Shown: positions 1-64,000 of the stretch, one piece after another
How the letters are laid out: every line of letters begins with the position of its first letter
Position numbering within the stretch: position 1 is the stretch's first letter
Assembly: GCA_002414225.1 (NCBI GenBank)
Contig: DHYV01000040.1
Span: forward strand, 49,656 to 113,655
Direction: 5' to 3'
Length of the DNA: 64,000 nucleotides
From: Desulfobulbaceae bacterium UBA5121
GTDB taxonomy: Bacteria > Desulfobacterota > Desulfobulbia > Desulfobulbales > UBA5123
Translations under genes and position numbers: made by a program
Notes under the pieces: model-generated
Told to the model about the DNA's origin: nothing
What the model saw: only the letters and a program-made list of their open reading frames with translations
Database searches by the model: none

Positions 1-1
1 G

Positions 2-184
2 GCCCTGCTCGAACAGCTCAAGCCTGGCGGCCGCCTGGTGCTGCCAGTGGGCTCTCCTTACGGTTACCAGGAGCTGGTCGCCATCACCCGGCGCGCGGAC
101 GGGGTGCTGGAGCGCCGCGATGTGCTTGGGGTGGCCTTCGTGCCGCTCACTGGCGGCCACGGCCAAGGCCGTGGACAGCATTGA
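2..184 (+). CDS. pcm: protein-L-isoaspartate O-methyltransferase, C-terminal fragment (5' end outside window)
   Basis: Frame 2 reads ALLEQLKPGGRLVLPVGSPYGYQELV...LGVAFVPLTGGHGQ, with TGA at 182-184. The LKPGGRLV.PVG and V.FVPLTG tail is typical of the Pcm C-terminus. Absent from the ORF track because it is truncated. Confidence 0.6.
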   Translation, partial: ALLEQLKPGGRLVLPVGSPYGYQELVAITRRADGVLERRDVLGVAFVPLTGGHGQGRGQH

Positions 185-324
185 CCCGCAGGGTGGTTCA
201 TAGCGTCTTTGTCGCTGATTTGTCAGGCGCCAGGCCGGCGTTGCCATTTTCCTTTCGAGCCGCTACCATGGAAAGGTGAAGGCAGGGGGGGTGCCATCAT
301 GGCCATGAAACTAGGGAGGGGGGG

Positions 325-924
325 ATGGACGGAATAACACTGTTCGGGGTGATGCTTCTGGTGGGGGGAGTGGGGCCGGCATTGCTGGCCGTGGTGATCT
401 ACAATCGGCTGGTCGGCCTGCGCAACCGCTTCAAGAACGCCTTTGCCCAGATCGACGTACAGTTGCGCCGCCGCTATGACCTCATCCCCAATCTGGTCCA
501 GGTGGCCAAGGAATACCTCCGCCACGAACGGGAAACCCTCGAAGCTGTGATCGCCGCCCGCAATCAGGCGGCGGGTGCGGTGCGCCAGGCGGCCGCCGAT
601 CCGACCAACAGCGCGGCCCTGGCTGGACTGGCGGCCGCCGAGTCGACCCTGGCCGGCACCATGAGCCGGCTCTTCGCCGTGGTGGAATCCTACCCGGAAC
701 TCAAAGCCAATGCCAACATGATGCAGTTGAGCGAGGAACTTGCCTCCACTGAAAACCGCATCGCCTTTGCCCGCCAGGCATTTAACGACGCGGTGATGGT
801 GTACAACACCGGCCGCGAACTCTTTCCGGCGGTCCTCCTGGCCGGGCTGCTCGGCTTTGCCCCGGCATCCTTTCTCGAACCGCCGGAGGAATGCCAGCGC
901 GAGGCGCCCCGGGTTTCCTTCTAG
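325..924 (+). CDS. lemA: LemA family membrane protein
   Basis: 199 aa with an N-terminal TM helix, then YNRLVGLRNRFKNAFAQIDVQLRRRYDLIPNLV, the LemA signature region. Confidence 0.8.
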   Translation: MDGITLFGVMLLVGGVGPALLAVVIYNRLVGLRNRFKNAFAQIDVQLRRRYDLIPNLVQVAKEYLRHERETLEAVIAARNQAAGAVRQAAADPTNSAALAGLAAAESTLAGTMSRLFAVVESYPELKANANMMQLSEELASTENRIAFARQAFNDAVMVYNTGRELFPAVLLAGLLGFAPASFLEPPEECQREAPRVSF

Positions 925-982
925 CGTCCCGGCGGCGGGTTTTATCCGGGGTGGTTGGAACCGTCGCCCTCTCGCCGTCGTT

Positions 983-1861
983 CTATCGAGGCGCGACGGC
1001 GTCGTTCTTCTCCGGTGCCGCTGTGGTGATGGCGGCCGGACGGACGTCCGTCCGGCGGCTGTGGGCCACCAGCCGGGCGGTGAGCGAGCCGATGACGATC
1101 TTGGCTTTGATGAGCAGCGGCAGCCGGTCGGCATCGTTGGAGAGCCAGATCTCCGGGTCGCCGGTTTTGGTGTACAGACCCTTGAAGGTGAGATGCGGAC
1201 GGATCCGGATGGCGTCCATGGGGCCGAAAACGCTTCGTAGCCGCGCCTCCTTTTCAACCGTCAGTTCGACCTCGTGCCGTTTTCCGTCGGCAAAGGTGGG
1301 CACCATGGCCGTGCTGCCCACCGCGAGCGGCAGCGTGCGCATGATCATGAAGGAGGCGAACTCGTTGTAGGTGGGGCCGGTCACCGTGTACACCTTGGCA
1401 GGCTCGTCGTTTCGACGGTAAGTAATGGTGCCGGTGCGCTGGTCGTAGAGGGTCAGTCTTTTCTTCTGGCGGCGGCCCTCGTGCTGGTCGACGTGGTAGC
1501 GGGTCGGCAGTCGCTCTGCACCCTCCACCATCGTCTCGAAGCGGTCATCAACCGGATAGACGGCGTTGAGGGGGCCGACGGAGCGGACCGAAACCCGGAT
1601 GGCGAAGCGGGTGCCGTCGCGTTCATCGGGCGCCAGGTGGATGACCAGCCGGCCGGCGACGATCCCCAGCCAGGTAATTTCGTAGGTGAGGGTTTCTTCG
1701 CCCGAGTAGGTGCTCTGTAGGAGGGCTGGATCGGGCGCCGGCCGGCTGGCGCCGGCAGCGGCGCCTGCGAGGAGCTGTATCCCCAGGGTGAGCAGCGTCG
1801 CAAGGAGAAAAGGCTTGAGTTTTGTCCGAACTCCTCTATCATGAAACCGGCGGCCGGGCAT
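983..1861 (-). CDS. DUF3108-like secreted/outer-membrane protein
   Basis: 292 aa. Signal-like LLATLLTLGIQLLAGAAAGAS and YEITWLGIVAGRLVIHL, recalled as DUF3108-type. Family assignment is from memory only. Confidence 0.5.
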   Translation of the reverse strand: MPGRRFHDRGVRTKLKPFLLATLLTLGIQLLAGAAAGASRPAPDPALLQSTYSGEETLTYEITWLGIVAGRLVIHLAPDERDGTRFAIRVSVRSVGPLNAVYPVDDRFETMVEGAERLPTRYHVDQHEGRRQKKRLTLYDQRTGTITYRRNDEPAKVYTVTGPTYNEFASFMIMRTLPLAVGSTAMVPTFADGKRHEVELTVEKEARLRSVFGPMDAIRIRPHLTFKGLYTKTGDPEIWLSNDADRLPLLIKAKIVIGSLTARLVAHSRRTDVRPAAITTAAPEKNDAVAPR

Positions 1862-2158
1862 GTTTTCTGGTATCCTTATCAGGTTGTATTCGAGCTGGCT
1901 ATGATGCCTATGGGTGCCTTGCCCGGCCCGCGGCCCGAATCGTCGTGTCGCGTCGGCAGGTAGTGGTCCTGCCGTGGTGGAGGCGAGCGAACGGCCGGGG
2001 GCGGTATTACCGGAGCGTTACAGGCGTTATACCATGGTGGGCTGAAACTAACCCGTGGAAGTTTTTACGGCCGGGGCATATCGTATTTAGCGTATTTTGC
2101 GGTTGATGTGGCGGTAGTGGCTGGCCACTGCCGGGTCAATCTTTGGAGGTAGGTCAGT

Positions 2159-2515
2159 ATGGAGTTCAGGCAACCCGATGAGTCGGACAGCCCCCTCACC
2201 GATGAGCAAAGCAAGATCTACGAAGAGGCGATCGCCGTTCTGCGCGAGGAAACCGACGCCGGCTACACCTTTGACAAGGCATGCGAGCGGCTCAAGGATA
2301 TCGAGCCCGAGCTGCGGGCCGTGATCATTGACGATTTTTTGAAGATTCTCATCGCCGAGGACCATTTCGGCAGTGGCAAGGGGCTCGACGACATCGCCCT
2401 CTGTCTCGGTCTGCCCTACGAGACGGTGGAAACCGCCCGTGCCGAGATGTTGGAAGAGGTGGGCCAGGAGATGGCCGTTCAATACAGGAAGAACATCGCC
2501 GAAACCACCCATTGA
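2159..2515 (+). CDS. hypothetical acidic protein (118 aa)
   Basis: Protein-like composition and GGAGG-type RBS (tggaggtaggtcagtATG). No recognisable motif. Confidence 0.45.
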   Translation: MEFRQPDESDSPLTDEQSKIYEEAIAVLREETDAGYTFDKACERLKDIEPELRAVIIDDFLKILIAEDHFGSGKGLDDIALCLGLPYETVETARAEMLEEVGQEMAVQYRKNIAETTH

Positions 2516-2610
2516 GCCAGGCCCGCCCGGCCTTCATCGCCGACAGCGAGTTGTTCCCTTTTTATCCACCCTCTTGAACCGGGGTGGATATTTTTTACCC
2601 GGTCCGGAGC

Positions 2611-2637
2611 ACCGGCAGCACCGGCAGCACCGGCAGC
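2611..2637. repeat. tandem 9-mer ACCGGCAGC x3, with degenerate flanking copies
   Basis: Read directly: ggagc accggcagc accggcagc accggcagc gccggcggg. Lies in the intergenic space upstream of the sensor kinase. Confidence 0.9.
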
Positions 2638-2789
2638 GCCGGCGGGGTGGGGCTGTCCTTTGCGGTGGCTTTGGTTCTATTCCCCCGCTGGCGCGGGAGT
2701 TGCACGTTTTCTTGCCAAGGCGGCGGGGGCTGGGTGTCTGCCCGTCGGGAAGATTGGCTGGTAAACGCAACGAGAGGGGGAGGGATTTC

Positions 2790-4655
2790 ATGCGCGGCAA
2801 AGGCACGTGGCAACAGTCCCGGCTGCTCTTCTTTTCGCCCTGGCTGCTCGCTGCGGCCGTGGGGATCCTGGCCCTTATCGTGGTCACCTTCGCGGTCAAT
2901 AACCTCCACCGCGAAAAGAGGCTGGTGGCCGTTAACCTCCTTCACAAGGGGCGGTCGCTGGCCCGTTTCGTGGGGGCCGGTGCTCGGGCTTCGATGATGA
3001 TGGGCCGACCCGACGGCGGCCAGATCCAGCACCTCATCGAAGAGGCCACCGCCGATCGGGATATCGTCTACATCGCTGTGGTGGACAGTGCCGGCCGGGT
3101 GCTGGCTCACAGCGACGCCCGGCGGGTCGGCCAGCCCTTGGGACGTGACATCGCTCTCCTCCAGGGGCTGGCCGCAGACGGTGGGGCGCATTTCGTTTCC
3201 CTGAGCGTGGCCGGCAAGGAAGAGCGGGTTTTCGAGGTGGTGAGACCCTTTGCCCCACTTCGCCATGGCCATGGCCGGGGCCGTTTCCGTTTCCCGGGCA
3301 TGGGTCGGGGTACGGAGGCGGCGGCAAACCGCCTCGCCACCACCACCAACGGCACGGCCTGCCCCAGCGCGGCCGGCGAGGGTGGAAATCGGCCGGGGGG
3401 GAGGGCCGACGACTGGTGCCGCCTTCTGGATGCCTCCGGTTCCAGCGGCCTCCTGGTCTTGGTGGGGCTCGATCCCGCCGAGCAGGAAACACTGGTCCGC
3501 CAGGGCCGTTTTCATCTGGCGGCCATGTCCGTGGCGCTGTTGCTGGTGGGGGCAGGGGGGTGGCTGTCGCTTTTCGTTTTTCAGGGCTACCGGGTGGCCC
3601 GGGAAACCCTCAAGCACGTGCAGGCATTTGCCGGGCTGCTCATCGGCCGGTTGCCGGTGGGGGTCATCGCCACCGACGAGGCCGGGATGATCAAGACCTG
3701 CAATCCGGTGGCCGTCGCCCTTCTCGGCAAGGGTGGTGAGGGGGTGGTGGGGGCGGCTCCGGAGGAGGTTCTCCCCGCCGCGTTGGCGGAATTCTTCGCC
3801 GGTCCTGGCCCGGCCGACGAGTGGCTCAACCGTGAGGTGGCCCTCTCCGGCGGTGGTGACCGGGAACTCTCGCTGCGGGTGAGTTCCGTGCCCGTTGTCG
3901 AGGAGGGGAAGGAGAAGATCACCGGCCGGGTGGTGCTTCTCGACGACGTTACCGAACTCAAGGGACTTGAGGCGCGGATCCGTCGCCACGAGCAGTTGGC
4001 CGCTTTGGGCAAGATGGCGGCCGGGGTGGCCCACGAGGTGCGAAACCCCTTGAGTTCCATCAAGGGCTTCGCCACCCTGCTGGGCGCCAAGTTCGCCGCC
4101 GGCAGCGAGGAGCACGAGTCGGCCCGGCTGCTGGTGAGCGAGGTGGAGCGGCTCAACCGCAGTATCACCGAGTTGCTCAACTACGCCCGGCCTCTGCCCC
4201 TGCAACCGGTGCCGGTCGAGGTCGGCATTGCCGTCGAGGAGAGCCTCAAGCTTGTCCGCGCCGACGCCGACGCCCTCGGCGTGACGGTGGCCACCGGGAT
4301 CGCAGGCGACCTGCCGTCGGTGCTCGCCGACCCGGACCGCTTGAGCCAGGTATTGTTGAACCTCCTGCTTAACGCCTTGCAGGCCATGACTGATGGCGGT
4401 ACGCTTACCGTGACGGCCGGGCCGGGGCAGGCGCCAGGGATGGTGGATATCGTGCTCCGTGACACCGGACCGGGTATCCCCGAGGCGGTGCGCGACAGGG
4501 TCTGCGACCCCTACTTTACCACCAAGGCGGGCGGTGTCGGTCTTGGACTCGCCATGGTGGTAAAGATTGTCGACGAACATCGCGGGGCGCTCCGCATCGA
4601 CAGCCGCGAAGGGGAGGGGACCACGGTGACCGTTTCCCTGCCCGCGGCCGCCTGA
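2790..4655 (+). CDS. sensor histidine kinase (two TM, periplasmic domain, PAS-like, HisKA, HATPase_c); no adjacent response regulator
   Basis: Start chosen at MRGKGTWQQSRLLFFSPWLLAAAVGILALIVV, after an agggggaggg RBS. H-box AAGVAHEVRNPLSSIKGF, N-box LLNLLLNALQAM, G-boxes RDTGPGI and GVGLGLAMV. The track ORF from 2373 is an upstream extension. Confidence 0.85.
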   Translation: MRGKGTWQQSRLLFFSPWLLAAAVGILALIVVTFAVNNLHREKRLVAVNLLHKGRSLARFVGAGARASMMMGRPDGGQIQHLIEEATADRDIVYIAVVDSAGRVLAHSDARRVGQPLGRDIALLQGLAADGGAHFVSLSVAGKEERVFEVVRPFAPLRHGHGRGRFRFPGMGRGTEAAANRLATTTNGTACPSAAGEGGNRPGGRADDWCRLLDASGSSGLLVLVGLDPAEQETLVRQGRFHLAAMSVALLLVGAGGWLSLFVFQGYRVARETLKHVQAFAGLLIGRLPVGVIATDEAGMIKTCNPVAVALLGKGGEGVVGAAPEEVLPAALAEFFAGPGPADEWLNREVALSGGGDRELSLRVSSVPVVEEGKEKITGRVVLLDDVTELKGLEARIRRHEQLAALGKMAAGVAHEVRNPLSSIKGFATLLGAKFAAGSEEHESARLLVSEVERLNRSITELLNYARPLPLQPVPVEVGIAVEESLKLVRADADALGVTVATGIAGDLPSVLADPDRLSQVLLNLLLNALQAMTDGGTLTVTAGPGQAPGMVDIVLRDTGPGIPEAVRDRVCDPYFTTKAGGVGLGLAMVVKIVDEHRGALRIDSREGEGTTVTVSLPAAA

Positions 4656-4707
4656 GCCGCCGAATCCCCCCCCCTGCCGCCGGTCAACCCTCGTTCATGG
4701 AGTTGCC

Positions 4708-5364
4708 ATGTACCTCGTGACCACTGCCACAGAGATGGAAATGGAGCCGCTCCGCCGGCAACTTGCCTCCTTCGGGAGCGTTGCGTTCCTGGTCACCGGG
4801 GTCGGCATCCTCGAGACGGCGATCAGTCTGGGCCGTTACCTCGACCAGCATTCCGGGGAAGTGGCGGCGGTGATCAACCTCGGGGTGGCCGGCGCCTTTG
4901 TCGATTCCGGCGTCGGGCTGCTTGACTGCTGCCTGGCGAGCCGCGAGGTTCTGGGGGATTTCGGCATCTGCACCGCCGGCGGCATTACCCCCTTCAATGG
5001 CGAAACCATGGCTGCGAATACCGTTTTCCCCATGGACCCGGAACTGCGCGCTCGGGCCGAGGCGATTCTCGTGGCGGCGGGCCATGTGGTTCACAGCGGC
5101 GCCTTTGTCACCGTCAACTGCGTGAGCGGCACCGAACGGCGCGGCCTCTTCCTCCGCGACTGCCACCAGGCCCTCTGTGAGAACATGGAGGGGGCGGCCG
5201 TGGCCCGTCTCTGTCAACTCCACGACATCTCCTGTCTTGAACTGCGGGCGATCAGCAATCTGGTGGAGGACCGCGACCTGTCGCGCTGGCGGCTCTCCGA
5301 GGCGGTGGCGGCCTGTGGTGCGGCAGCCGAGGCCTTGATCCCCTCTCTCATCGGAATCCCGTGA
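4708..5364 (+). CDS. mqnB: futalosine hydrolase (PNP/MTAN fold)
   Basis: 218 aa with VTGVGILETA and NLGVAGAF nucleosidase-fold motifs. Its stop overlaps the start of mqnD (GTGATG). Confidence 0.7.
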   Translation: MYLVTTATEMEMEPLRRQLASFGSVAFLVTGVGILETAISLGRYLDQHSGEVAAVINLGVAGAFVDSGVGLLDCCLASREVLGDFGICTAGGITPFNGETMAANTVFPMDPELRARAEAILVAAGHVVHSGAFVTVNCVSGTERRGLFLRDCHQALCENMEGAAVARLCQLHDISCLELRAISNLVEDRDLSRWRLSEAVAACGAAAEALIPSLIGIP

Positions 5365-6242
5365 TGCCTTCAACGCCCGCGCCGCTTACCATCGGCTATT
5401 CGCCCTGTCCCAACGATACCTTTATCTTCCACGCCCTGCTGCACGGCGCGGTGGGCCGCGAGGCATCCTTGTGTTTCGCGCCCGAGGCGCTGGCCGACGT
5501 GGAAACCTTGAACGAGTGGGCGTTCGCCCGCCGGCTCGATGTCACCAAGCTCTCCTTCCATGCCTTTGGCCACGTGCTCGACGACTACGTGCTTCTCGAC
5601 GCCGGCAGTGCGCTGGGCCGGGGCTGCGGGCCGCTGCTGGTGGCGCGCGAGCAATGCGAGGTGGCGGCGCTGGCCGGAAAGAAAATCGCCATTCCCGGCC
5701 GTTACACCACCGCCGCCATGCTGCTCCGCCTCTTTGCCCCCCACTGTGACAATCTGGTGGTGATGCGTTTCGATCGGATCATGCCGAGTATCGCCGCCGG
5801 CGAGGTGGACGCCGGGGTGATTATCCACGAAAGCCGTTTTACCTATCCCTTCCACGGCCTCACCCTGGTGCGGGATCTGGGCGAATGGTGGGAAGGTGAG
5901 TCGGGTCACCCCATTCCCTTGGGCGGCATTGTTGCCCGGCGGGCGCTGGGCGATGCGGTGATCGCCGCGGTGGCCCGTCTTGTCGCCGCCTCGGTGCGCT
6001 GGGCCTTTGCCCACCCCGGCGACTCCCGCGACTACATCCGCGCGCACGCCCAGGAGATGGACGAGGAGGTGACCCGCCGGCACATCAACCTCTACGTCAA
6101 CGATTTTTCCTGCCAGTTGGGCGAGGCTGGCCGGGCGGCAGTGGCCGAGTTCCTGCGCCGCGGCCGGATGACGGGGGTGCTGCCCGCCGGCCGGGATGAC
6201 TGGTTTGCCGGCCCGGTGGCGGTGGACGACAATGGGGCTTGA
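5361..6242 (+). CDS. mqnD: 1,4-dihydroxy-6-naphthoate synthase
   Basis: LTIGYSPCPNDTFIFHALLHG is the characteristic MqnD N-terminus (SPCPNDTF). 293 aa. The start could be GTG 5361 or ATG 5364. Confidence 0.8.
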   Translation: MMPSTPAPLTIGYSPCPNDTFIFHALLHGAVGREASLCFAPEALADVETLNEWAFARRLDVTKLSFHAFGHVLDDYVLLDAGSALGRGCGPLLVAREQCEVAALAGKKIAIPGRYTTAAMLLRLFAPHCDNLVVMRFDRIMPSIAAGEVDAGVIIHESRFTYPFHGLTLVRDLGEWWEGESGHPIPLGGIVARRALGDAVIAAVARLVAASVRWAFAHPGDSRDYIRAHAQEMDEEVTRRHINLYVNDFSCQLGEAGRAAVAEFLRRGRMTGVLPAGRDDWFAGPVAVDDNGA

Positions 6243-6266
6243 CAACTTTGTCAAAAGGGCTATATA
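6239..6266 (+). promoter_or_regulatory. sigma70-like promoter candidate (TTGACA-16 nt-TATATA)
   Basis: ttgaca at 6239-6244 overlaps the mqnD stop. A 16-nt spacer is followed by tatata at 6261-6266. A second TATAAT lies at 6375-6380, 22 nt before the ilvB ATG. Confidence 0.4.
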
Positions 6267-6319
6267 TTTCGTCTCTTGTGGTAAAAAACCCATCAATCAG
6301 ATCACTTAGCCACGGTATT

Positions 6320-6363
6320 CGGGCCGGCGGGCAAAACGGGTGTTGGCCCGTGTTTTTGTTTTT
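6320..6363 (+). terminator. intrinsic terminator/attenuator-like hairpin plus U-tract between mqnD and ilvB
   Basis: cgggcc(6320-6325)...ggcccg(6345-6350) is followed by tgtttttgttttt. Confidence 0.55.
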
Positions 6364-6401
6364 CGGAACGCACGTATAATCCAAAAGATAGGGAAGATAT
6401 C

Positions 6402-8102
6402 ATGAAAGTCACAGGTGCCCAGGCATTCATCAAATGCCTCGAAGAGCAAGGGGTAGAGGTCATTTTCGGGTTTCCCGGAGGTGCGGTGATTGACCTCTAT
6501 GACGAGATATTGAAACAGGACAAGATTACCCACGTCCTGGTCCGCCACGAGCAGGCCGCAGTCCACGCCGCCGACGCCTACGGTCGGGTGAAGGGTGACG
6601 TGGGGGTCGCGCTGGTGACCTCGGGGCCCGGTGCCACCAACACCGTTACCGGTATCGCTTCTGCCTACTGTGACTCCATCCCCATGGTGGTCTTCACCGG
6701 TCAGGTACCCACCATGCTCATCGGCAACGACGCATTCCAGGAGGTGGACATCGTCGGCATCACCCGACCGGTGACCAAGCACAACTATCTGGTCAAGAAG
6801 GCCGCCGATCTGGTGCCCACCATCCGCGAGGCATTCCATCTGGCCCGCACCGGCCGGCCCGGGCCGGTGCTGATCGATCTGCCCAAGGACGTGATTTCCG
6901 CCACCATCAATTTCCCCGACCCGGCGCCGGTGAAGATGCGGACCTATCGGCCCACCTACGAGCCCCATCCGGGCCAGGTGGAAAAGGCGTGCCGGGCGAT
7001 CCTTGCCGCCAAGAAGCCGGTGATCTATGCCGGCGGCGGGGTCATCGCCTCCAATTCCAACGAGGAAGTGACCGAACTCGCCACCAAGCTCAACATCCCG
7101 GTGACCATGACCCTTATGGGACTGGGCGGTTTCCCCGGCACCCATGAGCTTTCCATGGGCATGCTGGGCATGCACGGCACCTATTACTCCAATATGGCGG
7201 TGGCCAACTGCGACGTGCTGATCGCCATCGGCGCCCGTTTCGACGACCGGGTCACCGGCCGTGTCGACGCCTTTGCCCCCCATGCCAAGATCATCCATGT
7301 GGACATCGACCCCACCTCGATCAGCAAGAACGTCACCGTCGATATCCCCATCGTCGCCGACTGCAAGCACGCTCTGTCGGCCATGAATACCTGGTTTGCC
7401 CGCAGCTCCGAGTGCGACTTCAAGGCCGTCTCCGAGCAGCACGGGCCCTGGCTCAAGGAAATCTCCGCCTGGAAGAAGAAGCATCCCCTGGGCTATGTCA
7501 TGGACGAGAACGTCATCAAGCCGCAGTTCGTGGTCCAGAAGCTCCACGAACTCACCAAGGGCGAGGCCATCATCACCACCGAGGTGGGCCAGAACCAGAT
7601 GTGGGCGGCGCAGTTCTACCACTTCAATAAGCCGCGCCACTTCATGACCTCCGGTGGCCTGGGCGTTATGGGATACGGTTTCCCGGCCGCCATCGGTGCC
7701 CAGATGGCGGCCCCGGGTCGGACCGTCATCGATGTGGCCGGCGACGGCTCCATCCAGATGAACATCCAGGAACTCGCCACGGCCCGCCAGTACAAGTGCC
7801 CGGTGAAGATCGCCATTTTGAACAACAACTACCTGGGCATGGTGCGGCAGTGGCAGGAGCTCTTCTACGACAAGAAGTACTCTGCCACCGGCCTGGAAGT
7901 GGCCCCCGATTTCGTCGCCCTGGCCCAGGCATATGGTGCCGTGGGGCTGCGCGCCACCAAGCCCAGCGAGGTTGAGCCGGTGATCAAGGAGGCCCTGGCC
8001 ACCGACAACACGGTGATCATGGATTTCGTCATCGCCAGGGAGGAAGGCGTCTTCCCCATGGTGCCTGCCGGCAAGGCCACCACCGAGATGCTGCTGGTTT
8101 AA
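6402..8102 (+). CDS. ilvB: acetolactate synthase, large (catalytic) subunit
   Basis: 566 aa. FGFPGGAV, GGLGVMGYGFPAAIGAQ and the ThDP motif GDGSIQMNIQELAT...ILNNNYLGMV. Confidence 0.95.
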   Translation: MKVTGAQAFIKCLEEQGVEVIFGFPGGAVIDLYDEILKQDKITHVLVRHEQAAVHAADAYGRVKGDVGVALVTSGPGATNTVTGIASAYCDSIPMVVFTGQVPTMLIGNDAFQEVDIVGITRPVTKHNYLVKKAADLVPTIREAFHLARTGRPGPVLIDLPKDVISATINFPDPAPVKMRTYRPTYEPHPGQVEKACRAILAAKKPVIYAGGGVIASNSNEEVTELATKLNIPVTMTLMGLGGFPGTHELSMGMLGMHGTYYSNMAVANCDVLIAIGARFDDRVTGRVDAFAPHAKIIHVDIDPTSISKNVTVDIPIVADCKHALSAMNTWFARSSECDFKAVSEQHGPWLKEISAWKKKHPLGYVMDENVIKPQFVVQKLHELTKGEAIITTEVGQNQMWAAQFYHFNKPRHFMTSGGLGVMGYGFPAAIGAQMAAPGRTVIDVAGDGSIQMNIQELATARQYKCPVKIAILNNNYLGMVRQWQELFYDKKYSATGLEVAPDFVALAQAYGAVGLRATKPSEVEPVIKEALATDNTVIMDFVIAREEGVFPMVPAGKATTEMLLV

Positions 8103-8135
8103 GTCTCACGCACTGAAAGCTAATGGGGTAACCAT

Positions 8136-8618
8136 ATGAAACATACAATTTCCGTACTGTTGCAGAACAAACCGGGGGTGCTCTCCCGGGTCACCGGCCT
8201 TTTCAGCGGCCGGGGGTTCAATATCGAAAGCCTGTCGGTCAATCAGACCCTGGAGCCCGACGTCTCCTGCCTTACCCTGGTCACCGACGGCGACGATGCC
8301 ATCATCGAGCAGATTACCAAGCAGCTCCACAAGCTCATCGACGTCATCAAGGTCACCGACAACAGCGAGGCCGACTGCGTTGAGCGGGAGATGATCCTCA
8401 TCCGGGTCAAGGCCGAGGCGCACACCCGGGCCGAGGTGCTGCGGATCATCGATATCTTCCGGGGCAAGGTGGTGGACGTCGGACCCAAGACCTACATGAT
8501 CGAGATGACCGGCAATGCCACCAAGCTGCAGGCCGTGGTCGATCTGCTGCGGCCCATCGGGATCCAGGAGATCGTTCGCACCGGGACCATCGCCATGATC
8601 CGGGCCAAGAAGAACTGA
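8136..8618 (+). CDS. ilvN: acetolactate synthase, small (regulatory) subunit
   Basis: 160 aa. MKHTISVLLQNKPGVLSRVTGLFSGRGFNIESLSV is the ACT-domain N-terminus typical of IlvN/IlvH. Confidence 0.95.
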   Translation: MKHTISVLLQNKPGVLSRVTGLFSGRGFNIESLSVNQTLEPDVSCLTLVTDGDDAIIEQITKQLHKLIDVIKVTDNSEADCVEREMILIRVKAEAHTRAEVLRIIDIFRGKVVDVGPKTYMIEMTGNATKLQAVVDLLRPIGIQEIVRTGTIAMIRAKKN

Positions 8619-8642
8619 AAGACAGGATTAACGCCTTTCCCC

Positions 8643-8679
8643 GCCGGGGGAGCGAGGCACTGCCCCCCGCTCCCCCGGC
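8643..8679 (+). terminator. GC-rich perfect 12-bp stem-loop after ilvN (no U-tract)
   Basis: gccgggggagcg (8643-8654) pairs with cgctcccccggc (8668-8679), 25 nt after the ilvN stop. Confidence 0.35.
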
Positions 8680-8848
8680 AAGCAGCATGGACTGACTGCC
8701 GCGTCAGGCGCCCCCCTTTCTGGGGCTTCCGGCGCGGCAGTTGGTCATTTTATTGTCTGGCACAACGGTTTTCTTCTCGCCGTAGCCGCCGCCTCGGTCC
8801 CATCGACTCCGCCCTGCTTCGGGCGAGGACGCTTTCCATTGGGGTTTT

Positions 8849-9493
8849 ATGAAAGAACCGCGTATTCCCGTGGCCCTGGAGGGGTATCCGTTCATCGGCT
8901 TCGCCGCCTTTGTCACCCTCCTGCTCACCATTGCCCATTTCCATTTCTTCGCTCTTCTCTCCTTGATGGTTACAGCATTTGTCCTGTACTTCTTCCGGGA
9001 TCCGTCACGGATTTTCTCTGATGAGAAGGACGTGCTTCTTTCGCCGGCCGACGGCAAGGTCATCGTCATCGACAAGATTTTCGACGACCGTTTCGTCAAG
9101 GAGCATGTCTACAAGGTGAGCATCTTCATGAACGTCTTCAACGTTCACGTCAACCGGGTTCCCTTCAGCGGCGAGGTGACCGGCATCCACTACGCGCCGG
9201 GCCGTTTCTACTCGGCGGACAGCGAACGCGGTGCCCTGGAGAACGAGTCCTGCGGGATCATCCTCAGGGCCGAAAGCGGCAGCCGCTTGGCCGTGGTTCA
9301 GGTCGCCGGCCTCATCGCCCGTCGCATCGTCTGCTGGGCGCGGATGGGTGACCGTCTCGTGCGGGGCGAACGTTACGGTCTCATCCGTTTCGGTTCCCGG
9401 GTGGATCTCTATTTGCCCCTACAGGTGCAGTTGGAGGTCAAGGTCGGGCAGAAGGTGCGGGCCGGCGAAACCGTACTCGGTTACCTTTCCTGA
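8849..9493 (+). CDS. psd: phosphatidylserine decarboxylase (short type)
   Basis: 214 aa. SPADGKV, FMNVFNVHVNR and IRFGSRVDLYLP, which contains the Gly-Ser pyruvoyl-forming site. Confidence 0.9.
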   Translation: MKEPRIPVALEGYPFIGFAAFVTLLLTIAHFHFFALLSLMVTAFVLYFFRDPSRIFSDEKDVLLSPADGKVIVIDKIFDDRFVKEHVYKVSIFMNVFNVHVNRVPFSGEVTGIHYAPGRFYSADSERGALENESCGIILRAESGSRLAVVQVAGLIARRIVCWARMGDRLVRGERYGLIRFGSRVDLYLPLQVQLEVKVGQKVRAGETVLGYLS

Positions 9494-9646
9494 CCGGCGG
9501 GGCCGCGTTCTGTTGCGGCCGTTGTCGCCGACGGCCGGGAAGCGAATTTTCGCTGCATGCCCGTACCGGAAATAGAGTAAGATATCCCACGTGATTGCCG
9601 GACCGGATCGGTTCGGAACCCTAATCATGGCAACGGGAGGAATGAG

Positions 9647-10429
9647 ATGACGAAACAGAGCGAGCAGCACGACGGTGGCGCCCAATCCCATCCCAGAGGG
9701 ACCATCTGCCTCTTGCCGAGCCTGCTCACCACGGTGAGTCTGTTCAGCGGTTTTTACGGGATCGTCTCCGCCATCAACGGCAACTACTTCCACGGTGCGG
9801 TGGCCATCGTGGTTTCTGCGGTATTCGACGGCCTGGATGGCCGGGTGGCCCGGCTTACCGGCACGGCCAGTCGTTTCGGCATGGAGTACGACTCGCTCTG
9901 CGATCTGGTCGCCTTCGGGGTGGCGCCGGCGGTGCTCGCCTATCTCTGGACCCTGCGGGAGTATGGCCGCTACGGCTGGCTTGCCGCCTTCCTCTATGTA
10001 GCCACAACTGCCTTGCGGTTGGCGCGGTTCAACACCCAGGACTCGGCCTCGGCCTCCAAGGAGTTCACCGGCCTGCCCTGTCCGGCCGCCGCCTGCATGA
10101 TCGCCACCTCCATCTTCTTCTGTCTCTTTGTTGAGGTGGGGAGCCCGGTGAAGGATTTCGGCATGCTGATCCTGGTCTACGCCCTTTCCTACCTGATGGT
10201 CAGCACCCACCGCTACCAGAGCTTCAAACACCCCGAAACAACCATGGCCAAGGCATTCCACGTCCTGGTGGCCATGGTGCTGGTGATCATCCTCATCGCC
10301 ACCGAGCCGCAGATCACCCTCTTCTTCGTCCTGCTGCTCTATGTGGCCTCGGGGCCATTGACCGGCCTGTTCGGGCTGCTGTTCAGGGAAAAAAAAACCG
10401 TAGTCAACTCTGAAAAACTGGTGCGCTAG
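9647..10429 (+). CDS. pssA: CDP-diacylglycerol--serine O-phosphatidyltransferase
   Basis: CDP-alcohol phosphatidyltransferase motif [26 protein letters not shown], with multiple TM helices. Confidence 0.9.
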
Positions 10430-10553
10430 CGGCTGGGGTCGTCGTTGTTCCCGGCGCCACGTCCGGTGTAAATCTTTAAAAAAAATAAAAAATTCCGGCC
10501 ACCAGGGCGGTCTGCCCCAGCCGGAAGCTCTCCTCAAACGGAGCCATAGCCAC

Positions 10554-12077
10554 ATGTCGGAGAAGATCTTCATATTCGATACGACCCTGCGGGACGGCGA
10601 ACAGTCGCCCGGAGCCAGCATGAACATGCAGGAGAAGTTCCGTCTCGCCCAGCAGCTGGTCAAGCTCAACGTCGATGTCATCGAGGCGGGCTTCCCCGTT
10701 GCCTCGGCCGGCGACTTCGACTGCGTCAAGAACATCGCCGACAACCTGCGTGGCGTGCAGGTGGCGGGGCTCGCCCGCTGCCACGAAAAGGACATCGACA
10801 CCGCCTGGGAGGCGCTTAAAAAAGGCGAGAACCCCCGCATCCACACCTTCCTCGCCACCTCGGACATCCATCTCAAGCACAAGCTGCGCATGAGTCGAGA
10901 GCAGGTGCTGGAACGGGCGGTGGCCATGGTGCGCCGCGCGGCTCGGTATACCTCCAACGTTGAGTTCTCGGCCGAGGACGCCTCGCGCAGCGATCTCGGT
11001 TTCGTCTGCCAGGTCTTCACCGCGGTGATCGAGGCCGGCGCCACCACCCTGAACTTCCCGGACACCACCGGCTACGCGCTCCCCGATGAATTTGGCGCCC
11101 AGATTCGTTACCTTATGGAGCATATCCCCAATATTCACAAGGCGGTGGTCAGTGTCCACTGCCACAACGATCTGGGGCTCGCGGTGGCCAACTCGCTCGC
11201 CGCCGTCGCCAATGGCGCCCGGCAGGTGGAGTGCACCCTCAACGGTATCGGCGAGCGGGCCGGCAATACCGCCATGGAAGAGGTGGTGATGGCGCTCCGC
11301 ACCCGGGCCGACCGGCTCCCTTACCACACCGAGGTGGTCACCGAGCACATCCACGCCTCAAGCCGCATGGTCACCACCATCACCGGGCTGCCGGTGCAGC
11401 CCAATAAGGCCATTGTCGGCGCCAACGCCTTTGCCCACGAGTCGGGCATCCACCAGGACGGAGTGCTCAAGGAGCGCACCACCTACGAGATCATGAATCC
11501 CAGCGACATCGGGCTTACCAAGGGCAATCTGGTGCTGGGCAAGCACTCGGGCCGCCACGCCCTCAAGGATCGGGTGGAGGCCATGGGCTACACCCTTACC
11601 GCCGAGGAACTCGACCGGGTCTTTGTGCGGTTCAAGGAGGTGGCCGACGTTAAAAAGGAGATGTTCGACGAGGACCTCGAGTCCATTGTCATGGACGAGG
11701 TGCTTCGCATCCCCGAGGCATACGAACTCCTGTCGCTGCTGGTGATGAGCGGCAGCCGGGGGCTGCCCACCGCGGCGGTGAAATTGAAGGTGGACGGCCG
11801 GGAGGTGGAGAAGGCGGTGATCGGCATCGGTCCCATCGACGCCTGTTTCCGGGCCATCGCCGATCTTACCGAAACCAGCAGCAAGCTCCTCTACTTCGCG
11901 GTCAGTTCCATTTCCGGCGGTACCGATGCCCAGGGCGAAGTGATGGTGCGCATCGAGGACAACGGCAAGGTGGTGGTGGGCCAGGGCGCGGACCCGGACA
12001 TCATCATCGCCGCTGCCAACGCCTATCTCAACGGCTTGAATCGGCTGGTCTTCCTTAAACGAGGCGGCCGCGGGTGA
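10554..12077 (+). CDS. leuA: 2-isopropylmalate synthase
   Basis: [30 protein letters not shown] and a C-terminal LeuA dimerisation/regulatory domain. 507 aa. Confidence 0.95.
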
Positions 12078-12100
12078 CGAGCCGTTCGGTTCGCAGCCCC

Positions 12101-12137
12101 GGCATCGGCAAGCGCTTGCCGATGCCCTGTTCTTTCG
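12101..12137 (+). terminator. stem-loop terminator after leuA
   Basis: ggcatcggcaagcgcttgccgatgcc is a near-perfect palindrome, followed by ctgttctttc. Confidence 0.5.
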
Positions 12138-12221
12138 GAGCGGCCACCCGCTTAAGGACGACAATTTGTTTTATGTAATTCGGTCAACACAAAATTAGAC
12201 ACCAAGAGGAATCAACGAACC

Positions 12222-13250
12222 ATGAGTAAGTCAACCCGTACCTTTAACGTTGCCGTTGCCGGCGCCACCGGTGCCGTGGGCGGCGCCATGCTCGATGTCC
12301 TGGAACGGCGGAATTTCCCTGTCAAGGAACTGCGCCTGCTCGCCTCGGAGCGCTCGGTGGGCAAGAAACTTACCTTTCGCGGCCAGGAGATCGCTGTTCA
12401 GCAGTTGACCAAGGACGCCTTCACCGGCATCGACGTGGCGCTCTTTTCGGCCGGCGGCGACCGGTCGCTCGAGTTCGCGCCGGCCGCCGCCGCCGCGGGC
12501 GCGGTGGTGGTGGACAATTCCAGCGCCTTCCGCATGGACCCCGAGATCCCCCTGGTGGTGCCCGAGGTCAACCCCCACGCCATCGCCCAGTACAAGAAGC
12601 GCGGCATCATCGCCAACCCCAACTGCTCCACCATCCAGATGCTGGTGGCCTTGAAGCCCATCCATGACAAGGTGGGGATCAAGCGCATCGTGGTTTCCAC
12701 CTATCAGGCGGTTTCGGGCACCGGCGCCAAGGCCATCGAGGAACTCAAGCAGCAGGTGCTCGACTACGCCGCCGGCAAGTCCATGGCGCACAAGGTTTAT
12801 CCCCACCAGATCGCCTTCAACTGCCTGCCCCACATCGATTCCTTCCTGGCCAACGGCTATACCAAGGAAGAGATGAAGATGGTCAACGAAACCCGCAAGA
12901 TGTTCGAGGACAACTCCATCGGGGTCACCGCCACCACGGTGCGGGTGCCGGTTTTCTACGGCCATTCCGAGTCGGTGAACATCGAAACCAAGGAGAAGAT
13001 CAGCAGTTCCGAGGTCAAGGCACTCCTTGCCAACGCACCCGGGGTGAAGCTGGTTGACGACCCTGCCAACGCCAAGTACCCCCTCGCCACCGACTGCGCC
13101 GGCAACTTCGAAACCCTGGTGGGGCGCATCCGCGAGGACGAGTCCATCGCCAACGGCATCAACCTCTGGGTGGTGGCCGACAACATCCTCAAGGGTGCGG
13201 CCCTCAACGCGGTGCAGATCGCCGAGATCCTCATCGACAAGTATATCTAG
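12222..13250 (+). CDS. asd: aspartate-semialdehyde dehydrogenase
   Basis: VAGATGAVG Rossmann motif and active-site NPNCSTIQM. 342 aa. Confidence 0.95.
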   Translation: MSKSTRTFNVAVAGATGAVGGAMLDVLERRNFPVKELRLLASERSVGKKLTFRGQEIAVQQLTKDAFTGIDVALFSAGGDRSLEFAPAAAAAGAVVVDNSSAFRMDPEIPLVVPEVNPHAIAQYKKRGIIANPNCSTIQMLVALKPIHDKVGIKRIVVSTYQAVSGTGAKAIEELKQQVLDYAAGKSMAHKVYPHQIAFNCLPHIDSFLANGYTKEEMKMVNETRKMFEDNSIGVTATTVRVPVFYGHSESVNIETKEKISSSEVKALLANAPGVKLVDDPANAKYPLATDCAGNFETLVGRIREDESIANGINLWVVADNILKGAALNAVQIAEILIDKYI

Positions 13251-13277
13251 GCGCGGGCTGCGGCCGATGACGCCAAC

Positions 13278-13322
13278 CGTTCGGACCGCAGGCCGCAAGC
13301 CTTCGGTCCGAACGCTTTTTTT
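13278..13322 (+). terminator. rho-independent terminator after asd
   Basis: cgttcggaccg...cggtccgaacg stem with an inner aggc/gcct extension, followed by ttttttt (13316-13322). Confidence 0.8.
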
Positions 13323-13334
13323 GAGGTCCGCCTG

Positions 13335-13928
13335 GTGAGAATCATTGCTGGGACCGCCAGGGGACGGCGGCTGGCGACCCCGGCCCGCGGGGGGGCGGTG
13401 CAGACCATCCGTCCCACCGCCGACCGGGCGCGGGAGGCGCTGTTCAGCATCATCGCCCGCGAGGTGGCGGGTGCGGCGGTGGCCGATCTCTTTGCCGGCA
13501 CCGGCGCCCTGGGCCTTGAGGCATTGAGCCGCGGGGCCGCCTCGGCCCTCTTTGTCGACCGGCAGCGACAGGCCCTTGACCTTATCCGGGAGAACATCGA
13601 CCGTTGCGGCTTTGCCGACCGGGCCGCGGTGGTCCAGCGGGATCTGGGGCGGGGAATCGTCTTGCCGGCCGGAACCCTTCCCGCCGCAGGCTTTGCCCTG
13701 GTGTTTCTCGACCCGCCTTACGGGAAGGGGCTCGCCCAGAAGATCCTCGCCGAACTGGGGGGCACCGCCGGGGTGGTGGCCGTCGGCGGCCTGGTGGTCG
13801 CCGAAGAGATGCGGGGGGCCGTATTTGCCCAACACTACGGGCCGCTTTGCCTCCAGGAGCAGCGTTGCTACGGCGACACCGGCTTCTGGTTCTTCCGCGT
13901 CCGGCACCCCATGGGTCCGAATCCGTGA
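13335..13928 (+). CDS. rsmD: 16S rRNA (guanine966-N2)-methyltransferase
   Basis: GTG start. MRIIAGTARGRRL..PTADRAREALF...DLFAGTGALGLEALSRGA...FLDPPY, the RsmD motifs. Confidence 0.85.
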   Translation: MRIIAGTARGRRLATPARGGAVQTIRPTADRAREALFSIIAREVAGAAVADLFAGTGALGLEALSRGAASALFVDRQRQALDLIRENIDRCGFADRAAVVQRDLGRGIVLPAGTLPAAGFALVFLDPPYGKGLAQKILAELGGTAGVVAVGGLVVAEEMRGAVFAQHYGPLCLQEQRCYGDTGFWFFRVRHPMGPNP

Positions 13929-13994
13929 CCATGGGGTACGTGGCGCGGATCTGGCGCCCGGACGAACGCTGACGGATGCAGGAGGGAGAGATCC

Positions 13995-14528
13995 ATGACC
14001 GCCTACGAGCCCTTTGTGGCGCCCAAGACCAGTGAGCGGATTGCCGTCTATCCCGGCACTTTTGATCCCATCACCCGAGGCCACCTCGACATCATCCATC
14101 GTGCCCTCAGCCTCTTCGACCGGGTGATCGTGGCGGTGGGGATCAACGCCGCCAAGCAGCCGCTTTTTTCCCTGGAGGAGCGGATGGCGATGATCCGCGA
14201 CTGCTTTCCGGCCGACGAAAAGCGCATCGAGGTGGACGCGGTGACCGGCCTGCTGGTGGACTACGCCTACACCAAGGGGGCGCGGGCCATTATCCGGGGG
14301 TTGCGGGCGGTTTCCGACTTTGACTACGAGTTCCAGCTGGCGCTCATGAACCGGCGCATCGAGCGGGAGGTTGAAACCGTTTTTCTGATGACCGGCTTCC
14401 GCTGGATCTACATCAGTTCGAGCATTATCAAGGACGCGGCGCGGCACGGCGGCGACGTGGGCGGCCTGGTGCCGGACCATGTCTGTGAAAGGCTGCGGGA
14501 GCGGTTCATGATGCCCGGCAACGGTTGA
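13995..14528 (+). CDS. coaD: pantetheine-phosphate adenylyltransferase
   Basis: VYPGTFDPITRGHLD (T/HxGH motif) and ISSSIIKD. 177 aa. Confidence 0.9.
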   Translation: MTAYEPFVAPKTSERIAVYPGTFDPITRGHLDIIHRALSLFDRVIVAVGINAAKQPLFSLEERMAMIRDCFPADEKRIEVDAVTGLLVDYAYTKGARAIIRGLRAVSDFDYEFQLALMNRRIEREVETVFLMTGFRWIYISSSIIKDAARHGGDVGGLVPDHVCERLRERFMMPGNG

Positions 14529-14568
14529 AGAGGACCGGGGTGCGATGCGTTGCAGCGGGGGAAGGGAG

Positions 14569-14973
14569 ATGAACCGGCGTGAGGTGCTCGGCGAGGGCTG
14601 GAAATGGCTGCGCCTGGCCGTTGCCGCAGCGCTCCTCTACCCCCTGCTGCGTTTCCTCGGTTTCAAGGTGCCCCGGAAACCCCGCCGGGTGGAGGTGCAC
14701 AAGTCGCTCAAGGTCACCGGTTTCATCATCGAACACGAGTTCATCATCTTCGACGGGGCCAAGGGGCCCTGGGCCGTCTCCCGCAAGTGTACCCACCTGG
14801 GCTGCCGGCTCAACTACCGGGAAAAGGAGCACATCCTCCTCTGTCCCTGTCACCAGAGCCGTTTCTCCCCTCAGGGCCGGCGCCTGGCCGGCCCGGCACA
14901 GCGCAATCTTCCCACCTTTCCGGTGGCCGCCCTTCACGAAGGCGAGGACAAGGGCTACGTGGTAACCCTCTGA
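14569..14973 (+). CDS. Rieske [2Fe-2S] protein (small, membrane-anchored)
   Basis: CTHLGCRLNY and CPCHQSRF cluster-binding boxes. Start chosen at MNRREVLGEG (twin-Arg-like NRRE, RBS gggggaagggag). The track start at 14545 is also possible. Confidence 0.8.
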   Translation: MNRREVLGEGWKWLRLAVAAALLYPLLRFLGFKVPRKPRRVEVHKSLKVTGFIIEHEFIIFDGAKGPWAVSRKCTHLGCRLNYREKEHILLCPCHQSRFSPQGRRLAGPAQRNLPTFPVAALHEGEDKGYVVTL

Positions 14974-14983
14974 AAGGCGAACA

Positions 14984-15856
14984 ATGGCTGTTCTGTGGCG
15001 AGGCAAAGAGATCGATGTGAAGGCTGCCTTCAGCGGGGTGGCCTGGGGCGAGAAAAGCCTGGTGGCGCTCTACGTCTCGGTTCTCTCCGGCATCGTCGTC
15101 GCCCTCCAGTACAACCCGGCCGAGCCGCTCTATTCCGCCACCATCATGGATCTCCTGGTGCCCTTCGGCGCCTTCTGGCGGTCGCTCCACTTCTACTCAA
15201 GCCAGCTCTTCTTCCTGTTCATCGTCTGTCACCTGCTCGCCGTCCTTCTCGACCGCTTCCCGGTGACCATGTCCTTCAGGAAGTGGCTGCCGCTGGTCTG
15301 CTCGCTGCCGGTGGTGGTGCTGGTGCTTTTCACCGGTTATGTGCTGCGGGGGGATGTCACCGGCGAGATGGCCGGCTTCATCGCCGAAAATATCGTCCTC
15401 TCCGTGCCGGTGGCTGGCCGCTGGCTGAACAACCTGCTCTTTGCCATCAGCAGTGACGGCATGCAGCGGGTCTACGTCAACCACCTCATCGGCCTCGGCG
15501 TGCTCTGGGGGGTGCTCTCCTGGGACCACCTGCGCCGTTACCGGGTGTCGTGGCGCCAGCATGGTGCCCTGCTGGTGGCGTTGCTGGTCGCCTGTCTGGC
15601 GTTGACCGCGCCCATGGAAACCGAACACCTGGGGGTGTTCCGCATCGCCGGCCCCTGGTTCTTCCTCGGCGTTCAGGAACTGCTCCGTTATGTGCCGCCG
15701 GTCTGGGCCGGGGTGGTCTTTCCCCTTACCCTGGTCGTTGCCCTCTGCCTCCTCGGTTCGCCGGAGAGGCGGACCGCCGACCGGGCAGTGCGTTTTTCGC
15801 TGCTCTGGCTGGGGACGTATGCTATCCTTAGCCTGGTAATGATTCTCGGCCACTGA
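14984..15856 (+). CDS. cytochrome b (b6-like N-terminal part fused to a subunit-IV-like C-terminal part)
   Basis: Helix-B pair LHFYSSQLFFLFIVCH has 13 residues between the His. Helix-D pair RVYVNHLIGLGVLWGVLSWDH has 14 between. The C-terminal GPWFFLGVQELLRYVP aligns with the PEWY/Qo region. Confidence 0.75.
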   Translation: MAVLWRGKEIDVKAAFSGVAWGEKSLVALYVSVLSGIVVALQYNPAEPLYSATIMDLLVPFGAFWRSLHFYSSQLFFLFIVCHLLAVLLDRFPVTMSFRKWLPLVCSLPVVVLVLFTGYVLRGDVTGEMAGFIAENIVLSVPVAGRWLNNLLFAISSDGMQRVYVNHLIGLGVLWGVLSWDHLRRYRVSWRQHGALLVALLVACLALTAPMETEHLGVFRIAGPWFFLGVQELLRYVPPVWAGVVFPLTLVVALCLLGSPERRTADRAVRFSLLWLGTYAILSLVMILGH

Positions 15857-16031
15857 TGCCGGATACGCCCCAGTCCCGGGGCCACCGACCGTTTTCCCCG
15901 GGCAGTGGGTGAGCTGGAAGGAGAGTCCCGTCGGTGTCCGTTCCGCATTCCTTATACTCGTCTGCCCGAGACGCGTCCTGCGCCGGCCGTTGCCTTCTGG
16001 GCGGTGTGCGCTTCCTGCCTGGAGGCTTTCG

Positions 16032-17450
16032 ATGAAATTGGGATCTCTCTCCGGCCCACGCCTCTGCTTGTTGCTGCTGGTCCTGGTCCTGGCCTTTGGC
16101 GTCCGTTTTCTCTACCTCTCCGAGGCCGTCTATGCCAATCCCCTGAGAGGAGACGCGTCACAGTATTTCGCATCGGCCTACAACTTGTTTCACAACGGTG
16201 TCTACTCTTCGCAGATTTCCGGCCTGTCGAGTGACAAAGGTCTCCGGTCCGACGCATCCCGCGGCCCCGGGTATCCGTTTTTTCTGATGCCCTTTCTCAC
16301 CGTTTCGCAAGATCTGCCCGCATTTTTCAACAACGTTTTCCTCGTCCAGGCGGTCATCGGCACCTTGTCGGTGGGATTGACCTTTTGGCTGGGCTATATG
16401 ATCTTCGGCGCCCCCGGGGGGCTTTTCGCCGCCCTGCTCCTGGCGCTTACCCCCCAGGTGATCGCCCTGGAGGGGAACCTTCTTTCGGAAACCCTGTTCA
16501 CCTTTTCTCTGCTCGTTGCGGTCGTCGTGTTGGTATCGGAAATAAGGGAGGCGTCGATGGTCAAGCTTTTCGGCGCCGGTTTTTTCTTTGGCGTAGCCGC
16601 CTTGGTGCGTCTTTCGGCTCTGCCCATCGGCCCTTTTGTCGGCCTGTTCAGGCTGGCCAGGCATGCCAGCGGCAAGTCCCTGTTCCGTTGGGCCCGCTTC
16701 AGATGCTATCTGTTGTTCCTGGTCGGTTTCCTAACCGCCGTGGGGCCGTTTTTCGTCCGTAACACCGTGGTGCTGGGGAGCCCACTGCCCAAGAGTTCAA
16801 AGGCCTGGGAGAATTTCCTCATGGGCAGCTATCCTGATTACATTTACAAGAATGGGGGGACGTACGGCTACCCTTACCGCGATGACCCGGCGTATCCACG
16901 GATGTTCGAGGACAAGGACGAGGCGTGGCGGATCATCGGAGAGCGATTCCGGGCCGAGCCCTGGAAGTATCTGCGCTGGTATCTTTTGGGTAAGATTGTC
17001 GGTATGTGGCAATGGGATCAGGGGGTTGGCGGCACCGGCGATGTGTATGTTTTCCCCCTGGAGTCTTACCCCTTTCAGTCCGATGCGGTTCTTGCCGTTA
17101 TCCATTTGGTGATGCGAATCCTTCATGTGCCGCTTCTCCTTGCCGCCCTTGCCGGCGTGGTGTATTTCCTCCGCTCTCTCAGGAGTTCCTGGCGGCGTGA
17201 CCGCGAGGATGGCCCAGGTACGGCGCGCAGGCAGGCAATGCTCCTGTTTTTTGGAATGCTTCTTTTGCAGACCGTGCTCCTGATCATTCTCTTCCCGGTT
17301 CCTCGGCTCATGGTTCCCTTTACCCCCTACATGCTGCTCTTTGCCTTTTTCGGCCTGCAGCAGACAGGCCGGCTCCTTGGCGACTGGCGGTCGCTGCGGC
17401 GAGAACGGCGCCAACCTGTGTCGTGGCAGAGAAACGGCGCATTGCATTGA
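16032..17450 (+). CDS. glycosyltransferase family 39 (ArnT/PMT-like, polyprenyl-phosphate-sugar dependent), polytopic membrane protein
   Basis: Start at MKLGSLSGPRLCLLLLVLVLAFGVRFLYL. Many TM helices. The early RGDASQYF..A and GPGYPFF loop is typical of GT39/PMT_2 proteins. Confidence 0.7.
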   Translation: MKLGSLSGPRLCLLLLVLVLAFGVRFLYLSEAVYANPLRGDASQYFASAYNLFHNGVYSSQISGLSSDKGLRSDASRGPGYPFFLMPFLTVSQDLPAFFNNVFLVQAVIGTLSVGLTFWLGYMIFGAPGGLFAALLLALTPQVIALEGNLLSETLFTFSLLVAVVVLVSEIREASMVKLFGAGFFFGVAALVRLSALPIGPFVGLFRLARHASGKSLFRWARFRCYLLFLVGFLTAVGPFFVRNTVVLGSPLPKSSKAWENFLMGSYPDYIYKNGGTYGYPYRDDPAYPRMFEDKDEAWRIIGERFRAEPWKYLRWYLLGKIVGMWQWDQGVGGTGDVYVFPLESYPFQSDAVLAVIHLVMRILHVPLLLAALAGVVYFLRSLRSSWRRDREDGPGTARRQAMLLFFGMLLLQTVLLIILFPVPRLMVPFTPYMLLFAFFGLQQTGRLLGDWRSLRRERRQPVSWQRNGALH

Positions 17451-17465
17451 ATCGACTCGGAGTCC

Positions 17466-19031
17466 ATGATCGCGTCGCAGAACACCGTCGTCCTCGTGAA
17501 TCCCAATCTGGTGGTGCAACGAAGCGACCTCTTCACCACCGGCATCGTCTACATGCCCATCGGTCTTGCCTCGTTCGCGGCGGTGGTGCGGGAGGCAGGG
17601 TTTTCCTGCCAGGTGGTCGATGCCTTTGGCGAGGCTCCCAATCAGTGCTGGCGCGCGGACGGCTTCCTTTATCGCGGGCTCACCTTTGCCCAGGTGACCG
17701 AACGGATTAACGATGGGGTACTGGCGGTGTGCCTCTCGGCCATGAACCTCACCCATCACGGCTCCCTGGTCGGCCTGCTGCGGGCCATCCGTCAGGGCCG
17801 ACCGCGGGCCAGGCTGGTGGTGCTGGAGAACAGCCAGGCGGTGACCGCCTACAACCTCCATGCCGTGCGGCGGGAACTCTTCGCGGCCGGGGCGGACTAC
17901 ATTCTCCGTGGTGAACCGGAAGAGCGTGGCCTGGCGTTGTTCGCGGCCATGGCGGCGGGCCGGCCGGTGGCCATCCCGGGCGTGGAAGGGGGGGGCGGGC
18001 CGGCAGGCGAGGAGGGGAGCGAGACCTCGGCCGCGCCGCTCCCCAAGATCGGCGCTCTGGACCGTCTGCCCTTTCCGGCCTGGGAGTTCTTCCCGCTCGA
18101 GAACTACTGGCGGCTCGGCTACGCCCATGGGCCGCTTTCATCCCGCCGCTACCTGCCGCTCCTCACCTCGCGGGGCTGTCCTTACCGCTGCCGCTTCTGC
18201 GTGGTACCATCCACCAACGATGGCGCCTGGCGGGCCCGGTCGGCCAGTGACGTGGTGGACGAGATGGAGGTCGCCCTGCACCGCTTCGGGGTGACGGAGT
18301 TTCATGTCGAGGATCTCAACCCCACGGTGAGCGAGGAGCGCATCAAGAAACTCTGCCACGAGATCCTGCGGCGCGGGCTCAAGGTGGCGTTCAAGTTCTG
18401 CGCCGGCACCAAGATCGAAACCATCCGTTCCGAGGAAACCATCGAGCTGCTGGCCCGGGCGGGCTGCAGGTATCTCTCCATGTCGCCGGAGAGCGGCTCG
18501 GCAAGGGTGCTCGCCCTGATGCACAAGCCCTTTGACGCGGGTCACGCCCTGCGCATGCTCCGGGCCATGAATCGTGCCGGCATCCGTTCCCAGGCATGTT
18601 TCGTCCTCGGGTTTCCCGGAGAAACCGACGAAGACCGCTCCGAGACCGAGGCCATGGTCCACCAGCTGGTCCGAGAGGGGGTGGACGAGATCGCGCTCTT
18701 CGTGGCAAGCCCGGTTCCGGGTTCCGCCATTGCCGCCGAGTTTGCCGGCCAGTGCGATGACTGCTCGGCGCTCACCTTTTCGCCTGCCTGGCGGCAGGAC
18801 TATGCCAGGCTCAACGCTTTCCGCCTGGGGCTCTACCGGAAGTTTCTGGGCTGGAAACTTCGCTACCACTTCTTTTCCGTGCTGCGCCAGGCGGCGAATT
18901 TTCTCCGCCGTCGTTTCGAGACCAAGATGGAAATGGTACCCTTCCGCGCCCTCCATACCCTGCTGCTCGACCGCGGCATCATCGGCACTCGTCTCGGTGG
19001 TCAGCTGCCCCCAGGGGGCGGGGAGGGCTGA
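17466..19031 (+). CDS. B12-binding-domain radical SAM protein (class B)
   Basis: The N-terminal Rossmann-like VVLVNPN...YMPIGLASFAAVV resembles cobalamin-binding domains. Radical SAM motif LTSRGCPYRCRFC. 521 aa. Confidence 0.8.
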   Translation: MIASQNTVVLVNPNLVVQRSDLFTTGIVYMPIGLASFAAVVREAGFSCQVVDAFGEAPNQCWRADGFLYRGLTFAQVTERINDGVLAVCLSAMNLTHHGSLVGLLRAIRQGRPRARLVVLENSQAVTAYNLHAVRRELFAAGADYILRGEPEERGLALFAAMAAGRPVAIPGVEGGGGPAGEEGSETSAAPLPKIGALDRLPFPAWEFFPLENYWRLGYAHGPLSSRRYLPLLTSRGCPYRCRFCVVPSTNDGAWRARSASDVVDEMEVALHRFGVTEFHVEDLNPTVSEERIKKLCHEILRRGLKVAFKFCAGTKIETIRSEETIELLARAGCRYLSMSPESGSARVLALMHKPFDAGHALRMLRAMNRAGIRSQACFVLGFPGETDEDRSETEAMVHQLVREGVDEIALFVASPVPGSAIAAEFAGQCDDCSALTFSPAWRQDYARLNAFRLGLYRKFLGWKLRYHFFSVLRQAANFLRRRFETKMEMVPFRALHTLLLDRGIIGTRLGGQLPPGGGEG

Positions 19032-19975
19032 TGGCCGGGACTCCGCCGACCGCTCTTTTCGAGGAGCCCGCCTGCCCCGTCTGTGGCGGGCGGGAGTACC
19101 GGGTATTGCGGCCGCCATGCTACCCCGCGGGGCTCACCGAGGAGGATGTTCGCGCCGTCTATACCTCGTCGAGTGACGCCAAGCTCCAGGACCAGCTGGT
19201 CGGCTGCCGTGGCTGTGGGCTCGTTTATCTCTCGCCGCGGTTGAAGAGTGAGTTCATCCTCCGTGGCTATGGCGACAACGTCGATCCCACCTTCATTCGG
19301 CAGAACCCCTTCCGGATCAGAACCTTCACCAAGGCGTTGACCAGGCTGCGTCACCGGTTCGGCATCGAGCCGGGCCGTATTTCCGGCCGGGTGCTCGACA
19401 TCGGCTGTGCCGGCGGCGCCTTCCCCAAGGCCGCCGCCGACCTCGGTTTTCCGGTGACCGGTATCGAACCCAGCCGTTGGCTCTGTGAGCAGGGGCGCAT
19501 GGCCTACGGCCTTGATCTCCGCCCCGGGGTGCTTGAAGACTACTCCTGGCAGCCCGGCGAGTTCTCCCTGGTCACGCTATGGGACGTGGTGGAGCACCTC
19601 ACCGATCCGGCCGTGACCCTGCGGGCCATCCGGCCGATCCTGGCCGACGACGGTTATCTGGTGATCAACTATCCCGACATCAACAGCCTGGCGAGCCGGT
19701 TGCTGGGCAGCCGATGGCCCATGCTGCTCAACGTCCACCTCTTCTACTTCACCCGGCGGACCATCACCCTGTTTCTCGAAAAGCAAGGCTTTGCCGTGCT
19801 GGAGATCACCCCCTTCTTTCAGACCCTGGCCCTGGACTATGCCCTGGGACGGGCCGCGGCCTATTTCCCGCCGGTGCGGCTTTTGCAAAAGGTGGCGCTC
19901 TGGTTGGGCGATTCCAGCTTGCCCTTGACCTACAACATCGGCCAGAATCTGGTGGTGGCCAGGAAGAGGGTGTGA
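19031..19975 (+). CDS. class I SAM-dependent methyltransferase with N-terminal zinc ribbon
   Basis: CPVCGG...CRGCG cysteine pairs and SAM motif I VLDIGCAGGAF. Its start overlaps the upstream stop (ATGA). Confidence 0.8.
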   Translation: MAGTPPTALFEEPACPVCGGREYRVLRPPCYPAGLTEEDVRAVYTSSSDAKLQDQLVGCRGCGLVYLSPRLKSEFILRGYGDNVDPTFIRQNPFRIRTFTKALTRLRHRFGIEPGRISGRVLDIGCAGGAFPKAAADLGFPVTGIEPSRWLCEQGRMAYGLDLRPGVLEDYSWQPGEFSLVTLWDVVEHLTDPAVTLRAIRPILADDGYLVINYPDINSLASRLLGSRWPMLLNVHLFYFTRRTITLFLEKQGFAVLEITPFFQTLALDYALGRAAAYFPPVRLLQKVALWLGDSSLPLTYNIGQNLVVARKRV

Positions 19976-20631
19976 TGGAGGGGATCGCGGCGATCATCTT
20001 TGACATGGACGGCGTGCTGCTGCTCTCAAGCCGTATCCATGCCCGGGCATTTGCCCGAGTGTACCAGGAGCTGGGGGTAAAGGGGCCGCCCTACCGGGAG
20101 ATCGCCGGCATGCGTACCGACGAAGCCCTGCGCTACGTGCTGGCCCGACATGGCACGCCCGCCGGCGCCGGGCAGCTCGCCGCCCTGGTGGCCCGCAAGC
20201 GGGATCTGGCCCATGCGCTGCTCGCCAGCGAGCCGCCGCTGGCGCCGGACTGTCGCGCCCAGCTCGCCAGACTGCGCGGCCGTTTTCGCCTCGCCCTGGC
20301 CTCCTCGGCCTCGGAGCGCAACGTGGCACTCTTCCTTGCGGCAAGCGGGGCAGCCGAACTCTTTGACGTGGTCATCGCCGGTGACGCCGTGGCCAGGGCC
20401 AAGCCCGAGCCCGACATTTACCTGGCCGCCCTTAAGGCCCTGGGCTGTCCGCCCGCCGGGGCGCTGGTGGTGGAGGATGCGGTGAACGGCGTCGTCGCGG
20501 CCCGTCGGGCCGGCATACGGGTGGTGGGGATTTCCTCCACCCATGCCGCCGAGGAACTCCTTGCCGCCGGCGCCTGGCAGGTGGCTGCTTCCCTCGCGGA
20601 CCTGGTACGGTTGGTGTTGTCCCATGGCTAG
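19975..20631 (+). CDS. HAD-superfamily hydrolase (beta-phosphoglucomutase/phosphatase subfamily)
   Basis: Start at MEGIAAIIFDMDGVLL (DxD nucleophile motif), with VVEDAVNGVVAARRAG near the C-terminus. TGATG overlap with the upstream gene. Confidence 0.8.
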   Translation: MEGIAAIIFDMDGVLLLSSRIHARAFARVYQELGVKGPPYREIAGMRTDEALRYVLARHGTPAGAGQLAALVARKRDLAHALLASEPPLAPDCRAQLARLRGRFRLALASSASERNVALFLAASGAAELFDVVIAGDAVARAKPEPDIYLAALKALGCPPAGALVVEDAVNGVVAARRAGIRVVGISSTHAAEELLAAGAWQVAASLADLVRLVLSHG

Positions 20632-21424
20632 AATTATTCCCATCACGCAGCTGCAGGGCGGTTGTTTCGCCCCCGACCCGTGCCGATGGACTGCGGTGAT
20701 CCCGGCCGCCGGCCGGGGGAGCCGGCTCGGCTACCGCCACCCCAAGATCCTCTATCCCGTGGCGGGCCGGCCGATTCTGGACTGGCTGGTGGAGCTGCTC
20801 TCGCCGTTTTGCTCGCGCCTGGTCTTTGTCGTCTCCCCGGAGGGCAGGGAACAGGTAGCGGCCCACCTTGAACGGCTCGGCACCGGGGTCTGCCTGTTTC
20901 TCACCCAGGAGGAGCCCACCGGCATGGGGGACGCGGTGCTGCTCGCCGAGGCTGCGGTCACCACCCCCAACACCCTGGTGATCTGGGGCGACCAGGTGGG
21001 CATCGCCCAGGCCACCGTTCTCGCCTGCATGAAGGCCCATGCGCGCTCCCCGGCGCCGCTGCTGACCCTGCCGACGGTGATCAGGGAGCGGCCGTACATC
21101 AGTATCGAGAGGGACGGGGAGGGCAGGATCACCCGTATCGGCCAGCGCCGGGAGGAGGCGATCCCCCTTGCCCGCGGAGAAAACGACTGCGGCCTCTTTT
21201 GTTTTGCCTCCCATGTCCTTTTTGCCGCCCTGCGAACGGCGAAGCGGGAGGGGCTGGGTGTTGGTGCCGCCACCGGCGAGTTCAACCTCCTGCCCATCAT
21301 TCCGATGCTTGACGGCGAAGAGGGGCGGGTGATCACCGTGCGCCTCGCCAACCATGAGGAGGCCATCGGGGTCAACACTCAGGAAGACGCGCAACGGCTC
21401 GCGGAACTGTTAGGGAAGAGATAA
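20624..21424 (+). CDS. nucleotidyltransferase (NTP_transferase fold; sugar-/acid-phosphate nucleotidylyltransferase)
   Basis: Start at MARIIPI. Signature VIPAAGRGSRLG. 266 aa. Overlaps the HAD gene by 8 nt. Confidence 0.75.
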   Translation: MARIIPITQLQGGCFAPDPCRWTAVIPAAGRGSRLGYRHPKILYPVAGRPILDWLVELLSPFCSRLVFVVSPEGREQVAAHLERLGTGVCLFLTQEEPTGMGDAVLLAEAAVTTPNTLVIWGDQVGIAQATVLACMKAHARSPAPLLTLPTVIRERPYISIERDGEGRITRIGQRREEAIPLARGENDCGLFCFASHVLFAALRTAKREGLGVGAATGEFNLLPIIPMLDGEEGRVITVRLANHEEAIGVNTQEDAQRLAELLGKR

Positions 21425-23418
21425 TGGCTGCCGAAAGCTTGAAAGTAGTGGTTTTTTCCGGGGGGAGGGGTACCGGCGAGATCTGTCACGCCCTGCTCAA
21501 ACATCCTCAGATCTCACTCACCGTCCTGGTCAACGCCTATGACGATGGGCTTTCGACCGGGCGCTTGCGGGCCTTTATCCCCGGCATGCTGGGGCCTTCG
21601 GACGTCCGCAAGAACATCGCCCGGTTCATGGAATGCGCCGACAGCTGCCAGCGAGCCTTGCAGCGGCTGGTGGAGTACCGCCTTCCCGACCCCTTTACCT
21701 ATGATCAGGGGCTGGCAATTCTCGAGGCCATGGTCCGCAACCGTCCGCCCGAGCTGGCACCGCTCACCGAGTGGTACCGCGAACTCAACTTCCGTCAATT
21801 CGAGGCCATGGCCGGCTACGCCAGGGCCTTTCTGGACTATGCCGGCGAGCGGGCGGCCGCCGGCACGCGGTTCGACTTCGCCGACTGCTCCATCGGCAAC
21901 ATCCTCTTCTCGGGCTGCTACCTCGCCTGCGGCCAGGACTTCAACCGCACCGTGGCGGCGTTCAGCGCCTTCTGTCGCAGCCGGGCCCGGGTGCTCAACA
22001 TCACCTGCGGGGAAAATCTGGTCTTGGTGGGTCTCAAGGAGGGAGGGCAGATCCTCGCCAACGAGGCGGAACTGGTTTCACCGCAGGACTTCTCGCAGGT
22101 CAACGATATCTATCTCCTGGCGCGTTACCTCTCCAAAGAGGAACTGGCCCGGCTCCGCGAGGCCGAGTCCTGCGCGGCACGCGCTTCCTTCTTGGCGGGC
22201 CTGAGCGTGACCCCGCAGCTCGACGAGGCGGCCGGTGAGGCCCTGACCAGTGCCGACATCATCATCTACGGGCCCGGCACCCAGCACTCTTCCCTTTTCC
22301 CCTCGTATCTCACCCGAGGGGTGGCGGAGGCCATTGCCGGCAACGCCAACGCCGAGAAGATCTTCGTCTCCAATATCCAGAAGGATCATGAAATCCAGGG
22401 CGAAACCGCCAACAGCCTGATCCGCAAACTGCTCTTCTTTCTCAACCGCAAGGGCGAGGTGAGCTTTCCCCATCAGCGGCTGGTGACCACCTTTTTCCTC
22501 CAGTTCCCCAAGGATGGGAGCGCGGCGCCCGAGCGCTATGTGACCTTTGACCGGGACGAGTTTCCCTCGGTGATGGGCAAGGTGGTGCTGGCCGACTGGG
22601 AGGCGCGGCAGGGGGTGCATCTCGGCGGCCGGGTGCTCGACGAACTGCTCAGCCTCGTCAACCTGCGTTGGGAGCGGCAACTGCGGCCCTTCCACTACAT
22701 GGTTTCCATCGTGGTGCCGGCCTTGAACGAGGTGGCCACCGTTGCCGCGGTGTTGGAAGAACTGAAGCTCCTCGACTTCCAGCATCTCGGTATCGGCAAG
22801 GAGATTATCGTGGTGGACGGCGGCTCCGACGACGGCACCTACGAGGCGGCCACGGCGGTGCCGGACGTCAAGGTCTATCGGCTTGCCGGCCGGCGGGGAC
22901 GGGGGGCGGCGTTGCGCCATGGCGTCGACAAGGCGAGCGGCAACATCATTGCCTTTTTCCCGAGCGACGGCGAGTATGCGGTCGGCGATCTCCGGTCGGT
23001 GGTCGCCCCGGTGGTCAACAACGATTTCCCGGCGGTGTTCGGGAGCCGCGCCTTCAAGTGCGTGAGTCTCTCCGACCGGCTGCACACCATCTACCAGGGC
23101 AATCGCGTGGGCTATCTGTTGAGCAAGTACGGAGGCATGCTGATCAGCATCGTGGGCCTCCTGCTCTACAACCGCTATGTCAACGACGCCCTCACCGGGG
23201 TCAAGGCCTTTGACGCCGGGCTGCTGAAGGGGCTCAGGCTGCGCGCCACCGGGGTGGAGTTGGAAACCGAGCTGGTGGCCCGGCTCTCCCAGGCCGGGGT
23301 CTTTATTCTGGAGGTGCCGGTCGATTTCTATCCCCGGACCCGCCGGCAGGGGAAGAAGATCCGCGCCAAGGACGGTTTCGCGGCCCTGTGGAACCTGTTC
23401 CGGTGCCGCTTCAAGTGA
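21424..23418 (+). CDS. fusion protein: N-terminal CofD/YvcK-family (UPF0052) domain + C-terminal family-2 glycosyltransferase domain
   Basis: N-terminal VVFSGGRGTGEI, NAYDDGLSTGRLR and IIYGPGTQHSSLFPSYL match the three CofD/YvcK-family boxes. C-terminal VSIVVPALNE, IIVVDGGSDDGT and FFPSDGEY are GT2 motifs. TAATG overlap with the upstream gene. Confidence 0.75.
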   Translation: MAAESLKVVVFSGGRGTGEICHALLKHPQISLTVLVNAYDDGLSTGRLRAFIPGMLGPSDVRKNIARFMECADSCQRALQRLVEYRLPDPFTYDQGLAILEAMVRNRPPELAPLTEWYRELNFRQFEAMAGYARAFLDYAGERAAAGTRFDFADCSIGNILFSGCYLACGQDFNRTVAAFSAFCRSRARVLNITCGENLVLVGLKEGGQILANEAELVSPQDFSQVNDIYLLARYLSKEELARLREAESCAARASFLAGLSVTPQLDEAAGEALTSADIIIYGPGTQHSSLFPSYLTRGVAEAIAGNANAEKIFVSNIQKDHEIQGETANSLIRKLLFFLNRKGEVSFPHQRLVTTFFLQFPKDGSAAPERYVTFDRDEFPSVMGKVVLADWEARQGVHLGGRVLDELLSLVNLRWERQLRPFHYMVSIVVPALNEVATVAAVLEELKLLDFQHLGIGKEIIVVDGGSDDGTYEAATAVPDVKVYRLAGRRGRGAALRHGVDKASGNIIAFFPSDGEYAVGDLRSVVAPVVNNDFPAVFGSRAFKCVSLSDRLHTIYQGNRVGYLLSKYGGMLISIVGLLLYNRYVNDALTGVKAFDAGLLKGLRLRATGVELETELVARLSQAGVFILEVPVDFYPRTRRQGKKIRAKDGFAALWNLFRCRFK

Positions 23419-23435
23419 GAGAGGAGAGGAAGAGG

Positions 23436-24161
23436 ATGGCCAAGATCTCCATCGTGATTCCGGCGTATAACGAAGAGGGCTTCATCGGCCGGCTCCTGGC
23501 GCGGATCAACCAGGTTGATACCGAGGGAGCGGGCTTTGCGAAGGAGGTCATCGTGGTGGATGACGGTTCCACCGACGCCACGGCCGCCATCGTCGCGGAC
23601 TTTGGCGGCGTGACCCTGATCCGTCAGGCGAACCGGGGCAAGGGGGCGGCGGTTCAGCGCGGGGTCAGCGAGGCCACCGGTGACTTCATCCTGGTGCAGG
23701 ACGCCGACCTTGAATACGATCCCATGGACTACCTGCCCCTGCTCAAGATCCTGGCGGCGAGTGAGGCGCCGGTAGCGGTGTACGGCAGCCGTATCCTGGG
23801 GCAGCTCCGGGACCGGGGCTGGTCGCTGCTGCCGGGGCGTCACCCCCGGCAGGGCTTCGGTCCCTATGTGGCCGGGCTGCTGCTGACCCTCTGGACCTTT
23901 TTTCTCTACGGTCGTTGGATCTCCGATACCCTTACCGCCTACAAGATCTATCCCACGTCGCTGTTGAAAAGCTTCAGGGTCAAGACCAGCGGCTTTGAAA
24001 CCGACCACGAACTTACCGCCAAGCTCATCCGCGCCGGGGTGCGGATCCGCGAGGTTCCCATTCGCTATGAGCCGCGCAGCGCGGCGGAAGGGAAGAAGAT
24101 CGGCGCCAGGGACGGCTTTGTCGCCGTGTGGACCCTGTTGCGGTTCCGTTTCCGATCGTAA
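23436..24161 (+). CDS. family-2 glycosyltransferase (polyprenyl-phosphate hexose synthase-like, soluble/peripheral)
   Basis: MAKISIVIPAYNEE, VIVVDDGSTD and VQDADLEYDP (DxD). 241 aa. RBS gagaggagaggaagagg. Confidence 0.8.
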   Translation: MAKISIVIPAYNEEGFIGRLLARINQVDTEGAGFAKEVIVVDDGSTDATAAIVADFGGVTLIRQANRGKGAAVQRGVSEATGDFILVQDADLEYDPMDYLPLLKILAASEAPVAVYGSRILGQLRDRGWSLLPGRHPRQGFGPYVAGLLLTLWTFFLYGRWISDTLTAYKIYPTSLLKSFRVKTSGFETDHELTAKLIRAGVRIREVPIRYEPRSAAEGKKIGARDGFVAVWTLLRFRFRS

Positions 24162-24203
24162 GTGCACGGACCGTTCGCCGTGGCCCCGCGGGGGAAGCGG
24201 TTT

Positions 24204-25631
24204 CTAGGCAGCGGGGCCTGCCACCGGCAGGAAGAGGGTGAAGGTGGAGCCGACGCCAGGAGTGCTTTCCACCTCGGTGCGGCCGCCGTGGGAGTGGGTC
24301 ACCGCCTCGACCAGGCTCAATCCCAGCCCCAGGCCGCGCTGACTGCGGCTCCGGTCGCCGCGGTAGAGCCGATCGAAGATGTGGGGCAGATCCTGTTCGG
24401 CGATGCCGGCGCCGTTATCGCTGACCTCGACGGCGATCTCCTCCTCCTGCCGCCGGGCGGTGACCGAAACCTGGCCGCCGACCGGGGTGTACTTGATGGC
24501 GTTGTCGAGGAGGTTGGCGACGACCTGGCGCATCCGGTCGCTGTCCGCCCTCACGGAGAGCGTCGGCGGCACCTGGCAGAGAACGGTGATCTCCTTGTCG
24601 TCCGCCACGTACTGGTAGAGATCCACCACCTCGTTCAACAGTTCCGCCACGTCAATCTCCTTGATCCGCAGCCGCATCACCCCTGTCTCCGCCTCGGAGA
24701 TGTCCATCAGGGTCGAGAGCATGGTGGTGAGCCGCTCCGACTCCTCGCCACAGTCCATCAGCGCCTCACGCAGGGCCTCGGGGTCGGACTCGGCCTGCAG
24801 GGCGGTTTCGATGGTCGCCCGCAGCCGGGTTGCCGGGGTGCGCAGGTCATGGGCAACGTTGTCCAGGGCGTCACGCATGCCGGTGATCAGGCTGCTGATT
24901 TTCTCCAGCATGCCGTTGAAGAGATGGACGAGGTCGTTTAATTCGTCGCCGGTGCGCGGGTCCGGCACCCGGGCGTCCAGCCGGCCGGTGTCGATGCTCC
25001 GTACGGTGTGGATCAGTTCGCGGATGGGGCGCAAGGCCCTGGAGGCGAGGAAAAAACCGCCACAGAAACCGAAGATGACCGCCGGCAGCAGGATGAAGGC
25101 AAATTTTTTGCGAAAGTTAGCCCGGTGCCGTTCACGGAGGGCGGCATCCTTGCCTACCTGGAGGATGATGCCGCCGGGCAGCACGCGGCTGGCGAACTCC
25201 GCGCCCTGCACCCGGTCCGTGGCCGGCAGTTCTCCCCAGGAAACGGCCCCGGGCTCCAGACTGGTGGCCAAGTCGAAGTGGATGACGTCGGCGCGTTCCC
25301 AGCCCAGCGGCAGGGTCAGCACCAGGGTGTTGCCCCTGTGATTGAGAACCCGCACGATGAACCCGTTGTGGTGATTGCTCAACTCCTCCTGATGGATGGC
25401 GGCGATCAGTGCCGCCTCCCCTAGCTGCTCGCCTTGGAGGCTGTACTCCTGGAGTTTTGCCAGGACGATGTCACGGTCTTCTTCGAGAAAGGTCAAGCGA
25501 AGCGGAATGAAGACCAGGGCGAAGAGAACCACGGCGCTCGAGATGAAGACCGAAGAGTACCAGAGGGCGAGCCGGAAATTGAGGGAACGCAGCAGGCGTT
25601 TAATCGGCCTTGATGACATAGCCAACGCCAC
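24204..25631 (-). CDS. sensor histidine kinase (CusS/heavy-metal-sensor-like: 2 TM, HAMP, HisKA, HATPase_c)
   Basis: H-box NVAHDLRTPATRL, LLDNAIKYTP, SDNGAGI and GLGLGLSLV. Overlaps the upstream regulator gene. Confidence 0.85.
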   Translation of the reverse strand: MALAMSSRPIKRLLRSLNFRLALWYSSVFISSAVVLFALVFIPLRLTFLEEDRDIVLAKLQEYSLQGEQLGEAALIAAIHQEELSNHHNGFIVRVLNHRGNTLVLTLPLGWERADVIHFDLATSLEPGAVSWGELPATDRVQGAEFASRVLPGGIILQVGKDAALRERHRANFRKKFAFILLPAVIFGFCGGFFLASRALRPIRELIHTVRSIDTGRLDARVPDPRTGDELNDLVHLFNGMLEKISSLITGMRDALDNVAHDLRTPATRLRATIETALQAESDPEALREALMDCGEESERLTTMLSTLMDISEAETGVMRLRIKEIDVAELLNEVVDLYQYVADDKEITVLCQVPPTLSVRADSDRMRQVVANLLDNAIKYTPVGGQVSVTARRQEEEIAVEVSDNGAGIAEQDLPHIFDRLYRGDRSRSQRGLGLGLSLVEAVTHSHGGRTEVESTPGVGSTFTLFLPVAGPAA

Positions 25632-26274
25632 GGATGGTACGGATCAGTTTATGGTCGTAGTTGCGGTCGATCTTGTTGCGCAGCCGGCAGACCAGGACGT
25701 CCATGACGTTGGTCTGCGGCGTGAAGTTGTAGTGCCAGACATGTTCGATGATCATCGCCTTGGAAAGCACCCGGCCCTGGTTGCGCATCAGGTAGGCGAG
25801 CAGGGCGAATTCCCTGGGCTGCAGGTCGATGGGCTGGCCGTCGCGGGTCACCTCGCGCTTGAGGATGTCGAGCGCGAGGTCGCCGACGGTGAGGGTGGTT
25901 GCCTCGCCGCTTTTGGCAGACCGGCGGATGAGCGCCTGGACCCTGGCCAGGAGTTCGGGAAACGAAAAGGGTTTGACCAGGTAGTCGTCGCCGCCCGCCT
26001 GGAGGCCCTTGACCCGGTCTTCCACCGAGCGCTTGGCGCTCAGGATGATCACCGGCGTGTCGACGTGCCGCCGCCGCAGCTCGTCGAGCAGGGCGAGGCC
26101 GTCGAGTCCGGGGAGCATGATGTCGAGAATTGCCGCGTCATAGGGGGCCTGCAGGGCGAGTTGCAGCCCCTTGGGGCCGTTGTCTGCCTGATGCACGGTA
26201 TAGCCTTCCTGTCTGAAACCGGTGGCGATGTATGAGGCGATCTTGATGTCGTCCTCCACTACGAGAATGTTCAT
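25600..26274 (-). CDS. OmpR-family response regulator (CusR-like)
   Basis: MNILVVEDD, ILDIMLPGLDG and the winged-helix C-terminus IRTIRGVGYVIK. 224 aa. Confidence 0.9.
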   Translation of the reverse strand: MNILVVEDDIKIASYIATGFRQEGYTVHQADNGPKGLQLALQAPYDAAILDIMLPGLDGLALLDELRRRHVDTPVIILSAKRSVEDRVKGLQAGGDDYLVKPFSFPELLARVQALIRRSAKSGEATTLTVGDLALDILKREVTRDGQPIDLQPREFALLAYLMRNQGRVLSKAMIIEHVWHYNFTPQTNVMDVLVCRLRNKIDRNYDHKLIRTIRGVGYVIKAD

Positions 26275-26523
26275 GGGGATCTCCCGTTGGCGTCATGTCG
26301 GCAGAGATCGGGGATTGTCGGCGGCGCCTCAGCAGTGTATGGTGGTTGTTTTGCCGGACGGGGCGATCAACCCGTCACGGTCGTGGGCCTGTAAAGTGCG
26401 TGCGTTTCCTGCGGAATGTCCCTCCCAGGCATGTGGCGTGCTCCTTGCCCCGCTGCAGGTAGCCCTGCCAGGTGGGAACGGTTATCAAATGAAAAAACTA
26501 ACCTTATAAAATACGGTTGTTTC

Positions 26524-27276
26524 ATGGATAATGCAAGAGGGAAGCATGAGTCGTTTTCTGTGGCGGCGTGGTTTTGGATTACCGCCGGCCTTCTGGTGGC
26601 CACCCTGCTGTTTTTCGAGTTCACCAATCTGGACCTGCAATTACAGCGCCTTCTCTACGATCCGCATACCCGCACCTGGCTGGTTGACGGCAACGCGCCG
26701 CTGCCCCGGCTCTTCTTCTACAGCGGGGTGAAATGGGTGCTGGCCATTGGCGGGGCGGTGCTCTTCTTCCTCCTGCTGGCCGGTTTTCGCGTGGCGCGGC
26801 TGCGCCCCTGGCGGCGGGTATTCTTCTTCATGATCCTCTGCATGGGCATGGTGCCGCTCCTGGTGGCCGGAGCCAAGAACGTTACCAACGTCTTCTGTCC
26901 TTCGGATCTGGCGCTGTTTAACGGCAACAAGCCCTACGTGCGCCTCTTCGAGCCCATGCCGGCCGGTATTGACGGGTGCGGCTGCTGTTTCCCGGCTGGC
27001 CATGCCTCGGGCGGTTTTGCGCTGATGGCTCTCTATTTTCTCTCCGCCCGCCGGCGTCGGCGGGCTCTTGGCCTTGCGGCGGGGATCGGACTTGGCTGGA
27101 TAATGGGGATCTACCAGATGGCCAAAGGGGCGCATTTTCTCTCCCACACCATCGTCACCATGGAACTGGCCTGGATGCTTATCCTACTTTTTTACGCGCT
27201 TCTGTACCGGGGCTGGCGAACGCCATTGGCGCGGGCGGTCTGTACCCCGGCGGACGGGGTGACGGAAGGCCGCTAG
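26524..27276 (+). CDS. PAP2-family membrane phosphatase
   Basis: Start at MDNARGK. Motifs KNVTNVFCPSD, CFPAGHASGGF and SHTIVT, consistent with the KxxxxxxRP / PSGH / SRxxxxxH pattern in degenerate form. Multiple TM helices. Confidence 0.7.
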   Translation: MDNARGKHESFSVAAWFWITAGLLVATLLFFEFTNLDLQLQRLLYDPHTRTWLVDGNAPLPRLFFYSGVKWVLAIGGAVLFFLLLAGFRVARLRPWRRVFFFMILCMGMVPLLVAGAKNVTNVFCPSDLALFNGNKPYVRLFEPMPAGIDGCGCCFPAGHASGGFALMALYFLSARRRRRALGLAAGIGLGWIMGIYQMAKGAHFLSHTIVTMELAWMLILLFYALLYRGWRTPLARAVCTPADGVTEGR

Positions 27277-27284
27277 GGCGGGGG

Positions 27285-28202
27285 TTATCTTCCGTTCTCG
27301 CGCAATACGTGGGAGAAGGCCGAATCAATGGTAGGGTGCTGGAAGGCGAAACCGTGTCCGACGAGTTTGGCGGGCACCACCCGCTGGCCTTCGAGGAGTA
27401 CGGAGCCGAATTCGCCCAGGGCGAGCCGGACCAGGAAGGCGGGAACGGCGGGAAGCAGCGGCCGGTGCAGGAGGCGGGCGAGCGAGCGGCTCATCTCGCG
27501 GTTGGTGACCGGCTGGGGCGCGGTACAGTTGACCGGGCCGTTGATGGCCGGGGTCTGAATGAGGAAGAGAAAGGCGCGGACCAGATCGTCCAGGTGGATC
27601 CAGGAAAAGTACTGGCTGCCGCGGCCGAGCGGGCTGCCGAGCCCCCAGCGGAAGGCGGTGAGCATGCGGCTCAGGGCCCCGCCGTCCGGGCCGATGACCA
27701 CCCCGATCCGGCAGGGGATCACCCGCACCCCGTACTGTTCGGCGCCGCGGGCCGCCGCCTCCCATTCGCGGGTAAGGACGGCCAGGAAATCGTCGCCGTT
27801 GGCTCCGGCTTCGTCGATTGTCTCCCCTCCCCGCAGGCCGTAGTAGCCCACCGCCGAGCCATTGAGCAGGGTGGTGGGCCGGTCGCGGCGGGTGGCGAGT
27901 CCGGCGACGATGTTGCGGGTGGTTTCGATGCGGCTGGTCCGCAGCAGTTCCTTGCTCTCTTCGTTCCAGCGTCTGAAGATGGACGCCCCGGCCAGGTTGA
28001 TGACCACCTCATGGCTGGCCAGGGCCTCCTGCCAGTCACCGGGGCGCACCGGATCGCCGACCAGATAGGAAAGGGCAGGGGAGAAGTGATGCCGCTGTGG
28101 CTGGCGGCGGGTCAGCACGGTCACGGTGTGACCGGCGGCGAGCAACTGGTCGGTTAGTGCCCGGCCGAGGAAGCCGGTACCGCCGGAGATGAAGACGTGC
28201 AT
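27285..28202 (-). CDS. TIGR01777/YfcH-type NAD-dependent epimerase-like protein (SDR fold + DUF1731)
   Basis: MHVFISGGTGFLGRAL Rossmann motif. 305 aa. The C-terminal region is typical of YfcH-like proteins. Confidence 0.75.
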   Translation of the reverse strand: MHVFISGGTGFLGRALTDQLLAAGHTVTVLTRRQPQRHHFSPALSYLVGDPVRPGDWQEALASHEVVINLAGASIFRRWNEESKELLRTSRIETTRNIVAGLATRRDRPTTLLNGSAVGYYGLRGGETIDEAGANGDDFLAVLTREWEAAARGAEQYGVRVIPCRIGVVIGPDGGALSRMLTAFRWGLGSPLGRGSQYFSWIHLDDLVRAFLFLIQTPAINGPVNCTAPQPVTNREMSRSLARLLHRPLLPAVPAFLVRLALGEFGSVLLEGQRVVPAKLVGHGFAFQHPTIDSAFSHVLRENGR

Positions 28203-28362
28203 GGTCTGGTCTCGCTGGCGAGGGTTGAACGGGACGGGAACGCGCCTCGTGGGCAGATTGTAGCACAGATCGTCGCGGGGTAAGGGTGATTTTTTGCGTC
28301 GTGGCCGTACGGCGTCGCCTGCCGGGCGGCCGGCGGGGAAGCGTAAAAATGGAGATGGAACG

Positions 28363-29673
28363 GTGAGTCAGGAAGAGCAGGTCGTCATCGACAAGCTGGT
28401 GGTTGGCGGTCAGGGGCTCGGCCGGCTGGCCGATGGCATGGTGGTGCTGGTGGAGGGCGTGCTGCCGGGCGAACGGGTGACGGTGCATCCCGGGGCCAGG
28501 CGCGGCGGCTACCGGCAGGCGGAGCTGGTAGCGGTGCTCGAGCCCTCGCCGGACCGGGTGGTACCGCCCTGTCCCCATTTCGGCCGCTGCGGTGGCTGCG
28601 ACTTCCAGCATGTCGCCTCCCCCCGTCAGGCGTCCGTCAAGGGCGAGATCTTCCTGGAGCAGCTGACGCGGCAGGGGCTCCAGGAGCCGCCTGTCCTTCT
28701 GGCGCCGCTCGCCGCGCCTGATCCCTTCCATTACCGGCAGCGTATCCGGCTCCAGGTGGCAGGCCGCGAGTTCGGCTTTCGCCGTGCCCGTTCGCACCAA
28801 CTTGAACCGGTGACGGCCTGCCTGCTGGCCAGGCCCGAGATCAACGAGGTGCTCGGCCGGCTGGAGTCAAGCCCTACCCTGGTCCGGCTCCTCCGCCAGG
28901 GGCTTGAAATCGAACTCATGGCTAGTCCCCGTGACGGCGACGTGGTGCTCCTGGTACACTTTCAGCGCAAGCCCCGGCCCGCCGACTGCCAGGCCGCCCA
29001 GGCAGCGGTGGTCGAAACCGGGGTGACCGGCCTGCTGCTTGTCGCCGCCGGCCACGGCGTGGTGGGCCCCTTTGGTGGCGACGCCGAGGCATTGCTGCGC
29101 CGTTTCGTCCTCCCCGGCCGTGGTCCGGGGGGGCGGGATCTTCTCCTTGCCGTGGAGCCGGGTGGTTTCAGCCAGGTGAACCCGGCCCAGAACGTCAATC
29201 TGGTGGGAGAGCTGCTTGCCTGGGCCGGCCGCCCCGGCCGGGTGCTGGACTGCCACTGCGGCATGGGAAATTTTTCTCTGCCCCTGGCGGCGGTGGCCGA
29301 CGAGGTGATAGGCTGCGACGTGCAGGGCGCCGCCATCCGCAGCGGCCGTCGCAACGCCACGGCCAACGGTCTCGGCAACTGCCGTTTTGAAAAGCGGTCG
29401 GCCCGCGATTTCGTCGGCGAATTGGTGGCGGCCGGCGAAACCTTCGACACCGTGCTCCTCGATCCGCCCCGCCAGGGCTGCGCCGACATCGTCCCGCAGC
29501 TTCCCTCCCTCAAGCCCCAGCGGCTTATTTACATCTCCTGCGATCCCGCCACCCTGGTGCGCGATCTCGCCACCTTCAGCGGCCTGGGCTATGCCACGCG
29601 CCGGCTGCGGGTGGTGGACATGTTCCCCCAGACCCATCACCTGGAAGCCATCGCCCTCATCGAGCCGCGGTGA
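28363..29673 (+). CDS. rlmD: 23S rRNA (uracil-C5)-methyltransferase, RlmD/RumA type
   Basis: GTG start after a ggagatgg RBS. TRAM-like N-terminus, Fe-S cysteines CPHFGRCGGCDFQH, SAM site LDCHCGMGNFSLPLA and catalytic YISCDPATL. Confidence 0.8.
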   Translation: MSQEEQVVIDKLVVGGQGLGRLADGMVVLVEGVLPGERVTVHPGARRGGYRQAELVAVLEPSPDRVVPPCPHFGRCGGCDFQHVASPRQASVKGEIFLEQLTRQGLQEPPVLLAPLAAPDPFHYRQRIRLQVAGREFGFRRARSHQLEPVTACLLARPEINEVLGRLESSPTLVRLLRQGLEIELMASPRDGDVVLLVHFQRKPRPADCQAAQAAVVETGVTGLLLVAAGHGVVGPFGGDAEALLRRFVLPGRGPGGRDLLLAVEPGGFSQVNPAQNVNLVGELLAWAGRPGRVLDCHCGMGNFSLPLAAVADEVIGCDVQGAAIRSGRRNATANGLGNCRFEKRSARDFVGELVAAGETFDTVLLDPPRQGCADIVPQLPSLKPQRLIYISCDPATLVRDLATFSGLGYATRRLRVVDMFPQTHHLEAIALIEPR

Positions 29674-29688
29674 AAGCGGCCCCGTTGT

Positions 29689-30942
29689 TCAGGAGCCGGC
29701 GCCCGACCGGTCGTGAAGGGCGGCGAGGAGGTCGAGGAGGCGGTCGCGGGTGTTGGCGGCCTGGTTAAGGATGAGCACGAAGCCGTCCGGCCCCTTGTCG
29801 CCGTTCAGGTAGCCCGCATAGGCGTAGACGCCGGTGAGGGTGCCTGATTTGACCCGGCGGCTGTTTTTAAGGGGCAGCAGCGTGCTGTGGGGGGCAAAGG
29901 CATTGAGGATGGCCAGGAGGCCCCGCGGGGTGATGCGGTTGCGGCGTGACAGCCCCGACCCTTCTTCCACCTCCACGGTTTGGGGGGCAAGGCCCAGCTC
30001 GTCGTGGAGAAAATGGCCGAGGGCGGTGCGGCCCTTGGCCCAAGTGGCGGGGTAGCCGGCACGTTTGGCGCCCATGGCGAGGAAGAGCTGGTTGGCGATG
30101 AAGTTGTTGGAGTAGAGGAGCATGGCGGTGACGAGTTCGGGCAGCCGTTTGCTCGACCGGTGGCAGAGCAGGGGCGCGAGGCCCGCCGGCACCCGGCCCG
30201 CCCGGATGCGGCCCGTGCCCGCGATTCCCTGGCGCTGCTGGATGGCCCGGAAGAGTTCGCCCACGTGGCGGAGCACCCGGGCGTGGTCGTCGCCGATGTT
30301 GATGCGGTGCTCGCCAGGATGAAGCCCCCGGCCGAGTTCGGTCATCAGCGGCAGGGTGGGGGTCTGGGGTTCGGCGGAGCGCACCGTGTGGTCGGCCGCC
30401 ACCACGATGTTGACGGTGTTGAAGTTGACCGCCAGCGCCCCGTTGGCGGCGTCGTAAGGGTTGAGGCTCACCCCGGCGCCGTCCGCCGGGTGGGCGAGGG
30501 CAAAGGTCGAGTCGTCGAGGACGATGTCGTCGATCTCCCGCACCCCGGCCCGGGCGAACTCCGCCATCACCTCTGCCACCTCTTCGGAAACCAGCATCGG
30601 GTCGCCCAGCCCCTGGATGTACAGGGTGTGGTCGGGGCTCTGGAAGAAACGGGTTTCGAAGCGGTATTCCGGACCGAGGACGTGAAAGGCGGCAAGCGCG
30701 GTGCCGAGTTTCCAGGTGCTGGCCGGGATCAGGAGTTGATCCGGGTTGCGGCTGCAGATGATCGCGCCGTCCCTGGTCAACACCAGGCCGCCGTTGCTTA
30801 CCAGCCGGTCGAGGGCGGCGGGCCGGCAGCCGGCGGCCGCAGTGGCGGCGCCGGGCCAGCCCAGGATGGCCACGATGAGGAGGAGGCAGCGGAGGCAGCG
30901 GCCGAGGGCGGTGGCGTTCGCCTGGATCTGGTCTTCCCCCAT
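29689..30942 (-). CDS. dacB: D-alanyl-D-alanine carboxypeptidase/endopeptidase (PBP4, peptidase S13)
   Basis: Start at MGEDQIQ with a signal peptide. SxxK box PASTWK, SxN box YSNNF and KSG box RVKSGTLTG. Confidence 0.8.
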   Translation of the reverse strand: MGEDQIQANATALGRCLRCLLLIVAILGWPGAATAAAGCRPAALDRLVSNGGLVLTRDGAIICSRNPDQLLIPASTWKLGTALAAFHVLGPEYRFETRFFQSPDHTLYIQGLGDPMLVSEEVAEVMAEFARAGVREIDDIVLDDSTFALAHPADGAGVSLNPYDAANGALAVNFNTVNIVVAADHTVRSAEPQTPTLPLMTELGRGLHPGEHRINIGDDHARVLRHVGELFRAIQQRQGIAGTGRIRAGRVPAGLAPLLCHRSSKRLPELVTAMLLYSNNFIANQLFLAMGAKRAGYPATWAKGRTALGHFLHDELGLAPQTVEVEEGSGLSRRNRITPRGLLAILNAFAPHSTLLPLKNSRRVKSGTLTGVYAYAGYLNGDKGPDGFVLILNQAANTRDRLLDLLAALHDRSGAGS

Positions 30943-30997
30943 CTGGTGCCGTTCCTCTTCGGGTGGAGCCTGCTTCGCGCGTCCTTGGCCCGTCGGC

Positions 30998-32344
30998 TCA
31001 GACCTTGGGCAGATCCCTGGTGGCCGCGGCGATGGCCTCTGCCGGCAGGTCGTAGTCGTGCAGCTCGCCGGCAGAAAATTTCTCATAGCTTGACAGATCG
31101 AGCAGTCCGTGTCCGGAGAGATTGAAGAGGATGGTCTTGGGCTCGTTCTTGTCAATGGTCGCCTCGATGATCGCCGCCCGGACCGCGTGGCAGGATTCGG
31201 GTGCCGGGATGATGCCCTCGGTGCGGGCAAAAAGGGTGCCTGCCTCGAAACATTCCAGTTGGTGGAGGCTCACCGCCTCCATGAGTCCCTCGCGGAGCAT
31301 GGCGCTGATGATCGGCGCCATGCCGTGGTAGCGGAGCCCGCCGGCATGGATGCCGGGCGGGGTGAAGTTGTGGCCCAGGGTGTACATGTAGAGGAGCGGG
31401 GTGCGGCGGGCCACGTCGCAGAAGTCGTAACCGTAGACGCCCTTGGTCATGGTGGGGCAGGAGGCGGGTTCGACCCCGACGAAGCGGATCGGTTTGCCCT
31501 CCAGTTTGTCGGGCAGGAAGGGAGTGGCGAGCCCGGCGAAATTGGAGCCGCCGCCGCAGCAGCCGATGATCACGTCCGGGGTTTCGCCGATCATGGCGAG
31601 CTGCTTCTTGGCCTCAAGACCGATGATGGTCTGATGAAGGCAGACGTGATTGAGCACCGATCCCAGGGCGTACTTGGTGTCGTCGCGGGAGGAGGCATCC
31701 TCCAGGGCCTCGCTGATGGCAATACCCAGCGAACCAGGGGTGTCGGGATCGCGTGCGAGGACGGCGCGGCCGGTGGCGGTTATGTCGCTGGGGCTGGGGG
31801 TGATGGCGGCGCCATAGGTGTTCATCATCACCTTGCGGTAGGGCTTCTGGTCGAAGGAGACCCGAACCATGTAGACCATGCATTCGAGGCCGAACTTGCT
31901 GGTGGCAAACGACAGGGCGCTGCCCCACTGGCCGGCCCCGGTTTCGGTGGCCAGCCGTTTGACCCCTTCCCGCTGGTTGTAATATGCCTGGGCCACGGCG
32001 CTGTTGGTCTTGTGGCTGCCCGAGGGGGAAACCCCCTCGTTCTTGAAGAAGATCTTGGCCTTGGTGCCGAGAGCCCGCTCCAGATTTTCGGCCCGCACCA
32101 GGGGCGCCGGCCGCCAGATGCGGAGGATTTCCTGGACCTCGGTGGGGATGTCGATCCAGCGCTGGTCGCTCATCTCCTGTTCAAGGAGCCCCACCGGAAA
32201 GATGGGGGCGAGTTTTTCCGGTCCCATCGGCTGCATGGTTTCCGGGTCCAGGGGCGGGGCGATGCCGTTGGGGATATCGGGAAGCACGTTGTACCATTGC
32301 CGGATCATCTCGTCTTCGGGGAGCTGGATCTTTTTCTGTTGCAT
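30998..32344 (-). CDS. TrpB-like PLP enzyme (tryptophan synthase beta, TrpB2 type), stand-alone
   Basis: Start at [16 protein letters not shown]-lysine motif GSHKTNSA, and [10 protein letters not shown]. No trpA nearby. Confidence 0.85.
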
Positions 32345-32603
32345 TGCGTCACCTCTGGTTCGTTTGCCTGTCACGCCGGCAAGGGCCGCGGGCGTGTCGG
32401 CCGCCGGGCGGAGGGGATGGCGTAGTTACGTGGCAGATGGAGAGCCAAGCAGCGGCCGGCGACTGGTCCGCCGTGCAGTTGACCCTGGCGTATTTAAGCG
32501 AATTCGTTCTAATTTACGCAATTCGTTTCCGGCTGGCAAGCCTCTTTCTTGAGGGCGCGAGAGGACGGGGCAGCCCCTCGGTCGGCGCTGGCGCAGGGAA
32601 TGG

Positions 32604-33602
32604 CTACAGCGAATTGCCGCCGGGGGCGGCCGGCATCTTGCGGATCCGCTCCAGTTGATCGGCAAGGTCGCGGATCTCCTGCTGCCAGTAGGCGCGGGAA
32701 CCGAAGTCGGTGGCCACCCGGCTGAGGCCGTCCTCGGTGGCCTGCAGGGCACACCAGGCCGTGTAGTGGATGAAGCGCATGGCCCGGAGCGGTTCGATGA
32801 GGCGCAAGGAGCGGCGGTCAAAGTCGCGGAAGGTCTCGTAACCTTCGAGGAAAAGGTCGATCTCGGCCAGGGATTCCTCGGCATGGCCCGGCAGCAGCAT
32901 CCAGAAGTCCTGCACCGGAGGACCGCTGGCCATGTCGTCGAGGTCGATGAGATAGAACGACTCGCCGGGCCGGTAGATGAGATTTGAAAAATGGCAGTCG
33001 CCGTGGATGCGGATCCGCTCGGTGCCGGCGAAGAGCGGCGTGATCTCGGCGATGAGGGCGTCGGTCACCTCCCGAAGGGGGGCAGCGAGGTCGACGGGGA
33101 CGAGGTCTGATGCCAGGATGGCGTCCACCTGTTGCCGGGTGGAGTGGTCCGGGGCCATGACGATCCGGTTGGCCGGGGCGCGGCGGGCGCCCACCACGTG
33201 GGCGCGGCCGATGAGGCGGCCAAGCTCGAGCCACTGGTCGTCGGAGTACTCGTCGAAGCTGCGCCCCCCCTTCTTGGGGAAGAGGGCAAAGCGCAGGTCG
33301 CCGCATCGGCCCAGGGTGGCGCCGTCGGCAAGCGGCAGGGGGGCGATCACCGGCAGCTCCTCCGCCGCGAGTTCCAGGAGCAGGTCGTGCTCGTCCTCAA
33401 GCGCGGCCAGCGACCAGCGGCCCGGCCGGTAGAACTTGGCGATCAGGCCACTGCCGTCAGCGTCCTGCAGTTCGAAGACCCGGTTGATATAGCTGTTCAA
33501 TGGGCGGCAGAGGTTGGTGCAGCGGCGGCCCGAAACCTTTTCGACGACATCGAGCACCGTATGCGGCGGCAGGGAATGGAAGGTGAGGCTGTTGTGCGGC
33601 AT
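32604..33602 (-). CDS. srkA: stress-response Ser/Thr kinase SrkA (YihE)/aminoglycoside-phosphotransferase-fold kinase
   Basis: LNSYINRVFELQ, RIHGDCHFSNLIY and YLIDLDD catalytic motifs. 332 aa. Confidence 0.75.
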   Translation of the reverse strand: MPHNSLTFHSLPPHTVLDVVEKVSGRRCTNLCRPLNSYINRVFELQDADGSGLIAKFYRPGRWSLAALEDEHDLLLELAAEELPVIAPLPLADGATLGRCGDLRFALFPKKGGRSFDEYSDDQWLELGRLIGRAHVVGARRAPANRIVMAPDHSTRQQVDAILASDLVPVDLAAPLREVTDALIAEITPLFAGTERIRIHGDCHFSNLIYRPGESFYLIDLDDMASGPPVQDFWMLLPGHAEESLAEIDLFLEGYETFRDFDRRSLRLIEPLRAMRFIHYTAWCALQATEDGLSRVATDFGSRAYWQQEIRDLADQLERIRKMPAAPGGNSL

Positions 33603-33793
33603 GGCGGAGCAAAAGTCCTTATGAAGTGAAGTCCTGCCCTAGGGGGATTGGCCGTATGCTGCGGTTTGTCGCGGGCCAGGCCAGGAAGACATGCCTGGGT
33701 GACTGGGTGATTTTCTGTTCCGCAACAAACCAAAGAACACTGCGGGGCTTTACCGTTGGTATCTCATATCGACATTGGGGGACAGCAGGCAGC

Positions 33794-34393
33794 TCATCCC
33801 CTGGGGTCATGGATGCCTATTCCCATTATGTCACCGTGGGAAATCTCGATGTTGAGTTTGATTCCTGATTTGTTGATGGCTTTTCTGACACCACATTTTT
33901 TGGTGTTTATGTCATGGAAAAAAACAACCTCCCTGGCCAAGGGCAGGTAGTTGATTATGTCGTTCCTGACCGCCTGGTAAGAATGGTCACCATCAATGAG
34001 TATAAAATGATATGCTTCTTTTGAAGCTTGTTTGATGATATCTTGGGCAGAGCTGTTTCCGTCTATAAGGGTAAAAGACATATTTTTTGATAAATAGTGG
34101 TCTCTCACCTTCAGTAATGAAGCATTCTCCGGGTTGTGGATAAGCCATGTTACGGTTGTGTATATTGGTATCCTGTTGTTTTGTTCACACAATTCTTTCA
34201 ATGCTATTGCCCATAAACCTTTAAATGCGCCTATTTCGAGGAAAGATATATAATTGCTGTCTACTTCCGATATGCGCTGATTCAGATAACACAGACAATC
34301 AAGAAATTCTCTCCTGTTCTGGCTTCCGTCGTAATCTGTCGTGTTTCCCCCGATTATTTCCCTGTATGCCTCGTCTATTTTGTCCAGGTCCAT
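33794..34393 (-). CDS. class I SAM-dependent methyltransferase (Methyltransf_24/CmcI-like) in an AT-rich islet
   Basis: FLEIGAFKGLW (motif I) and FILIDGDHSY. 199 aa. Codon usage and base composition are visibly AT-rich relative to the flanks. Confidence 0.7.
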   Translation of the reverse strand: MDLDKIDEAYREIIGGNTTDYDGSQNRREFLDCLCYLNQRISEVDSNYISFLEIGAFKGLWAIALKELCEQNNRIPIYTTVTWLIHNPENASLLKVRDHYLSKNMSFTLIDGNSSAQDIIKQASKEAYHFILIDGDHSYQAVRNDIINYLPLAREVVFFHDINTKKCGVRKAINKSGIKLNIEISHGDIMGIGIHDPRG

Positions 34394-34987
34394 GTGGTGT
34401 GCCGTCCTCTAAAAAAGATATTTGCTCTGGGTAATCCCAGTTTCCCCGGATGTTATCTTGAGTTGCTCAAAAGAATAATGACGGAAGTGCGACCAAAAAG
34501 ACGCGGAACGCTCTCGGCGCTATCATGGTCTCGTCAAAAGTATTAACCCATAAATTTGGTGCGCGTTGATTTCGTCGCCAACAAGCGAACGCGGGGCCAG
34601 GCGACCGTTTGCACCGCAAACGCTGTTGGGTTGGGGCAACCGCGGCACTGTGTCACAACGGCTGTGATTATAGTCAATTTTGACGTATTTGGGAATGATA
34701 TGGCGCATCTTCTCCGCCAGACGGAACTGGAACGCCACCCCCTCCATCCAGCCTCTGAAGGAGGAGATGCCGTTTCTGGCGGAAAGTTCGGGAGGGTGCA
34801 GCCGATGGTGGTCGGGGGGGCGTGTCGGTCGATCTCAGGCTATCTTTAAGGATGTGAAAACATGTGGACAGTGGGGCGTCGGGTATGGTGAAAATTGGGT
34901 ATGTTGCCTGGAGTGGGGCCTTGATCGGCTCGATGTGATTCCATGTGGCTGTTCGTTTGCGAAAACCGTTCTTTAAGGAGGAAGGTT

Positions 34988-35305
34988 ATGGCTGAAAAAC
35001 CCATCAACTGCTGGCAGTACAAGGGGTGCGGCCGGGAGCCGGGCGGCAGTAACGTCCGGGAACTCGGAGTCTGCCCGGCGGCAACGGAGAAGAGCATGGA
35101 CGGTATTCATCGCGGCGACAACGCCGGCCGTTCCTGCTGGATCATCGCCGGCACTTACTGCGGGGGCAAGGTGCAGGGCAGTTATGCCTTGAAGAGCGCC
35201 AACTGCGCCAAGTGTGATTTTTTCAATCTGGTTTTGGCTGAAGAAAAAACGAGCCTCCAGGAGGCAACCCATCTGTTGCAGGCCCTGACCATCGTCAGCC
35301 GCTGA
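34988..35305 (+). CDS. stand-alone two-CW-type cysteine-rich domain protein (105 aa)
   Basis: Strong RBS aaggaggaagg, 4 nt before the ATG. MAEKPINCWQYKGCGREPGG...GVCPAA...GRSCWIIAGTYCGG...CAKCDFF, with two CW dipeptides and 7 Cys. Family recalled from memory. Confidence 0.6.
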   Translation: MAEKPINCWQYKGCGREPGGSNVRELGVCPAATEKSMDGIHRGDNAGRSCWIIAGTYCGGKVQGSYALKSANCAKCDFFNLVLAEEKTSLQEATHLLQALTIVSR

Positions 35306-35454
35306 AACCGCCGCGCGTCGGCGCCCCCACCGCGGGCAGGGAACCTGCCCGTCGCGACGAATCGTCGTTTCGCTCTCCTTGTCGTGGTCCGCCCGCTTCG
35401 TTTCGTGCCGCCGTCCCTGACCCGACGACAACGGCACGGGGGAAAGGGGTGCGG

Positions 35455-36774
35455 CTAGAGGAGGTTGCTCGCCAGCTCCGCCAACATGGATCGCTCCCCC
35501 TTTTCAAGATTGATGTGCGCGTAGAGCTTCTGGCCCTGCATTTTGGCGAGCAGGTAGCTCAGGCCGTTGGAGTGGCTGTCGAGGTAGGGATGATCGATCT
35601 GGAAGATGTCGCCGGTAAGGACGATCTTGGTTCCCTCGCCGGCCCGGGTGATGATGGTCTTGACCTCGTGGGGAGTGAGATTCTGGGCCTCGTCGACGAT
35701 GAAGAAAATTTTCACCAGCGACCGGCCCCGGATATAGGCCAGGGGGGCGATGACCAACTGTTCCTCCTTGAGCAGATCATTGGTGTTCCAACTGCGGAGG
35801 TTGTCCCCGGCCATCTGGATGACGCCCAGGTTGTCGAAAATGGGCTGCATGTAAGGTTCGAGCTTCGAGTGGACATCGCCCGGCAGGTAGCCGAGATCGC
35901 GGTTGGCCAGCGGCACCACCGGCCGGGCCATAAAGATCTGCCGGTAGTCGTCCCGCTGATGAAGCGCCGCCGCCAGGGCGAGCAACGTTTTGCCGGTGCC
36001 GGCCTTGCCCGAGATGGTGACCAGCTGGATCTCCTTGTTCAGCAGGGCGTTGAGGGCAAAGGTCTGTTCGGCGTTACGCGGCTGGACGCTGGCCGCCCGC
36101 TCCCTGTCCACCCGCCTTACCTCGCTCGACTCGCCGTCAAAGCATGCCAGGGCCGACTGCCGGCCGTTTCTGAGCACCAGATACTCGTTGGCGCGCAGTC
36201 CAAGCTCCGGGGCAAGCTCGTCGGCAGGGACCGAGGCCGTGCCGTTGTATAGTTTGTGGATCGCCTCGCCACTCACCCCCTCCACCACCCGGTGCCCCGC
36301 ATAGAGGGCGCCCGGATCCTTGACGTGATCGTTCTTGAAGTCCTCGGCCATCAGGCCGACGGCCTTGGCCTTCATCCGCAGGTTGACGTCCTTGGAAACC
36401 AGGGTGACCTGCCGGCGCGTTTCTTCCCTGGCCAGATGGTAGGCGATGTTCAGGATGTGGTGGTCGGCCTTGGTGGCGGCGAAGTTGATCTGCAGCTCCG
36501 GATGCATCTCCTTTTCGAGTTTGATGGCGATCAACCCCTGTCCCTCGCCGATCCGCACCCCGCCGTTGAAGAGCTTATCGCCGCTTAAGGCATCGAGGGC
36601 GCGGAGGAACTCCCTGGCATGGTAGTTGACCGACTCGTGGCCCTTCTTGAAGCGGTCGAGTTCCTCCAGGACGGTGATGGGAATGGCGATGTCGTGCTCC
36701 TGAAAACGATAGATGCAGGAGCTGTCGTGGAGGATGACGTTGGTGTCGAGGACCATGAGCTTGCCGTTGTTCAT
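35455..36774 (-). CDS. PhoH2-type protein (N-terminal PIN domain + PhoH ATPase)
   Basis: PIN MVLDTNVILHD, Walker A ISGKAGTGKTLLAL and Walker B IFFIVDEAQNL. 439 aa. Confidence 0.85.
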   Translation of the reverse strand: MNNGKLMVLDTNVILHDSSCIYRFQEHDIAIPITVLEELDRFKKGHESVNYHAREFLRALDALSGDKLFNGGVRIGEGQGLIAIKLEKEMHPELQINFAATKADHHILNIAYHLAREETRRQVTLVSKDVNLRMKAKAVGLMAEDFKNDHVKDPGALYAGHRVVEGVSGEAIHKLYNGTASVPADELAPELGLRANEYLVLRNGRQSALACFDGESSEVRRVDRERAASVQPRNAEQTFALNALLNKEIQLVTISGKAGTGKTLLALAAALHQRDDYRQIFMARPVVPLANRDLGYLPGDVHSKLEPYMQPIFDNLGVIQMAGDNLRSWNTNDLLKEEQLVIAPLAYIRGRSLVKIFFIVDEAQNLTPHEVKTIITRAGEGTKIVLTGDIFQIDHPYLDSHSNGLSYLLAKMQGQKLYAHINLEKGERSMLAELASNLL

Positions 36775-36922
36775 GCGGGGGTGCCTCCTGGAGTGGGTTT
36801 GCGGCCCGCTGTCATTGGGTGGTCAGCGAGGCGATGGACATGGTGGTAACGGCCGGGCCGTGCCTGACATCGCAGTAAAGGAGATGTCGGTTGTTTTTCA
36901 GGACCGCGCGGCAGGGCCGGGA

Positions 36923-37969
36923 TCAGACATGGTCATGGACGACCTCAAAGGCAAGGGTCGACCGGGTCACCCGGCTGCGTCCCGTGGCGATGAAGACGAG
37001 CCACCACAGGGCCTGGAAGAAGACTATGGCCCCGGGATGCCAGAGGGAGGCGAGTCCGGCAAGGATGTCGTCCGGCTGCCGGGGCTCGTCCGGCAGCAGC
37101 AGGGTGAGCAGCCATATGTAGACAACGGCGGCCAACCCCATGAGTTGGTAGGCGGAAATCCGGCCTTCCCCCCGGTGGTCGGCCCGCAGGGTTTCGGAGG
37201 CAAAGCGCCAGAGCTGGCTGAAGGTGATGAGCAGCACGATGGTGAGGCGGTAGGCGCCGTTGAGATAGAGATGGAGGCCGGCCAGGGCACCAGCGGTGAG
37301 GACCACGCAGCTCATGGCCTGGACCGGGACCAGGGGCTCGCCGGCGAGCCCCCCCTCGTAGGCCGCCTTTTTGGTCTGACCCGAGAAGACCGTGGCGTGG
37401 CGGGCAAAGAGCCGTTGCAGGGCCGGGTGGCAGCGGCGGAGCGGCTTGCCGTAGCAACAGCCGAAGCTCAGGCAGGCGAGCCGTCCGAGCCCTTCGCCCC
37501 AGAGGTAGGCGATGGCCATGGCGGCAAGGGTCGGGGTGAGGGGCAGGGGGGGGAGTGGCAGCGGCAACAGGCCATTGGCAAAGGTGATGATCAGCGGGGC
37601 GGCGAGGATGCCGACAAAGGCGGCGCCGCCAACGGTGAAGGTGTAAGGCTTCTTCTCGACCAGGCGGGCGATGAGGCGTGAGGCGGGCAGGCAGAGGGCG
37701 AGCAGCAGGAAGGCGACCAGGAGGATACTCGTCGCCGGCACGCCGATGGCCCGCAGGAGGACGAAGAACAGGGCCACGGCCAGGGCCTGGGCGGTGGCGG
37801 TGAAGAGGCCGTAGTAGGTGTAGTTGATCCCCTGCCAGGTGCTCGGGCAGGATTTCCGGGCCGGCACGGCGGCCACGATCTGCCAGCGTTCGCAGGGCAG
37901 GGTGCGGATCCCCCAGGCGAGAAGAAGAGCGAGCAGAAGACCGGTGGAAATGACGAAGAGTTCGGCCAT
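36923..37969 (-). CDS. Lgt-family (prolipoprotein diacylglyceryl transferase-fold) membrane protein, paralogue of unknown substrate
   Basis: Start at MAELFVISTGLLLALLLAWG. GEGLGRLACLSFGCCYGKP matches the Lgt GRxGCxxxGCCYG box. About 8 TM helices. 348 aa. Confidence 0.6.
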   Translation of the reverse strand: MAELFVISTGLLLALLLAWGIRTLPCERWQIVAAVPARKSCPSTWQGINYTYYGLFTATAQALAVALFFVLLRAIGVPATSILLVAFLLLALCLPASRLIARLVEKKPYTFTVGGAAFVGILAAPLIITFANGLLPLPLPPLPLTPTLAAMAIAYLWGEGLGRLACLSFGCCYGKPLRRCHPALQRLFARHATVFSGQTKKAAYEGGLAGEPLVPVQAMSCVVLTAGALAGLHLYLNGAYRLTIVLLITFSQLWRFASETLRADHRGEGRISAYQLMGLAAVVYIWLLTLLLPDEPRQPDDILAGLASLWHPGAIVFFQALWWLVFIATGRSRVTRSTLAFEVVHDHV

Positions 37970-37991
37970 GGGGAAAGGGCTCCTGTTTGCG

Positions 37992-39014
37992 TTAGGGATG
38001 AGTGGTGGGCGGTGGCTCGCGGCGGCAGGCAAGGGGCGAGCGGACCCGGATATCGGTTTCCACCATGGTGCGTCGAAAGCCCCGGGAAAAGCGGCTGGCT
38101 GCATCGACGCGGTGCATGTTGGCGATGAGGTCCGGCGCAAAGCGGACCCGGTCGCGTTCAAAGAGGAGGATCACCGTGGAGCTGCCGGGCCGGAAGATGG
38201 CCTTCGGTTGCCCCCTGGTCACGAACATGTCGGGCAGGAGTCCCCTGGGGAACTGGTAGGCGTGGCTGCTGTAACACTGGCGGATGTCCCCGATCATCAG
38301 CGCCACCACCTCGATCATCGCCACGTGGCCGACTCCGGTGCCGCCCGGGCAGTCGGTGTCGATCACGGTCACCGTGCGGCGGTTTTTTGAAAAGGGGGTG
38401 GCCAGGGCGACGGTGGCGCTGGGGTTACAGGCATGGCAGTCGCCACCCACCAGGAAGTGGTCCTCGACGCGGCCGGCCACCGGGGTGTGGGTGTAGTGGT
38501 ACTTCTCCGGGGTGAGCCGGAAGAGGGCATAGTCGCCGTCGGCAAAGGTGTCGAGCCACTGCCGGCGCTGGTCGCCGAAGAGCTCGCTGAAGTGGAAGAA
38601 CTTTTCCTTGACGAAGAACCGGTTCTCCTCGGCAAGCGAGCCTAGCAGCACCCGGGCGTCGGCGGGACTCACCACCACGTCTGCTTCCTCCGGCATCGGG
38701 CGGCACTCCCAGTAGCGGATCTGGCGTTCGAAGATCTGCCGCGGCGTGCGGAGTGCGGCCAGCGGGGCGACGCACTCGTTGAGATCAACGCCTAAGTCGT
38801 GGAGGAAGCGGTGGTGCCGCTTCAGGCTGGCCGGCAGGTGGAGGTCGTAATGGAGAAAGCCCAGGAGGTGGGAGACGCGGCGGGAGGTGAGGGCGCGGAA
38901 GAGCCGCGGAGTGCTCTCCCGGTGGCGGTGGTAGAGGGCGGTGACGATCCGGTCGGCAAAGAGCCGCTCGGTGACCACCCGGCCGGTGTCGCGGTCGATG
39001 AACTGGTGTTCCAT
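37992..39014 (-). CDS. phosphatidylserine-decarboxylase-family (pyruvoyl) protein, divergent second copy
   Basis: SPADARV, KYHYTHTPVAGRV and IFRPGSSTVILLFE correspond to the SP.DG / YHR.H.P..G / GST boxes of PF02666-type enzymes. 340 aa with a long N-terminal extension relative to psd at 8849. Confidence 0.65.
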   Translation of the reverse strand: MEHQFIDRDTGRVVTERLFADRIVTALYHRHRESTPRLFRALTSRRVSHLLGFLHYDLHLPASLKRHHRFLHDLGVDLNECVAPLAALRTPRQIFERQIRYWECRPMPEEADVVVSPADARVLLGSLAEENRFFVKEKFFHFSELFGDQRRQWLDTFADGDYALFRLTPEKYHYTHTPVAGRVEDHFLVGGDCHACNPSATVALATPFSKNRRTVTVIDTDCPGGTGVGHVAMIEVVALMIGDIRQCYSSHAYQFPRGLLPDMFVTRGQPKAIFRPGSSTVILLFERDRVRFAPDLIANMHRVDAASRFSRGFRRTMVETDIRVRSPLACRREPPPTTHP

Positions 39015-39032
39015 GGCCTTTCTCCTTGGTTC

Positions 39033-41423
39033 CTATGGCTGCTGGCAGTGCTCCCTGATGTCTTCGGCAAGCGAGAGGACGATGAGGGCGATCATCTTGC
39101 TGGTCGCGTCAAGCGAGAGGGTGTTGTTGATCACCGCCGGTTGTTTCTCCTTGATGAAGGTCTCGAACTCCTGGCCGCCCAGGATCTGGCCCGCGACCTC
39201 CCGGAAGAAGGGGGACGCCGCTTGGCTGAGGCGAGCGGCGACATCCTCGCTGAAGAAGGCGAGCGACTCGGCGAGGTACTGCTGTCGCAGTTCCCCCCGG
39301 TAATACCGTTCCGCCGCCAGGTTGAACTCCCGGGCCGGGTGGTCGAGCGGCGTCTTGCCGCCCAGCCGGGCCAAGATGCCGCTGGTGAGTCTCCCCACCG
39401 CTGCATGTTCTGCCGGTCGGTCGAGGCGGAGTCGGAGCTTCGTGAGGGTTTCTCGTTGGTGGTCGCAGAGTTCCGGGGCCTGGGCGCTGATGAAGGCGAC
39501 CAGGGCGCGCCGGAAGTCGGCCACGTGGATGCGGAGATAGCCCGGATAGCGCTGGCTGTTGCGGCTGCTCGCGGTCAGGGCGCAGATGGATTTAAGTAGC
39601 CGGTTGCCGGTCTGCTTGCGGATATAGAAGGTGGGCAGGTCGATGGCCGCGGCAAAGAAGATCTGGCGCCGTTCGCTCTCGGTGGTGGGGTCGTCGGGGA
39701 TGTCGGCATGGGTGATCTTGCCGGCGGCGATGAGGGCAAAGGCAAAGGCGGTGATCAGCTGCTGGAGATTGGCCGCCTCGGCCAGGTCGTCGCCCAGATT
39801 GGCAAAGAGGCTGTAGTGGCGCGACTCGAAACCGCTAAAGCCCATTCGGGAATACTCTCGGGGCCGGCAGAGGAGGTAGATGGCCATCTGGGCGTCAAAG
39901 ACCCCCTGGTCGGCGAGATCCTTTTTCAACCGATCGAAGTTGCCCATGGTGCCGTCCAGCGCCGGACACTGGTTGGTGCTCAGCAGGCAAACCAGATAGT
40001 CGAGCAGCCGGAAGTCGGGAACAAAATCACCTTTGAGCCGGAACAGGGCACTTACGGCCCGGTCGAGGAGCGGCGGACCAAAGGGGGTGAGGGGATGGCG
40101 ACAGAGCTTGAGATCCGCCTTTTTCTTCCAGCGTCGCCAGATCATCCGCAGGTGGGTGAAATCGAGCTGGTGAGGGAGAAAGGCGAGAAGTTTTTCCGGG
40201 TGAAAGTCACTGAAGGCAAAGCGGTACGGCGCGCCGCTGTACGTGCCCACGAAGAGGGGCAGAAAGTGCTCGCTGATTTTGACCACCAGATCGGCGAGGT
40301 ACTTCTCCTGACTGGCGGTGAGACCGCCGCCACGGGCGCGGGAGGCGGTGAGCCGCCGGCTGCCCAGCGAGATGTGGGTGCCGTTGTTGGCCAGGCTGAT
40401 GTTGGAGGGGGTGGGCAGCACCACCAAATTCCGGGTGATGATCCCTGCCTCCTTGAGTTTGGCAACCGCGTTCAACTGGCTCCGCGACATGGTCTGGTGG
40501 CAGAGCGCCATGTAGCGGTTTTTCTCCTCGCCCCGGTCCCAGCCGGAGAGGCAGGGGCTCATGAACAGCTCGCGGTAGAAGGCGTCCGGGATGAGGGTGT
40601 TGAGCTGCTGCTGGCGCACCGGCGGGTGGGGGGCGAAGTAGATCACCGCCTCCTGGCCGGTTTCGCAGAGGCCGAACTTCCGGTTGGCATAGGAGCAGAG
40701 GAGCTGGGTGAGCAGGAAGCGTTTGCCGGTTTCGCGGGCCAGTTCCTCGCCCATGGTGCGTTTTCCGCTCTGGGCGATGACGACATGGAAGGAGAAGGTT
40801 TCGGGCGAGGTGTTGTCGTTCGAGAAGTGGGCGAGGAGAGCTTCGCCGGTCTTGCGGACCGCAAGCGGCGTGCCTGGTTCGGCGATGGCGTTGGCCAGCG
40901 AAAGTTTAAGGAGGTAGCTCACCGGCACCCGGCACCAGGGTGCCCCGTTTTTAAAGAAGAGAAAGCGGGCGCTGTCCGCCCGCGGCGGACTTGCCGGGAC
41001 GCCCTTGTCGGCGGCCAGGTCTTCCTGGAAGATGGCGGCGGCAAAGGGGGAGAGGCGGCCGGTGGGGAAGCGGACCCAGCTGTTCTCCCAGACCCTGTCG
41101 TGGTTGCTGGCGAGGAAGTCCTCCAGGGCCGAAAGGGTTCGGCGGGAGGTGTCGCCCGCGCGGGAGCGTTTGCTGACATCCTTGAAAAAGTTTGAAAACT
41201 CGATGGCCAAGGGCAAATCGGTGTTTTCCCGGTTGCCGATCACCACCGCCTGGAGTTCGTTTTCATTGCCGGCGGTGACATCCCGGTCGGTGAAGGGCAG
41301 GGCGGCGGCGAAGTCGGCGGCCGCGGTCGGGGGGAGTTCAAGAATGGTCTGGATGTCCTCGCTGGAGAGGATGGGGCTCTCCGGCGGCGCGGGATCGGCA
41401 AGGGTGCTTGAGAAATCGTACAT
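39033..41423 (-). CDS. large conserved-looking hypothetical protein (796 aa), no assignable domain
   Basis: Uninterrupted ORF with protein-like composition. No TM helix or signal peptide. Distinctive stretches VWENSWVRFP, PTPSNISLANNGTHISLGS and FHPEKLLAFLPHQLDFTHLRMIWRRWKKK. The start codon lacks a clear SD. Confidence 0.6.
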   Translation of the reverse strand: MYDFSSTLADPAPPESPILSSEDIQTILELPPTAAADFAAALPFTDRDVTAGNENELQAVVIGNRENTDLPLAIEFSNFFKDVSKRSRAGDTSRRTLSALEDFLASNHDRVWENSWVRFPTGRLSPFAAAIFQEDLAADKGVPASPPRADSARFLFFKNGAPWCRVPVSYLLKLSLANAIAEPGTPLAVRKTGEALLAHFSNDNTSPETFSFHVVIAQSGKRTMGEELARETGKRFLLTQLLCSYANRKFGLCETGQEAVIYFAPHPPVRQQQLNTLIPDAFYRELFMSPCLSGWDRGEEKNRYMALCHQTMSRSQLNAVAKLKEAGIITRNLVVLPTPSNISLANNGTHISLGSRRLTASRARGGGLTASQEKYLADLVVKISEHFLPLFVGTYSGAPYRFAFSDFHPEKLLAFLPHQLDFTHLRMIWRRWKKKADLKLCRHPLTPFGPPLLDRAVSALFRLKGDFVPDFRLLDYLVCLLSTNQCPALDGTMGNFDRLKKDLADQGVFDAQMAIYLLCRPREYSRMGFSGFESRHYSLFANLGDDLAEAANLQQLITAFAFALIAAGKITHADIPDDPTTESERRQIFFAAAIDLPTFYIRKQTGNRLLKSICALTASSRNSQRYPGYLRIHVADFRRALVAFISAQAPELCDHQRETLTKLRLRLDRPAEHAAVGRLTSGILARLGGKTPLDHPAREFNLAAERYYRGELRQQYLAESLAFFSEDVAARLSQAASPFFREVAGQILGGQEFETFIKEKQPAVINNTLSLDATSKMIALIVLSLAEDIREHCQQP

Positions 41424-41570
41424 GAACGACGCTCTGGGGCCGGCTCTTGACGGAAACGGTTCGGTCTTCGCCCTCTCTTTCTTATTGGATCATAGAGCGC
41501 CAATGTTAGCGGCGGGATAGGATTTGGTCTGGGGACGGTTAGTAATGGTTCCGGAAGGTGCCGGACGGTC

Positions 41571-42097
41571 GTGGCCTGCGGGAAACGGTCAATGGGCCGC
41601 ATCCCGCGGTTGCGGAAGCGCCTCTTCGGCCTTTTGTTGCTAGAGTATTTTACAGCATTCGGGCCAGAGGCCGCGGGTAGCGGCGACCGCATCTTTGTGG
41701 ACATTCTTCGCGCCGCTCAACAATACGGCCTTGAGGGGGCTGATTCGGCATGGCGCAAAGCCTTGTCGCAGGGGACGCGGCAGGGGGAGGGCATTCTCAA
41801 CATCATTGCTCGCCAAGGAGAGCCGGAGGCCCCGGAAACGATCACACCGACGGAAAAGCTGCTGTTACGGGAAGAGCCGTTGGCCGACTGTGGCCGTTAC
41901 GACAGGTTGCGTAAGGGGGAGGTGTCCCATGCCGCGCCATGAGTGTCGCAACCTTCCGGGCTCTCAAGCTGTACGGGATGGCTGATGTGTTTGACGAGGC
42001 AGTGGAGCAGGGAGTTCGCCGGAAACACACAATCAATGAAATACTCGCTGATCTCTGTCGCGTCGAGGAGGGGGGGGCAATTTTCGCTGCTTATTGA
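41571..42097 (+). mobile_element. IS21-family relic: C-terminal remnant of istA plus a 52-codon N-terminal remnant of istB
   Basis: ...ILNIIARQGEPEAPETITPTEKLLLREEPLADCGRYDRL resembles an IstA C-terminus. Overlapping ATG at 41939 gives MSVATFRALKLYGMADVFDEAVEQGVRRKHTINEILADLCRVEEGG, an IstB N-terminal helper motif, which then stops after a G8-9 run. No intact transposase or Walker ATPase follows. Confidence 0.6.
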
Positions 42098-42156
42098 CAG
42101 TCTGGCCAGCAAGAACTGCCGAGGACGTCGGTTCGGGGCACGAGCGGGGAGGCGGC

Positions 42157-42193
42157 GGTCAAGGCGCGTCGCATCTGGCGGCGCGCCTTGACC
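42157..42193 (-). terminator. perfect 12-bp GC-rich stem-loop 9 nt downstream of the MCP stop (no U-tract)
   Basis: ggtcaaggcgcg (42157-42168) pairs with cgcgccttgacc (42182-42193). Confidence 0.4.
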
Positions 42194-42201
42194 GCGGTGG
42201 C

Positions 42202-43974
42202 TTAGAAGTCTTCGAACTCCTCTTCGTCAAAGGGGATGACCTCTGCTGGTTTTGCCGTTGCCGACCTGTCAGCCGGTTGCGGCCGGGCAGGCGCCGAAGG
42301 CCGGGCGGTGAGGGCCTTGACGGGTTTTGCCGTTGGCCGGGGCGTAAGCTGCTTGGCCTGCGGTGCTCGGCCCGGCGTTTGCGGTTTGCGTTGCGGCCCC
42401 GCGGTCGGCGCCGATTGGGCGGGCATCTTGGCGCCGACGACCGCCGCCAGGTGGCGGACGGTTTCGTTGAGTTCGCGGGCCTGGCCCGAGAGTTCCTCGC
42501 TTGCCGAGGCGGTTTCCTCTGAAACCGAGGCGTTGGCCTGGGTGACCTTGTCCACCTGACCCACCGCGTCGTTGATCTGGGTAACTCCCAGGGCCTGTTC
42601 GTCGCTGGCCACGGCGATTTCCTGGGCGAGCTGGCTGACCTTCTTGACCCCTTCGACGATCTCGGTGAGGATTCTCTGTACCTCCTCGGCGGCGGCCACC
42701 CCGTTGTCAGCGTTGTTCTGGGACTCCTCGATGAGGCTGGCGGTTTCATGGCTCGCCTTGGCGCTCCGCTGGGCAAGAGAGCGCACCTCGTCGGCCACCA
42801 CCGCAAAACCTGCCCCCGCCTCACCGGCCCGGGCCGCCTCCACCGCCGCATTCAAGGCGAGCAGGTTGGTCTGGAAAGCGATCTGGTCGATGGTCTTGAC
42901 GATGGAGGCGGTTTCGTCCGAGGACGCCTTGATCCGGCTGATGGCCTCGCCCATCCGGGTCATGCTCTGCAGGGCGGTTTCCGCCGAACGGCGGACGGTT
43001 TCGGCCATGTTACTCGTCTGGGAGACGTTTTCGGCGTTGGACTTGGTCATCGCCGACATCTCCTCAAGCGAGGCGGAGGTTTCCTCAAGGCTGGATGCCT
43101 GGTCAGCCACCCCCTCGGCCAGGCGGTTGCTGGAGTTGGCCACCATGTTGGCCGCGTCGAGCAGGTTGGCGGCCCCGCCGGTGATGTCGCCGATGATCCG
43201 GCTGACCGGCTTGATCACCGAGTTGGCGACGATCCTGATCACCAGGGTGGCAAAAAGGGCGCCCATCACCACCAGGCCGATGAGCACCACCTGGCTCGCC
43301 TTGCCGATGGCGTCGGCGAGCTGCCGATCGGCGGCGTCCAGGGACTGGATGACTTCGAAGGCGCCGTGGATTTCCCCTTCCTTCCATCCCTCCATCCTGA
43401 CCCCGGTGGGATCGAGGCCGCGGTCGTTCCCCCACAGCTGCTGTGAGGTGTCGGGGCTGCCATGGCAGAGCAGGCAGGTCTTGGTGAGCCGCACGGCCCG
43501 GAAGTAACGGACCGCGTTGGATGCCTGGTCAACCTCGGAGTATTCGTCGAGGTTCCGTTCCATCATCATGGTGAGCACCCGGCTTTCGAACTGGTCCGGC
43601 TCGTTCTTGGGATCGCGGGGCGAAAACTTGGGTACCTTGAAGACATAACCGCCCTCGCTGGCCTTTTTCATCGCCGCCCGCCAGGCGGTGAGCACCGGTA
43701 CCGTGGCGAGCATCTTGTCGCGTTCGCCGTGGTCGGCGTACTCACGGAGCTGGGCCTGGGTAAAGACACCCAGAGCCCATTTGCCCTCCACTTCCTGGCG
43801 GGTGGCCTCGGCGGTGAGACAGATGGCGCGGGCCTTGTCGGTGAAACTCGTCAGGGTCTTCTGTCGTGCCTCCCGGCTGTACATGGAAAAGAGGATGGCC
43901 AGCAGAATGGTGGGCAGCAGGACGCCGACTGCAACGATTTTCCCGCGCAGGGCCAGTTTTTTGAGATCGATCAT
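42202..43974 (-). CDS. methyl-accepting chemotaxis protein with periplasmic haem-c (CxxCH, DUF3365/Tll0287-like) sensor domain
   Basis: Start at MIDLKKLALRGKIVAVGVLL. Sensor region TKTCLLCHGSPDTS...IHGAFEVI. MCP signalling hairpin AFQTNLLALNAAVEAARAGEAGAGFAVVADEVRSLAQRSA. Long Pro/Ala-rich tail ending EEFEDF. Confidence 0.85.
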   Translation of the reverse strand: MIDLKKLALRGKIVAVGVLLPTILLAILFSMYSREARQKTLTSFTDKARAICLTAEATRQEVEGKWALGVFTQAQLREYADHGERDKMLATVPVLTAWRAAMKKASEGGYVFKVPKFSPRDPKNEPDQFESRVLTMMMERNLDEYSEVDQASNAVRYFRAVRLTKTCLLCHGSPDTSQQLWGNDRGLDPTGVRMEGWKEGEIHGAFEVIQSLDAADRQLADAIGKASQVVLIGLVVMGALFATLVIRIVANSVIKPVSRIIGDITGGAANLLDAANMVANSSNRLAEGVADQASSLEETSASLEEMSAMTKSNAENVSQTSNMAETVRRSAETALQSMTRMGEAISRIKASSDETASIVKTIDQIAFQTNLLALNAAVEAARAGEAGAGFAVVADEVRSLAQRSAKASHETASLIEESQNNADNGVAAAEEVQRILTEIVEGVKKVSQLAQEIAVASDEQALGVTQINDAVGQVDKVTQANASVSEETASASEELSGQARELNETVRHLAAVVGAKMPAQSAPTAGPQRKPQTPGRAPQAKQLTPRPTAKPVKALTARPSAPARPQPADRSATAKPAEVIPFDEEEFEDF

Positions 43975-44180
43975 CGGGATGTTCCTCGGGAGAGGTGGAT
44001 GATAGTGGCGGTGGGATGTACGCAGAAGAGAGATGTGCTCGGGGAGGAGCATTCCGACGGAACGGCGGGGACATTCGTCGGAACCGCGCCGTGCGGGGTC
44101 GCCGACCCGGCTGGAGCGATTCCAGCATCAAATGTATATCATGTATACATAACGTTTTTCAGACTTTTTGGCAATAGCCC

Positions 44181-44212
44181 GCGCCGCCGCTGCGGGGCGT
44201 CAGCGGCGGCGC
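44181..44212 (-). terminator. perfect 12-bp GC stem-loop abutting the coaBC stop (no U-tract)
   Basis: gcgccgccgctg (44181-44192) pairs with cagcggcggcgc (44201-44212), 1 nt from the stop codon. Confidence 0.4.
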
Positions 44213-44213
44213 T

Positions 44214-45425
44214 TCAGTCCTTCAACAGCTTGACGATCCGGTTCCAGATGCGGTGGGCGGTTTCGTCCTTGGTGAGCAGCGGCAGTTCTTCCACGGCATC
44301 GTTGCGGTCGAGGAGGGTGACGCGGTTGGTATCCACGGCAAAGCCGCAGTCGCTGGCGGTAATGTCGTTGACCACCATGAGATCGAGGTTTTTGGCCCGG
44401 AGTTTGCGTCGCCCTTCATTGAGGTGTTCACGGCTCTCGGCGGCAAACCCCACCAGCAGGGGGCAGGGCCTGTTGCCCCGGCGCTCGCCCAGGGTGAGGA
44501 GGATGTCCGGATTGGCGGCAAGGGCGATGGTGGCCGTCGTGGTGGCTTTTTTGAGCTTGTGGCTCGCCTGCTCGGCGGGCCGGAAGTCGGAAACCGCCGC
44601 GGCCTTCACCACCACGTCCATCTCGCTCGCGCGGTCCAGCACTGCCTGGTGCATCTCAAGCGCGGTGGTGATCCGGATCATTTCGACACCCGGCGGGGCG
44701 GCGAGGTCGGTGGGGCCGCTCACCAGGGTGACCCGGGCGCCGCGCTGGCTTGCCGCGGCGGCAACGGCGTAGCCCATCTTGCCGGTGGAACGGTTGCTCA
44801 GGAAACGGACCGGGTCCAGGGGTTCGCGGGTGGGGCCGGCGGTGACCAGCACCGCCCGGCCTGCGAGATCCTGGGCGGCAAAGGTGGCGAGGATGGCGTG
44901 CCGCACCGTTTCCCACTCCGCCAGGCGGCCGGGGCCCTCCTCGCCGCAGGCCATGTTGCCTGATGCAGGCTCCACCACCCGGTAGCCGTGACCGCGCAGG
45001 GTGGCGAGGTTGGCGGTGGTGGCGGGGTGGAGGAACATCTTGCTGTTCATGGCCGGGCAGACCATCACCGGCGCCTCGGTGGCCAGGGCCACGGTGGCGA
45101 GCAGGTCGTCGGCCAGGCCGTGGGCCAGGCGGGCGATGGTGGTGGCGGTGGCCGGTGCCACCAGCAGCAGGGCGCAGCGTCGGGCCAGATCGATATGCGG
45201 GATGGTCTCCGGCGCCGTCGCATCGAACATGCCGGTATGGACCCGGCTGCCGGAGAGGGCAGCAAAGGTGAGCGGCGAGACGAAGCGAGCCCCGGCCGCG
45301 GTCATGATCACCGTCACCCGGGCGCCGTCCCGACGCAAGGATCGCACCCAGTCCGCCACCTTGTAGGCGGCGATGCTGCCGGTGACTCCGACAACGATCT
45401 CCCTATCGTTCAGCGGTAATGGCAC
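44214..45425 (-). CDS. coaBC: bifunctional phosphopantothenoylcysteine decarboxylase / phosphopantothenate--cysteine ligase
   Basis: Flavoprotein N-domain VGVTGSIAAYK and PAMN. C-terminal CoaB motif ISNRSTGKMG. 403 aa. Confidence 0.9.
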   Translation of the reverse strand: MPLPLNDREIVVGVTGSIAAYKVADWVRSLRRDGARVTVIMTAAGARFVSPLTFAALSGSRVHTGMFDATAPETIPHIDLARRCALLLVAPATATTIARLAHGLADDLLATVALATEAPVMVCPAMNSKMFLHPATTANLATLRGHGYRVVEPASGNMACGEEGPGRLAEWETVRHAILATFAAQDLAGRAVLVTAGPTREPLDPVRFLSNRSTGKMGYAVAAAASQRGARVTLVSGPTDLAAPPGVEMIRITTALEMHQAVLDRASEMDVVVKAAAVSDFRPAEQASHKLKKATTTATIALAANPDILLTLGERRGNRPCPLLVGFAAESREHLNEGRRKLRAKNLDLMVVNDITASDCGFAVDTNRVTLLDRNDAVEELPLLTKDETAHRIWNRIVKLLKD

Positions 45426-45458
45426 GGCAAGTCTCCCTTCCGTTTACCCCGACTCACC

Positions 45459-46028
45459 TTACTTGAAGACCTCTTCCGCCGTCGGAGCGGCAGCCGGCGC
45501 GGCGGCAGCACCGCTCGGGTTGGCGGCGATCTCCTCGGCCACATAGATGTTGACCTGGGTCTTAATGCCGAAGTCGCCGTTGGCAATGGTGACCATGCAG
45601 GTCTTGTGGGGTTTGATGAACACCAGCAGGTTGCTCTTCTGCTTGATGGAACCGGTCATCTTCCAGCCGTTGTTGACCATGCTGGCCTGGAAAAAGTCGG
45701 TGAGCGAGTTGACCTCCACCCGGCCGGTGAAGTTCAGGATGCCGCCGGCAAAGGAGTCGGTGCGGATGGACATGCTCTTGTCGCGGTTCCAGGTGAGTTC
45801 GCCGGGGACGAGGAGATCCTTGAAGTCGGTGGGGTAATACGGCTGGCTGCTGGCGGTTGGCTGTTCCGTTGCCGCCGGGGCGCTGGCCGGCGGTGGGGCG
45901 GCGGGGGCGGTGGCATCGGTGGAGGGACCACCGAGGTTCAATTCCGCGCAGCCGCCCAGAAAGAAGAGGAAGCTTGCGGCAAGCAGCAACGAGGTCAGTC
46001 GAAGGGTTTTGGATCCGGAAAGGTGCAT
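45459..46028 (-). CDS. lipoprotein of unknown function
   Basis: Start at MHLSGSKTLRLTSLLLAASFLFFLGGC, with lipobox L-G-G-C. Ala/Pro-rich linker followed by a globular C-terminal domain. Confidence 0.65.
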   Translation of the reverse strand: MHLSGSKTLRLTSLLLAASFLFFLGGCAELNLGGPSTDATAPAAPPPASAPAATEQPTASSQPYYPTDFKDLLVPGELTWNRDKSMSIRTDSFAGGILNFTGRVEVNSLTDFFQASMVNNGWKMTGSIKQKSNLLVFIKPHKTCMVTIANGDFGIKTQVNIYVAEEIAANPSGAAAAPAAAPTAEEVFK

Positions 46029-46145
46029 GGGTGTTCCTCCTGATGGCGGACACGACCGGCGGCGTGCCCTTTGGGCTGTTTGAATCGGCGTGACAAATAC
46101 CAAAAAATGTCTGGCGCCGGTCTTGGCGTCGGGCGGGCCGGCGGG

Positions 46146-46655
46146 TTACAGTTCCTTGAGAACGAATTCCGCAAGGTTTTTGCGCTGCGAAGTCTGACGA
46201 CGGTGCTGGGGATGGCCGACGGCCAGCACCGCCATCAGCTCAAGGGCTTCCGGCAGTTCGAGGATGGCGGTCACCGCGGCGGCGTTCTGGAGAATCTGGC
46301 CGAGCCAAACCGCGCCGAGGCCAAGAGCCTCGGTGGCGAGCAGCATGTTCTGAATACAGGCTCCGGCGGCCTGGTGGTCCTTGACCTCGTTGTACATGGC
46401 GGCCGGGTCGAGATAGACGGCGATGAGGGCCGGAGCGGCCAGAACGATATGGCCGTAGTGGGTCTGCTCGGCGAGTCGGCGGCGGACCGCTGCGTCGCGG
46501 ATGATAACAAAGCGCCAGGGCTGATTGTTGAGGCCCGAGGGCGCCCATATGCCGGCCCGGATGATTTCCCGGAGTTCGTCGGGGCGAACTTCCTCGTCGG
46601 TGTATTCGCGGATGGAGCGCCGTTGCTGGATGGCGTCGAGAATGGGTGACGGCAT
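46146..46655 (-). CDS. nitroreductase-family protein
   Basis: Start at MPSPILDAIQQRRSIREYT, with WAPSGLNNQPWRF. 169 aa. Confidence 0.8.
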   Translation of the reverse strand: MPSPILDAIQQRRSIREYTDEEVRPDELREIIRAGIWAPSGLNNQPWRFVIIRDAAVRRRLAEQTHYGHIVLAAPALIAVYLDPAAMYNEVKDHQAAGACIQNMLLATEALGLGAVWLGQILQNAAAVTAILELPEALELMAVLAVGHPQHRRQTSQRKNLAEFVLKEL

Positions 46656-46935
46656 GGCAGTTGTCCTGCGGGGGTGACGCACGAGCCCGAAGGAGGGAGA
46701 GGCGTCGGTCTTGGAGCGAACATGGATAAGGCAAAAAAGAGCAGGAGGGTGCGTCGTTCTCCGGGCGCCGGCAACGGCCTCCCGATCTCCTCGCGCAAGG
46801 AGCGCGAATCGGTTCCGCAATCCTGAACAAGATAGTCCGGCCTGTTGGAATTTGTCAAATCATTTACGCGTTTGTGGCGTGGCGTTGCGCGTTGGCGGAG
46901 AATCTGTTAGAAGGGTCCACGGGAGGGACGAGAGG

Positions 46936-47772
46936 TTGACCAAGAACAAGAAAAAAGCGATTCCGCCGCCGGTGCTGACGGCCGGTGCGCGTCTGGTGGA
47001 CACCCACTGCCATCTCGACATGGACGCCTATGGCGACGACCTCGATCAGGTGTTGTGCCGGGCGCGGGCCGCCGGCGTGGGCCGGGTGATAACCATCGGT
47101 ATCGACGTGGCCAGTTCCCGGGCCGCGGTGGCTCTGGCCCAGCAGCACCGGGGAATCTTTGCCGCGGTGGGGGTCCACCCCCATCACGTGGCAGAGGTCG
47201 ATGATCGAGCTTATGCGGAGTTGCGGCAACTGGCGGCCCACCCCAGGGTGGTCGCCTACGGCGAGGTCGGCATGGACGGGGTCAAGGGGTATGTGCCCCT
47301 TGACCTGCAGCGCGACCATTTCCGCCGCCAGGTGGTACTGGCCAAGGAACTCGGCCTGCCGCTCATTGTCCACGACCGCGAAACCCATGCCGAGGTGCTC
47401 GCCATCCTGCAGGAGGCGGCGCCCTTTCCGGCCGGCGGGGTCATGCACTGCTTTTCCGGTGATGCGGCCCTGGCCCGGGAGGTGCTCGCGCTGGGGTTTT
47501 ACGTCTCGGTGCCCGGTGTGGTAACCTTCAACAACGCCGCGGTGCTGCAGGAGGTGGTGGCCGCCGTGCCGTTGAACGCCCTGCTGGTTGAAACCGACGG
47601 CCCCTTCCTGGCGCCGGCGCCTTGGCGGGGCAAGCGAAACGAGCCGGCCCACGTGCTCTACACCGCGGCCAAGGTGGCCGCGGTCAAGGGGGTGAGCCTT
47701 GACGAGGTGGCCCGCCAGACCACGGCCAATGCCGAGTCCCTGTTCGGATTGGCGGAGGGTGAACAAGGATGA
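46936..47772 (+). CDS. tatD: TatD-family metal-dependent hydrolase
   Basis: VDTHCHLD, GEVGMD, VHDRE, HCFSG and ETDGPFL. TTG start after gggagggacgagagg is a best guess. The track start at 46711 is implausibly far upstream. Confidence 0.8.
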   Translation: MTKNKKKAIPPPVLTAGARLVDTHCHLDMDAYGDDLDQVLCRARAAGVGRVITIGIDVASSRAAVALAQQHRGIFAAVGVHPHHVAEVDDRAYAELRQLAAHPRVVAYGEVGMDGVKGYVPLDLQRDHFRRQVVLAKELGLPLIVHDRETHAEVLAILQEAAPFPAGGVMHCFSGDAALAREVLALGFYVSVPGVVTFNNAAVLQEVVAAVPLNALLVETDGPFLAPAPWRGKRNEPAHVLYTAAKVAAVKGVSLDEVARQTTANAESLFGLAEGEQG

Positions 47773-48461
47773 GTGGTATTGCGGAAAATTTGATCATCAT
47801 CCGGGAGCGCATCGCGGCGGCGGCCCGGCGGGCTGGCAGGAATCCCGGTGAGGTGCGGCTGGTGGCGGTGAGCAAGCGGGTGGGGCTTGACCAGATCCGG
47901 GAGGCCATGGCTGCGGGCCAAACCCTCTTTGGAGAGAACTACCTGCAGGAGGCGGAACTCAAGGTGAAGGCCCTCGGAAGACGGGTGAAATGGCACTTCA
48001 TCGGTCATCTCCAGTCCAACAAGGCCAAACTCGCCAGCGAGTTCTTCGACTGTGTCGAAACCGTCGACCGGCTGAAGCTCGGCGCTACCCTGGACCGGCA
48101 TCTGGCTGCGGTCGGCCGGCGGCTGCCGGTCCTGGTCCAGGTCAATGTAGGCCGGGAATCCCAGAAGTCGGGGGTGTTGCCCGAGGATGCCGAAACCCTG
48201 TTGCGCGGGCTTGGCGAACTTGAGAACATCGAGGCGCGGGGGCTCATGGCCATGCCGCCCCTCTGCCACGATCCCGAAACGTCGCGACCTTATTTTCGCG
48301 AGCTTCGGCAGCTGGCCGACACCCTGGCCGCCAAGGGGCTTTTTGCCGGCAGCGGGCCGGTGGAGTTGTCCATGGGCATGTCGGGTGACTTCGAGGTGGC
48401 GGTGGAAGAGGGCGCCACCCTGGTGCGGGTAGGTACCGCCCTCTTCGGCGAACGTCGGTAA
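47769..48461 (+). CDS. yggS: YggS-family PLP-binding (PLP homeostasis) protein
   Basis: LVAVSKRV (PLP Lys), HFIGHLQSNK and LSMGMSGDFEVAVEEGATLVRVGTALFG. ATGA overlap with tatD. Confidence 0.9.
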   Translation: MSGIAENLIIIRERIAAAARRAGRNPGEVRLVAVSKRVGLDQIREAMAAGQTLFGENYLQEAELKVKALGRRVKWHFIGHLQSNKAKLASEFFDCVETVDRLKLGATLDRHLAAVGRRLPVLVQVNVGRESQKSGVLPEDAETLLRGLGELENIEARGLMAMPPLCHDPETSRPYFRELRQLADTLAAKGLFAGSGPVELSMGMSGDFEVAVEEGATLVRVGTALFGERR

Positions 48462-48477
48462 CGGCCCGAGCGGCCGG

Positions 48478-49041
48478 TTACTTGTACCGCTTGTGGCATT
48501 CCTTGATGCGTTGATCTATTTCGCCCGCCAGCGCCGTGGCCGCGGGCCAGTTGCCGGTCGTTGCCGCTTCGGTGCAAAGCGTCAGCGCAGTCAGGCAATC
48601 CTCCCACTCCTGTCGCCACTCCCTTTCGGTAAAGAGCCGGTATTCCGCGCCCAGGGCGAGGAGCGCCCGGCAGTCGGTCGCGTCCGGTGGTTCTGCCGAG
48701 GCGATGCGGCTGCGCGTCGCCCGCCAGAGCCGGCTGAGTTCCTTCTTGATCCTTTTGGCGTCGCTGCTGCCCGTGGCGCGTGGCTTCGTCGCCGGGGCCG
48801 GGGGCTCTGGTGGTTTTCCTGCCGCCGGGCTGTCGGTTTCGAGCAGGGGCATCTTGGCGGCGATGGTGAAGTAGGCGCTCCCAGCCTTGAGTTCGCTCTT
48901 GGCCTTCAGGAAAGTGGGCTGGCCGACCGCCACCCGGGCCGAGCCGATGCGGAGCCGGCCCGTTTCGAGGTCGTCGGCCAGGGCGCGGAGGTCGCGGGCC
49001 AGATCGGTGAGGCTCAGTGAGGAGGTCGGCGGTCGGGTCAT
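48478..49041 (-). CDS. amphi-Trp-like N-terminal domain + C-terminal XXXCH-type domain protein (GAK-system-associated family, tentative)
   Basis: N-terminal LADDLETGRLRIGSARVAVGQPTFLKAKSELKAGSAYFTIAAK resembles amphi-Trp domains. The C-terminus ends ...GNWPAATALAGEIDQRIKECHKRYK, a CH..YK ending recalled from 'GAK system XXXCH domain' proteins. From memory only. Confidence 0.45.
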   Translation of the reverse strand: MTRPPTSSLSLTDLARDLRALADDLETGRLRIGSARVAVGQPTFLKAKSELKAGSAYFTIAAKMPLLETDSPAAGKPPEPPAPATKPRATGSSDAKRIKKELSRLWRATRSRIASAEPPDATDCRALLALGAEYRLFTEREWRQEWEDCLTALTLCTEAATTGNWPAATALAGEIDQRIKECHKRYK

Positions 49042-49074
49042 CTGCCTATCCGATTAATGGAGATTCGCGGGGGG

Positions 49075-49108
49075 AGAAAAAAGCCGTTTCCGGCGAGGAA
49101 AACGGCTT
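49075..49108 (-). terminator. rho-independent terminator of tRNA-His
   Basis: Minus strand reads aagccgttttcc-tcgcc-ggaaacggctt followed by ttttttc, 13 nt after the tRNA 3' end. Confidence 0.8.
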
Positions 49109-49121
49109 GAATCGGCAAAAG

Positions 49122-49199
49122 TGGGGTGAGCGATGGGACTTGAACCCACGACCTCCGAGGCCACAACCCGGTGCTGCCACCAGCTGAGCTACGCTCACC
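49122..49199 (-). tRNA. tRNA-His (anticodon GTG) with encoded G-1 and CCA
   Basis: Reverse complement GGTGAGCGTAGCTCAGCTGGTGGCAGCACCGGGTTGTGGCCTCGGAGGTCGTGGGTTCAAGTCCCATCGCTCACCCCA. The anticodon stem CCGGG/CCTGG-type (with a G-U pair) encloses the loop TTGTGGC. T-arm GTGGGTTCAAGTCCCAT. The extra 5' G pairs with C73, a His identity feature. Confidence 0.9.
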
Positions 49200-49293
49200 A
49201 CAGAATGTACCGCTTTGGCTCGGCACTAGGCTGCCGAACCGACGAAACCCTTATAATAGATTGCCTACCGTTTGGCAAGGGCAAAACAGCGGC

Positions 49294-49953
49294 TCAGTCC
49301 AACTCTTTGTTGCAATGTTTGCACGTCTTGGCCTGTGATTTGACGATCTCGGCGCAGTGGGGGCATTCCTTCTTGAAATTGGCCTTGAGGAGTTCCTTGA
49401 TGGCAATGTTCACCCGTTGCTCGATTTCGGGGTTGGCGAAATCATGGTTGCGAAGGGCATCGATACAGCTCAGGTCGTTCACCCCCACCAGACACTCGCA
49501 TGCCTGTTTGCGGTGGGCCTGGCCGGCTTTTTCGTCCAGAAGCAGGGCCATCACCGGCGTGCAGTCGTGGTCGGCCACGCAGGTGGCGAGTTTGGCCAGG
49601 GCCTCCTTTTCCTGGTCGTAACGGGCGTTCTGGGACTTGATTTTTTCCGGATCGAGAACGCTGCCGGTGAAGGCGTCCTTGCCTTGGACCATCATCGCCG
49701 AGCCGGAGGTCTCGCCCGGGACCAGCATGTACCGGCAGGAGGAGGAGTGGCCGTAAAGTTCTTCGAAACGCTTCCAGCTGTTGACGAAGATCGGGCAGTC
49801 GTCGTTGAGGCAGATAAAGAGAACCTCGGTTCCCCAGCCCAGGCCGTCCCCGACATGGAAGGGCGGCGCCTCGCAGCAGGAGAGGCGTGTATTGCAGTGC
49901 GGACAGTAGTGTTCTTCTTTCAGGTATTTCAGGCAGGTGTCAAGATCCAGCAT
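49294..49953 (-). CDS. hypothetical protein with N- and C-terminal zinc-ribbon motifs
   Basis: Start at MLDLDTCLKYLKEEHYCPHCNTRLSCC after a ggagga RBS. C-terminus CPHCAEIVKSQAKTCKHCNKEL. The central region is helical-repeat-like. Confidence 0.6.
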   Translation of the reverse strand: MLDLDTCLKYLKEEHYCPHCNTRLSCCEAPPFHVGDGLGWGTEVLFICLNDDCPIFVNSWKRFEELYGHSSSCRYMLVPGETSGSAMMVQGKDAFTGSVLDPEKIKSQNARYDQEKEALAKLATCVADHDCTPVMALLLDEKAGQAHRKQACECLVGVNDLSCIDALRNHDFANPEIEQRVNIAIKELLKANFKKECPHCAEIVKSQAKTCKHCNKELD

Positions 49954-50291
49954 GGTATGTGCTCCTCCAGAAGGGTCGTTGATATGTCGTGTCGGGAGGT
50001 GGCGCGCAACGGAGCGGGCAAGGCAAGAAAGGGCTCTGGGTCGCCGACTTCCCCCGGGCCCCGTGGGGTGGGGCACTTGGAAACGGAAAGAAACGCAATC
50101 TGACAAGTTACATGAAAAGCCGAGCGCGGTCAATGGTGATCGGCTTTTCATGTCCGACTGCAGGCAGGGGCGTCCGGGCGTCCGGGAGGAACCACGCCAC
50201 GAAGAGGAGGAAGGGAGGCGACGGGATGCCCCGGTTGCCACCGCCGGCGACTTGAGGTCATCGGCGTGGCAATCGGAGCGGAGGCATAATG

Positions 50292-50471
50292 TCAGCTGGC
50301 CTCCTGGCGTGAAACCATCCGCAGTTTTTCAAGACGTTTCCGGTAGCCGAAGTAACCGCCCAGGATGGCGGCAGCACCCAGGATGACGGTGGGGATATTG
50401 TCGTAGACTATTCCGAACACGATCATCGTAACGCCCAGTGCCTCCAGGAAAATGGCCAATGGTCTTGTCAT
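50292..50471 (-). CDS. small membrane protein (59 aa, 2 predicted TM helices), below the ORF-track cutoff
   Basis: Minus strand gggagggagaccATG, then MTRPLAIFLEALGVTMIVFGIVYDNIPTVILGAAAILGGYFGYRKRLEKLRMVSRQEAS*. Strong SD and hydrophobic hairpin architecture. Confidence 0.5.
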   Translation of the reverse strand: MTRPLAIFLEALGVTMIVFGIVYDNIPTVILGAAAILGGYFGYRKRLEKLRMVSRQEAS

Positions 50472-50722
50472 GGTCTCCCTCCCAGGTAGAATTTTGTGCC
50501 TTGTATACCAGATTGTCCTTTATAAGTACAGAAATAATTTTGGGCCATCCCCGCAAACCCTCGCCTGGTAAGGGAAAGGCGTTCAAGCCCAGAGAGCGGC
50601 GGCGCGGGAAGGGTAGCGGAAGGAACGGGTTGGGCAGCGGTGGGGACGGAGCTGGATGCGTATTTTGTTCGTTAGGCTTGCGGGGGAGGGAATTTCTCCC
50701 GGCTGGCTGTCGGCCGGTTTGT

Positions 50723-52309
50723 TCAGCTGTATTCCCTGGTCTTGTGGAAGACGATGTCCGGGAACTGCTCCATGGTGTGGTTGAGCCACCAGCCGCTCGC
50801 CGCGAGATAGGTGAGGTGACCCTCGCTGTCCATGGCCAGGTTGGCCTGGTTGCGGGCCCTGAATTCGTCGAGTTTCTTGCGGTTGTCGCAGCTCACCCAG
50901 CGGGCGGTGGCGTACTCCACCGGCTCGGAAATCGCATCAACCCCGTACTCGGCCTTGAGCCGGGCCAGGGTTACCTCGAACTGGAGCACCCCGACGGCAC
51001 CCAGGATGTAGTCGCTGCCCAGGAGCGGCCTGAAGAGCTGTACCGCCCCTTCTTCAGCCATTTGCTCCAGTCCCTTGTTCAGCTGCTTGGCCTTGAGGGG
51101 ATCCTTCAGGAGAACCCGCCGGAAGTGCTCGGGAGCGAAGTTGGGGATGCCGGTGAATTTGAGCGGCTCCTTGTCGGTGAAGGTGTCGCCGATCTTGATG
51201 GTGCCGTGGTTGTGGATGCCGATGATGTCGCCGGGAAATGCCTCCTCGACGTTGGTCCGGTCCTGGGCCATGAAGATGGTGGCATTGGCCAGGGTGAGTT
51301 CCTTGCCCAGCCGGTGGTGGACCACCTTCATGCCCCGGTTGAACTTGCCCGAGCAGATACGAAAGAAGGCGATGCGGTCCCGGTGGGCCGGGTTCATGTT
51401 GGCCTGGATCTTGAAAGTAAATCCCGAGAAGGTTTCCTCGGTGGGGGCGACCTCGCGGCTTGCCGCAGGGCGCGGGCCGGGAGGCGGTGCCAGTTCGACG
51501 AAGGCATCCAGGAGTTCCCTGACCCCGAAGTTGTTGACCGCGCTGCCGAAAAAGACCGGCGTCTGGCTTGCCTTGAGGTACTCGTGATGCTCGAAGGGGT
51601 TGGCCGCCCCCTCGAGAAGTTCGATGTCCTCGCGGAGCTTGTCCGCCTGGCTGCCCAGAAGTTTGTCAAGCTGCGGGTCGTCGAGCCCGGTGACCACGAT
51701 GCCGTCCCTGGGCCGGCTTTCCTGGCTCGGCGTGAAGAGATGGAGCTGCTGGCGGTAGATATCGTAGACGCCCTTGAAGGTCTTGCCCATGCCGATGGGC
51801 CAGGAGAGCGGCGTGCACTCGATCTGGAGCTTCTCCTCGATGTCGCTCAATATCTCCAGCGGGTCGAGTCCCTCGCGGTCGAGTTTGTTGATGAAGGTGA
51901 TCACCGGCGTGTTGCGCATCCGGCAGACCTCCATGAGCTTTTCGGTCTGGGCCTCAACCCCCTTGGCGCTGTCGATCACCATCAGGGCGCTGTCGACAGC
52001 GGTGAGCACCCGGTAGGTGTCCTCTGAGAAGTCCTGATGGCCCGGGGTGTCCAGTAGGTTGATCTCGAAGTCGCGGTAGTTGAACTTCATCACCGACGAG
52101 GTCACCGAAATACCGCGTTCCTTTTCAATGCTCATCCAGTCGCTCACCGCGTGGTTGGCGGTTTTGCGCGACTTGACGGCGCCTGCCATCTGGATGGCGC
52201 CGCCAAAGAGGAGGAGCTTTTCGGTAAGGGTGGTCTTGCCCGCGTCGGGATGGCTGATGATGCCAAAGGTGCGGCGGCGTTCGATTTCTTTTTGCAGCTG
52301 GCGACTCAC
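50723..52309 (-). CDS. prfC: peptide chain release factor 3
   Basis: GTG start ([31 protein letters not shown]). G-motifs DTPGHQDF and NKLD. 528 aa, the usual RF3 size. The track ORF to 53221 is an upstream run-on. Confidence 0.9.
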
Positions 52310-52675
52310 TGGGAATACCTTGCGTGTTCCGGGGATTAACGATGGCACCGCCGGTCTGCCGGCAGGGCAGAGGAAACGGTGCCGGTGGCCACAATGAAAA
52401 ACGGGCCGGAATCCGGCCCGCGGTGCATACATAGCCGAAAAATCGCAGTTTGTCCAGAGGTTGCCGTGGGCCGGCCGGGAATTTGCCGTCCCTTGACGCG
52501 GAGAGGCGGAACGGCCGGTCTGGCACATGCGGCGTGGCCGGTTTTCGGTTGACATCAGGATGTTGTCATTTTTAATTGATGCTAAAGGGTTGCCAGAAGC
52601 ATCAAGTGTCTTGAGCAACGAAACCTTGCCGTGGTGCCGCGGTTTGCCCGGCGTAATGTTTTCCGGAGAACGGTC

Positions 52676-53446
52676 ATGGTGGATCATTACCAAAGATTTG
52701 ACCTCAGCAATAAGGTTGCGGTGGTCACCGGCGCCAGCGAGGGAATTGGCCGCGACATTGCCATTGGTTTGGCCGAGGCTGGTGCGGACGTCATTGTCTG
52801 CAGCCGGCGGGAAGCTAAACTGTTGGAGGTTAAAGAAATTGTCGAGAGAAATGGCCGCCGGGCCGAAACCTGCGTCGTTGATCTGCGGAACGTTGCTGAT
52901 ATTCAAAGCTTGAAGGCCTTTGTCAAGGCGACGACAGGCAAGGTCGACATCCTCGTCAACAACGCCGGTTACGCCGTCACCAAACCGGCATGGGAGGTTT
53001 CCGAAAACGACTGGGACACGATGGTGGATACGGGGTTCAAGGGCCTCTTCTTCTGCTGCCAGGCCATCGGCTCGATCATGGGCGAACATGGCTATGGGAA
53101 GATCATCAACCTCAGCTCCACTTTCAGCGAGAGCATCGTGCCGGGGCGGTCGGTTTATGGCGGCATAAAGGCGGGAATCAACCATCTTACCGAGGCTCTG
53201 GCCATGGAGTGGGCCCCGCACGGGATCAGGGTGAACGCGCTGGCGCCCACCGCGGTCAACACCCCCAGTCGTCAGTCGACGCTGCAGGGGCCGATATTGG
53301 AAAAGGTGCTGGCGCGCATCCCCTTGGGCCGGCTCGCCACCCCCGATGATCTGATTGGGGCGGTAATCTTTCTTGCCAGTGCCGCCTCGGACTTCGTTAC
53401 CGGCCAGACGCTCTTTGTTGACGGTGGGTGGGTGGCGGCGAGTTGA
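52676..53446 (+). CDS. SDR-family oxidoreductase
   Basis: Start at [29 protein letters not shown], and catalytic YGGIKAG (YxxxK). 256 aa. Confidence 0.85.
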
Positions 53447-53696
53447 CCGCGAAAATTCTCCGGTGGCGGTGACGCGTCCCCAACCAGAGACGATACTGCG
53501 CCGGCGTGCGCGTCCGGGGGCAGAACCGAGGGGGGGCGGCCGCGGCGGGGGATATTTCTCTCATGTGCGTCGCCGCCAGCCGGCAGAGGCGAGACGGATA
53601 TCGCCGATTTCTCAGGCCCCTGGCCGGCAGTGCCGCTCGCCCCAAGTCAATGGCCATGGCCTTGCGGGTGGAAGCCTTCCTGTTGCTCAATGCTGG

Positions 53697-54230
53697 TCAG
53701 CATCGGTGGTAGTCGGCGGGGCGGTCGGTGGCCGGGTACGGGGCCGCGGCGCGGGAGACGATGAAAGCGATGATCAGGATGCCCGGAATGTTGAGGATCA
53801 GCCTGCTCGCCATGAACCGCCATCCCATGGCGGACGCCTCGAAGAGCAGCATGGGGATTTTGATCGAGGACCAGGCGCCGATGAAGATAAGGATGTTGAA
53901 GGGGCTGCACCCCTTGGCGAGCAAGGTCGCCGCCACCGGAAAGGCGGCGTAGAGCGGCCCCGCCGAAAAGGCCCCCAGGCTGAGGGAGAGCATCGCGCCG
54001 GTTGTCCCGGACCGCTCCCCCAGCAAGCGAATGATCGTCTTCTTGGGCACCCAGACGTCGAAAAGGCCGAGGAGCAGGAAGATCGGCGGGATGATGGTGA
54101 CCATCTCAAGGAAGTTCTGCCACGAGACGGACATGGCCTTGGCGCCCATCTTGGGCTGCCAGAGGGACAGAACCACCTGGGCCAGGGCCAGGAGCAGGAA
54201 CAGTCTGTATCTGCGAACCACGCTGTTCAT
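53697..54230 (-). CDS. permease, second half of a split two-gene DUF318/ArsP-like permease
   Basis: 177 aa, polytopic. 4-nt overlap with the upstream half. Family recalled from the 'two-component membrane permease' naming. Confidence 0.55.
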   Translation of the reverse strand: MNSVVRRYRLFLLLALAQVVLSLWQPKMGAKAMSVSWQNFLEMVTIIPPIFLLLGLFDVWVPKKTIIRLLGERSGTTGAMLSLSLGAFSAGPLYAAFPVAATLLAKGCSPFNILIFIGAWSSIKIPMLLFEASAMGWRFMASRLILNIPGILIIAFIVSRAAAPYPATDRPADYHRC

Positions 54231-54703
54231 TGCAGGATGCCTCCCATGGCGAAGGCGACGCCGAAGGAGAAGAGAAAGGCCAGGCCGTTGCGGAGCAGTG
54301 ACGCCCTGACCCCGAAGTGCTCGATCTCAAGCGGCAGGGTCAGAACCCCCACCGCCATCAGGGTGCAGACGAAGACCGCGATCTGGACCACGCCGCCGCC
54401 GTGCCGGTAGAGAGCAGCGGCGAGGGGGAAGGCCACGAAGCCGGGAATCAGGGTAATGGCGCCCAGCAGAGCTGCGGCCAGGACGCCGAACCAGCCCGAC
54501 TGCCGGCCGAAGAGGAGGTCGATTTTCTCCGGGCTGATCAGGGCCAGGGTAAGGCCGATGACCAGCAGGATGACGAGGATCTGGGGCAGGATGCCGGCAA
54601 AGGCGTTCCATGCCTTGATGACGGATTTTTTGGTGTTTTCCCTGTCCTTGGCGTAGGAGACGGCCAGGAGCAGCAGGGCGAGACAATAGAGGGTGAGGGT
54701 CAT
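54227..54703 (-). CDS. permease, first half of a split two-gene DUF318/ArsP-like permease
   Basis: 158 aa, polytopic (MTLTLYCLALLLLAVSYAKD...). RBS aaggag. Confidence 0.55.
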   Translation of the reverse strand: MTLTLYCLALLLLAVSYAKDRENTKKSVIKAWNAFAGILPQILVILLVIGLTLALISPEKIDLLFGRQSGWFGVLAAALLGAITLIPGFVAFPLAAALYRHGGGVVQIAVFVCTLMAVGVLTLPLEIEHFGVRASLLRNGLAFLFSFGVAFAMGGILQ

Positions 54704-55097
54704 GTTCAGCTCCTTTTGTGTAGCATGCTAACTATTTACTCAAAAGAATCACCAGCCAGGACTGGTCCATGCCTGGCTGGCCTTTTCCGTGAGAACCACC
54801 CTCCTCCGTCGGCCGGACCACGGTGCCGAGGTGATGGGCTGCCGAGACCCACCGGTGCGGACTGCGACAGGGGCTCCATGTCCGCGAGGTGGGCCAGATG
54901 CCGGGCCGGGTCGCGGGTGACCCCGGTGCCTTCCGTTCAGGGTGGCGACGGAGGCTCTCACGGCGAGGTTGCGCTGGCAGATGAAGCTTTGCAAGGAGGC
55001 AAGGGGTGGCATGGCGGATCATTTGGTGAATTTTGTTCGTATGCTAACAAAAAATCTTACCTTGGCAAGGGAATAATCTCGTCCGGGTCTTCCCTGC

Positions 55098-55904
55098 TCA
55101 GAACAGCTTGCCGTCCCGGCTGTGTTTGACGATGAGAGCGCGGAACATCTCCACCATCCCCTGACAGAGCAGATAGATGGCATCGACGCCGAGGTTGTCG
55201 GCGGCGGTTTCGTCGAAGAGCAGGTTCAATTTGGCGCCGAGGCCCGGCTCCGGCGCCCAGTAGTTGACCACCAGGGGCAGCCGGGGCAGGGGATGGAGAC
55301 GCAGCGAGCGGTCGGCCCCGGTGCCGGGAAGCGGCCGCGAACCGAAGAGGTCGAGGAGCTCGAAGAAGAGGTCGGGGTGGGCATTGGCCAGTTGCTGCAG
55401 TCCCGTTTCGCAGCGGTGGGCGAAGAAGCGGCTCCAGTCGCCGCCTTTGGGCAGTTGGGCAAAGGCGACCAGGCGGCCGGTGGGATGCCTTCCCTGGCCG
55501 TTGATGATGTAGTTCAGAAGCGGCACCTGGACCCAGAGGTTGCTGTGGCATTCGGAACGCAGCTCGCCGGTGGCGTTCACCACGAATTCCTTGCCCAGGC
55601 AGGGGATCGCCAGCCCTTCCGGCACGGTTCTGCCGCCCAGCCGCTCCGCCACGGAGGCGAAGTCAACGGCAGCAATGGCCTGCTTGAGGGCGTGCAGCCG
55701 TTCCTGCTGTTCCTCGGCAATGCTTTTGCGGACCACGACTTTGCCGCGCACCGCCTCGATGGCCCGGTCCGAAGCATGGGGACACTCTTCGATGGATTTT
55801 TGGCCTTGGATGACTGCCACTGCGAAGGCCATGCAGGAGGGCAGCAGACAGGCACGGCAGTTTGATTTGTCGAGCAGTCGATAGAGTTCCAAAGGGTTTT
55901 TCAT
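55098..55904 (-). CDS. RnfB-type Fe-S-cluster domain + DUF3786-like domain protein
   Basis: N-terminal LDKSNCRACLLPSCMAFAVAVIQGQKSIEECPH, a 4-Cys PF04060-like domain as in the RnfB N-terminus and CODH/ACS subunits. 268 aa. RBS gaggagag. Confidence 0.65.
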   Translation of the reverse strand: MKNPLELYRLLDKSNCRACLLPSCMAFAVAVIQGQKSIEECPHASDRAIEAVRGKVVVRKSIAEEQQERLHALKQAIAAVDFASVAERLGGRTVPEGLAIPCLGKEFVVNATGELRSECHSNLWVQVPLLNYIINGQGRHPTGRLVAFAQLPKGGDWSRFFAHRCETGLQQLANAHPDLFFELLDLFGSRPLPGTGADRSLRLHPLPRLPLVVNYWAPEPGLGAKLNLLFDETAADNLGVDAIYLLCQGMVEMFRALIVKHSRDGKLF

Positions 55905-56054
55905 GGCGAGCTCTCCTCATGGTGGTCGAAGGCGACAAGAGCTGGTGGCCGTTCCTTGCCGTGTCGCCCGCGGTTGGTGGACTCCGAGGAGAACAGAATT
56001 TCACCGCAAAGACATCAGCCGATCGGCTGATGTCGGCAATTTTCGGTAAAAAAA

Positions 56055-56897
56055 TCAGATAAGCCGGTGGCGGGCGGCCCAGACCGCTGCCTGTGCCCGG
56101 TCGTGGATCCCCAGTTTGTCGTAGACGTGGCTGACATGGGTCTTGACCGTATGGAGGCTGATGGCAAGGTGGCGGGAGATCTGGGGGTTGCTGGCGCCGT
56201 TGGCCAGGAGGACAAGGATTTCAAGCTCCCGACTGGTGAGCGCCGTTGCCGCGTCCGGCCGAGGCGCCGCCGGATGGCCGGCGGCGGGGGGAAGATGCAG
56301 CTCAAGGGTTGCGGTGCAGTTGCCGTCCCGGTCGAGAACCGGATAAACCGCCTTCTGCTCAACGGGGGCGGCAAGCCCGGGGCAGTCGCCGGGCGGTACC
56401 CCTCCCTGACTGAGGGCGGCGGCAAAGGCAAGACAGCTCGGTTGGCCGCATTGCCCACAGTTGGTGCGGGGCAGGATCCGGTAGATGGCCAGCGGTGTCG
56501 GGGCCGGCGATTGCCGGTACCTGGGGCGGATCTCGTGCCGGCGGGCATGCAGGTCGTTGCAGAAGGCAACCAGTCGTCGGCAAAAGTCCCGGACTCGGGC
56601 CTGATCGGCAAAGGATGCGGCGAGGATCTCCAGGGGATAGAGGGTACAGCGGGCCCCGTGGAAGTCGATCTGGATGCGTTCCGGGGTTTGCCAGTACCTG
56701 GCCCCGGCAACGCTGGCGTTGATGAACGGGAAGAGGGGCGAGAGGTCGCGGTCCACCTCGAACCTGATCCCGAGTTGGGCACCGGGCCAGGCAAAGGCCC
56801 CGGACCTTGTGATCTGCAGATTCCGGTAGCCGGAGAGAAACGCCTCGCCGCGCTCCGGTTGGGAACGTGGTTGTCTGAGCATGATCGTTTTGTACAA
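56055..56897 (-). CDS. LuxR-family transcriptional regulator with internal RnfB-type Fe-S-cluster domain
   Basis: Central LPRTNCGQCGQPSCLAFAAALSQGGVPPGDCPG (4 Cys). C-terminal HTH LTSRELEILVLLANGASNPQISRHLAISLHTVKTHVSHVYDKLG. The N-terminal ~140 aa are unassigned. Confidence 0.7.
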   Translation of the reverse strand: MYKTIMLRQPRSQPERGEAFLSGYRNLQITRSGAFAWPGAQLGIRFEVDRDLSPLFPFINASVAGARYWQTPERIQIDFHGARCTLYPLEILAASFADQARVRDFCRRLVAFCNDLHARRHEIRPRYRQSPAPTPLAIYRILPRTNCGQCGQPSCLAFAAALSQGGVPPGDCPGLAAPVEQKAVYPVLDRDGNCTATLELHLPPAAGHPAAPRPDAATALTSRELEILVLLANGASNPQISRHLAISLHTVKTHVSHVYDKLGIHDRAQAAVWAARHRLI

Positions 56898-57393
56898 TGA
56901 AACCGATTTTTCGACAAGAGGCGGCCGCCCGATCTTCTTTCCTTAAATTCGAGAAAAGCAGGAGATTCTCTGGCGGAGCCAACGGCGTAAAAAATGTTGT
57001 TGAGTACCAGCTGGGGCGGCAGCGGCACGCCATCAGGGGGATGCCCTCCCGCCCCGTCCGGGGCGGGAGGGGGGGCGGCACTGCCGTTCCGGCGCCCGGT
57101 TGACTGCGCCGCCACGCGGCCGAAGGTGCACGACCGCAGGATACATTAGGCCGCGGACTTTTTTCCCCCTTTCGATCACCGGTCGTCGCATCCCATCCGG
57201 CCACCCACGAACAGCTTCATGAGCGAAGATATTCGGAACCGCTCCTGTCTTTTCAGTGCAGCGTTGTTTTCCTGATGGTGGAGCTTGCTTTTTGATTTTG
57301 GCTGTGGGCAGAATGGGAACAAGTTGGGCGGTTTTGGTTTGTCAGGAAAGAGGGTTCACGTTCACGTACCATCAACGAAGGAGGAGGATTCCG

Positions 57394-58731
57394 ATGCAAC
57401 AGCGCAACAGGTTCAAGCAACTAGGCGTTTGGGCGGCCTTTCTCGTGGCGACCGCCGCCGTTCCGGGACTGGCGGTCGCCGACCCCTGTGAGTCTTGCCA
57501 CATGCAGAAAAATCCCGGACTCTTTCTCCAGTGGAAGAACTCCAAACACGCGGCAAACGGCGTCTCCTGTATCGACTGCCACCGCGCTGCGGCCACCGAT
57601 CCCGATGCCTTTTCCCATCACGGGGCCACCATCGCCACCCTGGTGACCCCCAAGGACTGCGGCCAGTGCCATGCCAAGGAGACCGAGCAGACCACCAACT
57701 CCTATCATGCCCATGCCGGAGAAATCCTTGAATCAGCGGATGCCTACCTGGCCCATGTGGCCGGCGGCGAGCCGGTGGCCATTGCCGGCTGCGCCGTCTG
57801 CCACGGCGCCAAGATCAAGATCGACCCCAAGTCTCCCAACCGCCTCGATCGCAAGACCTGGCCCAACTCGGGGATAGGCCGGATCAATCCGGACGGCTCC
57901 AAGGGCGCCTGCAACGCCTGCCACGTCCGCCATTCCTTTTCAGTGGCTCAAGCCCGGCAGCCGGAGAACTGCGGCAAATGCCATCTGGGCCCCGATCATC
58001 CGCAAAAGGAGATCTACGAGGAGTCCAAGCACGGCATCGCTTACTATGCCAATCGGGAGAAGATGAATCTGGACAAGAATTCCTGGGTTGTGGGGGTTGA
58101 CTACTACGAGGCGCCGACCTGCGCCACCTGCCATATGTCGGCCACCCCGGACCAGCCGGTCACCCATGATGTCGGCAACCGGATCTCCTGGACCTTGCGG
58201 CCACCCATCTCCAAGCACAAGGACGACTGGCAGCAGAAACGTAAAAACATGCAGGATGTCTGTCTCAACTGTCATCAGCAGCGATTCGTGGACGGCCACT
58301 ACTACCAGTACGACGCCATGGTGGAACTCTACAACGAAAAGTTCGGCAAGCCCGCCACCGAGATCATGAACATCATTAAGAAGAAGGGGTTGTTGGCCCG
58401 ACCGGCGGATTTTGCCAACAAGGTCGAGTGGGAGTACTGGGAACTCTGGCACCACGAGGGGCGGCGGGCCAGAATGGGCGCGGCGATGATCGGTCCGGAC
58501 TACACCTGGTGGCACGGGATCTACGACGTGGCCCAGAACTTCTACTTCAAGTTCCTGCCCGAGGCACGCCACTTCAACGATCCTGATGTGAACGCCTACA
58601 TCGACAATCTGCTGAAGAACAACCCCATGCATGACTGGGTGAACAAGCCGACCAAGGAACTCAAGGCGGCCATCCGCAGCGGTGAGCTGCAGAAGGTCTA
58701 CGACAAGTTGTTCGCGGCCGATAAGCAGTAG
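57394..58731 (+). CDS. octahaem c-type cytochrome, hydroxylamine-oxidoreductase (HAO) family-like, secreted
   Basis: Start at MQQRNRF after aggaggagga. Signal peptide ...VPGLAVA. Eight CxxCH motifs: CESCH, CIDCH, CGQCH, CAVCH, CNACH, CGKCH, CATCH, CLNCH. 445 aa. Confidence 0.8.
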   Translation: MQQRNRFKQLGVWAAFLVATAAVPGLAVADPCESCHMQKNPGLFLQWKNSKHAANGVSCIDCHRAAATDPDAFSHHGATIATLVTPKDCGQCHAKETEQTTNSYHAHAGEILESADAYLAHVAGGEPVAIAGCAVCHGAKIKIDPKSPNRLDRKTWPNSGIGRINPDGSKGACNACHVRHSFSVAQARQPENCGKCHLGPDHPQKEIYEESKHGIAYYANREKMNLDKNSWVVGVDYYEAPTCATCHMSATPDQPVTHDVGNRISWTLRPPISKHKDDWQQKRKNMQDVCLNCHQQRFVDGHYYQYDAMVELYNEKFGKPATEIMNIIKKKGLLARPADFANKVEWEYWELWHHEGRRARMGAAMIGPDYTWWHGIYDVAQNFYFKFLPEARHFNDPDVNAYIDNLLKNNPMHDWVNKPTKELKAAIRSGELQKVYDKLFAADKQ

Positions 58732-58749
58732 CGCCCGTCGTGGCGTTGT

Positions 58750-58795
58750 AAAAAAAACAGGCCAGGAACCTGCCATGGGTTCCTGGCCTGTTTTT
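58750..58795 (+). terminator. bidirectional rho-independent terminator
   Basis: aaaaaaaa, then caggccaggaacc-tgccatg-ggttcctggcctg, then ttttt. A perfect 13-bp stem flanked by A- and T-tracts. Confidence 0.85.
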
Positions 58796-59039
58796 GCGTC
58801 GGCGTTGCGCCTTGGCGTCATCGCACCGCCGGTTTCGTCCTGGGCGGCCTGGCAGGTGCGGGGGCCTGGCTCGCCGGCCTGGCGATCCAGGTGGTGCAGC
58901 ACGGCGGGTACGGCCAGGAAACCCGGCAGTGTGCAGTAGACCGCCACGACCGCAGATCCCATGGCCGCCTTTTGACCAGGCGCGAGCGGCGAATGAGAGG
59001 GGCTTGCCGGCCACTGGGCAAGGGGGCGACGCTTCGGTT

Positions 59040-60812
59040 CTATTCCACCATCTTGAGCATCTCGTCGATGATGTTTAAGCCCGCCTGCCAGAACTGCGGA
59101 TCGGTCAGTTCAACGCCGAACGGTTTCACCAGTTCGTAAGGGGTGTTGGCGCCGCCGGACCGGAGCAGATCCAGATACTTGGGCACGAACGCCGCCCCCT
59201 CCTGTCTGTAGAGGCCGTAAAGCGAGAGAACCAGCAGCTCGCCAAAGGCGTAGGAGTAGACATAGCCCGGGGTGCTCAGAAAATGCGGAATGTAGGACCA
59301 CCAGATGGAGTAGTCCGGGGTCATGGTCACCGCGTCGCCGAACATGGCCTGCTGGGTTTCCATCCAGTAGGTGGAGAGCCGATCGCTGGACAGCTCGCCT
59401 TCCTCGCGCCTGCCGTTGTGGGCCAGATGCTCGAAGCGGTTCATGGAAACCTGGCGGAAGACGGTGGCGAAGATCGATTCGAGCTTCTGGCAGATGAAGG
59501 CCCGCTTCTCGCCGGCATCACCGATCTGGGCAAGCTGGGAGTTGAAGAGAAGGAGTTCGGCGAACACCGAGGCGGTTTCGGCGAGCACCAGGGTGGTGTG
59601 GCTGTTGTAGTAGCCGCGGGCCGCGGCCAGGTACTGGTGAACGCCGTGGCCGAGTTCGTGGGCCACGGTGGAGACATCGCGGATGTTGCCGGTGTAGTTG
59701 ACCATCACGTAGGGGTGGACCTGCGGGATGCAGGGGTGGGCAAAGGCGCCGCCGCGCTTGCCCTCGGCGAGCGGCGCGTCGATCCAGCGCCGGTCAAAGA
59801 AGAACGAGGCGATTTCGGCCATTTCCGGTGAAAAGTCGCCAAATGCCTTGAGCACCATCTCCCGGGCCTGGCCCCAAGGCACGGCGGAGGAGGGCAGGAG
59901 GGGGAGCGGGGCGTAGCGGTCGTAGTCCACCAATTCGGGCAGCTCGAGCAGCTCGCGCTTGATCCGGTAGTAGCGCTGGGGGATGTCGTAGCGGCCGGTG
60001 ACCGCCTCCACCAGCACCTCCACGGTGCGGTGGTCGAGTTCGTTGGCGAGATTCATGGAGGCCACCCACGACGGGTAGCCGCGCAGCCGGTCGTCGATCA
60101 TCTTGTCGGCGGCCAGGGTGTTGAAGATGTGGGTGAGGATGTGGAGCTGACCGCGCAGCCCCTCGGTGAGGTCGGCGGCCGCCTGGCGCCGCATCTCGCG
60201 GTCGGCGTGGTAGAGGTCGGCGAGCACCTCTTCCTCGCCGCGCGCGGCCTCGCCGAATTTCAGGTGACCCATCACCTTGTCAAAGAGGGTGGTCCAGCTC
60301 GCGCGGCCCACCGGAGCGCGTTCGAGGAGCAGGGTTTCCTCCACCGAGGAGAGCAGGTGTTGGGCGTAGCGGCGCATGCTGGTGAGATAGTGGCGGTAGG
60401 GGGCGAGAAGCGGGTCGGCAAGCAGCACGCTCGCCGCGGCCTCGTCCACCTTGTTCCATTCGAGTTCGAAGAAGATGGTACGTTTGCCGAATCGGCTGCC
60501 GAGTTCGCGGATCTTCTGCAGGAAGGCGCCGGCCTCGGCCGACTTGGTGCGGGTGGCGAAGTTGAGGTAGGCAAAGGTGGCAAGCCTGCCCAGCCGGGTT
60601 TCGAGTTCTTCGAGGTCGGTGACCAGGGCGAGGAGTTCGGCGGCGGCGAGTTTCGCCACCCGCCCCTTGTAGCGCTCCTCGATCCGTACCGCCGCCTCCT
60701 CGCAGCCTTCGATGTCAATGGTAACGGCGTCGTCGTTGCTTCCCTGGTAGAGATCGTTTAGATTCCAGTTGACCCCGGTGGTCCCCAACTGGGCGTTCAG
60801 TTCTTCGGACAT
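59040..60812 (-). CDS. pepF: oligoendopeptidase F family (M3B) metallopeptidase
   Basis: Start at MSEELNAQLGTTGVNWNLNDLY. Zinc motif VAHELGHGVHQYL. 590 aa. The 1422-aa track ORF is this gene plus an antisense run-on. Confidence 0.85.
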   Translation of the reverse strand: MSEELNAQLGTTGVNWNLNDLYQGSNDDAVTIDIEGCEEAAVRIEERYKGRVAKLAAAELLALVTDLEELETRLGRLATFAYLNFATRTKSAEAGAFLQKIRELGSRFGKRTIFFELEWNKVDEAAASVLLADPLLAPYRHYLTSMRRYAQHLLSSVEETLLLERAPVGRASWTTLFDKVMGHLKFGEAARGEEEVLADLYHADREMRRQAAADLTEGLRGQLHILTHIFNTLAADKMIDDRLRGYPSWVASMNLANELDHRTVEVLVEAVTGRYDIPQRYYRIKRELLELPELVDYDRYAPLPLLPSSAVPWGQAREMVLKAFGDFSPEMAEIASFFFDRRWIDAPLAEGKRGGAFAHPCIPQVHPYVMVNYTGNIRDVSTVAHELGHGVHQYLAAARGYYNSHTTLVLAETASVFAELLLFNSQLAQIGDAGEKRAFICQKLESIFATVFRQVSMNRFEHLAHNGRREEGELSSDRLSTYWMETQQAMFGDAVTMTPDYSIWWSYIPHFLSTPGYVYSYAFGELLVLSLYGLYRQEGAAFVPKYLDLLRSGGANTPYELVKPFGVELTDPQFWQAGLNIIDEMLKMVE

Positions 60813-60980
60813 GGATCGACTCCCTCGTGCCTGGCCAGGCGGCAGGCCATGGTATGGGTACGTTTTTTTGTTGAATGCCTCTCGCTTAAAACTTCCAACC
60901 GCTCCATTTATAGCATACCCACGCCCACAGGCAAGCCGGAAAGGTTGGCCAAAGGCTCTGCCGGCCGGCGAGGAGAAGCC

Positions 60981-61928
60981 ATGTCTGCTTCGGTAACCAC
61001 GCGTATCGACGCCAATCGCTGTACCGGCTGCGGCCGCTGTGTGACCGTCTGTCCCGACCACGCCCTCGGCCTGCACCGGGGCGTGGCCGAGGTGACCGGT
61101 GGCAGCTGCCTTGCCTGCGGCCACTGTGGAGCCGTCTGCCCCACCGGCGCGGTGACGGTGGCGGCCATCGACCCCGCTTCCCTGGCCTTTTCCTCCTTTG
61201 CCCTTGACCGCGACCACTGCCTCGCGCCGGGCGATTTCGACCCGGCAGCCCTGGCGCGCCTCATGGCCTCGCGCCGATCCTGCCGCCACTACACCGGGCA
61301 GCCGGTGCCGCGGGGAGTGCTCGACGACCTCATCAAGATTGGCGCCTTGGCGCCCTCGGGCACCAACAGCCAGCGCTGGACCTTCACCGTGCTGGCGAGC
61401 CGCGCCGAGGTGCTGGCCCTGGGGGAGGGGATCGGGGCCTTCTTCGCCCGGCTCAACCGCCGGGCCGCGAACCCCTTGCTCCGCAACCTTCTGGCCCTCG
61501 TCGGCCAGCCGGCCCTGCGGGATTATTTCCGCCGCCACTCGGGCGGTGTCGCGGCAGCGCTTGCCGCCTGGCGCGACGAGGGCCGCGACCTCCTCTTCCA
61601 CGGCGCCACCGCCCTCATCCTGGTGGGGTCGCGACCCGGGGCGAGCTGCCCCATGGAAGACGCGCTGCTCGCCACCCAGAACATTCTCCTTGCCGCCCAT
61701 GCCATGGGACTTGGTTCCTGCCTGATCGGCTACGCGGTTGAGGCGTTGCGCCGCGATCGCGCCAGCCGGCGGCTCCTCGATCTCCCCCCCGACGAGCCCG
61801 TACATGCGGTGATCGCCCTGGGCTACCCGGCGGAACGATACCTGCGACTCACCGGCCGAAAAAAAACCGTGGTCCGCTATTCGGGCCTGGGGGCGGCGGC
61901 CGGGGGAGAGGCCCCCGCCTGCGGCTAA
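60981..61928 (+). CDS. 2x[4Fe-4S] ferredoxin domain fused to a nitroreductase-family domain
   Basis: Start at MSASVTTRIDANR after aggaga. CTGCGRCVTVCP and CLACGHCGAVCP, then RRSCRHYT...APSGTNSQRWTF. Confidence 0.8.
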   Translation: MSASVTTRIDANRCTGCGRCVTVCPDHALGLHRGVAEVTGGSCLACGHCGAVCPTGAVTVAAIDPASLAFSSFALDRDHCLAPGDFDPAALARLMASRRSCRHYTGQPVPRGVLDDLIKIGALAPSGTNSQRWTFTVLASRAEVLALGEGIGAFFARLNRRAANPLLRNLLALVGQPALRDYFRRHSGGVAAALAAWRDEGRDLLFHGATALILVGSRPGASCPMEDALLATQNILLAAHAMGLGSCLIGYAVEALRRDRASRRLLDLPPDEPVHAVIALGYPAERYLRLTGRKKTVVRYSGLGAAAGGEAPACG

Positions 61929-62138
61929 AAAAGATTTGCGGCCCTCGCCAAAGAACGATATAGATTTTGAGGCGGTGTGGGGGGCGTCGCGGGAGGGGGC
62001 TCGGGGCAAGCGACAGCCTCGGGGCCGTATCCCGCAAGCGGTTGGGGCGTTCCGGCCAGGCGATTTCCCTCCGGCTTCCCCGGCTTTGCGCCGTGTCACA
62101 CCGCTACCCTGCCAATCCACATTTTTTTGATCGAGTCC

Positions 62139-63971
62139 ATGAACAAACCCGTCACCGCGCCTGTTTACGACGAAACAAAGATCAAGACCCTGAGTTCGCT
62201 GGAGCACATCCGCCTGCGGCCCGGCATGTACATCGGTCGACTGGGCAATGGCTCGCATCCTGACGATGGCGTCTACATCCTCCTCAAAGAGGTGATCGAC
62301 AACGCCGTTGACGAGTTCATCATGGGCTCCGGCAAGCGGGTGGATGTCTCGCTTGGCGAGGACGGCATTGTCCGGGTCCGCGACTTCGGCCGCGGCATCC
62401 CGCTCGGCAAGGTGGTGGAATGCGTGTCGGTGATCAACACCGGCGCGAAGTACAACACCGACGTCTTCCAGTTCTCGGTGGGGTTGAACGGCGTGGGCAC
62501 CAAGGCGGTAAACGCCCTCTCCGAGTACTTCCGGGTGGTTTCGCACCGTGACGGCGAGTTTGCCGCCGCAACCTTTTCCAAGGGCACCCTGGGGGAAACC
62601 GACCGGGGGACCACCACCGAGAAGAACGGCACCCTGATCGAATTCCGTCCCGATCCACTCCTCTTCGAAAACTACGTCTTCAACCGGGAGTTCATCGAGA
62701 AGCGCCTCTGGCGTTATGCCTATCTGAACGCCGGCCTCAAGCTCTATCTCGACAAGGAGTGTTTTTTTTCGGCCAACGGCCTCCTCGATCTCCTCGACAA
62801 CGAGATCGACGGCACCCAGCTCTACGATCCCATCCACTTCAAGGACTCCACCCTGGAGTTCGCCTTCTCTCACACCGAAGGCTACGGGGAGTCGTACTTC
62901 TCGTTTGTCAACGGTACCTTCACCAACGAGGGCGGCACTCATCTCTCCGCCTTCCGGGAGGGGATTTTGAAGGGGGTCAACGACTACTCGGGCAAGAAGT
63001 TCACCGGCGAGGACGTGCGCGAAGGCGTGGTGGGCACGGTGGCGGTGAAGATCAAGGATCCGATCTTCGAATCGCAGACCAAGAACAAGCTCGGCAATAC
63101 CGATATCCGCGCCTGGATCGTCAACGCGGTCAAGGATCAGGTCACCGACTACCTCTACAAGAACACCGAGGTGGCCGAGGTGATGCTCGACAAGATTCAG
63201 CAGAGCGCCCGGGTCCGCAAGGAACTCCAGCACGTCCGCAAGGAGGCCAAGGCCAAGGCCAAGAAGGTGGCGCTGAAGATCCCGCAGCTCAAGGACTGCA
63301 AGCACCATCCCCGGCCCGGCTCCCCGTCGCCCGAGGGTCGCGAGAACATGATCTTCCTCACCGAGGGGCAGTCGGCCTCGGGCTCCATCGTCAGTTCCCG
63401 CGATCCCATGACCCAGGCGGTATTTTCGCTGAAGGGCAAGCCGATGAACGTCTTCGGTCAGCAGCTCGCCCTCCTCTACAAGAACGAGGAGATGTACAAT
63501 ATCATGCGGGCCTTGAACATCGAGGAGTCGGTGGGGGGCCTACGGTACGATAAGATCATCCTCGCCACCGACGCCGACGTCGACGGCCTCCATATCCGGA
63601 ACCTTATCCTCACCTTCTTCCTCCACTACTTTGAGAGCGTGATCAAGCGCGGCCATATCTACATCCTCGAAACGCCGCTCTTTCGGGTGCGCACCAAGGG
63701 GGAGACGGTCTACTGCTACTCCGAAGCCGAGCGGAGCGCGGCGGAAAAAAGGCTCGCCGGCAAGGGCCAGAAGCGGCTGCAGGTGGAGGTGACCCGTTTC
63801 AAGGGGCTGGGCGAGATCTCGCCGCCCGAGTTCAAGCAGTTCATCGGCAGCGACATGCGACTTCAGCAAGTTTCCATCGACCGATTGAGCGAGGTGCCCA
63901 TGCTGCTTGAGTTCTACATGGGCAAGAATACCCCGGAGCGCAAGCAGTATATCATGGAACATTTAGCATAG
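62139..63971 (+). CDS. parE: type IIA topoisomerase subunit B (short ParE/GyrB-like form)
   Basis: Start at MNKPVTAPVYDE. LEHIRLRPGMYIG, GLNGVGTKAVNALS, Toprim LTEGQSASGS and ATDADVDGLHI. 610 aa. A probable partner-subunit ATG at 63987 runs off the window. Confidence 0.8.
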   Translation: MNKPVTAPVYDETKIKTLSSLEHIRLRPGMYIGRLGNGSHPDDGVYILLKEVIDNAVDEFIMGSGKRVDVSLGEDGIVRVRDFGRGIPLGKVVECVSVINTGAKYNTDVFQFSVGLNGVGTKAVNALSEYFRVVSHRDGEFAAATFSKGTLGETDRGTTTEKNGTLIEFRPDPLLFENYVFNREFIEKRLWRYAYLNAGLKLYLDKECFFSANGLLDLLDNEIDGTQLYDPIHFKDSTLEFAFSHTEGYGESYFSFVNGTFTNEGGTHLSAFREGILKGVNDYSGKKFTGEDVREGVVGTVAVKIKDPIFESQTKNKLGNTDIRAWIVNAVKDQVTDYLYKNTEVAEVMLDKIQQSARVRKELQHVRKEAKAKAKKVALKIPQLKDCKHHPRPGSPSPEGRENMIFLTEGQSASGSIVSSRDPMTQAVFSLKGKPMNVFGQQLALLYKNEEMYNIMRALNIEESVGGLRYDKIILATDADVDGLHIRNLILTFFLHYFESVIKRGHIYILETPLFRVRTKGETVYCYSEAERSAAEKRLAGKGQKRLQVEVTRFKGLGEISPPEFKQFIGSDMRLQQVSIDRLSEVPMLLEFYMGKNTPERKQYIMEHLA

Positions 63972-64000
63972 AGCCTGTAAGGACTTATGGAAACCTCTCA

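Follow-up and report, generated by a model that had tools for sequence, protein, structure and literature searches.

A modular seven-gene cassette of a Desulfobulbaceae bacterium, probably for extracytoplasmic glycosylation through a lipid-linked sugar

The window analysed here is a 64,000-nt stretch of contig DHYV01000040.1 of Desulfobulbaceae bacterium UBA5121, and all coordinates are positions in it. Reading of the DNA and its open reading frames places seven genes, G1 through G7, on the forward strand between 16032 and 24161, surrounded by housekeeping genes. Three further assemblies of this organism, with genes called independently, give identical starts. The genes and domains are as follows:

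16032–17450, + strand: G1, 472-aa polytopic glycosyltransferase of predicted GT-C fold (Pfam PMT_2)
17466–19031, + strand: G2, 521-aa class B (cobalamin-dependent-type) radical SAM protein (Pfam, motif)
19031–19975, + strand: G3, 314-aa class I SAM methyltransferase with a zinc-ribbon-like N-terminus (Pfam, motif)
19975–20631, + strand: G4, 218-aa HAD-IA hydrolase of the beta-phosphoglucomutase/sugar-phosphatase subfamily (Pfam)
20624–21424, + strand: G5, 266-aa sugar-1-phosphate nucleotidyltransferase (NTase), GlmU N-terminal (uridyltransferase)-like (Pfam)
21424–22668, + strand: G6 N-terminal domain (about residues 1–415), YvcK/GlmR (UPF0052)-type, CofD superfamily (Pfam, fold)
22681–23418, + strand: G6 C-terminal domain (about residues 420–664), GT2 of the DPMS/ArnC/GtrB type (Pfam, fold)
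23436–24161, + strand: G7, 241-aa soluble GT2, paralogue of the G6 C-domain (Pfam)

Four of the junctions are start/stop overlaps and two are gaps of at most 17 nt. The TGA of G1 (17448–17450) is followed by a 15-nt gap and the ATG of G2 at 17466, and the TGA of G6 (23416–23418) is separated from the ATG of G7 at 23436 by 17 nt containing GAGAGGAGAGGAAGAGG. G2 and G3 share one nucleotide in a TGATG (TGA 19029–19031, ATG 19031–19033), as do G3 and G4 (TGA 19973–19975, ATG 19975), G5 and G6 overlap in a TAATG (TAA 21422–21424, ATG 21424), and the ATG of G5 at 20624 precedes the TAG of G4 (20629–20631) in an 8-nt overlap. A previous sequence-only reading of the block had given the same junctions, apart from a small error at 19031, where it read the G2/G3 overlap as ATGA; its description of seven translationally coupled genes is borne out by these overlaps and short gaps on a single strand. 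Purine-rich, Shine-Dalgarno-like motifs lie upstream of G1, G2, G3, G4, G6 and G7, and scans of the block for promoters and terminators gave nothing better than chance. From this layout we infer that G1–G7 would be co-transcribed as one operon.

The block was compared with 80 homologous loci, and occurrence was counted in the 55 that are well flanked. By record titles, the 80 loci comprise 39 from Acidobacteriota, 18 from Bdellovibrionota and relatives, 6 from Magnetococcales, 4 from Patescibacteria, 3 from Myxococcota and 3 from Alphaproteobacteria, the remainder coming from Elusimicrobiota, Dependentiae, Margulisiibacteriota and others. The genes for HAD, GlmU-like NTase, YvcK/CofD-like::GT2 and small GT2 form a co-linear core that recurs with 45–56% identity across phyla (Acidobacteriota, Bdellovibrionota, Magnetococcales, Myxococcota, Elusimicrobiota, Brocadiaceae, Patescibacteria and others), while the flanks are unrelated between loci; in a Bryobacterales genome, for example, a five-gene YfhO-HAD-NTase-G6-G7 unit sits among unrelated genes. 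Most of the well-flanked loci retain the order G4-G5-G6-G7. Of the 55, 54 contain G7 (42 directly downstream of G6), 51 contain G5 (46 directly upstream of G6) and 49 contain G4. Fusions also occur, of HAD to NTase in 10 loci and of NTase, YvcK-like domain and GT2 in a single protein (P0063, locus L089). The arrangement thus exceeds chance, and its near-constant core consists of NTase, YvcK::GT2 and GT2, usually with the HAD protein.

The remaining genes are variable. G3 occurs in 31 of the 55 loci and G2 in 13, always together with G3, so that the methylation genes constitute an optional module. The membrane partner is exchangeable: PMT_2, PMT, YfhO, DUF6798 and unnamed families adjoin the cassettes, including a 493-aa family directly after G7 that is homologous to G1 (hhalign 96%), and in 13 loci G7 is directly followed by a GtrA flippase and then a 10-TM protein. 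The complete seven-gene order was found in Bdellovibrionota (L006), in Pseudobdellovibrionaceae (L018/L089), where the G1 position of L089 holds a 409-aa gene lacking a Pfam match whose homology to G1 comes solely from a G1-family HMM, and in a Pseudomonadales MAG (L009). The sequence-only reading treated the seven genes as a unit; the unit does recur in other phyla, but it represents the fullest version of a cassette built from separable modules.

Against NCBIfam equivalog and named-subfamily models all seven proteins stay below cutoff, and the only models passed are generic HAD-IA superfamily ones; substrate assignments therefore rest on distant similarity. Neither curated families nor solved structures cover the cassette, and a full-text literature search found no study of it. 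This agrees with the initial judgement that no characterised pathway has this composition. A cassette common to many bacterial phyla appears to have escaped study.

G1 matches Pfam PMT_2 (7e-8; 33.3 bits, cutoff 26.1), and its AF2 model (pLDDT 81, pTM 0.84) adopts a GT-C fold that consists almost entirely of transmembrane helices and has no large periplasmic domain. Foldseek matches in the PDB are GT-C proteins throughout, with STT3, AglB and PglB at E-values of 1e-6 to 1e-3, followed by ArnT (5e-4) and Pmt4 (2e-3). An invariant D41/Y45 pair lies in the first external loop, and PGYP and LSETLF (E153) motifs are also present. Sequence searches yielded only 10 homologues, which makes this a highly divergent family. 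The original label of GT39/ArnT-like transferase thus stands as regards the GT-C/PMT_2 class, from Pfam and the model, and goes beyond the evidence in naming GT39 or ArnT; G1 is a generic GT-C/PMT_2 protein, which we propose acts as a periplasmic-face transferase using a lipid-linked sugar.

The two methylation genes conform to their first description as a class-B radical SAM protein and a Zn-ribbon SAM methyltransferase. G2 carries the cluster motif CPYRCRFC and matches Radical_SAM (1e-22), with a B12-binding match below threshold (22.1 bits, cutoff 32.1). Its strongest NCBIfam matches are mostly B12-radical SAM families, far under their cutoffs (Sden_1168 P-methyltransferase, 121 against 575), and its best PDB match is 9ccb (5.6e-14), with TsrM next; we propose that it is a C-methylase. 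G3 matches Methyltransf_23 (2e-25), and its translation shows two N-terminal CxxC pairs (CPVCGG...CRGCG). It has no specific match in NCBIfam and only a generic one, 3cc8, in the PDB.

Pfam also bears out the assignments of G4, G5 and G7 as HAD protein, nucleotidyltransferase and small GT2. G4, with the nucleophile motif DMDG, matches Pfam HAD (1.5e-26) and passes the generic HAD-IA models TIGR01509 (62.6, cutoff 29.4) and TIGR01549 (34.9, cutoff 23.3), while falling under the cutoffs of TIGR02009 (110.9 against 153.35) and bPGM (88 against 189). Its nearest PDB structures are CbbY (1.5e-24) and beta-PGM (6e-21). CbbY is a bisphosphate phosphatase rather than a mutase, an observation that counts against the pathway favoured below; G4 is proposed to be a sugar-phosphate mutase or phosphatase feeding G5. 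G5 lacks an acetyltransferase domain. It matches NTP_transf_3 (5e-18) and NCBIfam GlmU models with up to 84 bits over residues 24–261, and the top 15 of its 20 PDB matches are GlmU N-domains, the others being UTP-glucose-1-P or UDP-GlcNAc pyrophosphorylases. Both the AAGrGsRL...PK signature and the Gln that contacts the base, presumably Gln76 of E. coli GlmU, are retained in the alignment. The idea that the HAD protein and the nucleotidyltransferase supply the activated donor survived these comparisons, as conjectured chemistry.

Both GT2 domains resemble DPMS, ArnC and GtrB, and keep the metal-binding, acceptor-loop and Arg117-equivalent residues, the last being the lipid-phosphate residue of PfDPMS (PMC5526996). 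G7 matches Glycos_transf_2 (2.4e-29), ArnC (1e-12) and DPMS (5e-12), and displays canonical DDGS and DADLE motifs, an amphipathic C-terminal tail and no transmembrane helices. Its entire length aligns with the G6 C-domain at 38% identity (E 3e-45). The latter (Glycos_transf_2, 2e-21) aligns to PfDPMS (5mlz) across the entire catalytic domain, and Foldseek retrieves ArnC, DPMS and GtrB at 1e-10. Its donor-site motifs have diverged to DGGS and PSDGE: equivalents of PfDPMS Glu12, Asp91, Gln93 (as Glu), Arg117, Ser135, Arg202 and Lys208 are kept, while Asp39, the base contact, is replaced by Gly and Asp89, the sugar O2 contact (PMC5526996), by Pro, both changes being invariant in the family. G7 is a proposed polyprenyl-phosphate sugar synthase. 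The GT2 residues and matches, the GT-C fold modelled for G1, and the GtrA, PMT_2 and YfhO neighbours support the logic first suggested, in which the sugar is linked to a lipid phosphate on the cytoplasmic side and a GT-C enzyme uses the product outside, and this general scheme is probably right.

Two other pathways can be drawn from the same GT2 domains. One resembles haloarchaeal Agl N-glycosylation and is a lipid-monophosphate oligosaccharide route in which G7 (AglJ-like) loads the first sugar on polyprenyl phosphate, the G6 GT2 adds a second, G3 and G2 methylate the glycan as AglP does, and G1 hands over the short glycan as one block to a protein or lipid. This would account for two GT2 paralogues with differing donor-site residues, and in NCBIfam both score best against AglJ (G6 87 bits, G7 96 bits). 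Models of an AglF-type uridylyltransferase and of a Dol-P hexose transferase (the latter also for G7) match too, and the G1 fold is closest to STT3 and AglB. However, all of these scores are far under the family cutoffs, G1, at 472 aa, lacks the periplasmic domain of oligosaccharyltransferases, the G6 GT2 keeps the lipid-phosphate-binding residues expected for direct action on polyprenyl phosphate, and GtrA, PMT_2 and YfhO typically partner systems with monosaccharide donors, which makes the route unlikely. A mainly cytoplasmic, soluble pathway with G1 unrelated or secondary would have a GT2 glycosylate a phospho-acceptor such as 3-phosphoglycerate and the HAD protein dephosphorylate the product to a compatible solute or primer. 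Both GT2 domains do match GpgS and MpgS in a second tier, by sequence and by fold, G6 and G7 lack transmembrane helices, and pairing a glycosyltransferase with a HAD phosphatase follows the classic two-step logic of solute synthesis. Yet GpgS matches span just the N-terminal nucleotide-binding part, whereas DPMS covers the whole domain including the acceptor loop, GtrA and polytopic GT-C-like proteins persistently adjoin the cassette, and the HAD gene is dispensable in 6 loci; such a pathway is very improbable indeed.

The N-domain of G6 was called CofD-like in the sequence-only reading. The fusion to a GT2 is confirmed by Pfam (CofD, 1e-25), but the domain models as structurally YvcK/GlmR-type rather than CofD proper: the profile matches YvcK structures 2hzb, 2o2z and 2ppv at 1e-22, and the AF2 model (pLDDT 87, pTM 0.83) aligns to YvcK structures with TMt 0.75–0.85 and to CofD 3c3d with only 0.61. 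NCBIfam scores are under cutoff (CofD_rel_GAK 102.9 against 340; YvcK 70.6 against 196). The domain has a helical insertion at about residues 74–145, and all four superfamily motifs are invariant (G13 G14 G16; Y39 D40 D41 G42 S44 T45 G46 R49; G57 P58 S59 D60 R62 K63 N64; Y282 G283 P284 G285 T286 Q287), among some 60 invariant positions in 24 sequences of about 50% identity. The CofD of F420 biochemistry releases NMP from an NDP-activated donor. In parallel with this chemistry, the domain could be the initiating phosphoglycosyl transferase of a lipid-diphosphate route (C55-P + UDP-sugar -> C55-PP-sugar + UMP), with the two GT2 domains extending the glycan and G1 as ligase or oligosaccharyltransferase. 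Consistent with this are the oligosaccharyltransferase-like fold of G1, the Wzx-type flippases (11) and Wzy_C (3) near some cassettes, and the lack of a canonical initiating transferase near most of them in a survey that covered polytopic proteins, as distinct from monotopic PglC/WbaP-type enzymes (Glycos_transf_4 in 1 of 78 adjoining polytopic proteins). We consider the route very unlikely, as the domain is nearer to soluble YvcK than to CofD, no membrane-embedded segment is predicted in G6, and the GT2 domains best match lipid-monophosphate enzymes.

The YvcK family binds UDP-sugars and requires the DD motif (PMC5482804; PMC10128056; PMC13046274), and the G6 domain is expected to handle a nucleotide-sugar. 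It might do so as a non-catalytic UDP-sugar sensor that gates the fused GT2 by precursor supply in what would otherwise be a standard GtrB/GtrC-type system that makes its own UDP-sugar, comparable to the proposed regulation of GlmS by GlmR. B. subtilis YvcK/GlmR binds UDP-GlcNAc and UDP-Glc, which regulates its partner interactions (PMC5482804; PMC7525490), and whether YvcK/GlmR proteins act as uridyltransferases in vivo is disputed, with doubts raised in S. aureus (10.64898/2026.06.23.733835), a dispute that also weighs against the pathway favoured below. The invariant positions, which include the GlmR-essential DD motif, speak for catalysis, although conservation alone is compatible with a sensor, and the P0063 fusion places the domain between NTase and GT2, resembling pathway order; the sensor is accordingly a slim prospect. 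The function of this domain type is debated, and any one specific role named for it is doubtful.

We favour the reading, and hold it to be reasonably likely, that the block moves horizontally as a self-contained cassette and serves extracytoplasmic glycosylation via a polyprenyl-phosphate-linked sugar. G1–G7 look like a set that makes a possibly methylated sugar, loads it on a lipid carrier and attaches it beyond the cytoplasmic membrane; the nucleotide, sugar and acceptor given here are those that we infer. G4 would turn a sugar phosphate of central metabolism into a sugar-1-phosphate, a step that is not obligatory because the HAD gene is absent in 6 of 55 loci, and G5 would convert this with UTP to a UDP-sugar. 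G7 would then move the sugar onto undecaprenyl phosphate at the inner membrane face. G6, whose GT2 retains the metal, lipid-phosphate and acceptor-loop residues and has lost the base- and sugar-contacting aspartates, may use another donor in a second step linked to lipid phosphate, this donor being supplied or processed by its YvcK-like domain through CofD-type phosphotransfer or GlmR-type nucleotidyl transfer. In loci that carry them, G3 would tailor the sugar by O- or N-methylation and G2 by cobalamin-dependent radical SAM C-methylation. Once flipped, in other loci by GtrA and here by another protein, the sugar would be transferred by G1 to an envelope acceptor. Two features of the block count against this pathway: there is no flippase gene within G1–G7 in the window, and the second GT2 paralogue is unaccounted for. 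Three-component glycosylation systems, to which the cassette is likened, need just one GT2. The best fold matches of G1 are, in addition, oligosaccharyltransferases with lipid-diphosphate donors.

Downstream of G7, gene calls and Pfam identify three further genes:

24204–25619, − strand: sensor kinase
25600–26274, − strand: OmpR-type response regulator
26524–27276, + strand: PAP2 phosphatase, lipid A phosphatase-like

The phosphatase scores 153.7 bits against NCBIfam PAP2_lipid_A (cutoff 275). The adjacency of kinase, regulator and phosphatase is confined to this organism (L001–L003) and is not kept in other cassette loci; the region 24204–27276 is possibly related to the cassette.

The block comprises seven ORFs on the + strand (16032–24161), for which gene callers chose identical starts in three other assemblies of the same organism. 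Their products are a PMT_2/GT-C membrane protein (G1), a radical SAM protein (G2), a Zn-ribbon-like SAM methyltransferase (G3), a HAD protein (G4), a GlmU-like nucleotidyltransferase (NTase, G5), a YvcK/CofD-like domain fused to a GT2 domain (G6), and a small GT2 (G7); every domain named in a sequence-only reading of this DNA was recovered by Pfam. The window has about 64% G+C, and the block shows no compositional break. Five of the six junctions are as that reading gave them; the other, between G2 and G3, is read from the DNA as TGATG with a 1-nt overlap and not as ATGA.

G1/G2 junction, + strand: 15-nt gap
G2/G3 junction, + strand: TGATG, 1-nt overlap
G3/G4 junction, + strand: TGATG
G4/G5 junction, + strand: 8-nt overlap
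G5/G6 junction, + strand: TAATG
G6/G7 junction, + strand: 17-nt gap, purine-rich

From this spacing we infer that G1 through G7 are co-transcribed. A scan of 14400–24400 for promoter and terminator consensus sequences gave counts at the level of shuffled DNA and is uninformative on the operon. Searching the window for Rfam families and tRNAs returned a single tRNA-His, far from the block, and no riboswitch, including the cobalamin type, near it.

Homologues of the G6 fusion are abundant: the protein database contains at least 2,800 full-length ones at approximately 50% identity, and 246 stretches of species-representative genomes match it; the closest relative, at 56% identity, is from a Myxococcales MAG. 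According to the record titles of the best 80 of these 246 stretches, 39 are from Acidobacteriota (mostly Bryobacterales), 18 from Bdellovibrionota and relatives, 6 from Magnetococcales, 4 from Patescibacteria, and 3 each from Myxococcota and Alphaproteobacteria, with single bins of Elusimicrobiota, Dependentiae, Margulisiibacteriota, and Pseudomonadales. A Brocadiaceae genome also carries the genes. The seven window proteins were searched against the loci with G6 homologues, 55 of which have enough flanking sequence. G7 was found in 54/55, G5 in 51/55, G4 in 49/55, G3 in 31/55, and G2 in 13/55, the last never without G3. The complete seven-gene order recurs in Bdellovibrionota, in Pseudobdellovibrionaceae, and in a Pseudomonadales MAG. 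The grouping proposed from the DNA is thus borne out by comparative genomics, with G4, G5, and G7 as core partners of G6 and the full order recurring in other lineages. We refer to the core G4–G5–G6–G7, with optional G3/G2 and an exchangeable membrane partner, as the cassette. HAD and NTase are fused in 10 loci (e.g., L025:8557–9969), and NTase, YvcK-like domain, and GT2 form a single polypeptide in P0063, the G6 homologue encoded at L089:10001–12799. Judged from these architectures, the natural fusions would tie HAD, NTase, YvcK-like domain, and GT2 into one functional unit.

The genes that flank the cassette are unrelated between genomes. In one Bryobacterales genome, a YfhO-HAD-NTase-G6-G7 unit lies amid pilus and ABC-transporter genes; in Magnetococcales, Elusimicrobiota, and the window the cassette sits among housekeeping genes, and elsewhere it is found inside polysaccharide loci that also encode GT4s, epimerases, Wzx, Wzy, and AsnB. 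That it often stands alone implies that the cassette brings its own donor supply (HAD and NTase) and modifies an acceptor already made by the cell. A 41-kb plasmid, pF-183-2 of Bryobacterales bacterium F-183 (L064, AP025254.1), bears a copy made up of NTase, G6, G7, and a membrane protein related to G1; Wzy-like, AsnB-like, and methyltransferase genes are present on it as well. The plasmid-borne copy is consistent with horizontal spread; a search with G6 of an annotated plasmid collection that lacks the F-183 record gave no match.

The C-terminal domain of G6 superposes on ArnC, dolichyl-phosphate mannose synthase (DPMS), and GtrB, and G7 is a full-length paralogue of this domain (38% identity) whose best solved relatives are ArnC and DPMS. 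Both were aligned to the DPMS of Pyrococcus furiosus (structure 5mlz), in which Asp91 and Gln93 bind the metal, Arg117 the lipid phosphate, and Asp39 and Asp89 the base and the sugar, respectively, with Arg202 and Lys208 in the acceptor loop (PMC5526996). Both GT2 domains retain the equivalents of Asp91, Gln93 (as Glu), Arg117, Arg202, and Lys208, and so have the metal, lipid-phosphate, and acceptor-loop residues expected for the GT2 of a three-component glycosylation system. The equivalents of Asp39 and Asp89 are kept in G7 only, and are replaced by Gly and Pro in G6, invariantly across the family. Because the metal, lipid, and acceptor residues are kept and the donor contacts differ, the G6 C-domain and G7 look like active polyprenyl-phosphate glycosyltransferases that would use different donors.

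G1 (472 aa) is polytopic, with a PMT_2 domain in Pfam and, in the AF2 model (pLDDT 81, pTM 0.84), near-continuous helices and no MIR or other soluble domain. All fold matches in the PDB are GT-C enzymes, with oligosaccharyltransferase catalytic subunits ranked first, followed by ArnT and Pmt4; a PDB search with the G1 sequence gave no match. There is an invariant Asp in the first external loop, and sequence relatives are very few. One of these, from a Rhodocyclales genome (32% identity), is solitary and has no cassette beside it, so the G1 family is not cassette-specific. The earlier assignment of G1 as a GT39/ArnT-like transferase holds for the PMT_2 core and the GT-C fold; no ArnT model matches. 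A GT39 protein O-mannosyltransferase would share this core, but the MIR loop is absent and Pmt4 is a lower-ranked fold match. With its PMT_2 domain and modelled GT-C fold, G1 corresponds to the GT-C membrane enzyme encoded with the GT2 in three-component systems.

The membrane partner varies between genomes. In 57 loci, the gene for a large polytopic protein lies no more than 1.5 kb from the cassette; among the 78 such proteins, 13 are PMT_2 or PMT, 4 YfhO, 3 DUF6798, and 11 Wzx-type, and many have no Pfam family. An unnamed 493-aa family (A5), encoded directly 3' of G7 in seven Bryobacterales loci, shows homology to G1 (hhalign 96%). Iterative HMM searches did not unite the neighbouring GT-C-like proteins with G1, the families being too divergent; profile–profile comparison connected A5 alone to G1, and did not connect A4. 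The A4 protein, of 560 aa and 10 TM helices, follows G7 and GtrA, in that order, in 13 Bdellovibrionales/Patescibacteria loci (L053:13131–14840, L061:13127–14791, L063:13135–14802, plus 10 more). This conserved family, with about 10 TM helices and an invariant GPDRxIHDP motif near the N-terminus, has no match in Pfam, in the PDB by sequence, or in profile comparison with G1. A4 may be a new GtrC-like transferase family.

The features that stay constant are a UDP-sugar-type NTase, two DPMS/ArnC-like GT2 domains, and a GT-C-like neighbour, with GtrA as the flippase in loci that encode one; this combination is characteristic of glycosylation outside the cytoplasm by way of a polyprenyl-phosphate sugar. 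In GtrA/GtrB/GtrC of Shigella and Salmonella phages and in CsbB/GtcA/YfhO of Firmicutes, a polyprenyl-phosphate monosaccharide is made in the cytoplasm, passed across the membrane by a small flippase, and added by a GT-C enzyme to a finished glycan outside. The pentofuranose systems, whose GT-C is a GT136 enzyme, follow the same three-component logic (PMC11127046). The cassette shares this scheme, in that G7 and the G6 C-domain are GtrB/DPMS-like, G1 is a GT-C protein, and GtrA, YfhO, or PMT_2 proteins adjoin the cassette in other genomes. It differs in having two GT2 paralogues instead of one, both without TM helices, and in adding the YvcK/CofD-like fusion, its own HAD and GlmU-like NTase, and the optional methyltransferase and B12 radical SAM protein. 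The window block also has no flippase gene: no dedicated flippase (GtrA/GtcA, ArnE/F, MATE, or Wzx) is encoded between 14545 and 28202. In known three-component systems the flippase is sometimes encoded elsewhere. The initial interpretation, with a lipid-phosphate sugar made inside and used by a GT-C enzyme outside, is supported and refined by the GT2 residues, the GT-C fold, and the GtrA and YfhO next to the cassette in other genomes. We consider this general mechanism, three-component-type glycosylation with a polyprenyl-phosphate sugar, fairly probable, and have low confidence in any specific chemistry. The cassette is widespread and modular, and we take it as a variant of three-component glycosylation that was not characterised before. 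What is new in it is that YvcK is fused to GT2, that the GT2 is duplicated, and that there is a B12 radical SAM/methyltransferase module.

A similar division of labour is found in ArnC/ArnT, which modify lipid A with L-Ara4N, in Francisella FlmF/FlmK, and in mycobacterial PpgS/Rv3779, where a GT2 loads undecaprenyl or decaprenyl phosphate and a PMT_2/ArnT-type GT-C uses the sugar. By sequence, the PDB entry closest to G7 is ArnC, and in the window a two-component system and a PAP2 phosphatase resembling lipid A phosphatases adjoin the block. The genes on either side of the block are:

14545–15856, + strand: Rieske iron-sulfur protein (142 aa) and cytochrome b (290 aa), ending 176 nt upstream of G1
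24204–27276: sensor kinase and OmpR-type regulator, both convergent to G7, then the PAP2 phosphatase

The Rieske/cytochrome b pair is associated with the block in this organism only; the best match of the cytochrome b, below threshold, is the ExtP cytochrome of selenite/tellurite operons. The end of G7 lies 42 nt from the convergent histidine kinase gene, and the PAP2 protein is most similar to lipid A phosphatases, with 153.7 bits against a cutoff of 275. These neighbours could point to lipid A as the target in this organism, or to envelope-stress control of the block; their adjacency is not conserved in other genomes. The aminoarabinose pathway itself is rejected as an identity, since G7 reaches 48.1 bits with PRK10714, whose cutoff is 529, G1 is matched by no ArnT model, and ArnA/B/D-like genes are absent from the block. 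Patescibacteria, moreover, are not expected to make LPS, and the cassette is also found in bins of lineages of this kind. For the acceptor, lipid A is a hint confined to this organism. As for Bdellovibrio, we found no paper connecting genes to its mannosylated lipid A.

A further parallel is the haloarchaeal Agl pathway (AglF, AglJ, AglP, and AglB), which combines a uridylyltransferase, a DPMS-like GT2, a SAM methyltransferase, and a GT-C enzyme, and in which the GT2 acts on a lipid monophosphate and the methyltransferase methylates a glycan sugar. In NCBIfam, models for AglJ and AglF rank high among the matches of the cassette proteins, all far below their cutoffs. G1, in contrast to the Agl system, has no oligosaccharyltransferase periplasmic domain, and the hosts of the cassette are bacterial.

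Donor supply would fall to G4 and G5. G4 belongs to the beta-PGM/sugar-phosphatase subfamily of HAD-IA proteins, with CbbY and beta-PGM as the nearest structures, and passes only generic HAD-IA thresholds in NCBIfam. A beta-phosphoglucomutase proper is rejected on the scores (88 against 189.4 with TIGR01990; 110.9 against 153.35 with TIGR02009) and with the CbbY phosphatase as the nearest structure. G5 (266 aa) aligns end to end with the uridyltransferase domain of GlmU and retains the GxGxR...PK signature and the base-contacting Gln; it is not GlmU proper, as it corresponds to the N-domain only and the left-handed beta-helix acetyltransferase C-domain is absent.

The AF2 model of G6 (pLDDT 87, pTM 0.83) allows the N-terminal domain to be placed by its fold. 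It superposes on YvcK/UPF0052 structures with TMt values of 0.75–0.85, and on CofD (3c3d) with only 0.61. The YvcK fold and its signature motifs (Y39 D40 D41 G42 and others) are present, but TIGR01826 gives 70.6 bits, where the cutoff is 196. In Firmicutes and mycobacteria, YvcK/GlmR proteins have effects on the integrity of the cell wall, on virulence, and on tolerance of antibiotics, and their biochemistry is debated: UDP-sugar sensor, GlmS activator, or accessory uridyltransferase. The G6 N-domain has in common with YvcK/GlmR of Firmicutes and CuvA of mycobacteria the fold, the signature motifs including the DD pair, and a link to UDP-sugars; it differs by a helical insertion of about 70 residues, by the fusion to a GT2, and by its location in a glycosylation cassette instead of a yvcJ-glmR-whiA operon. 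The DD pair is required for GlmR function (PMC10128056, PMC13046274), and this pair and the other motifs of the N-domain are invariant across the family. Such invariance speaks for a catalytic domain, or for one that at least binds a specific ligand. The uridyltransferase activity of GlmR in vivo is contested (10.64898/2026.06.23.733835).

CofD belongs to the same superfamily, and the Pfam domain of that name is present in G6. In F420 synthesis, CofC uses GTP to activate a phospho-compound, which CofD then passes to an alcohol as GMP is released. The nucleotidyltransferase gene lies directly upstream of the CofD-superfamily gene, or is sometimes fused to it, as with G5 and G6, and by this analogy the pair is a possible template for G5 and the G6 N-domain. 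CofD of the F420 pathway itself is rejected, given that the domain is structurally nearer to YvcK, that G5 is GlmU/IspD-like and has no CofC hit in Pfam, and that the window contains no F420 genes. The GAK system is rejected too: its CofD-like protein (TIGR04357) is the best CofD-type match in NCBIfam, at 102.9 bits where the cutoff is 340. In the triple fusion the domain is flanked by NTase and GT2, a location which suggests that it may handle the nucleotide-activated donor of the diverged GT2. It might carry out phosphotransfer of the CofD type or nucleotidyl transfer of the GlmR type, phosphorylate the anomeric position ahead of the HAD, on the model of the heptose and MurNAc-recycling pathways, or act purely as a sensor.

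Tentatively, and with less expectation than for the general mechanism, we propose that the YvcK/CofD-like domain catalyses a genuine step in the synthesis of a lipid-linked glycan and that the full cassette delivers a C- and O-methylated envelope sugar. As a CofD-type phosphotransferase, the domain would place a phosphodiester-linked group onto a polyprenyl-phosphate sugar, or would make the latter; alternatively, it would provide a missing anomeric kinase or nucleotidyl-exchange step that feeds the fused GT2. If this proposal is true, the YvcK/GlmR family would gain its first defined role in a pathway, and an envelope modification so far unrecognised would come to light in more than 10 bacterial phyla, including bins of the candidate phyla radiation (CPR; Patescibacteria). 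A YvcK-type domain fused to a polyprenyl-phosphate glycosyltransferase, and beside or fused to a GlmU-like NTase, provides an assayable hypothesis on the function of the fold.

The methyl groups would come from G2 and G3, which behave as an optional tailoring module as far as gene content tells. G2 has the radical SAM core CxxxCxxC as CPYRCRFC (Radical_SAM, 1e-22), with a B12-binding match of 22.1 bits, below the Pfam cutoff of 32.1. Its strongest NCBIfam matches are mostly B12-rSAM families, some spanning the N-terminal region, and all are far below the cutoffs (best 121 against 575). The B12 radical SAM methylases Fom3, GenK, and PhpK methylate activated small molecules or sugars, the substrate of Fom3 being CMP-activated. 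G2 shares with them the CxxxCxxC motif and would have their class B architecture, and it adjoins a nucleotidyltransferase as Fom3 is tied to an activated substrate, whereas its family score and B12-binding match both remain sub-threshold. G3 is a Methyltransf_23 protein with two N-terminal CxxC pairs, and a PDB sequence search returned only a generic methyltransferase. A B12 radical SAM enzyme with a methyltransferase would be an unusual route to a methylated envelope sugar. At L090:4997–9006 (Brocadiaceae, anammox) and L004:14112–15671, the cassette is accompanied by additional radical SAM genes of the B12-binding and SPASM types, which suggests that some lineages may perform further radical tailoring. 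The paper on the methylated S-layer O-glycan of Kuenenia defines no biosynthetic genes and offers no tie to the Brocadiaceae cassette.

None of the seven proteins reaches an equivalog or named-subfamily cutoff in NCBIfam, where only generic HAD-IA superfamily models are passed, and source annotations of G6 homologues are generic ('YvcK family', 'CofD family', 'glycosyltransferase'). Full-text literature searches found no study on the cassette. Within the libraries searched, the initial statement thus stands that a characterised pathway of this composition is not known. The only related remark found concerns an unexplained island of Mycoplasma fermentans, in which genes for a GT2 synthase and an NDP-nucleotidyltransferase accompany one of the CofD family (PMC11658790). 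With its five to seven genes, the cassette is a compact unit that stands on its own and is apparently mobile. It probably specifies a surface modification without a chemical description so far; its carriers are mostly uncultured, comprising Acidobacteriota, predatory Bdellovibrionota, Magnetococcales, anammox bacteria, and CPR.

Elsewhere in the window, many long ORFs run antisense to or overlap real genes, as is typical of high-G+C DNA, and several of them appear 'conserved' across loci merely as shadows of real genes (ORF clusters 3, 6, 7, and 10). Two further ORFs, called mechanically, are much longer than their family matches; either their starts are over-extended, in DNA rich in G+C, or the extra N-terminal parts are real.

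12231–14480, − strand: long ORF, antisense to or overlapping real genes
16797–18128, − strand: likewise
24162–24941, + strand: likewise; there are others
50723–53221, − strand: prfC ORF of 832 aa, family match at residues 307–831 only
59040–63308, − strand: M3 oligoendopeptidase ORF of 1422 aa, family match at residues 847–1419 only

The local G+C fraction falls to 0.547 at 34001–36000, against approximately 0.64 elsewhere, in a segment that adjoins a PhoH2-like helicase gene (35455–36774, − strand).

Follow-up and report, generated by a model that had tools for sequence, protein, structure and literature searches.

The window analysed here, a 64,000-nucleotide stretch of DNA, carries a co-directional gene cluster that opens with an ArnT/PMT_2-like gene and includes a 664-aa ORF in which a CofD-family domain is joined to a GT2 glycosyltransferase domain (Table 1). 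From the radical SAM (rSAM) gene to the fusion ORF, the genes overlap by 1-8 nt: the nucleotidyltransferase (NT) gene starts at ATG 20624, with an 8-nt overlap with the stop of the upstream HAD gene, and its own TAA overlaps the ATG of the fusion, which confirms the TAATG overlap described in the initial annotation.

Table 1. Features of the gene cluster and its flanks. Counts refer to the 57 related loci with enough flank.
Feature	Position	Strand	Remarks
Polytopic membrane GT-C glycosyltransferase, ArnT/PMT_2-like, 472 aa	16032..17450	+	Pfam PMT_2 E 8e-8
Class B (B12-binding) rSAM enzyme, 521 aa	17466..19031	+	Accessory, 12/57 loci
SAM-dependent methyltransferase (MT; Methyltransf_23), 314 aa	19031..19975	+	Accessory, 32/57 loci; start overlaps rSAM stop
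HAD-IA hydrolase, beta-phosphoglucomutase (beta-PGM)/CbbY type, 218 aa	19975..20631	+	Core, 52/57 loci
GlmU-like sugar-1-phosphate NT, 266 aa	20624..21424	+	Core, 57/57 loci
Fusion ORF, 664 aa	21424-23418	+	CofD-family N-terminal domain and GT2 C-terminal domain
Fusion N-terminal domain, aa 1-416	21424..22671	+	YvcK/GlmR-clade member, CofD superfamily
Fusion C-terminal domain, aa 426-664	22699..23418	+	GT2, GT-A fold, DPMS/ArnC/GtrB/AglJ type
Stand-alone GT2 (GT2b), 241 aa	23436..24161	+	Paralogue of fused GT2; core, 56/57 loci
Convergent two-component system, HAMP/HisKA histidine kinase and OmpR-family response regulator	24204..26274	-	Genome-specific context
PAP2-family phosphatase, 250 aa	26524..27276	+	Pfam PAP2 E 3e-15; adjacent only in this genome

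The ArnT/PMT_2-like protein (PMT_2 match of 33 bits, cutoff 26) has eight hydrophobic segments, and its start at 16032 is also used by the gene call in identical contigs. No PDB sequence match was found for this protein, which presumably uses a polyprenyl-phosphate-sugar donor outside the cytoplasm. The rSAM gene matched Pfam Radical_SAM (E 1e-22) and, weakly, the B12-binding domain; its best NCBIfam matches were B12-rSAM methylases, every one far under cutoff. The HAD protein matched Pfam HAD_2 (E 3e-25) and the NCBIfam beta-PGM family hydrolase (E 8e-32), with CbbY xylulose-1,5-bisphosphate phosphatase (E 1.5e-24) and then beta-PGM as best PDB matches, and is presumed to supply sugar-1-phosphate. 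The GlmU uridylyltransferase domain aligned with the NT over the full length of the latter, which carries the sugar-1-phosphate NT signature GxGxRL…PK, matches Pfam NTP_transf_3 (E 5e-18), IspD and NTP_transferase, and lacks an acetyltransferase domain. The CofC-like character first assigned to the NT was not borne out, as no CofC family match was found with Pfam and profile models.

The fusion ORF and its conservation

Pfam searches placed PF01933 (CofD) on fusion residues 8-338 (E 1e-25; 90.8 bits, cutoff 30) and PF00535 (GT2) on residues 428-588 (E 2e-21). Inspection of the sequence located all of the boxes quoted in the initial annotation, with FSGGRGTG, DDGLSTGRLR and YGPGTQHSSLFPS in the N-terminal part and VVPALNE, VVDGGSDDGT and FFPSDGEY in the C-terminal part, and most of their residues did not vary across 28 homologues drawn from different phyla. 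The domain junction (…H399-G-G…DEL…/…PF-H-MVSIVVP…) was kept among relatives, and an AlphaFold model of the whole protein reached a pLDDT of 85 and a pTM of 0.82.

Both domains were present in each of the 120 best database relatives, which were about 650-930 aa long, and the nearest relatives examined matched over the full length at about 45-55% identity. At 50% clustering there were 331 representatives of fusion relatives (E<=1e-30), and 246 species-representative genomes from about ten phyla encoded one. The initial annotation had named an N-terminal domain that groups with YvcK, together with a fusion unique to this strain, as findings that would refute its reading; the former is what we observed, but the latter is at odds with this distribution. 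The fusion is not the product of a frameshift or misassembly, since 82 loci from independent assemblies and hundreds of cluster representatives contain the same uninterrupted ORF. Together, these sequence data indicate that the 664-aa protein is a genuine, widely conserved two-domain enzyme of uncharacterised function. A literature search for the YvcK/CofD-like·GT2 architecture brought up no account of it, and the combination appears undescribed, as had been supposed from the start.

Relationships of the two domains

Although the N-terminal domain is a PF01933 homologue, as initially proposed, it is not a true CofD. In profile comparisons it matched YvcK at E 8e-28 and M. mazei CofD at E 0.54, and structure comparison gave a TM score of 0.83 to YvcK (range 0.80-0.84) versus 0.62 to CofD. 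Beyond the PF01933 family itself, no CofD/FbiA or CofC model was matched. The domain belongs to the YvcK/GlmR branch and not to CofD proper.

YvcK/GlmR (UPF0052; B. subtilis, L. monocytogenes, M. tuberculosis CuvA), the closest relative in sequence and fold, shares with the domain the glycine loop, the DDG-S-GRLR and GPG-x3-S motifs and the catalytic DD pair. YvcK, at about 320 aa, stands alone and is encoded in the yvcJ-yvcK-whiA operon, whereas the domain studied here spans about 415 aa, is fused to a GT2, is always paired with a GlmU-like NT and contains, at aa ~87-150, a helical insertion of about 65-80 aa with no counterpart in YvcK; the fusion scored 70.6 bits against the YvcK model, far under its cutoff of 196. 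Where the YvcK 'LPN' motif has its Asn, the fusion has Ser at the aligned position. If the numbering corresponds, this Asn is part of a Listeria GlmR triple mutant.

Residues invariant in the domain were G13, G14, G16, D40, D41, S44, T45, G46, R49, D60, R62, K63, N64 and Y282-GPGTQHSS. Its DD aligned with the DD of B. halodurans YvcK, and the corresponding pair is needed for the uridyltransferase activity of GlmR, a branch now reported as catalytic and not purely regulatory (PMC10128056; PMC13046274), whose members bind or act on NDP-sugars (PMC5482804, PMC10128056). The Asp positions are also equivalent to those of FbiA, whose D45 and D57 keep the catalytic metal in place at the beta-phosphate of GDP (PMC7253369). 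With D40, D41 and D60 invariant, both precedents argue that the domain is catalytically competent. The conserved Asp pair fits uridyltransfer and phosphodiester formation alike and discriminates neither. The only activity reported for the YvcK/GlmR branch is the conversion of NTP and sugar-1-phosphate to NDP-sugar, not phosphodiester formation, so the grouping of the domain counts against a CofD-type phosphodiester reading.

Structural neighbours of the fused GT2 domain were ArnC, GtrB and DPMS; P. furiosus DPM synthase matched it over the full length, and AglJ was the best NCBIfam match. The soluble enzymes GpgS and MpgS were also among the top structural and sequence matches, structurally as near as ArnC/DPMS, but the sequence similarity to GpgS was limited to the first ~90 residues, whereas that to DPMS and AglJ was full-length. 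GT2b, 38% identical to the fused domain over the full length, is by sequence an ancient paralogue of it, and both keep the D…D, DxE and R…GKK motifs. No transmembrane helix was found in the GT2 domains; a hydrophobic helix at 561-581 of the fused GT2, with low-confidence loops on either side, appears to sit where DPMS and GtrB have interface helices.

A conserved module and its surroundings

The fusion is part of a module in the order HAD, NT, CofD-like·GT2 and paralogous GT2, in which the NT lay directly upstream of the fusion in 66 of 75 loci and GT2b directly downstream in 60 of 76. Parts of the module were themselves fused, as an HAD·NT protein of 491 aa in Bryobacterales, as single NT·CofD-like·GT2 polypeptides of about 930-960 aa in several lineages and as an HAD·NT·CofD-like·GT2 quadruple fusion of 1148 aa on 10 contigs. 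The ~17-kb locus of the quadruple fusion held one module-type GT2, of the b type, the other GT2 match there reaching only 27 bits; two NDP-handling domains thus accompany one GT2, which argues for serial, non-redundant roles. In a split version with a separate CofD-like gene the order was GT2-NT-CofD-like, the NT still being the upstream neighbour. The NT and the CofD-like domain formed an invariant pair among related loci, and functional coupling of the NT to the CofD-like·GT2 protein is supported, tighter than the initial annotation could know.

F420 synthesis offers an analogy for such coupling, because CofD there directly consumes the labile product of the NT (PMC6450877). CofC/CofD (FbiD/FbiA) shares with the module the PF01933 superfamily and the order of NT and then CofD-like gene; unlike that pair, the module has a GlmU-like NT, no significant sequence similarity to solved CofD and a fused glycosyltransferase, and it lacks F420 context in the ORFs scanned. 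The early statement that F420 genes are absent held in the Pfam scan, which covered about 40 of the window's roughly 51 ORFs.

GT-C enzymes, flippases, O-antigen-ligase-like proteins and further glycosyltransferases of the envelope predominated in the module neighbourhoods, with GT-C genes (YfhO, PMT_2, DUF2142/PMT), a Wzx flippase and Wzy_C adjoining the loci. The GT-C partner family varied between loci, and a window-derived query left the partner undetected in most of them. Both this context (ArnT/PMT_2, YfhO or DUF2142 genes with Wzx-type flippases) and the resemblance of the GT2s to DPMS, ArnC, GtrB and AglJ recall systems that pair a polyprenyl-phosphate sugar synthase with a GT-C enzyme (ArnC/ArnT, GtrB/GtrC, CsbB/YfhO, PpgS/Rv3779, DPMS/PMT). 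In those systems one GT2 and housekeeping NDP-sugars are enough, whereas the module has its own HAD and NT, a fused YvcK/CofD-like domain and two GT2s, which are ancient paralogues and lack transmembrane helices.

Proposed role and alternatives

We tentatively favour a reading that places the bifunctional 664-aa enzyme at the heart of a conserved assembly line in the cytoplasm that feeds extracytoplasmic envelope glycosylation, with CofD-type decoration of the donor. Judged from its genes, the module is probably an envelope-glycan unit that builds a polyprenyl-phosphate-linked sugar donor. The HAD (beta-PGM/CbbY type) would make sugar-1-phosphate from a bisphosphate or 6-phosphate, the GlmU-like NT would turn it into an NDP-sugar (NDP-X), and the DPMS/ArnC-like GT2 domain and its paralogue would put the sugar on polyprenyl phosphate at the membrane surface. 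The YvcK/CofD-like domain would catalyse metal-dependent phosphoryl/nucleotidyl transfer, using up the NDP-X of the NT without duplicating the NT, and most likely would attach X-phosphate to the lipid-linked sugar at one of its hydroxyls with release of NMP, giving a phosphodiester-decorated donor. This donor would be flipped, and the GT-C enzyme, here ArnT/PMT_2-like, would pass it to an envelope acceptor. What we observed are the identities of the domains, their conservation and synteny, the fusions and the structural neighbours; from these we infer the substrates, the step order, the NMP release and the acceptor. By analogy with CofD, phosphodiester formation by the fusion is plausible and a reasonable hypothesis. 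The lack of transmembrane helices and the closeness to GpgS/MpgS leave a polyprenyl-phosphate acceptor unproven and are a point against this explanation.

The same set of activities occurs in teichoic-acid-like and capsule phosphodiester polymerases of the TagF/TarL family and in H. influenzae type b Bcs3 with Bcs1, where an alcohol or sugar is NDP-activated by an NT and then installed as a phosphodiester by a transferase, with release of NMP, and a glycosyltransferase is found alongside; an HAD-type phosphatase domain is also present in one multi-domain enzyme. TagF-like proteins are GT-B-type phosphotransferases whose fold is unrelated to CofD/YvcK, and the evidence implies no polymerase activity of the module.

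A somewhat unlikely alternative follows what is reported for Listeria and Bacillus GlmR: the N-terminal domain would itself act as a nucleotidyltransferase and hand a second or alternative NDP-sugar directly to the fused GT2, while the GlmU-like NT serves the other GT2. Its nearest relatives in sequence and structure and its conserved catalytic DD (PMC10128056; PMC13046274) point this way, and two donors could serve two GT2 paralogues. However, the quadruple fusion and the split operon, with one detectable GT2 each, keep both NT and CofD-like domain, so that a second NT activity would be redundant; the invariance of that pair, the Ser at the 'LPN' position (relevant if the numbering of the triple mutant corresponds) and the low score against the YvcK model also count against it.

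It is unlikely that the YvcK-like domain merely binds an NDP-sugar and gates or recruits the fused GT2 allosterically, without chemistry. Membership of the YvcK branch is consistent with such a regulatory or scaffold role, since UDP-GlcNAc and UDP-Glc are ligands of B. subtilis YvcK, which regulates GlmS (PMC5482804, PMC6171935, PMC7525490), but the residues invariant across phyla form the metal/phosphate site (D40, D41, D60, R62, K63 and the glycine loop), GlmR catalysis is ascribed to the corresponding residues (PMC10128056, PMC13046274), and a pure sensor is unexpected in polypeptides collinear with the gene order that carry NT and HAD at the N-terminus.

We consider it very unlikely that GpgS/MpgS-like GT2s glycosylate a phospho-acid or polyol phosphate in a soluble pathway, with the NT and CofD-like domain making a solute or a cofactor tail that contains a phosphodiester and the HAD taking off the final phosphate, on the model of glucosylglycerate, mannosylglycerate or di-myo-inositol-phosphate synthesis. 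HAD phosphatases do finish glucosylglycerate/mannosylglycerate-type pathways, and the GpgS and MpgS matches and helix-free GT2 domains fit; the restricted reach of the GpgS similarity compared with DPMS and AglJ, the envelope-dominated neighbourhoods and the inferred interface-like placement of helix 561-581 argue against it. Finally, F420-type biosynthesis by a true CofC/CofD pair, suggested by PF01933 and by an NT that precedes the domain as cofC precedes cofD, is effectively refuted, like a false fusion, by the profile comparisons, the Pfam scan of about 40 window ORFs and the recurrence of the continuous ORF.

For the favoured assembly line, lipid A is ruled out as a general target, since some module hosts carry the annotation Patescibacteria or Dependentiae. 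In this window, the adjacent PAP2 phosphatase, whose best model was 'PAP2 family lipid A phosphatase' (NCBIfam PAP2_lipid_A E 3e-45; 155 bits, under the cutoff of 275), and the two-component system, which was absent from nearly all related loci in which it was sought, suggest LPS/lipid A as the target, an arrangement reminiscent of PmrAB-controlled lipid A remodelling.

The two-domain protein and its distribution

The initial annotation described a 664-aa ORF in which a CofD-family domain is joined to a glycosyltransferase, and Pfam confirmed this fusion, with PF01933 (CofD) matching residues 8-338 (E 1e-25; 90.8 bits against a cutoff of 30) and PF00535 (GT2) matching residues 428-588 (E 2e-21). 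The same architecture recurs widely in other genomes: the best 120 database relatives all carried both domains with full-length coverage at 47-55% identity, and a scan of one genome per species recovered relatives in 246 species. Carriers belong to the Bdellovibrionota, Acidobacteriota (Bryobacterales, Terriglobia, Vicinamibacterales), Magnetococcales, Myxococcota, Alphaproteobacteria, Elusimicrobiota, Margulisiibacteriota, Dependentiae and, by bin label, Patescibacteria; Bacteriovorax sp. BSW11_IV and Fluviispira multicolorata are among those in culture. With the N-terminal domain (N-domain) alone as query, an exhaustive search returned representatives of 331 clusters, built at 50% identity, at E<=1e-30. 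Neither the junction between the domains nor the motif residues of either one varied across phyla, and the AlphaFold model of the fusion reached a pLDDT of 85 and a pTM of 0.82. A frameshift artefact as the source of the fusion was ruled out, since hundreds of assemblies have it in common. A full-text literature search found no paper describing a CofD/YvcK–glycosyltransferase architecture, in keeping with the early impression that the combination is undescribed.

In L048 (9702-10965), a Myxococcales MAG holding the closest relative found by the genome scan (56% identity), the CofD-like domain was matched as two overlapping pieces in different frames, indicating a frameshift that arose by assembly error or in a pseudogene.

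A conserved module in an envelope-glycan context

In the window, the fusion gene belongs to a seven-gene co-directional run on the + strand (16032-24161). From the radical SAM enzyme (rSAM) through the fusion, adjacent genes abut or share 1-8 nt; one case is the TAATG overlap between the nucleotidyltransferase (NT) and fusion genes, which had been read from the sequence and agrees with the ORF coordinates. The rSAM gene is translationally coupled to the methyltransferase gene, and the best model matches of rSAM, all sub-threshold, include P-methyltransferases (Sden_1168 and PhpK families). Between 14000 and 27500 we found no promoter-like sites, and the frequency of terminator-like sites did not exceed that in shuffled sequence.

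Features of the window, with the fusion module and its neighbours
Feature	Position	Strand	Remarks
Phosphatidylserine-decarboxylase-family gene	8849-9493
Rieske protein and cytochrome b gene pair	14545-15856	+	immediately upstream of GT-C gene
GT-C/PMT_2 membrane protein	16032-17450	+	Pfam PMT_2
B12-type (class B, B12-binding) radical SAM enzyme (rSAM)	17466-19031	+
SAM methyltransferase	19031-19975	+	Methyltransf_23
HAD-IA hydrolase (HAD)	19975-20631	+
Nucleotidyltransferase (NT)	20624-21424	+	266 aa; Pfam NTP_transf_3
CofD-like·GT2 fusion	21424-23418	+	664 aa; PF01933 + PF00535
Stand-alone glycosyltransferase (GT2b)	23436-24161	+	241 aa; GT2
HAMP histidine kinase and OmpR-type response regulator	from 24204	convergent	directly after module
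PAP2 protein	up to 27276		after two-component genes; best model 'lipid A phosphatase', 155 bits against cutoff 275
Region with no convincing ORF	~33600-34940		no Rfam family match; adjoins PIN-PhoH gene
Region of low G+C	34001-36000		0.55 against ~0.64 elsewhere in window
PIN-PhoH gene	35455-36774	-
Lgt-like membrane protein gene	36923-38161
Phosphatidylserine-decarboxylase-family gene	37992-39014	-	overlaps Lgt-like gene
ORF of 796 aa	39033-41423		no Pfam match
Very long ORF	59040-63308	-	1422 aa

Six-frame ORFs of 86 related loci were searched with the window's proteins, and presence was counted in the 57 loci from species representatives that had 3 kb or more of flank on each side. NT was found in every one (57/57), a second GT2 in 56 and HAD in 52, and the rSAM/methyltransferase pair accompanied the module in some lineages only (methyltransferase 32/57, radical SAM 12/57). 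NT lay directly upstream of the fusion in 66 of 75 loci, and the second GT2 directly downstream of it in 60 of 76.

Elsewhere, fused proteins reproduced the gene order of the module. These were HAD·NT (491 aa), NT·CofD-like·GT2 (~930-960 aa, several representatives), NT·CofD-like (678 aa, possibly truncated) and a quadruple HAD·NT·CofD-like·GT2 protein of 1148 aa on ten groundwater contigs (for example P0155, L088 5698-9144). The quadruple fusion has a GT2 of the 'b' (stand-alone) type, and the ~17-kb locus examined yielded no further module-type GT2. Stand-alone CofD-like proteins of the fusion clade also exist, and the one examined lies in a split operon of GT2, NT and CofD-like genes. As the quadruple fusion and the split operon each have a single detectable GT2, NT and the CofD-like domain form an invariant pair that serves at least one GT2. 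Four or five enzymatic domains are passed on together and in a set order, in some cases within a single polypeptide. Near the quadruple fusion in L088 are a B12-rSAM gene paired with a methyltransferase gene, and genes for sugar-nucleotide modification.

The polytopic membrane proteins flanking the module were of the YfhO, PMT_2 and DUF2142/PMT types (all GT-C), together with Wzx-type flippases and Wzy_C/O-antigen-ligase-like proteins, and common neighbours were GT4/GT1 enzymes, sugar epimerases/dehydratases and aminotransferases. This is an envelope-glycan genomic context with GT-C partners. The GT-C partner is PMT_2 in the window and YfhO, PMT_2 or DUF2142/PMT in the related loci checked, where partners were identified by hydrophobicity and Pfam; starting from the GT-C protein of the window, iterative HMM searching reached no further than one other locus, and this protein had no sequence match in the PDB. 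A single conserved GT-C partner was rejected because the partners span several GT-C families.

The module occurs in about ten phyla, with predatory Bdellovibrionota, soil Acidobacteriota and candidate phyla among them, and is sometimes plasmid-borne; given this spread, it probably specifies a widespread, undescribed modification of envelope glycans. Comparison with related loci indicated that the two-component and PAP2 arrangement beside the module is peculiar to the UBA5121 genome, where, with the ArnT/PMT_2-like gene, it looks like a regulated lipid A/LPS remodelling locus of this genome only. Lipid A as a universal target was rejected, as PAP2 and the two-component system adjoin the module in this genome only and some hosts are annotated as candidate phyla without LPS.

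Plasmid pF-183-2 (AP025254.1, 40.9 kb; L063) of the cultured strain Bryobacterales bacterium F-183 carries NT, the fusion and GT2b at 9145-12724, suggesting horizontal mobility of the module. Four loci from bins labelled Patescibacteria/Moraniibacteriota (L052, L054, L055, L073) have synteny nearly identical to that of Bdellovibrionales loci, in the order Wzx, methyltransferase, HAD, NT, fusion and GT2b with a conserved 570-aa membrane protein that has no Pfam match, which could reflect horizontal transfer or mis-binning.

Relationships of the component domains

YvcK/GlmR proteins have an important part in the virulence and cell-wall integrity of Firmicutes and mycobacteria, and their biochemistry is debated; to our knowledge, no branch of the fold besides these and CofD has been characterised. 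A family profile of the N-domain matched YvcK-type structures with E-values down to 8e-28, against 0.54 for M. mazei CofD (3c3d), and a single-sequence search returned YvcK-type structures as its only significant matches. Foldseek likewise gave TM-scores of 0.80-0.84 to YvcK versus 0.62 to CofD. The original CofD-family assignment thus holds in that the domain is a PF01933 homologue, but it is not a true CofD (TM 0.62 against 0.83 for YvcK). No CofD/FbiA model was among its NCBIfam matches; the best of these, the GAK-system CofD-like model TIGR04357, scored 102.9 bits against a cutoff of 340, and the YvcK model TIGR01826 scored 70.6 bits, below its cutoff of 196. Because the N-domain falls under the thresholds of the NCBIfam CofD-related models, we regard it as a distinct clade, placed by sequence in the YvcK/GlmR branch of the CofD superfamily as a new clade beside YvcK. 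Whereas YvcK/GlmR is a stand-alone protein of ~320 aa encoded in a yvcJ-yvcK-whiA operon, the domain described here spans 415 aa, is fused to a GT2 and sits in a module with HAD, NT and GT2 genes. A helical insertion of low conservation (~aa 87-150) accounts for most of the ~95 aa by which it exceeds YvcK.

Motifs retained in the N-domain are the glycine loop, D40-D41, D60-x-R-K-N and GPG-x3-SS. Residues D40/D41 and D60 are invariant, with the DD pair invariant or nearly so in the family, and the DDG aligns with the DDG of YvcK from B. halodurans. The DD pair (Lm D40/D41; Bs D38/D39) is required for the uridyltransferase activity of GlmR in Listeria and Bacillus (PMC10128056, PMC13046274), and in FbiA two aspartates (D45, D57) hold the catalytic metal at the GDP beta-phosphate (PMC7253369). 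D40/D41 and D60 lie within N-x-x-D-D … P-x-D, the counterparts of the CofD motifs, with FbiA D45/D57 matched by motif rather than by computed alignment. The YvcK/CofD-type metal and phosphate site appears intact in the N-domain.

NT had been read as CofC-like, a reading that did not survive. Its Pfam matches were NTP_transf_3, IspD and NTP_transferase only, it carries a GxGxRL…PK motif, and its full length aligned with the GlmU uridylyltransferase half (NCBIfam E 6e-24; PDB 9dqf E 9e-17), with no CofC match in Pfam or NCBIfam. From this alignment and the lack of a CofC match, NT is classed as a sugar-1-phosphate-type enzyme and not a CofC. It covers only positions ~2-240 of the GlmU models (84 bits against cutoffs of 367-725) and, unlike the bifunctional GlmU with its left-handed beta-helix acetyltransferase domain, has no acetyltransferase half. 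The nearest relatives of HAD are CbbY (xylulose-1,5-bisphosphate phosphatase) and beta-phosphoglucomutase, whose substrates are doubly phosphorylated sugars.

The fused GT2 domain matched dolichyl-phosphate mannose synthase (DPMS, 5mlz) at E 1e-9 over residues 9-243 of 247, and AglJ was its best NCBIfam match. Its Foldseek neighbours were ArnC, GtrB and DPMS, with the soluble GpgS and MpgS equally close. Hydrophobicity revealed no segment of transmembrane grade; the AlphaFold model has a hydrophobic helix (561-581) flanked by low-confidence loops. Some members of the DPMS/GtrB/ArnC/AglJ-type families also have no C-terminal anchor, so its absence does not exclude membership. GT2b is a full-length paralogue (38% identity), and the DxD-type/nucleotide-binding motifs of the GT-A fold are conserved in both. 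The GT2 domains are of the polyprenyl-phosphate-transferase type, with polyprenyl phosphate as putative acceptor. The fused and stand-alone forms were reciprocally monophyletic (82 and 77 sequences), which, with catalytic motifs kept in both, indicates an ancient duplication with both copies retained.

Predicted chemistry and alternative readings

In the pathway that we propose, HAD would supply a sugar-1-phosphate, which NT would activate to an NDP-linked product (NDP-X), and the GT2 domain(s) would load a sugar onto polyprenyl phosphate. The CofD-like domain would then consume NDP-X by CofD-type phosphotransfer, passing X-phosphate to a hydroxyl with NMP leaving, and the product would be flipped and transferred by the GT-C enzyme. 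Such a module would work like the ArnC/ArnT, GtrB/GtrC and CsbB/YfhO systems of lipid-carrier glycosylation, with the addition of a dedicated donor-synthesis arm. The NT/CofD-like pair resembles CofC/CofD in logic, yet NT is GlmU-like and the N-domain lies under every curated family threshold.

The nearest characterised relatives of the N-domain are GlmR proteins, which favours a role as a second nucleotidyltransferase. If NT and the CofD-like domain both made NDP-sugars, however, they would be redundant where the quadruple fusion and the split operon keep both for one GT2, and an action in series, as for CofC and CofD (PMC6450877), would be sensible. These minimal systems lead us to prefer CofD-type phosphotransfer, but only weakly, because GlmR proteins are the closer relatives and no tested sequence feature separates the two chemistries. 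A purely regulatory, NDP-sugar-binding N-domain is possible, as is a soluble GpgS-like pathway. Two parallel NT-GT2 arms are a weakened option, given that the quadruple fusion and the split operon have one detectable GT2 each and keep NT and the CofD-like domain. F420 biosynthesis was rejected for want of CofC/CofD model matches and pathway genes: as first noted, no F420 gene was found, with FO synthase, cofC and cofE missing among the ~40 of ~51 window ORFs scanned and in related loci.

We tentatively suggest, while thinking it somewhat less probable than its converse, that this YvcK/CofD-fold domain represents an unrecognised class of soluble glycan-assembly phosphotransferase, which would use NDP-X from a dedicated NT to form a phosphodiester on the lipid-linked sugar of its fused GT2, releasing NMP. 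If so, envelope-glycan phosphodiester decoration would gain a new fold beside the TagF-like, LicD, Stealth and CDP-alcohol transferases, opening a new enzymatic route to phospho-decorated glycans, and phosphoryl transfer at NDP-X might be the ancestral chemistry of the whole YvcK/CofD superfamily. The fusion clade forms a third branch, locked into a HAD, NT, CofD-like and GT2 context down to single polypeptides, and this explicit pathway context makes it an unusually tractable system for the chemistry of the fold on NDP-activated substrates. Widely distributed and coherent, the module lends itself to experiment, and would be considerably more interesting if phosphodiester chemistry were confirmed.

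Elsewhere in the window, the Rieske/cytochrome b pair is probably a separate respiratory operon. The Rfam scan returned one tRNA only, and the region with no convincing ORF overlaps the stretch of low G+C. The second of the two phosphatidylserine-decarboxylase-family genes follows the 796-aa ORF; with the Lgt-like gene, these genes (36923-41423) may form a lipid head-group modification operon.

Follow-up and report, generated by a model that had tools for sequence, protein, structure and literature searches.

A conserved three-gene operon of Desulfobacterota and other phyla is a candidate pathway for a phosphorus-free, cysteine-containing aminolipid

The genome of Desulfobulbaceae bacterium UBA5121 raises the question of what divergent relatives of phosphatidylserine decarboxylase (Psd) and prolipoprotein diacylglyceryl transferase (Lgt) do beside a large gene in which no domain had been recognized. 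We analyzed a window of 64,000 nucleotides in which these three genes lie together on the minus strand. Gene 1 (39033..41423) encodes a soluble protein of 796 aa, gene 2 (37992..39014) a PSD-family pyruvoyl decarboxylase of 340 aa, and gene 3 (36923..37969) an Lgt-fold membrane transferase of 348 aa, all from ATG starts. Exactly 18 and 22 nt separate the genes, bearing out the original prediction of three closely spaced genes on one strand, and genes 2 and 3 are each preceded by an AGGAG-type ribosome-binding site. We note that a longer, TTG-initiated open reading frame for gene 3 reaches 38161 and would overlap gene 2. The canonical psd-pssA pair that had been reported elsewhere in the window was confirmed (psd 8849-9493, pssA 9647-10429).

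An IS21 relic and an AT-rich islet had been noted near the operon and taken as signs of an accessory context. Both features are real. The relic consists of the 3' end of istA and the 5' start of istB at 41688-42097 on the plus strand; it matches the istA/istB junction in 372 plasmids by tblastn (E about 1e-8), and the IstB model matches at E 0.036. The islet has a GC content of 0.40 at 34.0-34.5 kb, with a GC3 of 0.475 in its methyltransferase gene. However, the accessory context was not supported, since the trio has a host-like GC3 of 0.84-0.87 and belongs to a widespread, vertically conserved operon. The relic is a mere insertion scar upstream of the trio. In the 5' region of the operon (41424..41687, minus strand), a sigma-70-like site was looked for and not found, and no promoter was identified.

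The arrangement recurs far beyond this genome. Species genomes with a member of the gene 1 family number at least 535 and come from Desulfobacterota, Acidobacteriota, Nitrospirota, and Brocadia. We retrieved 84 loci, 82 of them distinct and independent, and none lacked a PSD-like gene: it follows gene 1 immediately in 83 loci, and in the other (L028) it lies farther downstream, at about 5.6 kb. An Lgt-like gene was present in 78 of the 84 loci, and five of the six loci without one end at a contig edge. Co-conservation elsewhere had been named beforehand as a test that could refute a joint function, and the genes did prove to be co-conserved across phyla. Because the same arrangement recurs in 82 independent loci, we do not attribute it to chance. 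The trio is common in Desulfobacterales.

Gene 1 had been described as unassignable, which was correct for its sequence but not for its structure. Its product had no Pfam or NCBIfam match at E≤1 and no PDB match, either by sequence (phmmer) or by profile, and hhalign against E. coli GshA returned a probability of 0.1, which is no signal. We found at least 2930 homologues, every one labelled 'hypothetical', and by sequence criteria gene 1 founds an unannotated family. Hydropathy over 19-residue windows reached a maximum of 1.49, below transmembrane level. The AlphaFold2 (AF2) model (pLDDT 93.5, pTM 0.94) was compared with the PDB using Foldseek, and the top 16 matches were GshF, GshA, yeast GCL, and Dop/PafA, bar one low-probability outlier. 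These matches had probabilities of up to 1.00 and a best E of 7e-4, with modest TM scores of only 0.3-0.48. This comparison had been proposed as a check on the protein, and the glutamate-cysteine ligase (GCL)-type fold that it matched suits the neighboring genes rather than being unrelated to them.

Some conserved residues in the gene 1 family may correspond to the active site of this fold. Five (E54, E56, H350, E533, and R535) are invariant, E113 is E in 36 out of 43 sequences and D in four, and all six lie on beta strands predicted by the AF2 model. We take the metal- and ATP-binding set of E. coli GshA to be E27, E29, E67, H150, E328, and R330, on active-site beta strands. The conserved residues of gene 1 follow one another as they do in GshA, within local motifs that are alike (G-x-E-x-E, E, G-x-H, E-x-R), a correspondence that was drawn by eye.

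Going by the predicted structure, the gene 1 product is probably an ATP-dependent carboxylate-amine (amide-forming) ligase of the glutamate-cysteine ligase/glutamine synthetase fold. The GS/GCL/PafA-Dop superfamily, with GshA/GshF, provides its best and essentially sole structural matches, and the chemistry native to the GCL family, ATP-dependent formation of an amide from a Glu carboxylate, is the same as that which we would propose for gene 1. The differences from these relatives are nonetheless considerable. Sequence similarity to the superfamily was undetectable in the Pfam, NCBIfam, PDB (phmmer and profile), and hhalign comparisons, and the gene 1 product exceeds the known enzyme in length by about 300 residues, with a large helical C-terminal region. 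Unlike GshA/GshF, its gene is accompanied by a PSD-like gene in every locus and by an Lgt-like gene in nearly every one, and a lipid amine may be what it acts on.

Gene 2 carries the three boxes of the PSD family, as the original prediction held. Its PF02666 score is 124.1 bits (cutoff 22, E 7.4e-36), and the 19 sequences compared, the canonical Psd of the window among them, all share D119, H173, and G277-S278. The self-cleavage/pyruvoyl site, G277-S278, lies within 'RPGSST'. The best NCBIfam equivalog, NF001941, scored 133.4 bits, far short of its cutoff of 371, and every other model was also below cutoff. Gene 2 is a long form that aligns end to end with this full-length phosphatidylserine decarboxylase model. 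Its subfamily shares 50-59% identity across phyla and 21% with the housekeeping Psd of the window. Judged by these residues and scores, gene 2 is a catalytically intact PSD-family decarboxylase that is divergent from housekeeping Psd. The Asp-His-Ser triad, Gly-Ser autocleavage site, and long-form architecture are common to gene 2 and Psd/Asd (PF02666), whereas gene 2 forms its own subfamily below all NCBIfam equivalog cutoffs. Its proposed substrate is an S-glyceryl-cysteine lipid or a gamma-glutamyl lipid, compared with PS for Psd.

Gene 3 is a member of the Lgt family, as had been claimed, with 28.7 bits to PF01790 against a cutoff of 24.9 and the Lgt-box motif GRLACLSFGCCYG. Against the NCBIfam Lgt equivalog it scored 21.5 bits, with a cutoff of 334. 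Its AF2 model (pLDDT 93.0, nine predicted helices) had one significant Foldseek match, E. coli Lgt 5azb (E 5.6e-4, probability 1.00), from which it differs by an additional helix at each of its two ends. In public annotation, the gene is labelled 'prolipoprotein diacylglyceryl transferase'. From mutagenesis and structure, we take the essential or important residues of E. coli Lgt to be R143, R239, E243, G154, and Y26, as well as N146, E151, H103, and Y235. Gene 3 keeps invariant equivalents of R143, R239, E243, R246, and G154, among them those of two Arg residues that are essential in E. coli Lgt. In contrast, N146 and E151 are replaced by Cys166 and Cys171, both invariant, and the equivalents of H103 and Y235 are lost.

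The charge distribution of gene 3 suggests a further difference from Lgt. Across 38 homologues, loops on the catalytic side carry 20.3 K+R and those on the other face of the membrane 2.0, whereas E. coli Lgt is biased the other way (7 versus 13). Because the positive-inside bias is inverted, the active site of the gene 3 product is predicted to face the cytoplasm, which would make it ill-suited to exported prolipoproteins and would fit with cytoplasmic partner enzymes and substrates. Lgt moves a diacylglyceryl group from phosphatidylglycerol (PG) to a Cys thiol and releases glycerol-1-phosphate. By analogy, the gene 3 product is predicted to transfer a diradylglyceryl group from PG to a thiol, with a small molecule or lipid head as the acceptor rather than the exported lipobox protein used by Lgt.

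A candidate product for such a set of enzymes comes from a published lipid study. Ding et al. 2024 (PMC11181052) describe butyramide-cysteine glycerolipids (BACys) in phosphate-starved Desulfatibacillum alkenivorans, where they rise from <1% to about 65% of lipids when phosphate is limiting. Their cores are DAG/AEG/DEG, as in PG, and their structure is tentative, from MS2 only, with a diagnostic fragment at m/z 205.064 (PMC11181052). We calculated that Glu + Cys - H2O - CO2 gives C7H14N2O3S, with the cation C7H13N2O3S+ at 205.0641, such that gamma-Glu-Cys minus CO2 equals the BACys head group by composition and is what the trio chemistries could yield. The linkage of BACys would be a thioether. 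BACys is compared with the trio as a product of tentative structure, not as a gene family. In the literature searched, no genes were assigned to BACys biosynthesis, and there was no report of a BACys-type lipid from Geobacter or Syntrophobacter. D. alkenivorans belongs to Desulfobacterales, the order in which the trio is common, and was not among the matches listed (the best 120 in each of three lists).

We lean towards the view, with modest confidence, that the trio makes a phosphorus-free thioether aminolipid of BACys composition from phosphatidylglycerol, glutamate, and cysteine. If the structural models are a guide, the three genes would supply just the chemistries needed, namely a ligase, a decarboxylase, and a transferase. 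The substrates, step order, and product that we infer would form a compact pathway on the cytoplasmic face, with decarboxylated gamma-glutamyl-cysteine as head group. The Lgt-like enzyme, with its active site in the cytoplasm, would place the diacyl/alkyl-glyceryl group of PG on a cysteine thiol and free glycerol-1-phosphate inside the cell, which would allow phosphorus to be recovered. The GCL-fold enzyme would use ATP to form an amide between the glutamate gamma-carboxylate and a cysteine-derived amine, and the PSD-like pyruvoyl enzyme would strip one alpha-carboxyl group. These steps could be ordered in two ways. In Route A, S-DAG-Cys (a PS analogue) would be converted to S-DAG-cysteamine (a PE analogue) and then to a gamma-Glu-cysteamine lipid. 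In Route B, gamma-Glu-Cys would give S-DAG-gamma-Glu-Cys and then a 4-aminobutyryl-Cys lipid. The two products are isomeric, and Route B fits the published name better. The self-contained pathway foreseen in the original prediction, which would decarboxylate and lipid-link a substrate or build a head group on it, is supported by co-conservation, equivalog scores far under cutoff for genes 2 and 3, the predicted inversion of the Lgt-like topology, and the candidate product.

BACys is induced by phosphate limitation, and the trio has a Pho-type context in relatives. Upstream of gene 1 in relatives, we observed a Pho-box-like direct repeat with 11-bp phasing, TT[A/C]AC-N6-TT[A/C]AC. It was present in 23 of 50 held-out loci (46%, score >=10) compared with 17 of 281 other intergenic regions (p 1.3e-11, a value that ignores the relatedness of loci). 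The repeat also occurs upstream of some pstS, phoU, ppk1, and GT4-fusion genes, with only one of five PstS-like genes of the loci carrying it. The 5' region of the operon in the window, which has the IS21 relic upstream, was without the repeat (best score 1.1). At least one Pst/PhoU, polyphosphate, PhoH, lipid-type GT4, Zn-phospholipase C, or PAP2 neighbor was found in 50 of the 82 loci; Agt-type GT4 genes lie beside the trio in 30 loci and phospholipase C genes in 12. Agt is a glycolipid synthase in phosphate-limited Desulfovibrio alaskensis G20 (PMC5193443). The repeat may be a PhoB site in these taxa, and the trio may be under phosphate control in relatives; in this organism, regulation is putative.

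The same enzyme logic could instead yield another lipid or lipid-anchored product that has not been described, for instance one built on a different pair of amino acids, or a small thiol or peptide that is lipidated on sulfur, with the match to BACys a coincidence. We regard this as possible though doubtful. The head-group match is one of composition only, the substrates are proposed ones, and the BACys producer was absent from the trio matches listed. The gene 1 product also resembles Dop/PafA, which act on peptide C-terminal Glu or Gln. Yet Glu and Cys, which the composition calls for, are exactly the substrates canonical for GCL; beyond these, the match takes a single decarboxylation and a Cys thiol, the usual acceptor of Lgt. 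Among the recurrent neighbor families, for which open reading frames of at least 90 aa were screened, no gene for a small conserved peptide stood out, and the context of phosphate and lipid-remodelling genes suits a bulk membrane lipid.

It is improbable, in our judgment, that what the ligase and decarboxylase produce is a soluble metabolite (for example a gamma-glutamyl thiol that has lost a carboxyl group, or the precursor of a cofactor, in the manner of CoaB/CoaC) while the Lgt-like protein has a separate membrane role. Soluble substrates are usual for GCL-fold enzymes, and PSD-fold enzymes can act on non-lipid substrates, as PsiD does. However, almost all loci retain the Lgt-like gene alongside the pair, including those in which it has been displaced. 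In addition, the alignment of the PSD-like protein with phosphatidylserine decarboxylase models is full-length, and the predicted orientation of the Lgt-like protein towards the cytoplasm would be difficult to account for if there were no acceptor on that side. Plain redundancy, with a spare Psd and Lgt serving PE synthesis and lipoprotein maturation beside an unrelated large gene, is very improbable: genes 2 and 3 do carry the family domains, and gene 3 the public Lgt label, but the strict co-conservation with gene 1 across phyla, equivalog scores far under cutoff (133 versus 371; 21.5 versus 334), which uphold the earlier view of these genes as extra, divergent copies, the substitution of N146, E151, and H103, and a charge bias that would put the gene 3 active site on the wrong membrane side for exported prolipoproteins all argue against it.

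The favored reading, a BACys-type lipid pathway, has parallels in known systems. The BtaA/BtaB betaine lipid, OlsBA/OlsF ornithine lipid, and PlcP-Agt glycolipid pathways follow the same logic of head-group replacement under Pho control, but their enzyme families are unrelated to the trio, and none of them is known to involve a thioether link, Lgt-type transfer, a pyruvoyl decarboxylase, or a ligase of the GCL fold. CoaB/CoaC (phosphopantothenoylcysteine synthetase/decarboxylase) carry out an ATP/CTP-dependent ligation in which cysteine takes part and then a decarboxylation, and the formal logic would resemble the ligation and decarboxylation proposed here. They differ from the trio in their folds, in using flavin rather than pyruvoyl as cofactor, and in involving no lipid. 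We take a gene at 44214-45425 in the same window to be coaBC, by its translation alone.

If this reading is true, the trio, which hundreds of anaerobic bacterial species share, would represent genes for a lipid reported in 2024, and this lipid, containing sulfur and nitrogen, would replace phospholipids when phosphate is exhausted.

The gene for the 796-aa protein (39033–41423) is followed on the minus strand by genes for a 340-aa phosphatidylserine decarboxylase (PSD)-like protein (37992–39014) and a 348-aa prolipoprotein diacylglyceryl transferase (Lgt)-like protein (36923–37969). The genes are separated by exactly 18 nt and then 22 nt, with AGGAG-type ribosome-binding sites upstream of the second and third. 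This layout agrees with the original prediction, as does the presence of a canonical psd and pssA pair elsewhere in the window (8849–10429). We consider it quite likely that the trio constitutes a dedicated pathway for a lipid head group, comprising an amide ligase, a pyruvoyl decarboxylase, and a cytoplasm-facing diacylglyceryl transferase.

The original prediction had staked itself on the three genes being conserved together in other genomes, and this was the pattern we found. The 796-aa family has at least 2930 homologues, every one labeled "hypothetical," and is encoded in at least 535 species when one genome is scanned for each. Homologues are uniform in length (~800 aa) and share 52%–60% identity even between phyla. 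Carriers include Geobacteraceae, Desulfuromonadales, Syntrophobacterales, Syntrophales, Desulfobacterales, and Desulfomonilaceae, along with Blastocatellia and further Acidobacteriota, Nitrospiraceae, and a Brocadia. Around homologues of the 796-aa gene we retrieved 84 loci, 82 of them distinct. A PSD-like gene accompanied the 796-aa gene in all 84, including one locus (L028) with an insertion of ~5.6 kb between the two. The Lgt-like gene was present in 78 of the 84; five of the six loci without it stop at a contig edge, and L016 was the only one lacking it inside 8 kb for which a contig edge was not the cause. A few loci have the Lgt-like gene shifted by 2–6 kb, and in L002 it lies upstream. 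Six window proteins that we checked were each the sole member of their 90% cluster, save one 48-aa fragment, and the closest homologues of the trio among the matches listed are only 52%–60% identical; the lineage of the window is thus poorly sampled.

The 796-aa protein was predicted to contain no recognizable domain, and at the level of sequence families this held: no Pfam or NCBIfam model matched, no PDB match was obtained with the single sequence (phmmer) or with a 43-sequence profile, and hhalign detected no sequence relationship between the family and Escherichia coli GshA. The protein also has no hydrophobic stretch of transmembrane grade. Structure prediction, however, does give a match. 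The AlphaFold2 model (pLDDT 93.5, pTM 0.94, from a 43-sequence alignment) retrieved glutamate-cysteine ligases (GCLs) first among its top 16 Foldseek matches in the PDB, with Dop/PafA after them, one low-probability outlier aside. The GCLs were GshF (3ln6/3ln7), E. coli GshA, Francisella GshA, and yeast GCL, although scores were modest (best E 7e-4, TM 0.3–0.48). Compared with GCLs, the protein carries ~300 additional, mainly helical residues. Five residues (E54, E56, H350, E533, and R535) are invariant across the family, and position 113 is glutamate in 36 of 43 sequences and aspartate in four; all six sit on beta strands in the predicted model. Matched by eye, these positions follow the same order as E. 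coli GshA E27, E29, E67, H150, E328, and R330, whose roles are known from the published structure, and they sit in similar local motifs (G-x-E-x-E, E, G-x-H-x-x-[FL], and E-x-R). We conclude that the 796-aa protein probably represents a new sequence family of ATP-dependent carboxylate-amine ligases with the GS/GCL fold, a moderate match at fold level only.

The second gene was correctly assigned to the PSD family, its product being a clear member of PF02666 (E 7e-36). D119, H173, and G277-S278 (in "RPGSST") are invariant, even in comparison with the window's canonical Psd, and the protein aligned end-to-end with a full-length PSD model. We therefore expect it to mature by self-cleavage into a pyruvoyl enzyme, probably acting at the membrane.

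The third protein belongs to the Lgt family, as predicted, but narrowly, with 28.7 bits against a PF01790 gathering score of 24.9. Its predicted structure, based on an alignment of database homologues, was confident (pLDDT 93.0), and the sole significant structural match was E. coli Lgt (5azb, E 5.6e-4, TM 0.45/0.53). In a profile alignment, R163, R255, E259, R262, and G174 correspond to R143, R239, E243, R246, and G154 of E. coli Lgt. Several other residues important in Lgt are altered: invariant cysteines take the place of N146 and E151 in the "GCCYG" box, and H103 and Y235 are not retained. The model has nine helices, with one additional helix at either end relative to E. coli Lgt. Across 38 homologues, the loops on the catalytic side contain 20.3 Lys+Arg and those on the opposite side 2.0. 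The balance in E. coli Lgt is the other way round, with 7 such residues on its catalytic, periplasmic face and 13 facing the cytoplasm. By the positive-inside rule, this reversed distribution predicts a cytoplasmic catalytic face for the subfamily. A face so placed is on the wrong side for exported prolipoproteins and suits a pathway with cytoplasmic enzymes and substrates.

Plain redundancy would make the PSD-like and Lgt-like proteins spare copies of Psd and Lgt. Both do belong to those families, but, in keeping with the prediction that they are divergent extra copies, both score far below the NCBIfam equivalog cutoffs (133 versus 371 bits for the PSD-like protein, which falls under every such cutoff, and 21.5 versus 334 bits for the Lgt-like protein). 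We rejected redundancy on the basis of these scores, the substitutions at N146, E151, and H103, the reversed charge bias, and the co-conservation with the 796-aa gene.

Composition and surroundings of the operon also bear on its origin. An IS21 relic and an AT-rich islet had been noted nearby, and both are real. The islet (34000–34500) has a GC content of 0.40 compared with a window mean of 0.64, contains a Methyltransf_24 gene (33794–34393, minus strand) with a GC3 of 0.475, and was probably acquired horizontally, with no relation to the trio. Adjoining it is a gene for a 120-aa two-CW domain protein (34943–35305, plus strand; NF045718, E 2e-32). GC3 of the trio itself is host-like (0.84–0.87); the trio is therefore no recent acquisition here, and we rejected its horizontal transfer. 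An RNA element at the locus was likewise rejected, with Rfam yielding only a distant tRNA, and scanning the window locus for promoters and terminators gave counts not above shuffled expectation. The relic (41688–42097, plus strand) is an istA/istB junction remnant in which the last ~84 codons of the istA transposase gene continue into the first ~52 of istB. It lies within the 778 nt that separate an MCP gene from the operon and is on the opposite strand to the latter. On the other side, the Lgt-like gene is followed after 148 nt by a PIN-PhoH ATPase gene (35455–36774) that is likewise on the minus strand.

In relatives, the genes around the trio suggest a link to phosphate starvation and lipid remodeling. 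We clustered neighboring ORFs of the 82 distinct loci and searched the clusters for family matches. Recurrent neighbors were a GT4 glycosyltransferase with a fused ~430-aa N-terminal domain (30 loci), PstS/PstB/PhoU (12 loci), PPK1/Ppx (eight loci), a low-molecular-weight phosphatase (eight loci), PAP2 (four loci), and PhoH-PIN, found in five unrelated loci (L048, L055, L057, L064, and L073), usually divergently upstream. Downstream on the same strand were a DUF2062 membrane protein (21 loci, usually directly downstream) and a Zn-dependent phospholipase C of PF00882 (12 loci). With DUF2062 and the low-molecular-weight phosphatase excluded, 50 of the 82 loci had at least one of these neighbor types. 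The phospholipase C (e.g., L015:12911–13849, plus strand) and DUF2062 (e.g., L043:12476–12988, plus strand) genes typically follow the Lgt-like gene and may be additional (fourth and fifth) genes of the operon in Geobacteraceae and relatives; neither is present in the window. The GT4 fusion is ~810 aa long (e.g., L025:3886–6330, minus strand), and its N-terminal domain, which has no Pfam match, begins with "DLHVHSSHS," a PHP-like HxH by eye. The top NCBIfam matches of its GT4 domain were sub-threshold lipid glycosyltransferases, making the fusion a candidate glucuronosyl- or glycosyl-lipid synthase. Other neighbors had no family assignment: a 499-aa protein (L002:6164–7663, plus strand) and a 718-aa protein (L001:1209–3365, plus strand), seen in one locus each, a ~250-aa family in 12 loci (e.g., L001:7026–7772, minus strand), and a ~735-aa family in 10 (e.g., L034:7503–9701, plus strand).

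Upstream regions of the relatives' 796-aa genes were enriched in a direct repeat. An E. coli-type Pho box, with CTGTCA-type half-sites, gave one weak match and was dropped. De novo k-mer analysis identified an 11-bp-phased direct repeat, [T/G]T[A/C]AC[A/C]-N5-TT[T/C/A]AC[A/C], scoring at least 10 in 23 of 50 loci outside the matrix-building set compared with 17 of 281 other intergenic regions (Fisher p 1.3e-11, a value that overstates independence, as many loci are related). Sites were nearly always in sense orientation. The unit seems to resemble Bacillus PhoP boxes, TT(A/T/C)ACA, and cyanobacterial TTAA-type Pho boxes. It also precedes two phoU, two ppk1, and some (four) GT4-fusion genes, as well as one pstS, and was upstream of only one of five PstS-like genes in the loci. 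Across Geobacteraceae genera, a near-identical 22-mer, AGTAACACAACATTTACACA(C/G)C, lies upstream of the 796-aa gene (L013, L018, L019, L021, L025, L041, and others), ~-55 or ~-235 relative to the assigned start, a split that may reflect misassigned start codons or a long leader. The upstream region of the window operon, which the IS21 relic interrupts, has no repeat site (best score 1.1). Because the relatives' repeat is absent here, the relic may have displaced the original regulatory region. Any phosphate control in the window's organism is putative.

A candidate product is known from a phosphate-starved sulfate reducer. As reported by Ding et al. (2024, PMC11181052), phosphate-limited Desulfatibacillum alkenivorans swaps phosphatidylethanolamine, phosphatidylglycerol (PG), and cardiolipin for glucuronosyl glycerolipids (~20%) and novel sulfur-containing aminolipids (~65%). 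The aminolipids give a head-group fragment of m/z 205.064 (C7H13O3N2S+), have DAG, acyl/ether, or diether cores, and were tentatively named, with a tentative structure, N-butyramide-cysteine glycerols (BACys); no biosynthetic genes are proposed for them. Our literature search found no second report of BACys or of a lipid fragment of m/z 205.064, no gene assignment for BACys, and no Geobacter phosphate-limitation data naming the trio genes.

The composition of this fragment is an exact match to decarboxylated gamma-Glu-Cys: C8H14N2O5S less CO2 is C7H14N2O3S, with a cation C7H13N2O3S+ of 205.0641. Building such a head group on a glycerolipid would take a Cys-S-glyceryl thioether, a Glu-type amide, and one alpha-decarboxylation, precisely the reactions that characterize Lgt, GCL, and PSD. 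The glucuronosyl lipid that D. alkenivorans co-induces matches the GT4 neighbor of the trio, and an Agt-type GT4 is the proven glycolipid synthase of phosphate-limited Desulfovibrio alaskensis G20 (PMC5193443). D. alkenivorans was not among the matches listed for the window's 796-aa protein, a Desulfosarcina orthologue, or the Lgt-like protein. Identities in those matches level off at ~57%–59% beyond the query's own family, so D. alkenivorans would not be distinguishable among thousands of matches.

We lean slightly toward the trio making a BACys-type lipid, with substrates, step order, and product that we infer as follows. At the cytoplasmic face, the Lgt-like enzyme would move the diradylglyceryl group from PG onto a cysteine thiol, freeing glycerol-1-phosphate and thereby salvaging the phosphorus; the GCL-fold enzyme would use ATP to form a gamma-glutamyl amide; and the PSD-like enzyme would strip one alpha-carboxyl. 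These steps could run from Cys through S-DAG-Cys, taken as an analogue of phosphatidylserine, and S-DAG-cysteamine to a gamma-Glu-cysteamine lipid. Alternatively, gamma-Glu-Cys could be converted via its S-DAG derivative to a 4-aminobutyryl-Cys lipid, an isomer of the first product and a better fit to the published "butyramide + cysteine" name. The fullest reading, which we regard as evenly balanced between right and wrong, is that an Lgt homologue reversed in the membrane S-diacylglycerylates a small cytoplasmic thiol instead of exported proteins and, with the GCL-fold ligase and the PSD-like enzyme, forms the missing BACys pathway, Pho-regulated and recovering phosphorus from PG, in at least 535 species of anaerobes among the Desulfobacterota, Acidobacteriota, Nitrospirota, and anammox bacteria.

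Neither the enzyme superfamilies nor the theme of phosphorus-free lipid substitution is new; the searched literature contained no description of the gene set, the 796-aa family, an inverted Lgt, or the assignment of genes to this lipid. To our knowledge, Lgt chemistry has so far been known for lipoprotein maturation only. If the proposed pathway is true, an enzyme of inverted topology would apply this chemistry to building a bulk membrane lipid, and phosphorus would be salvaged directly, with PG converted to lipid and glycerol-1-phosphate without a phospholipase step. A function would be found for an unannotated ~800-aa family with thousands of members and ~55% identity across phyla. An orphan lipid class that dominates the membrane of a phosphate-starved sulfate reducer would gain its genes, and, in anoxic sediments, aquifers, and bioreactors, the trio could serve as a marker of lipid substitution of the "sulfur and nitrogen for phosphorus" kind.
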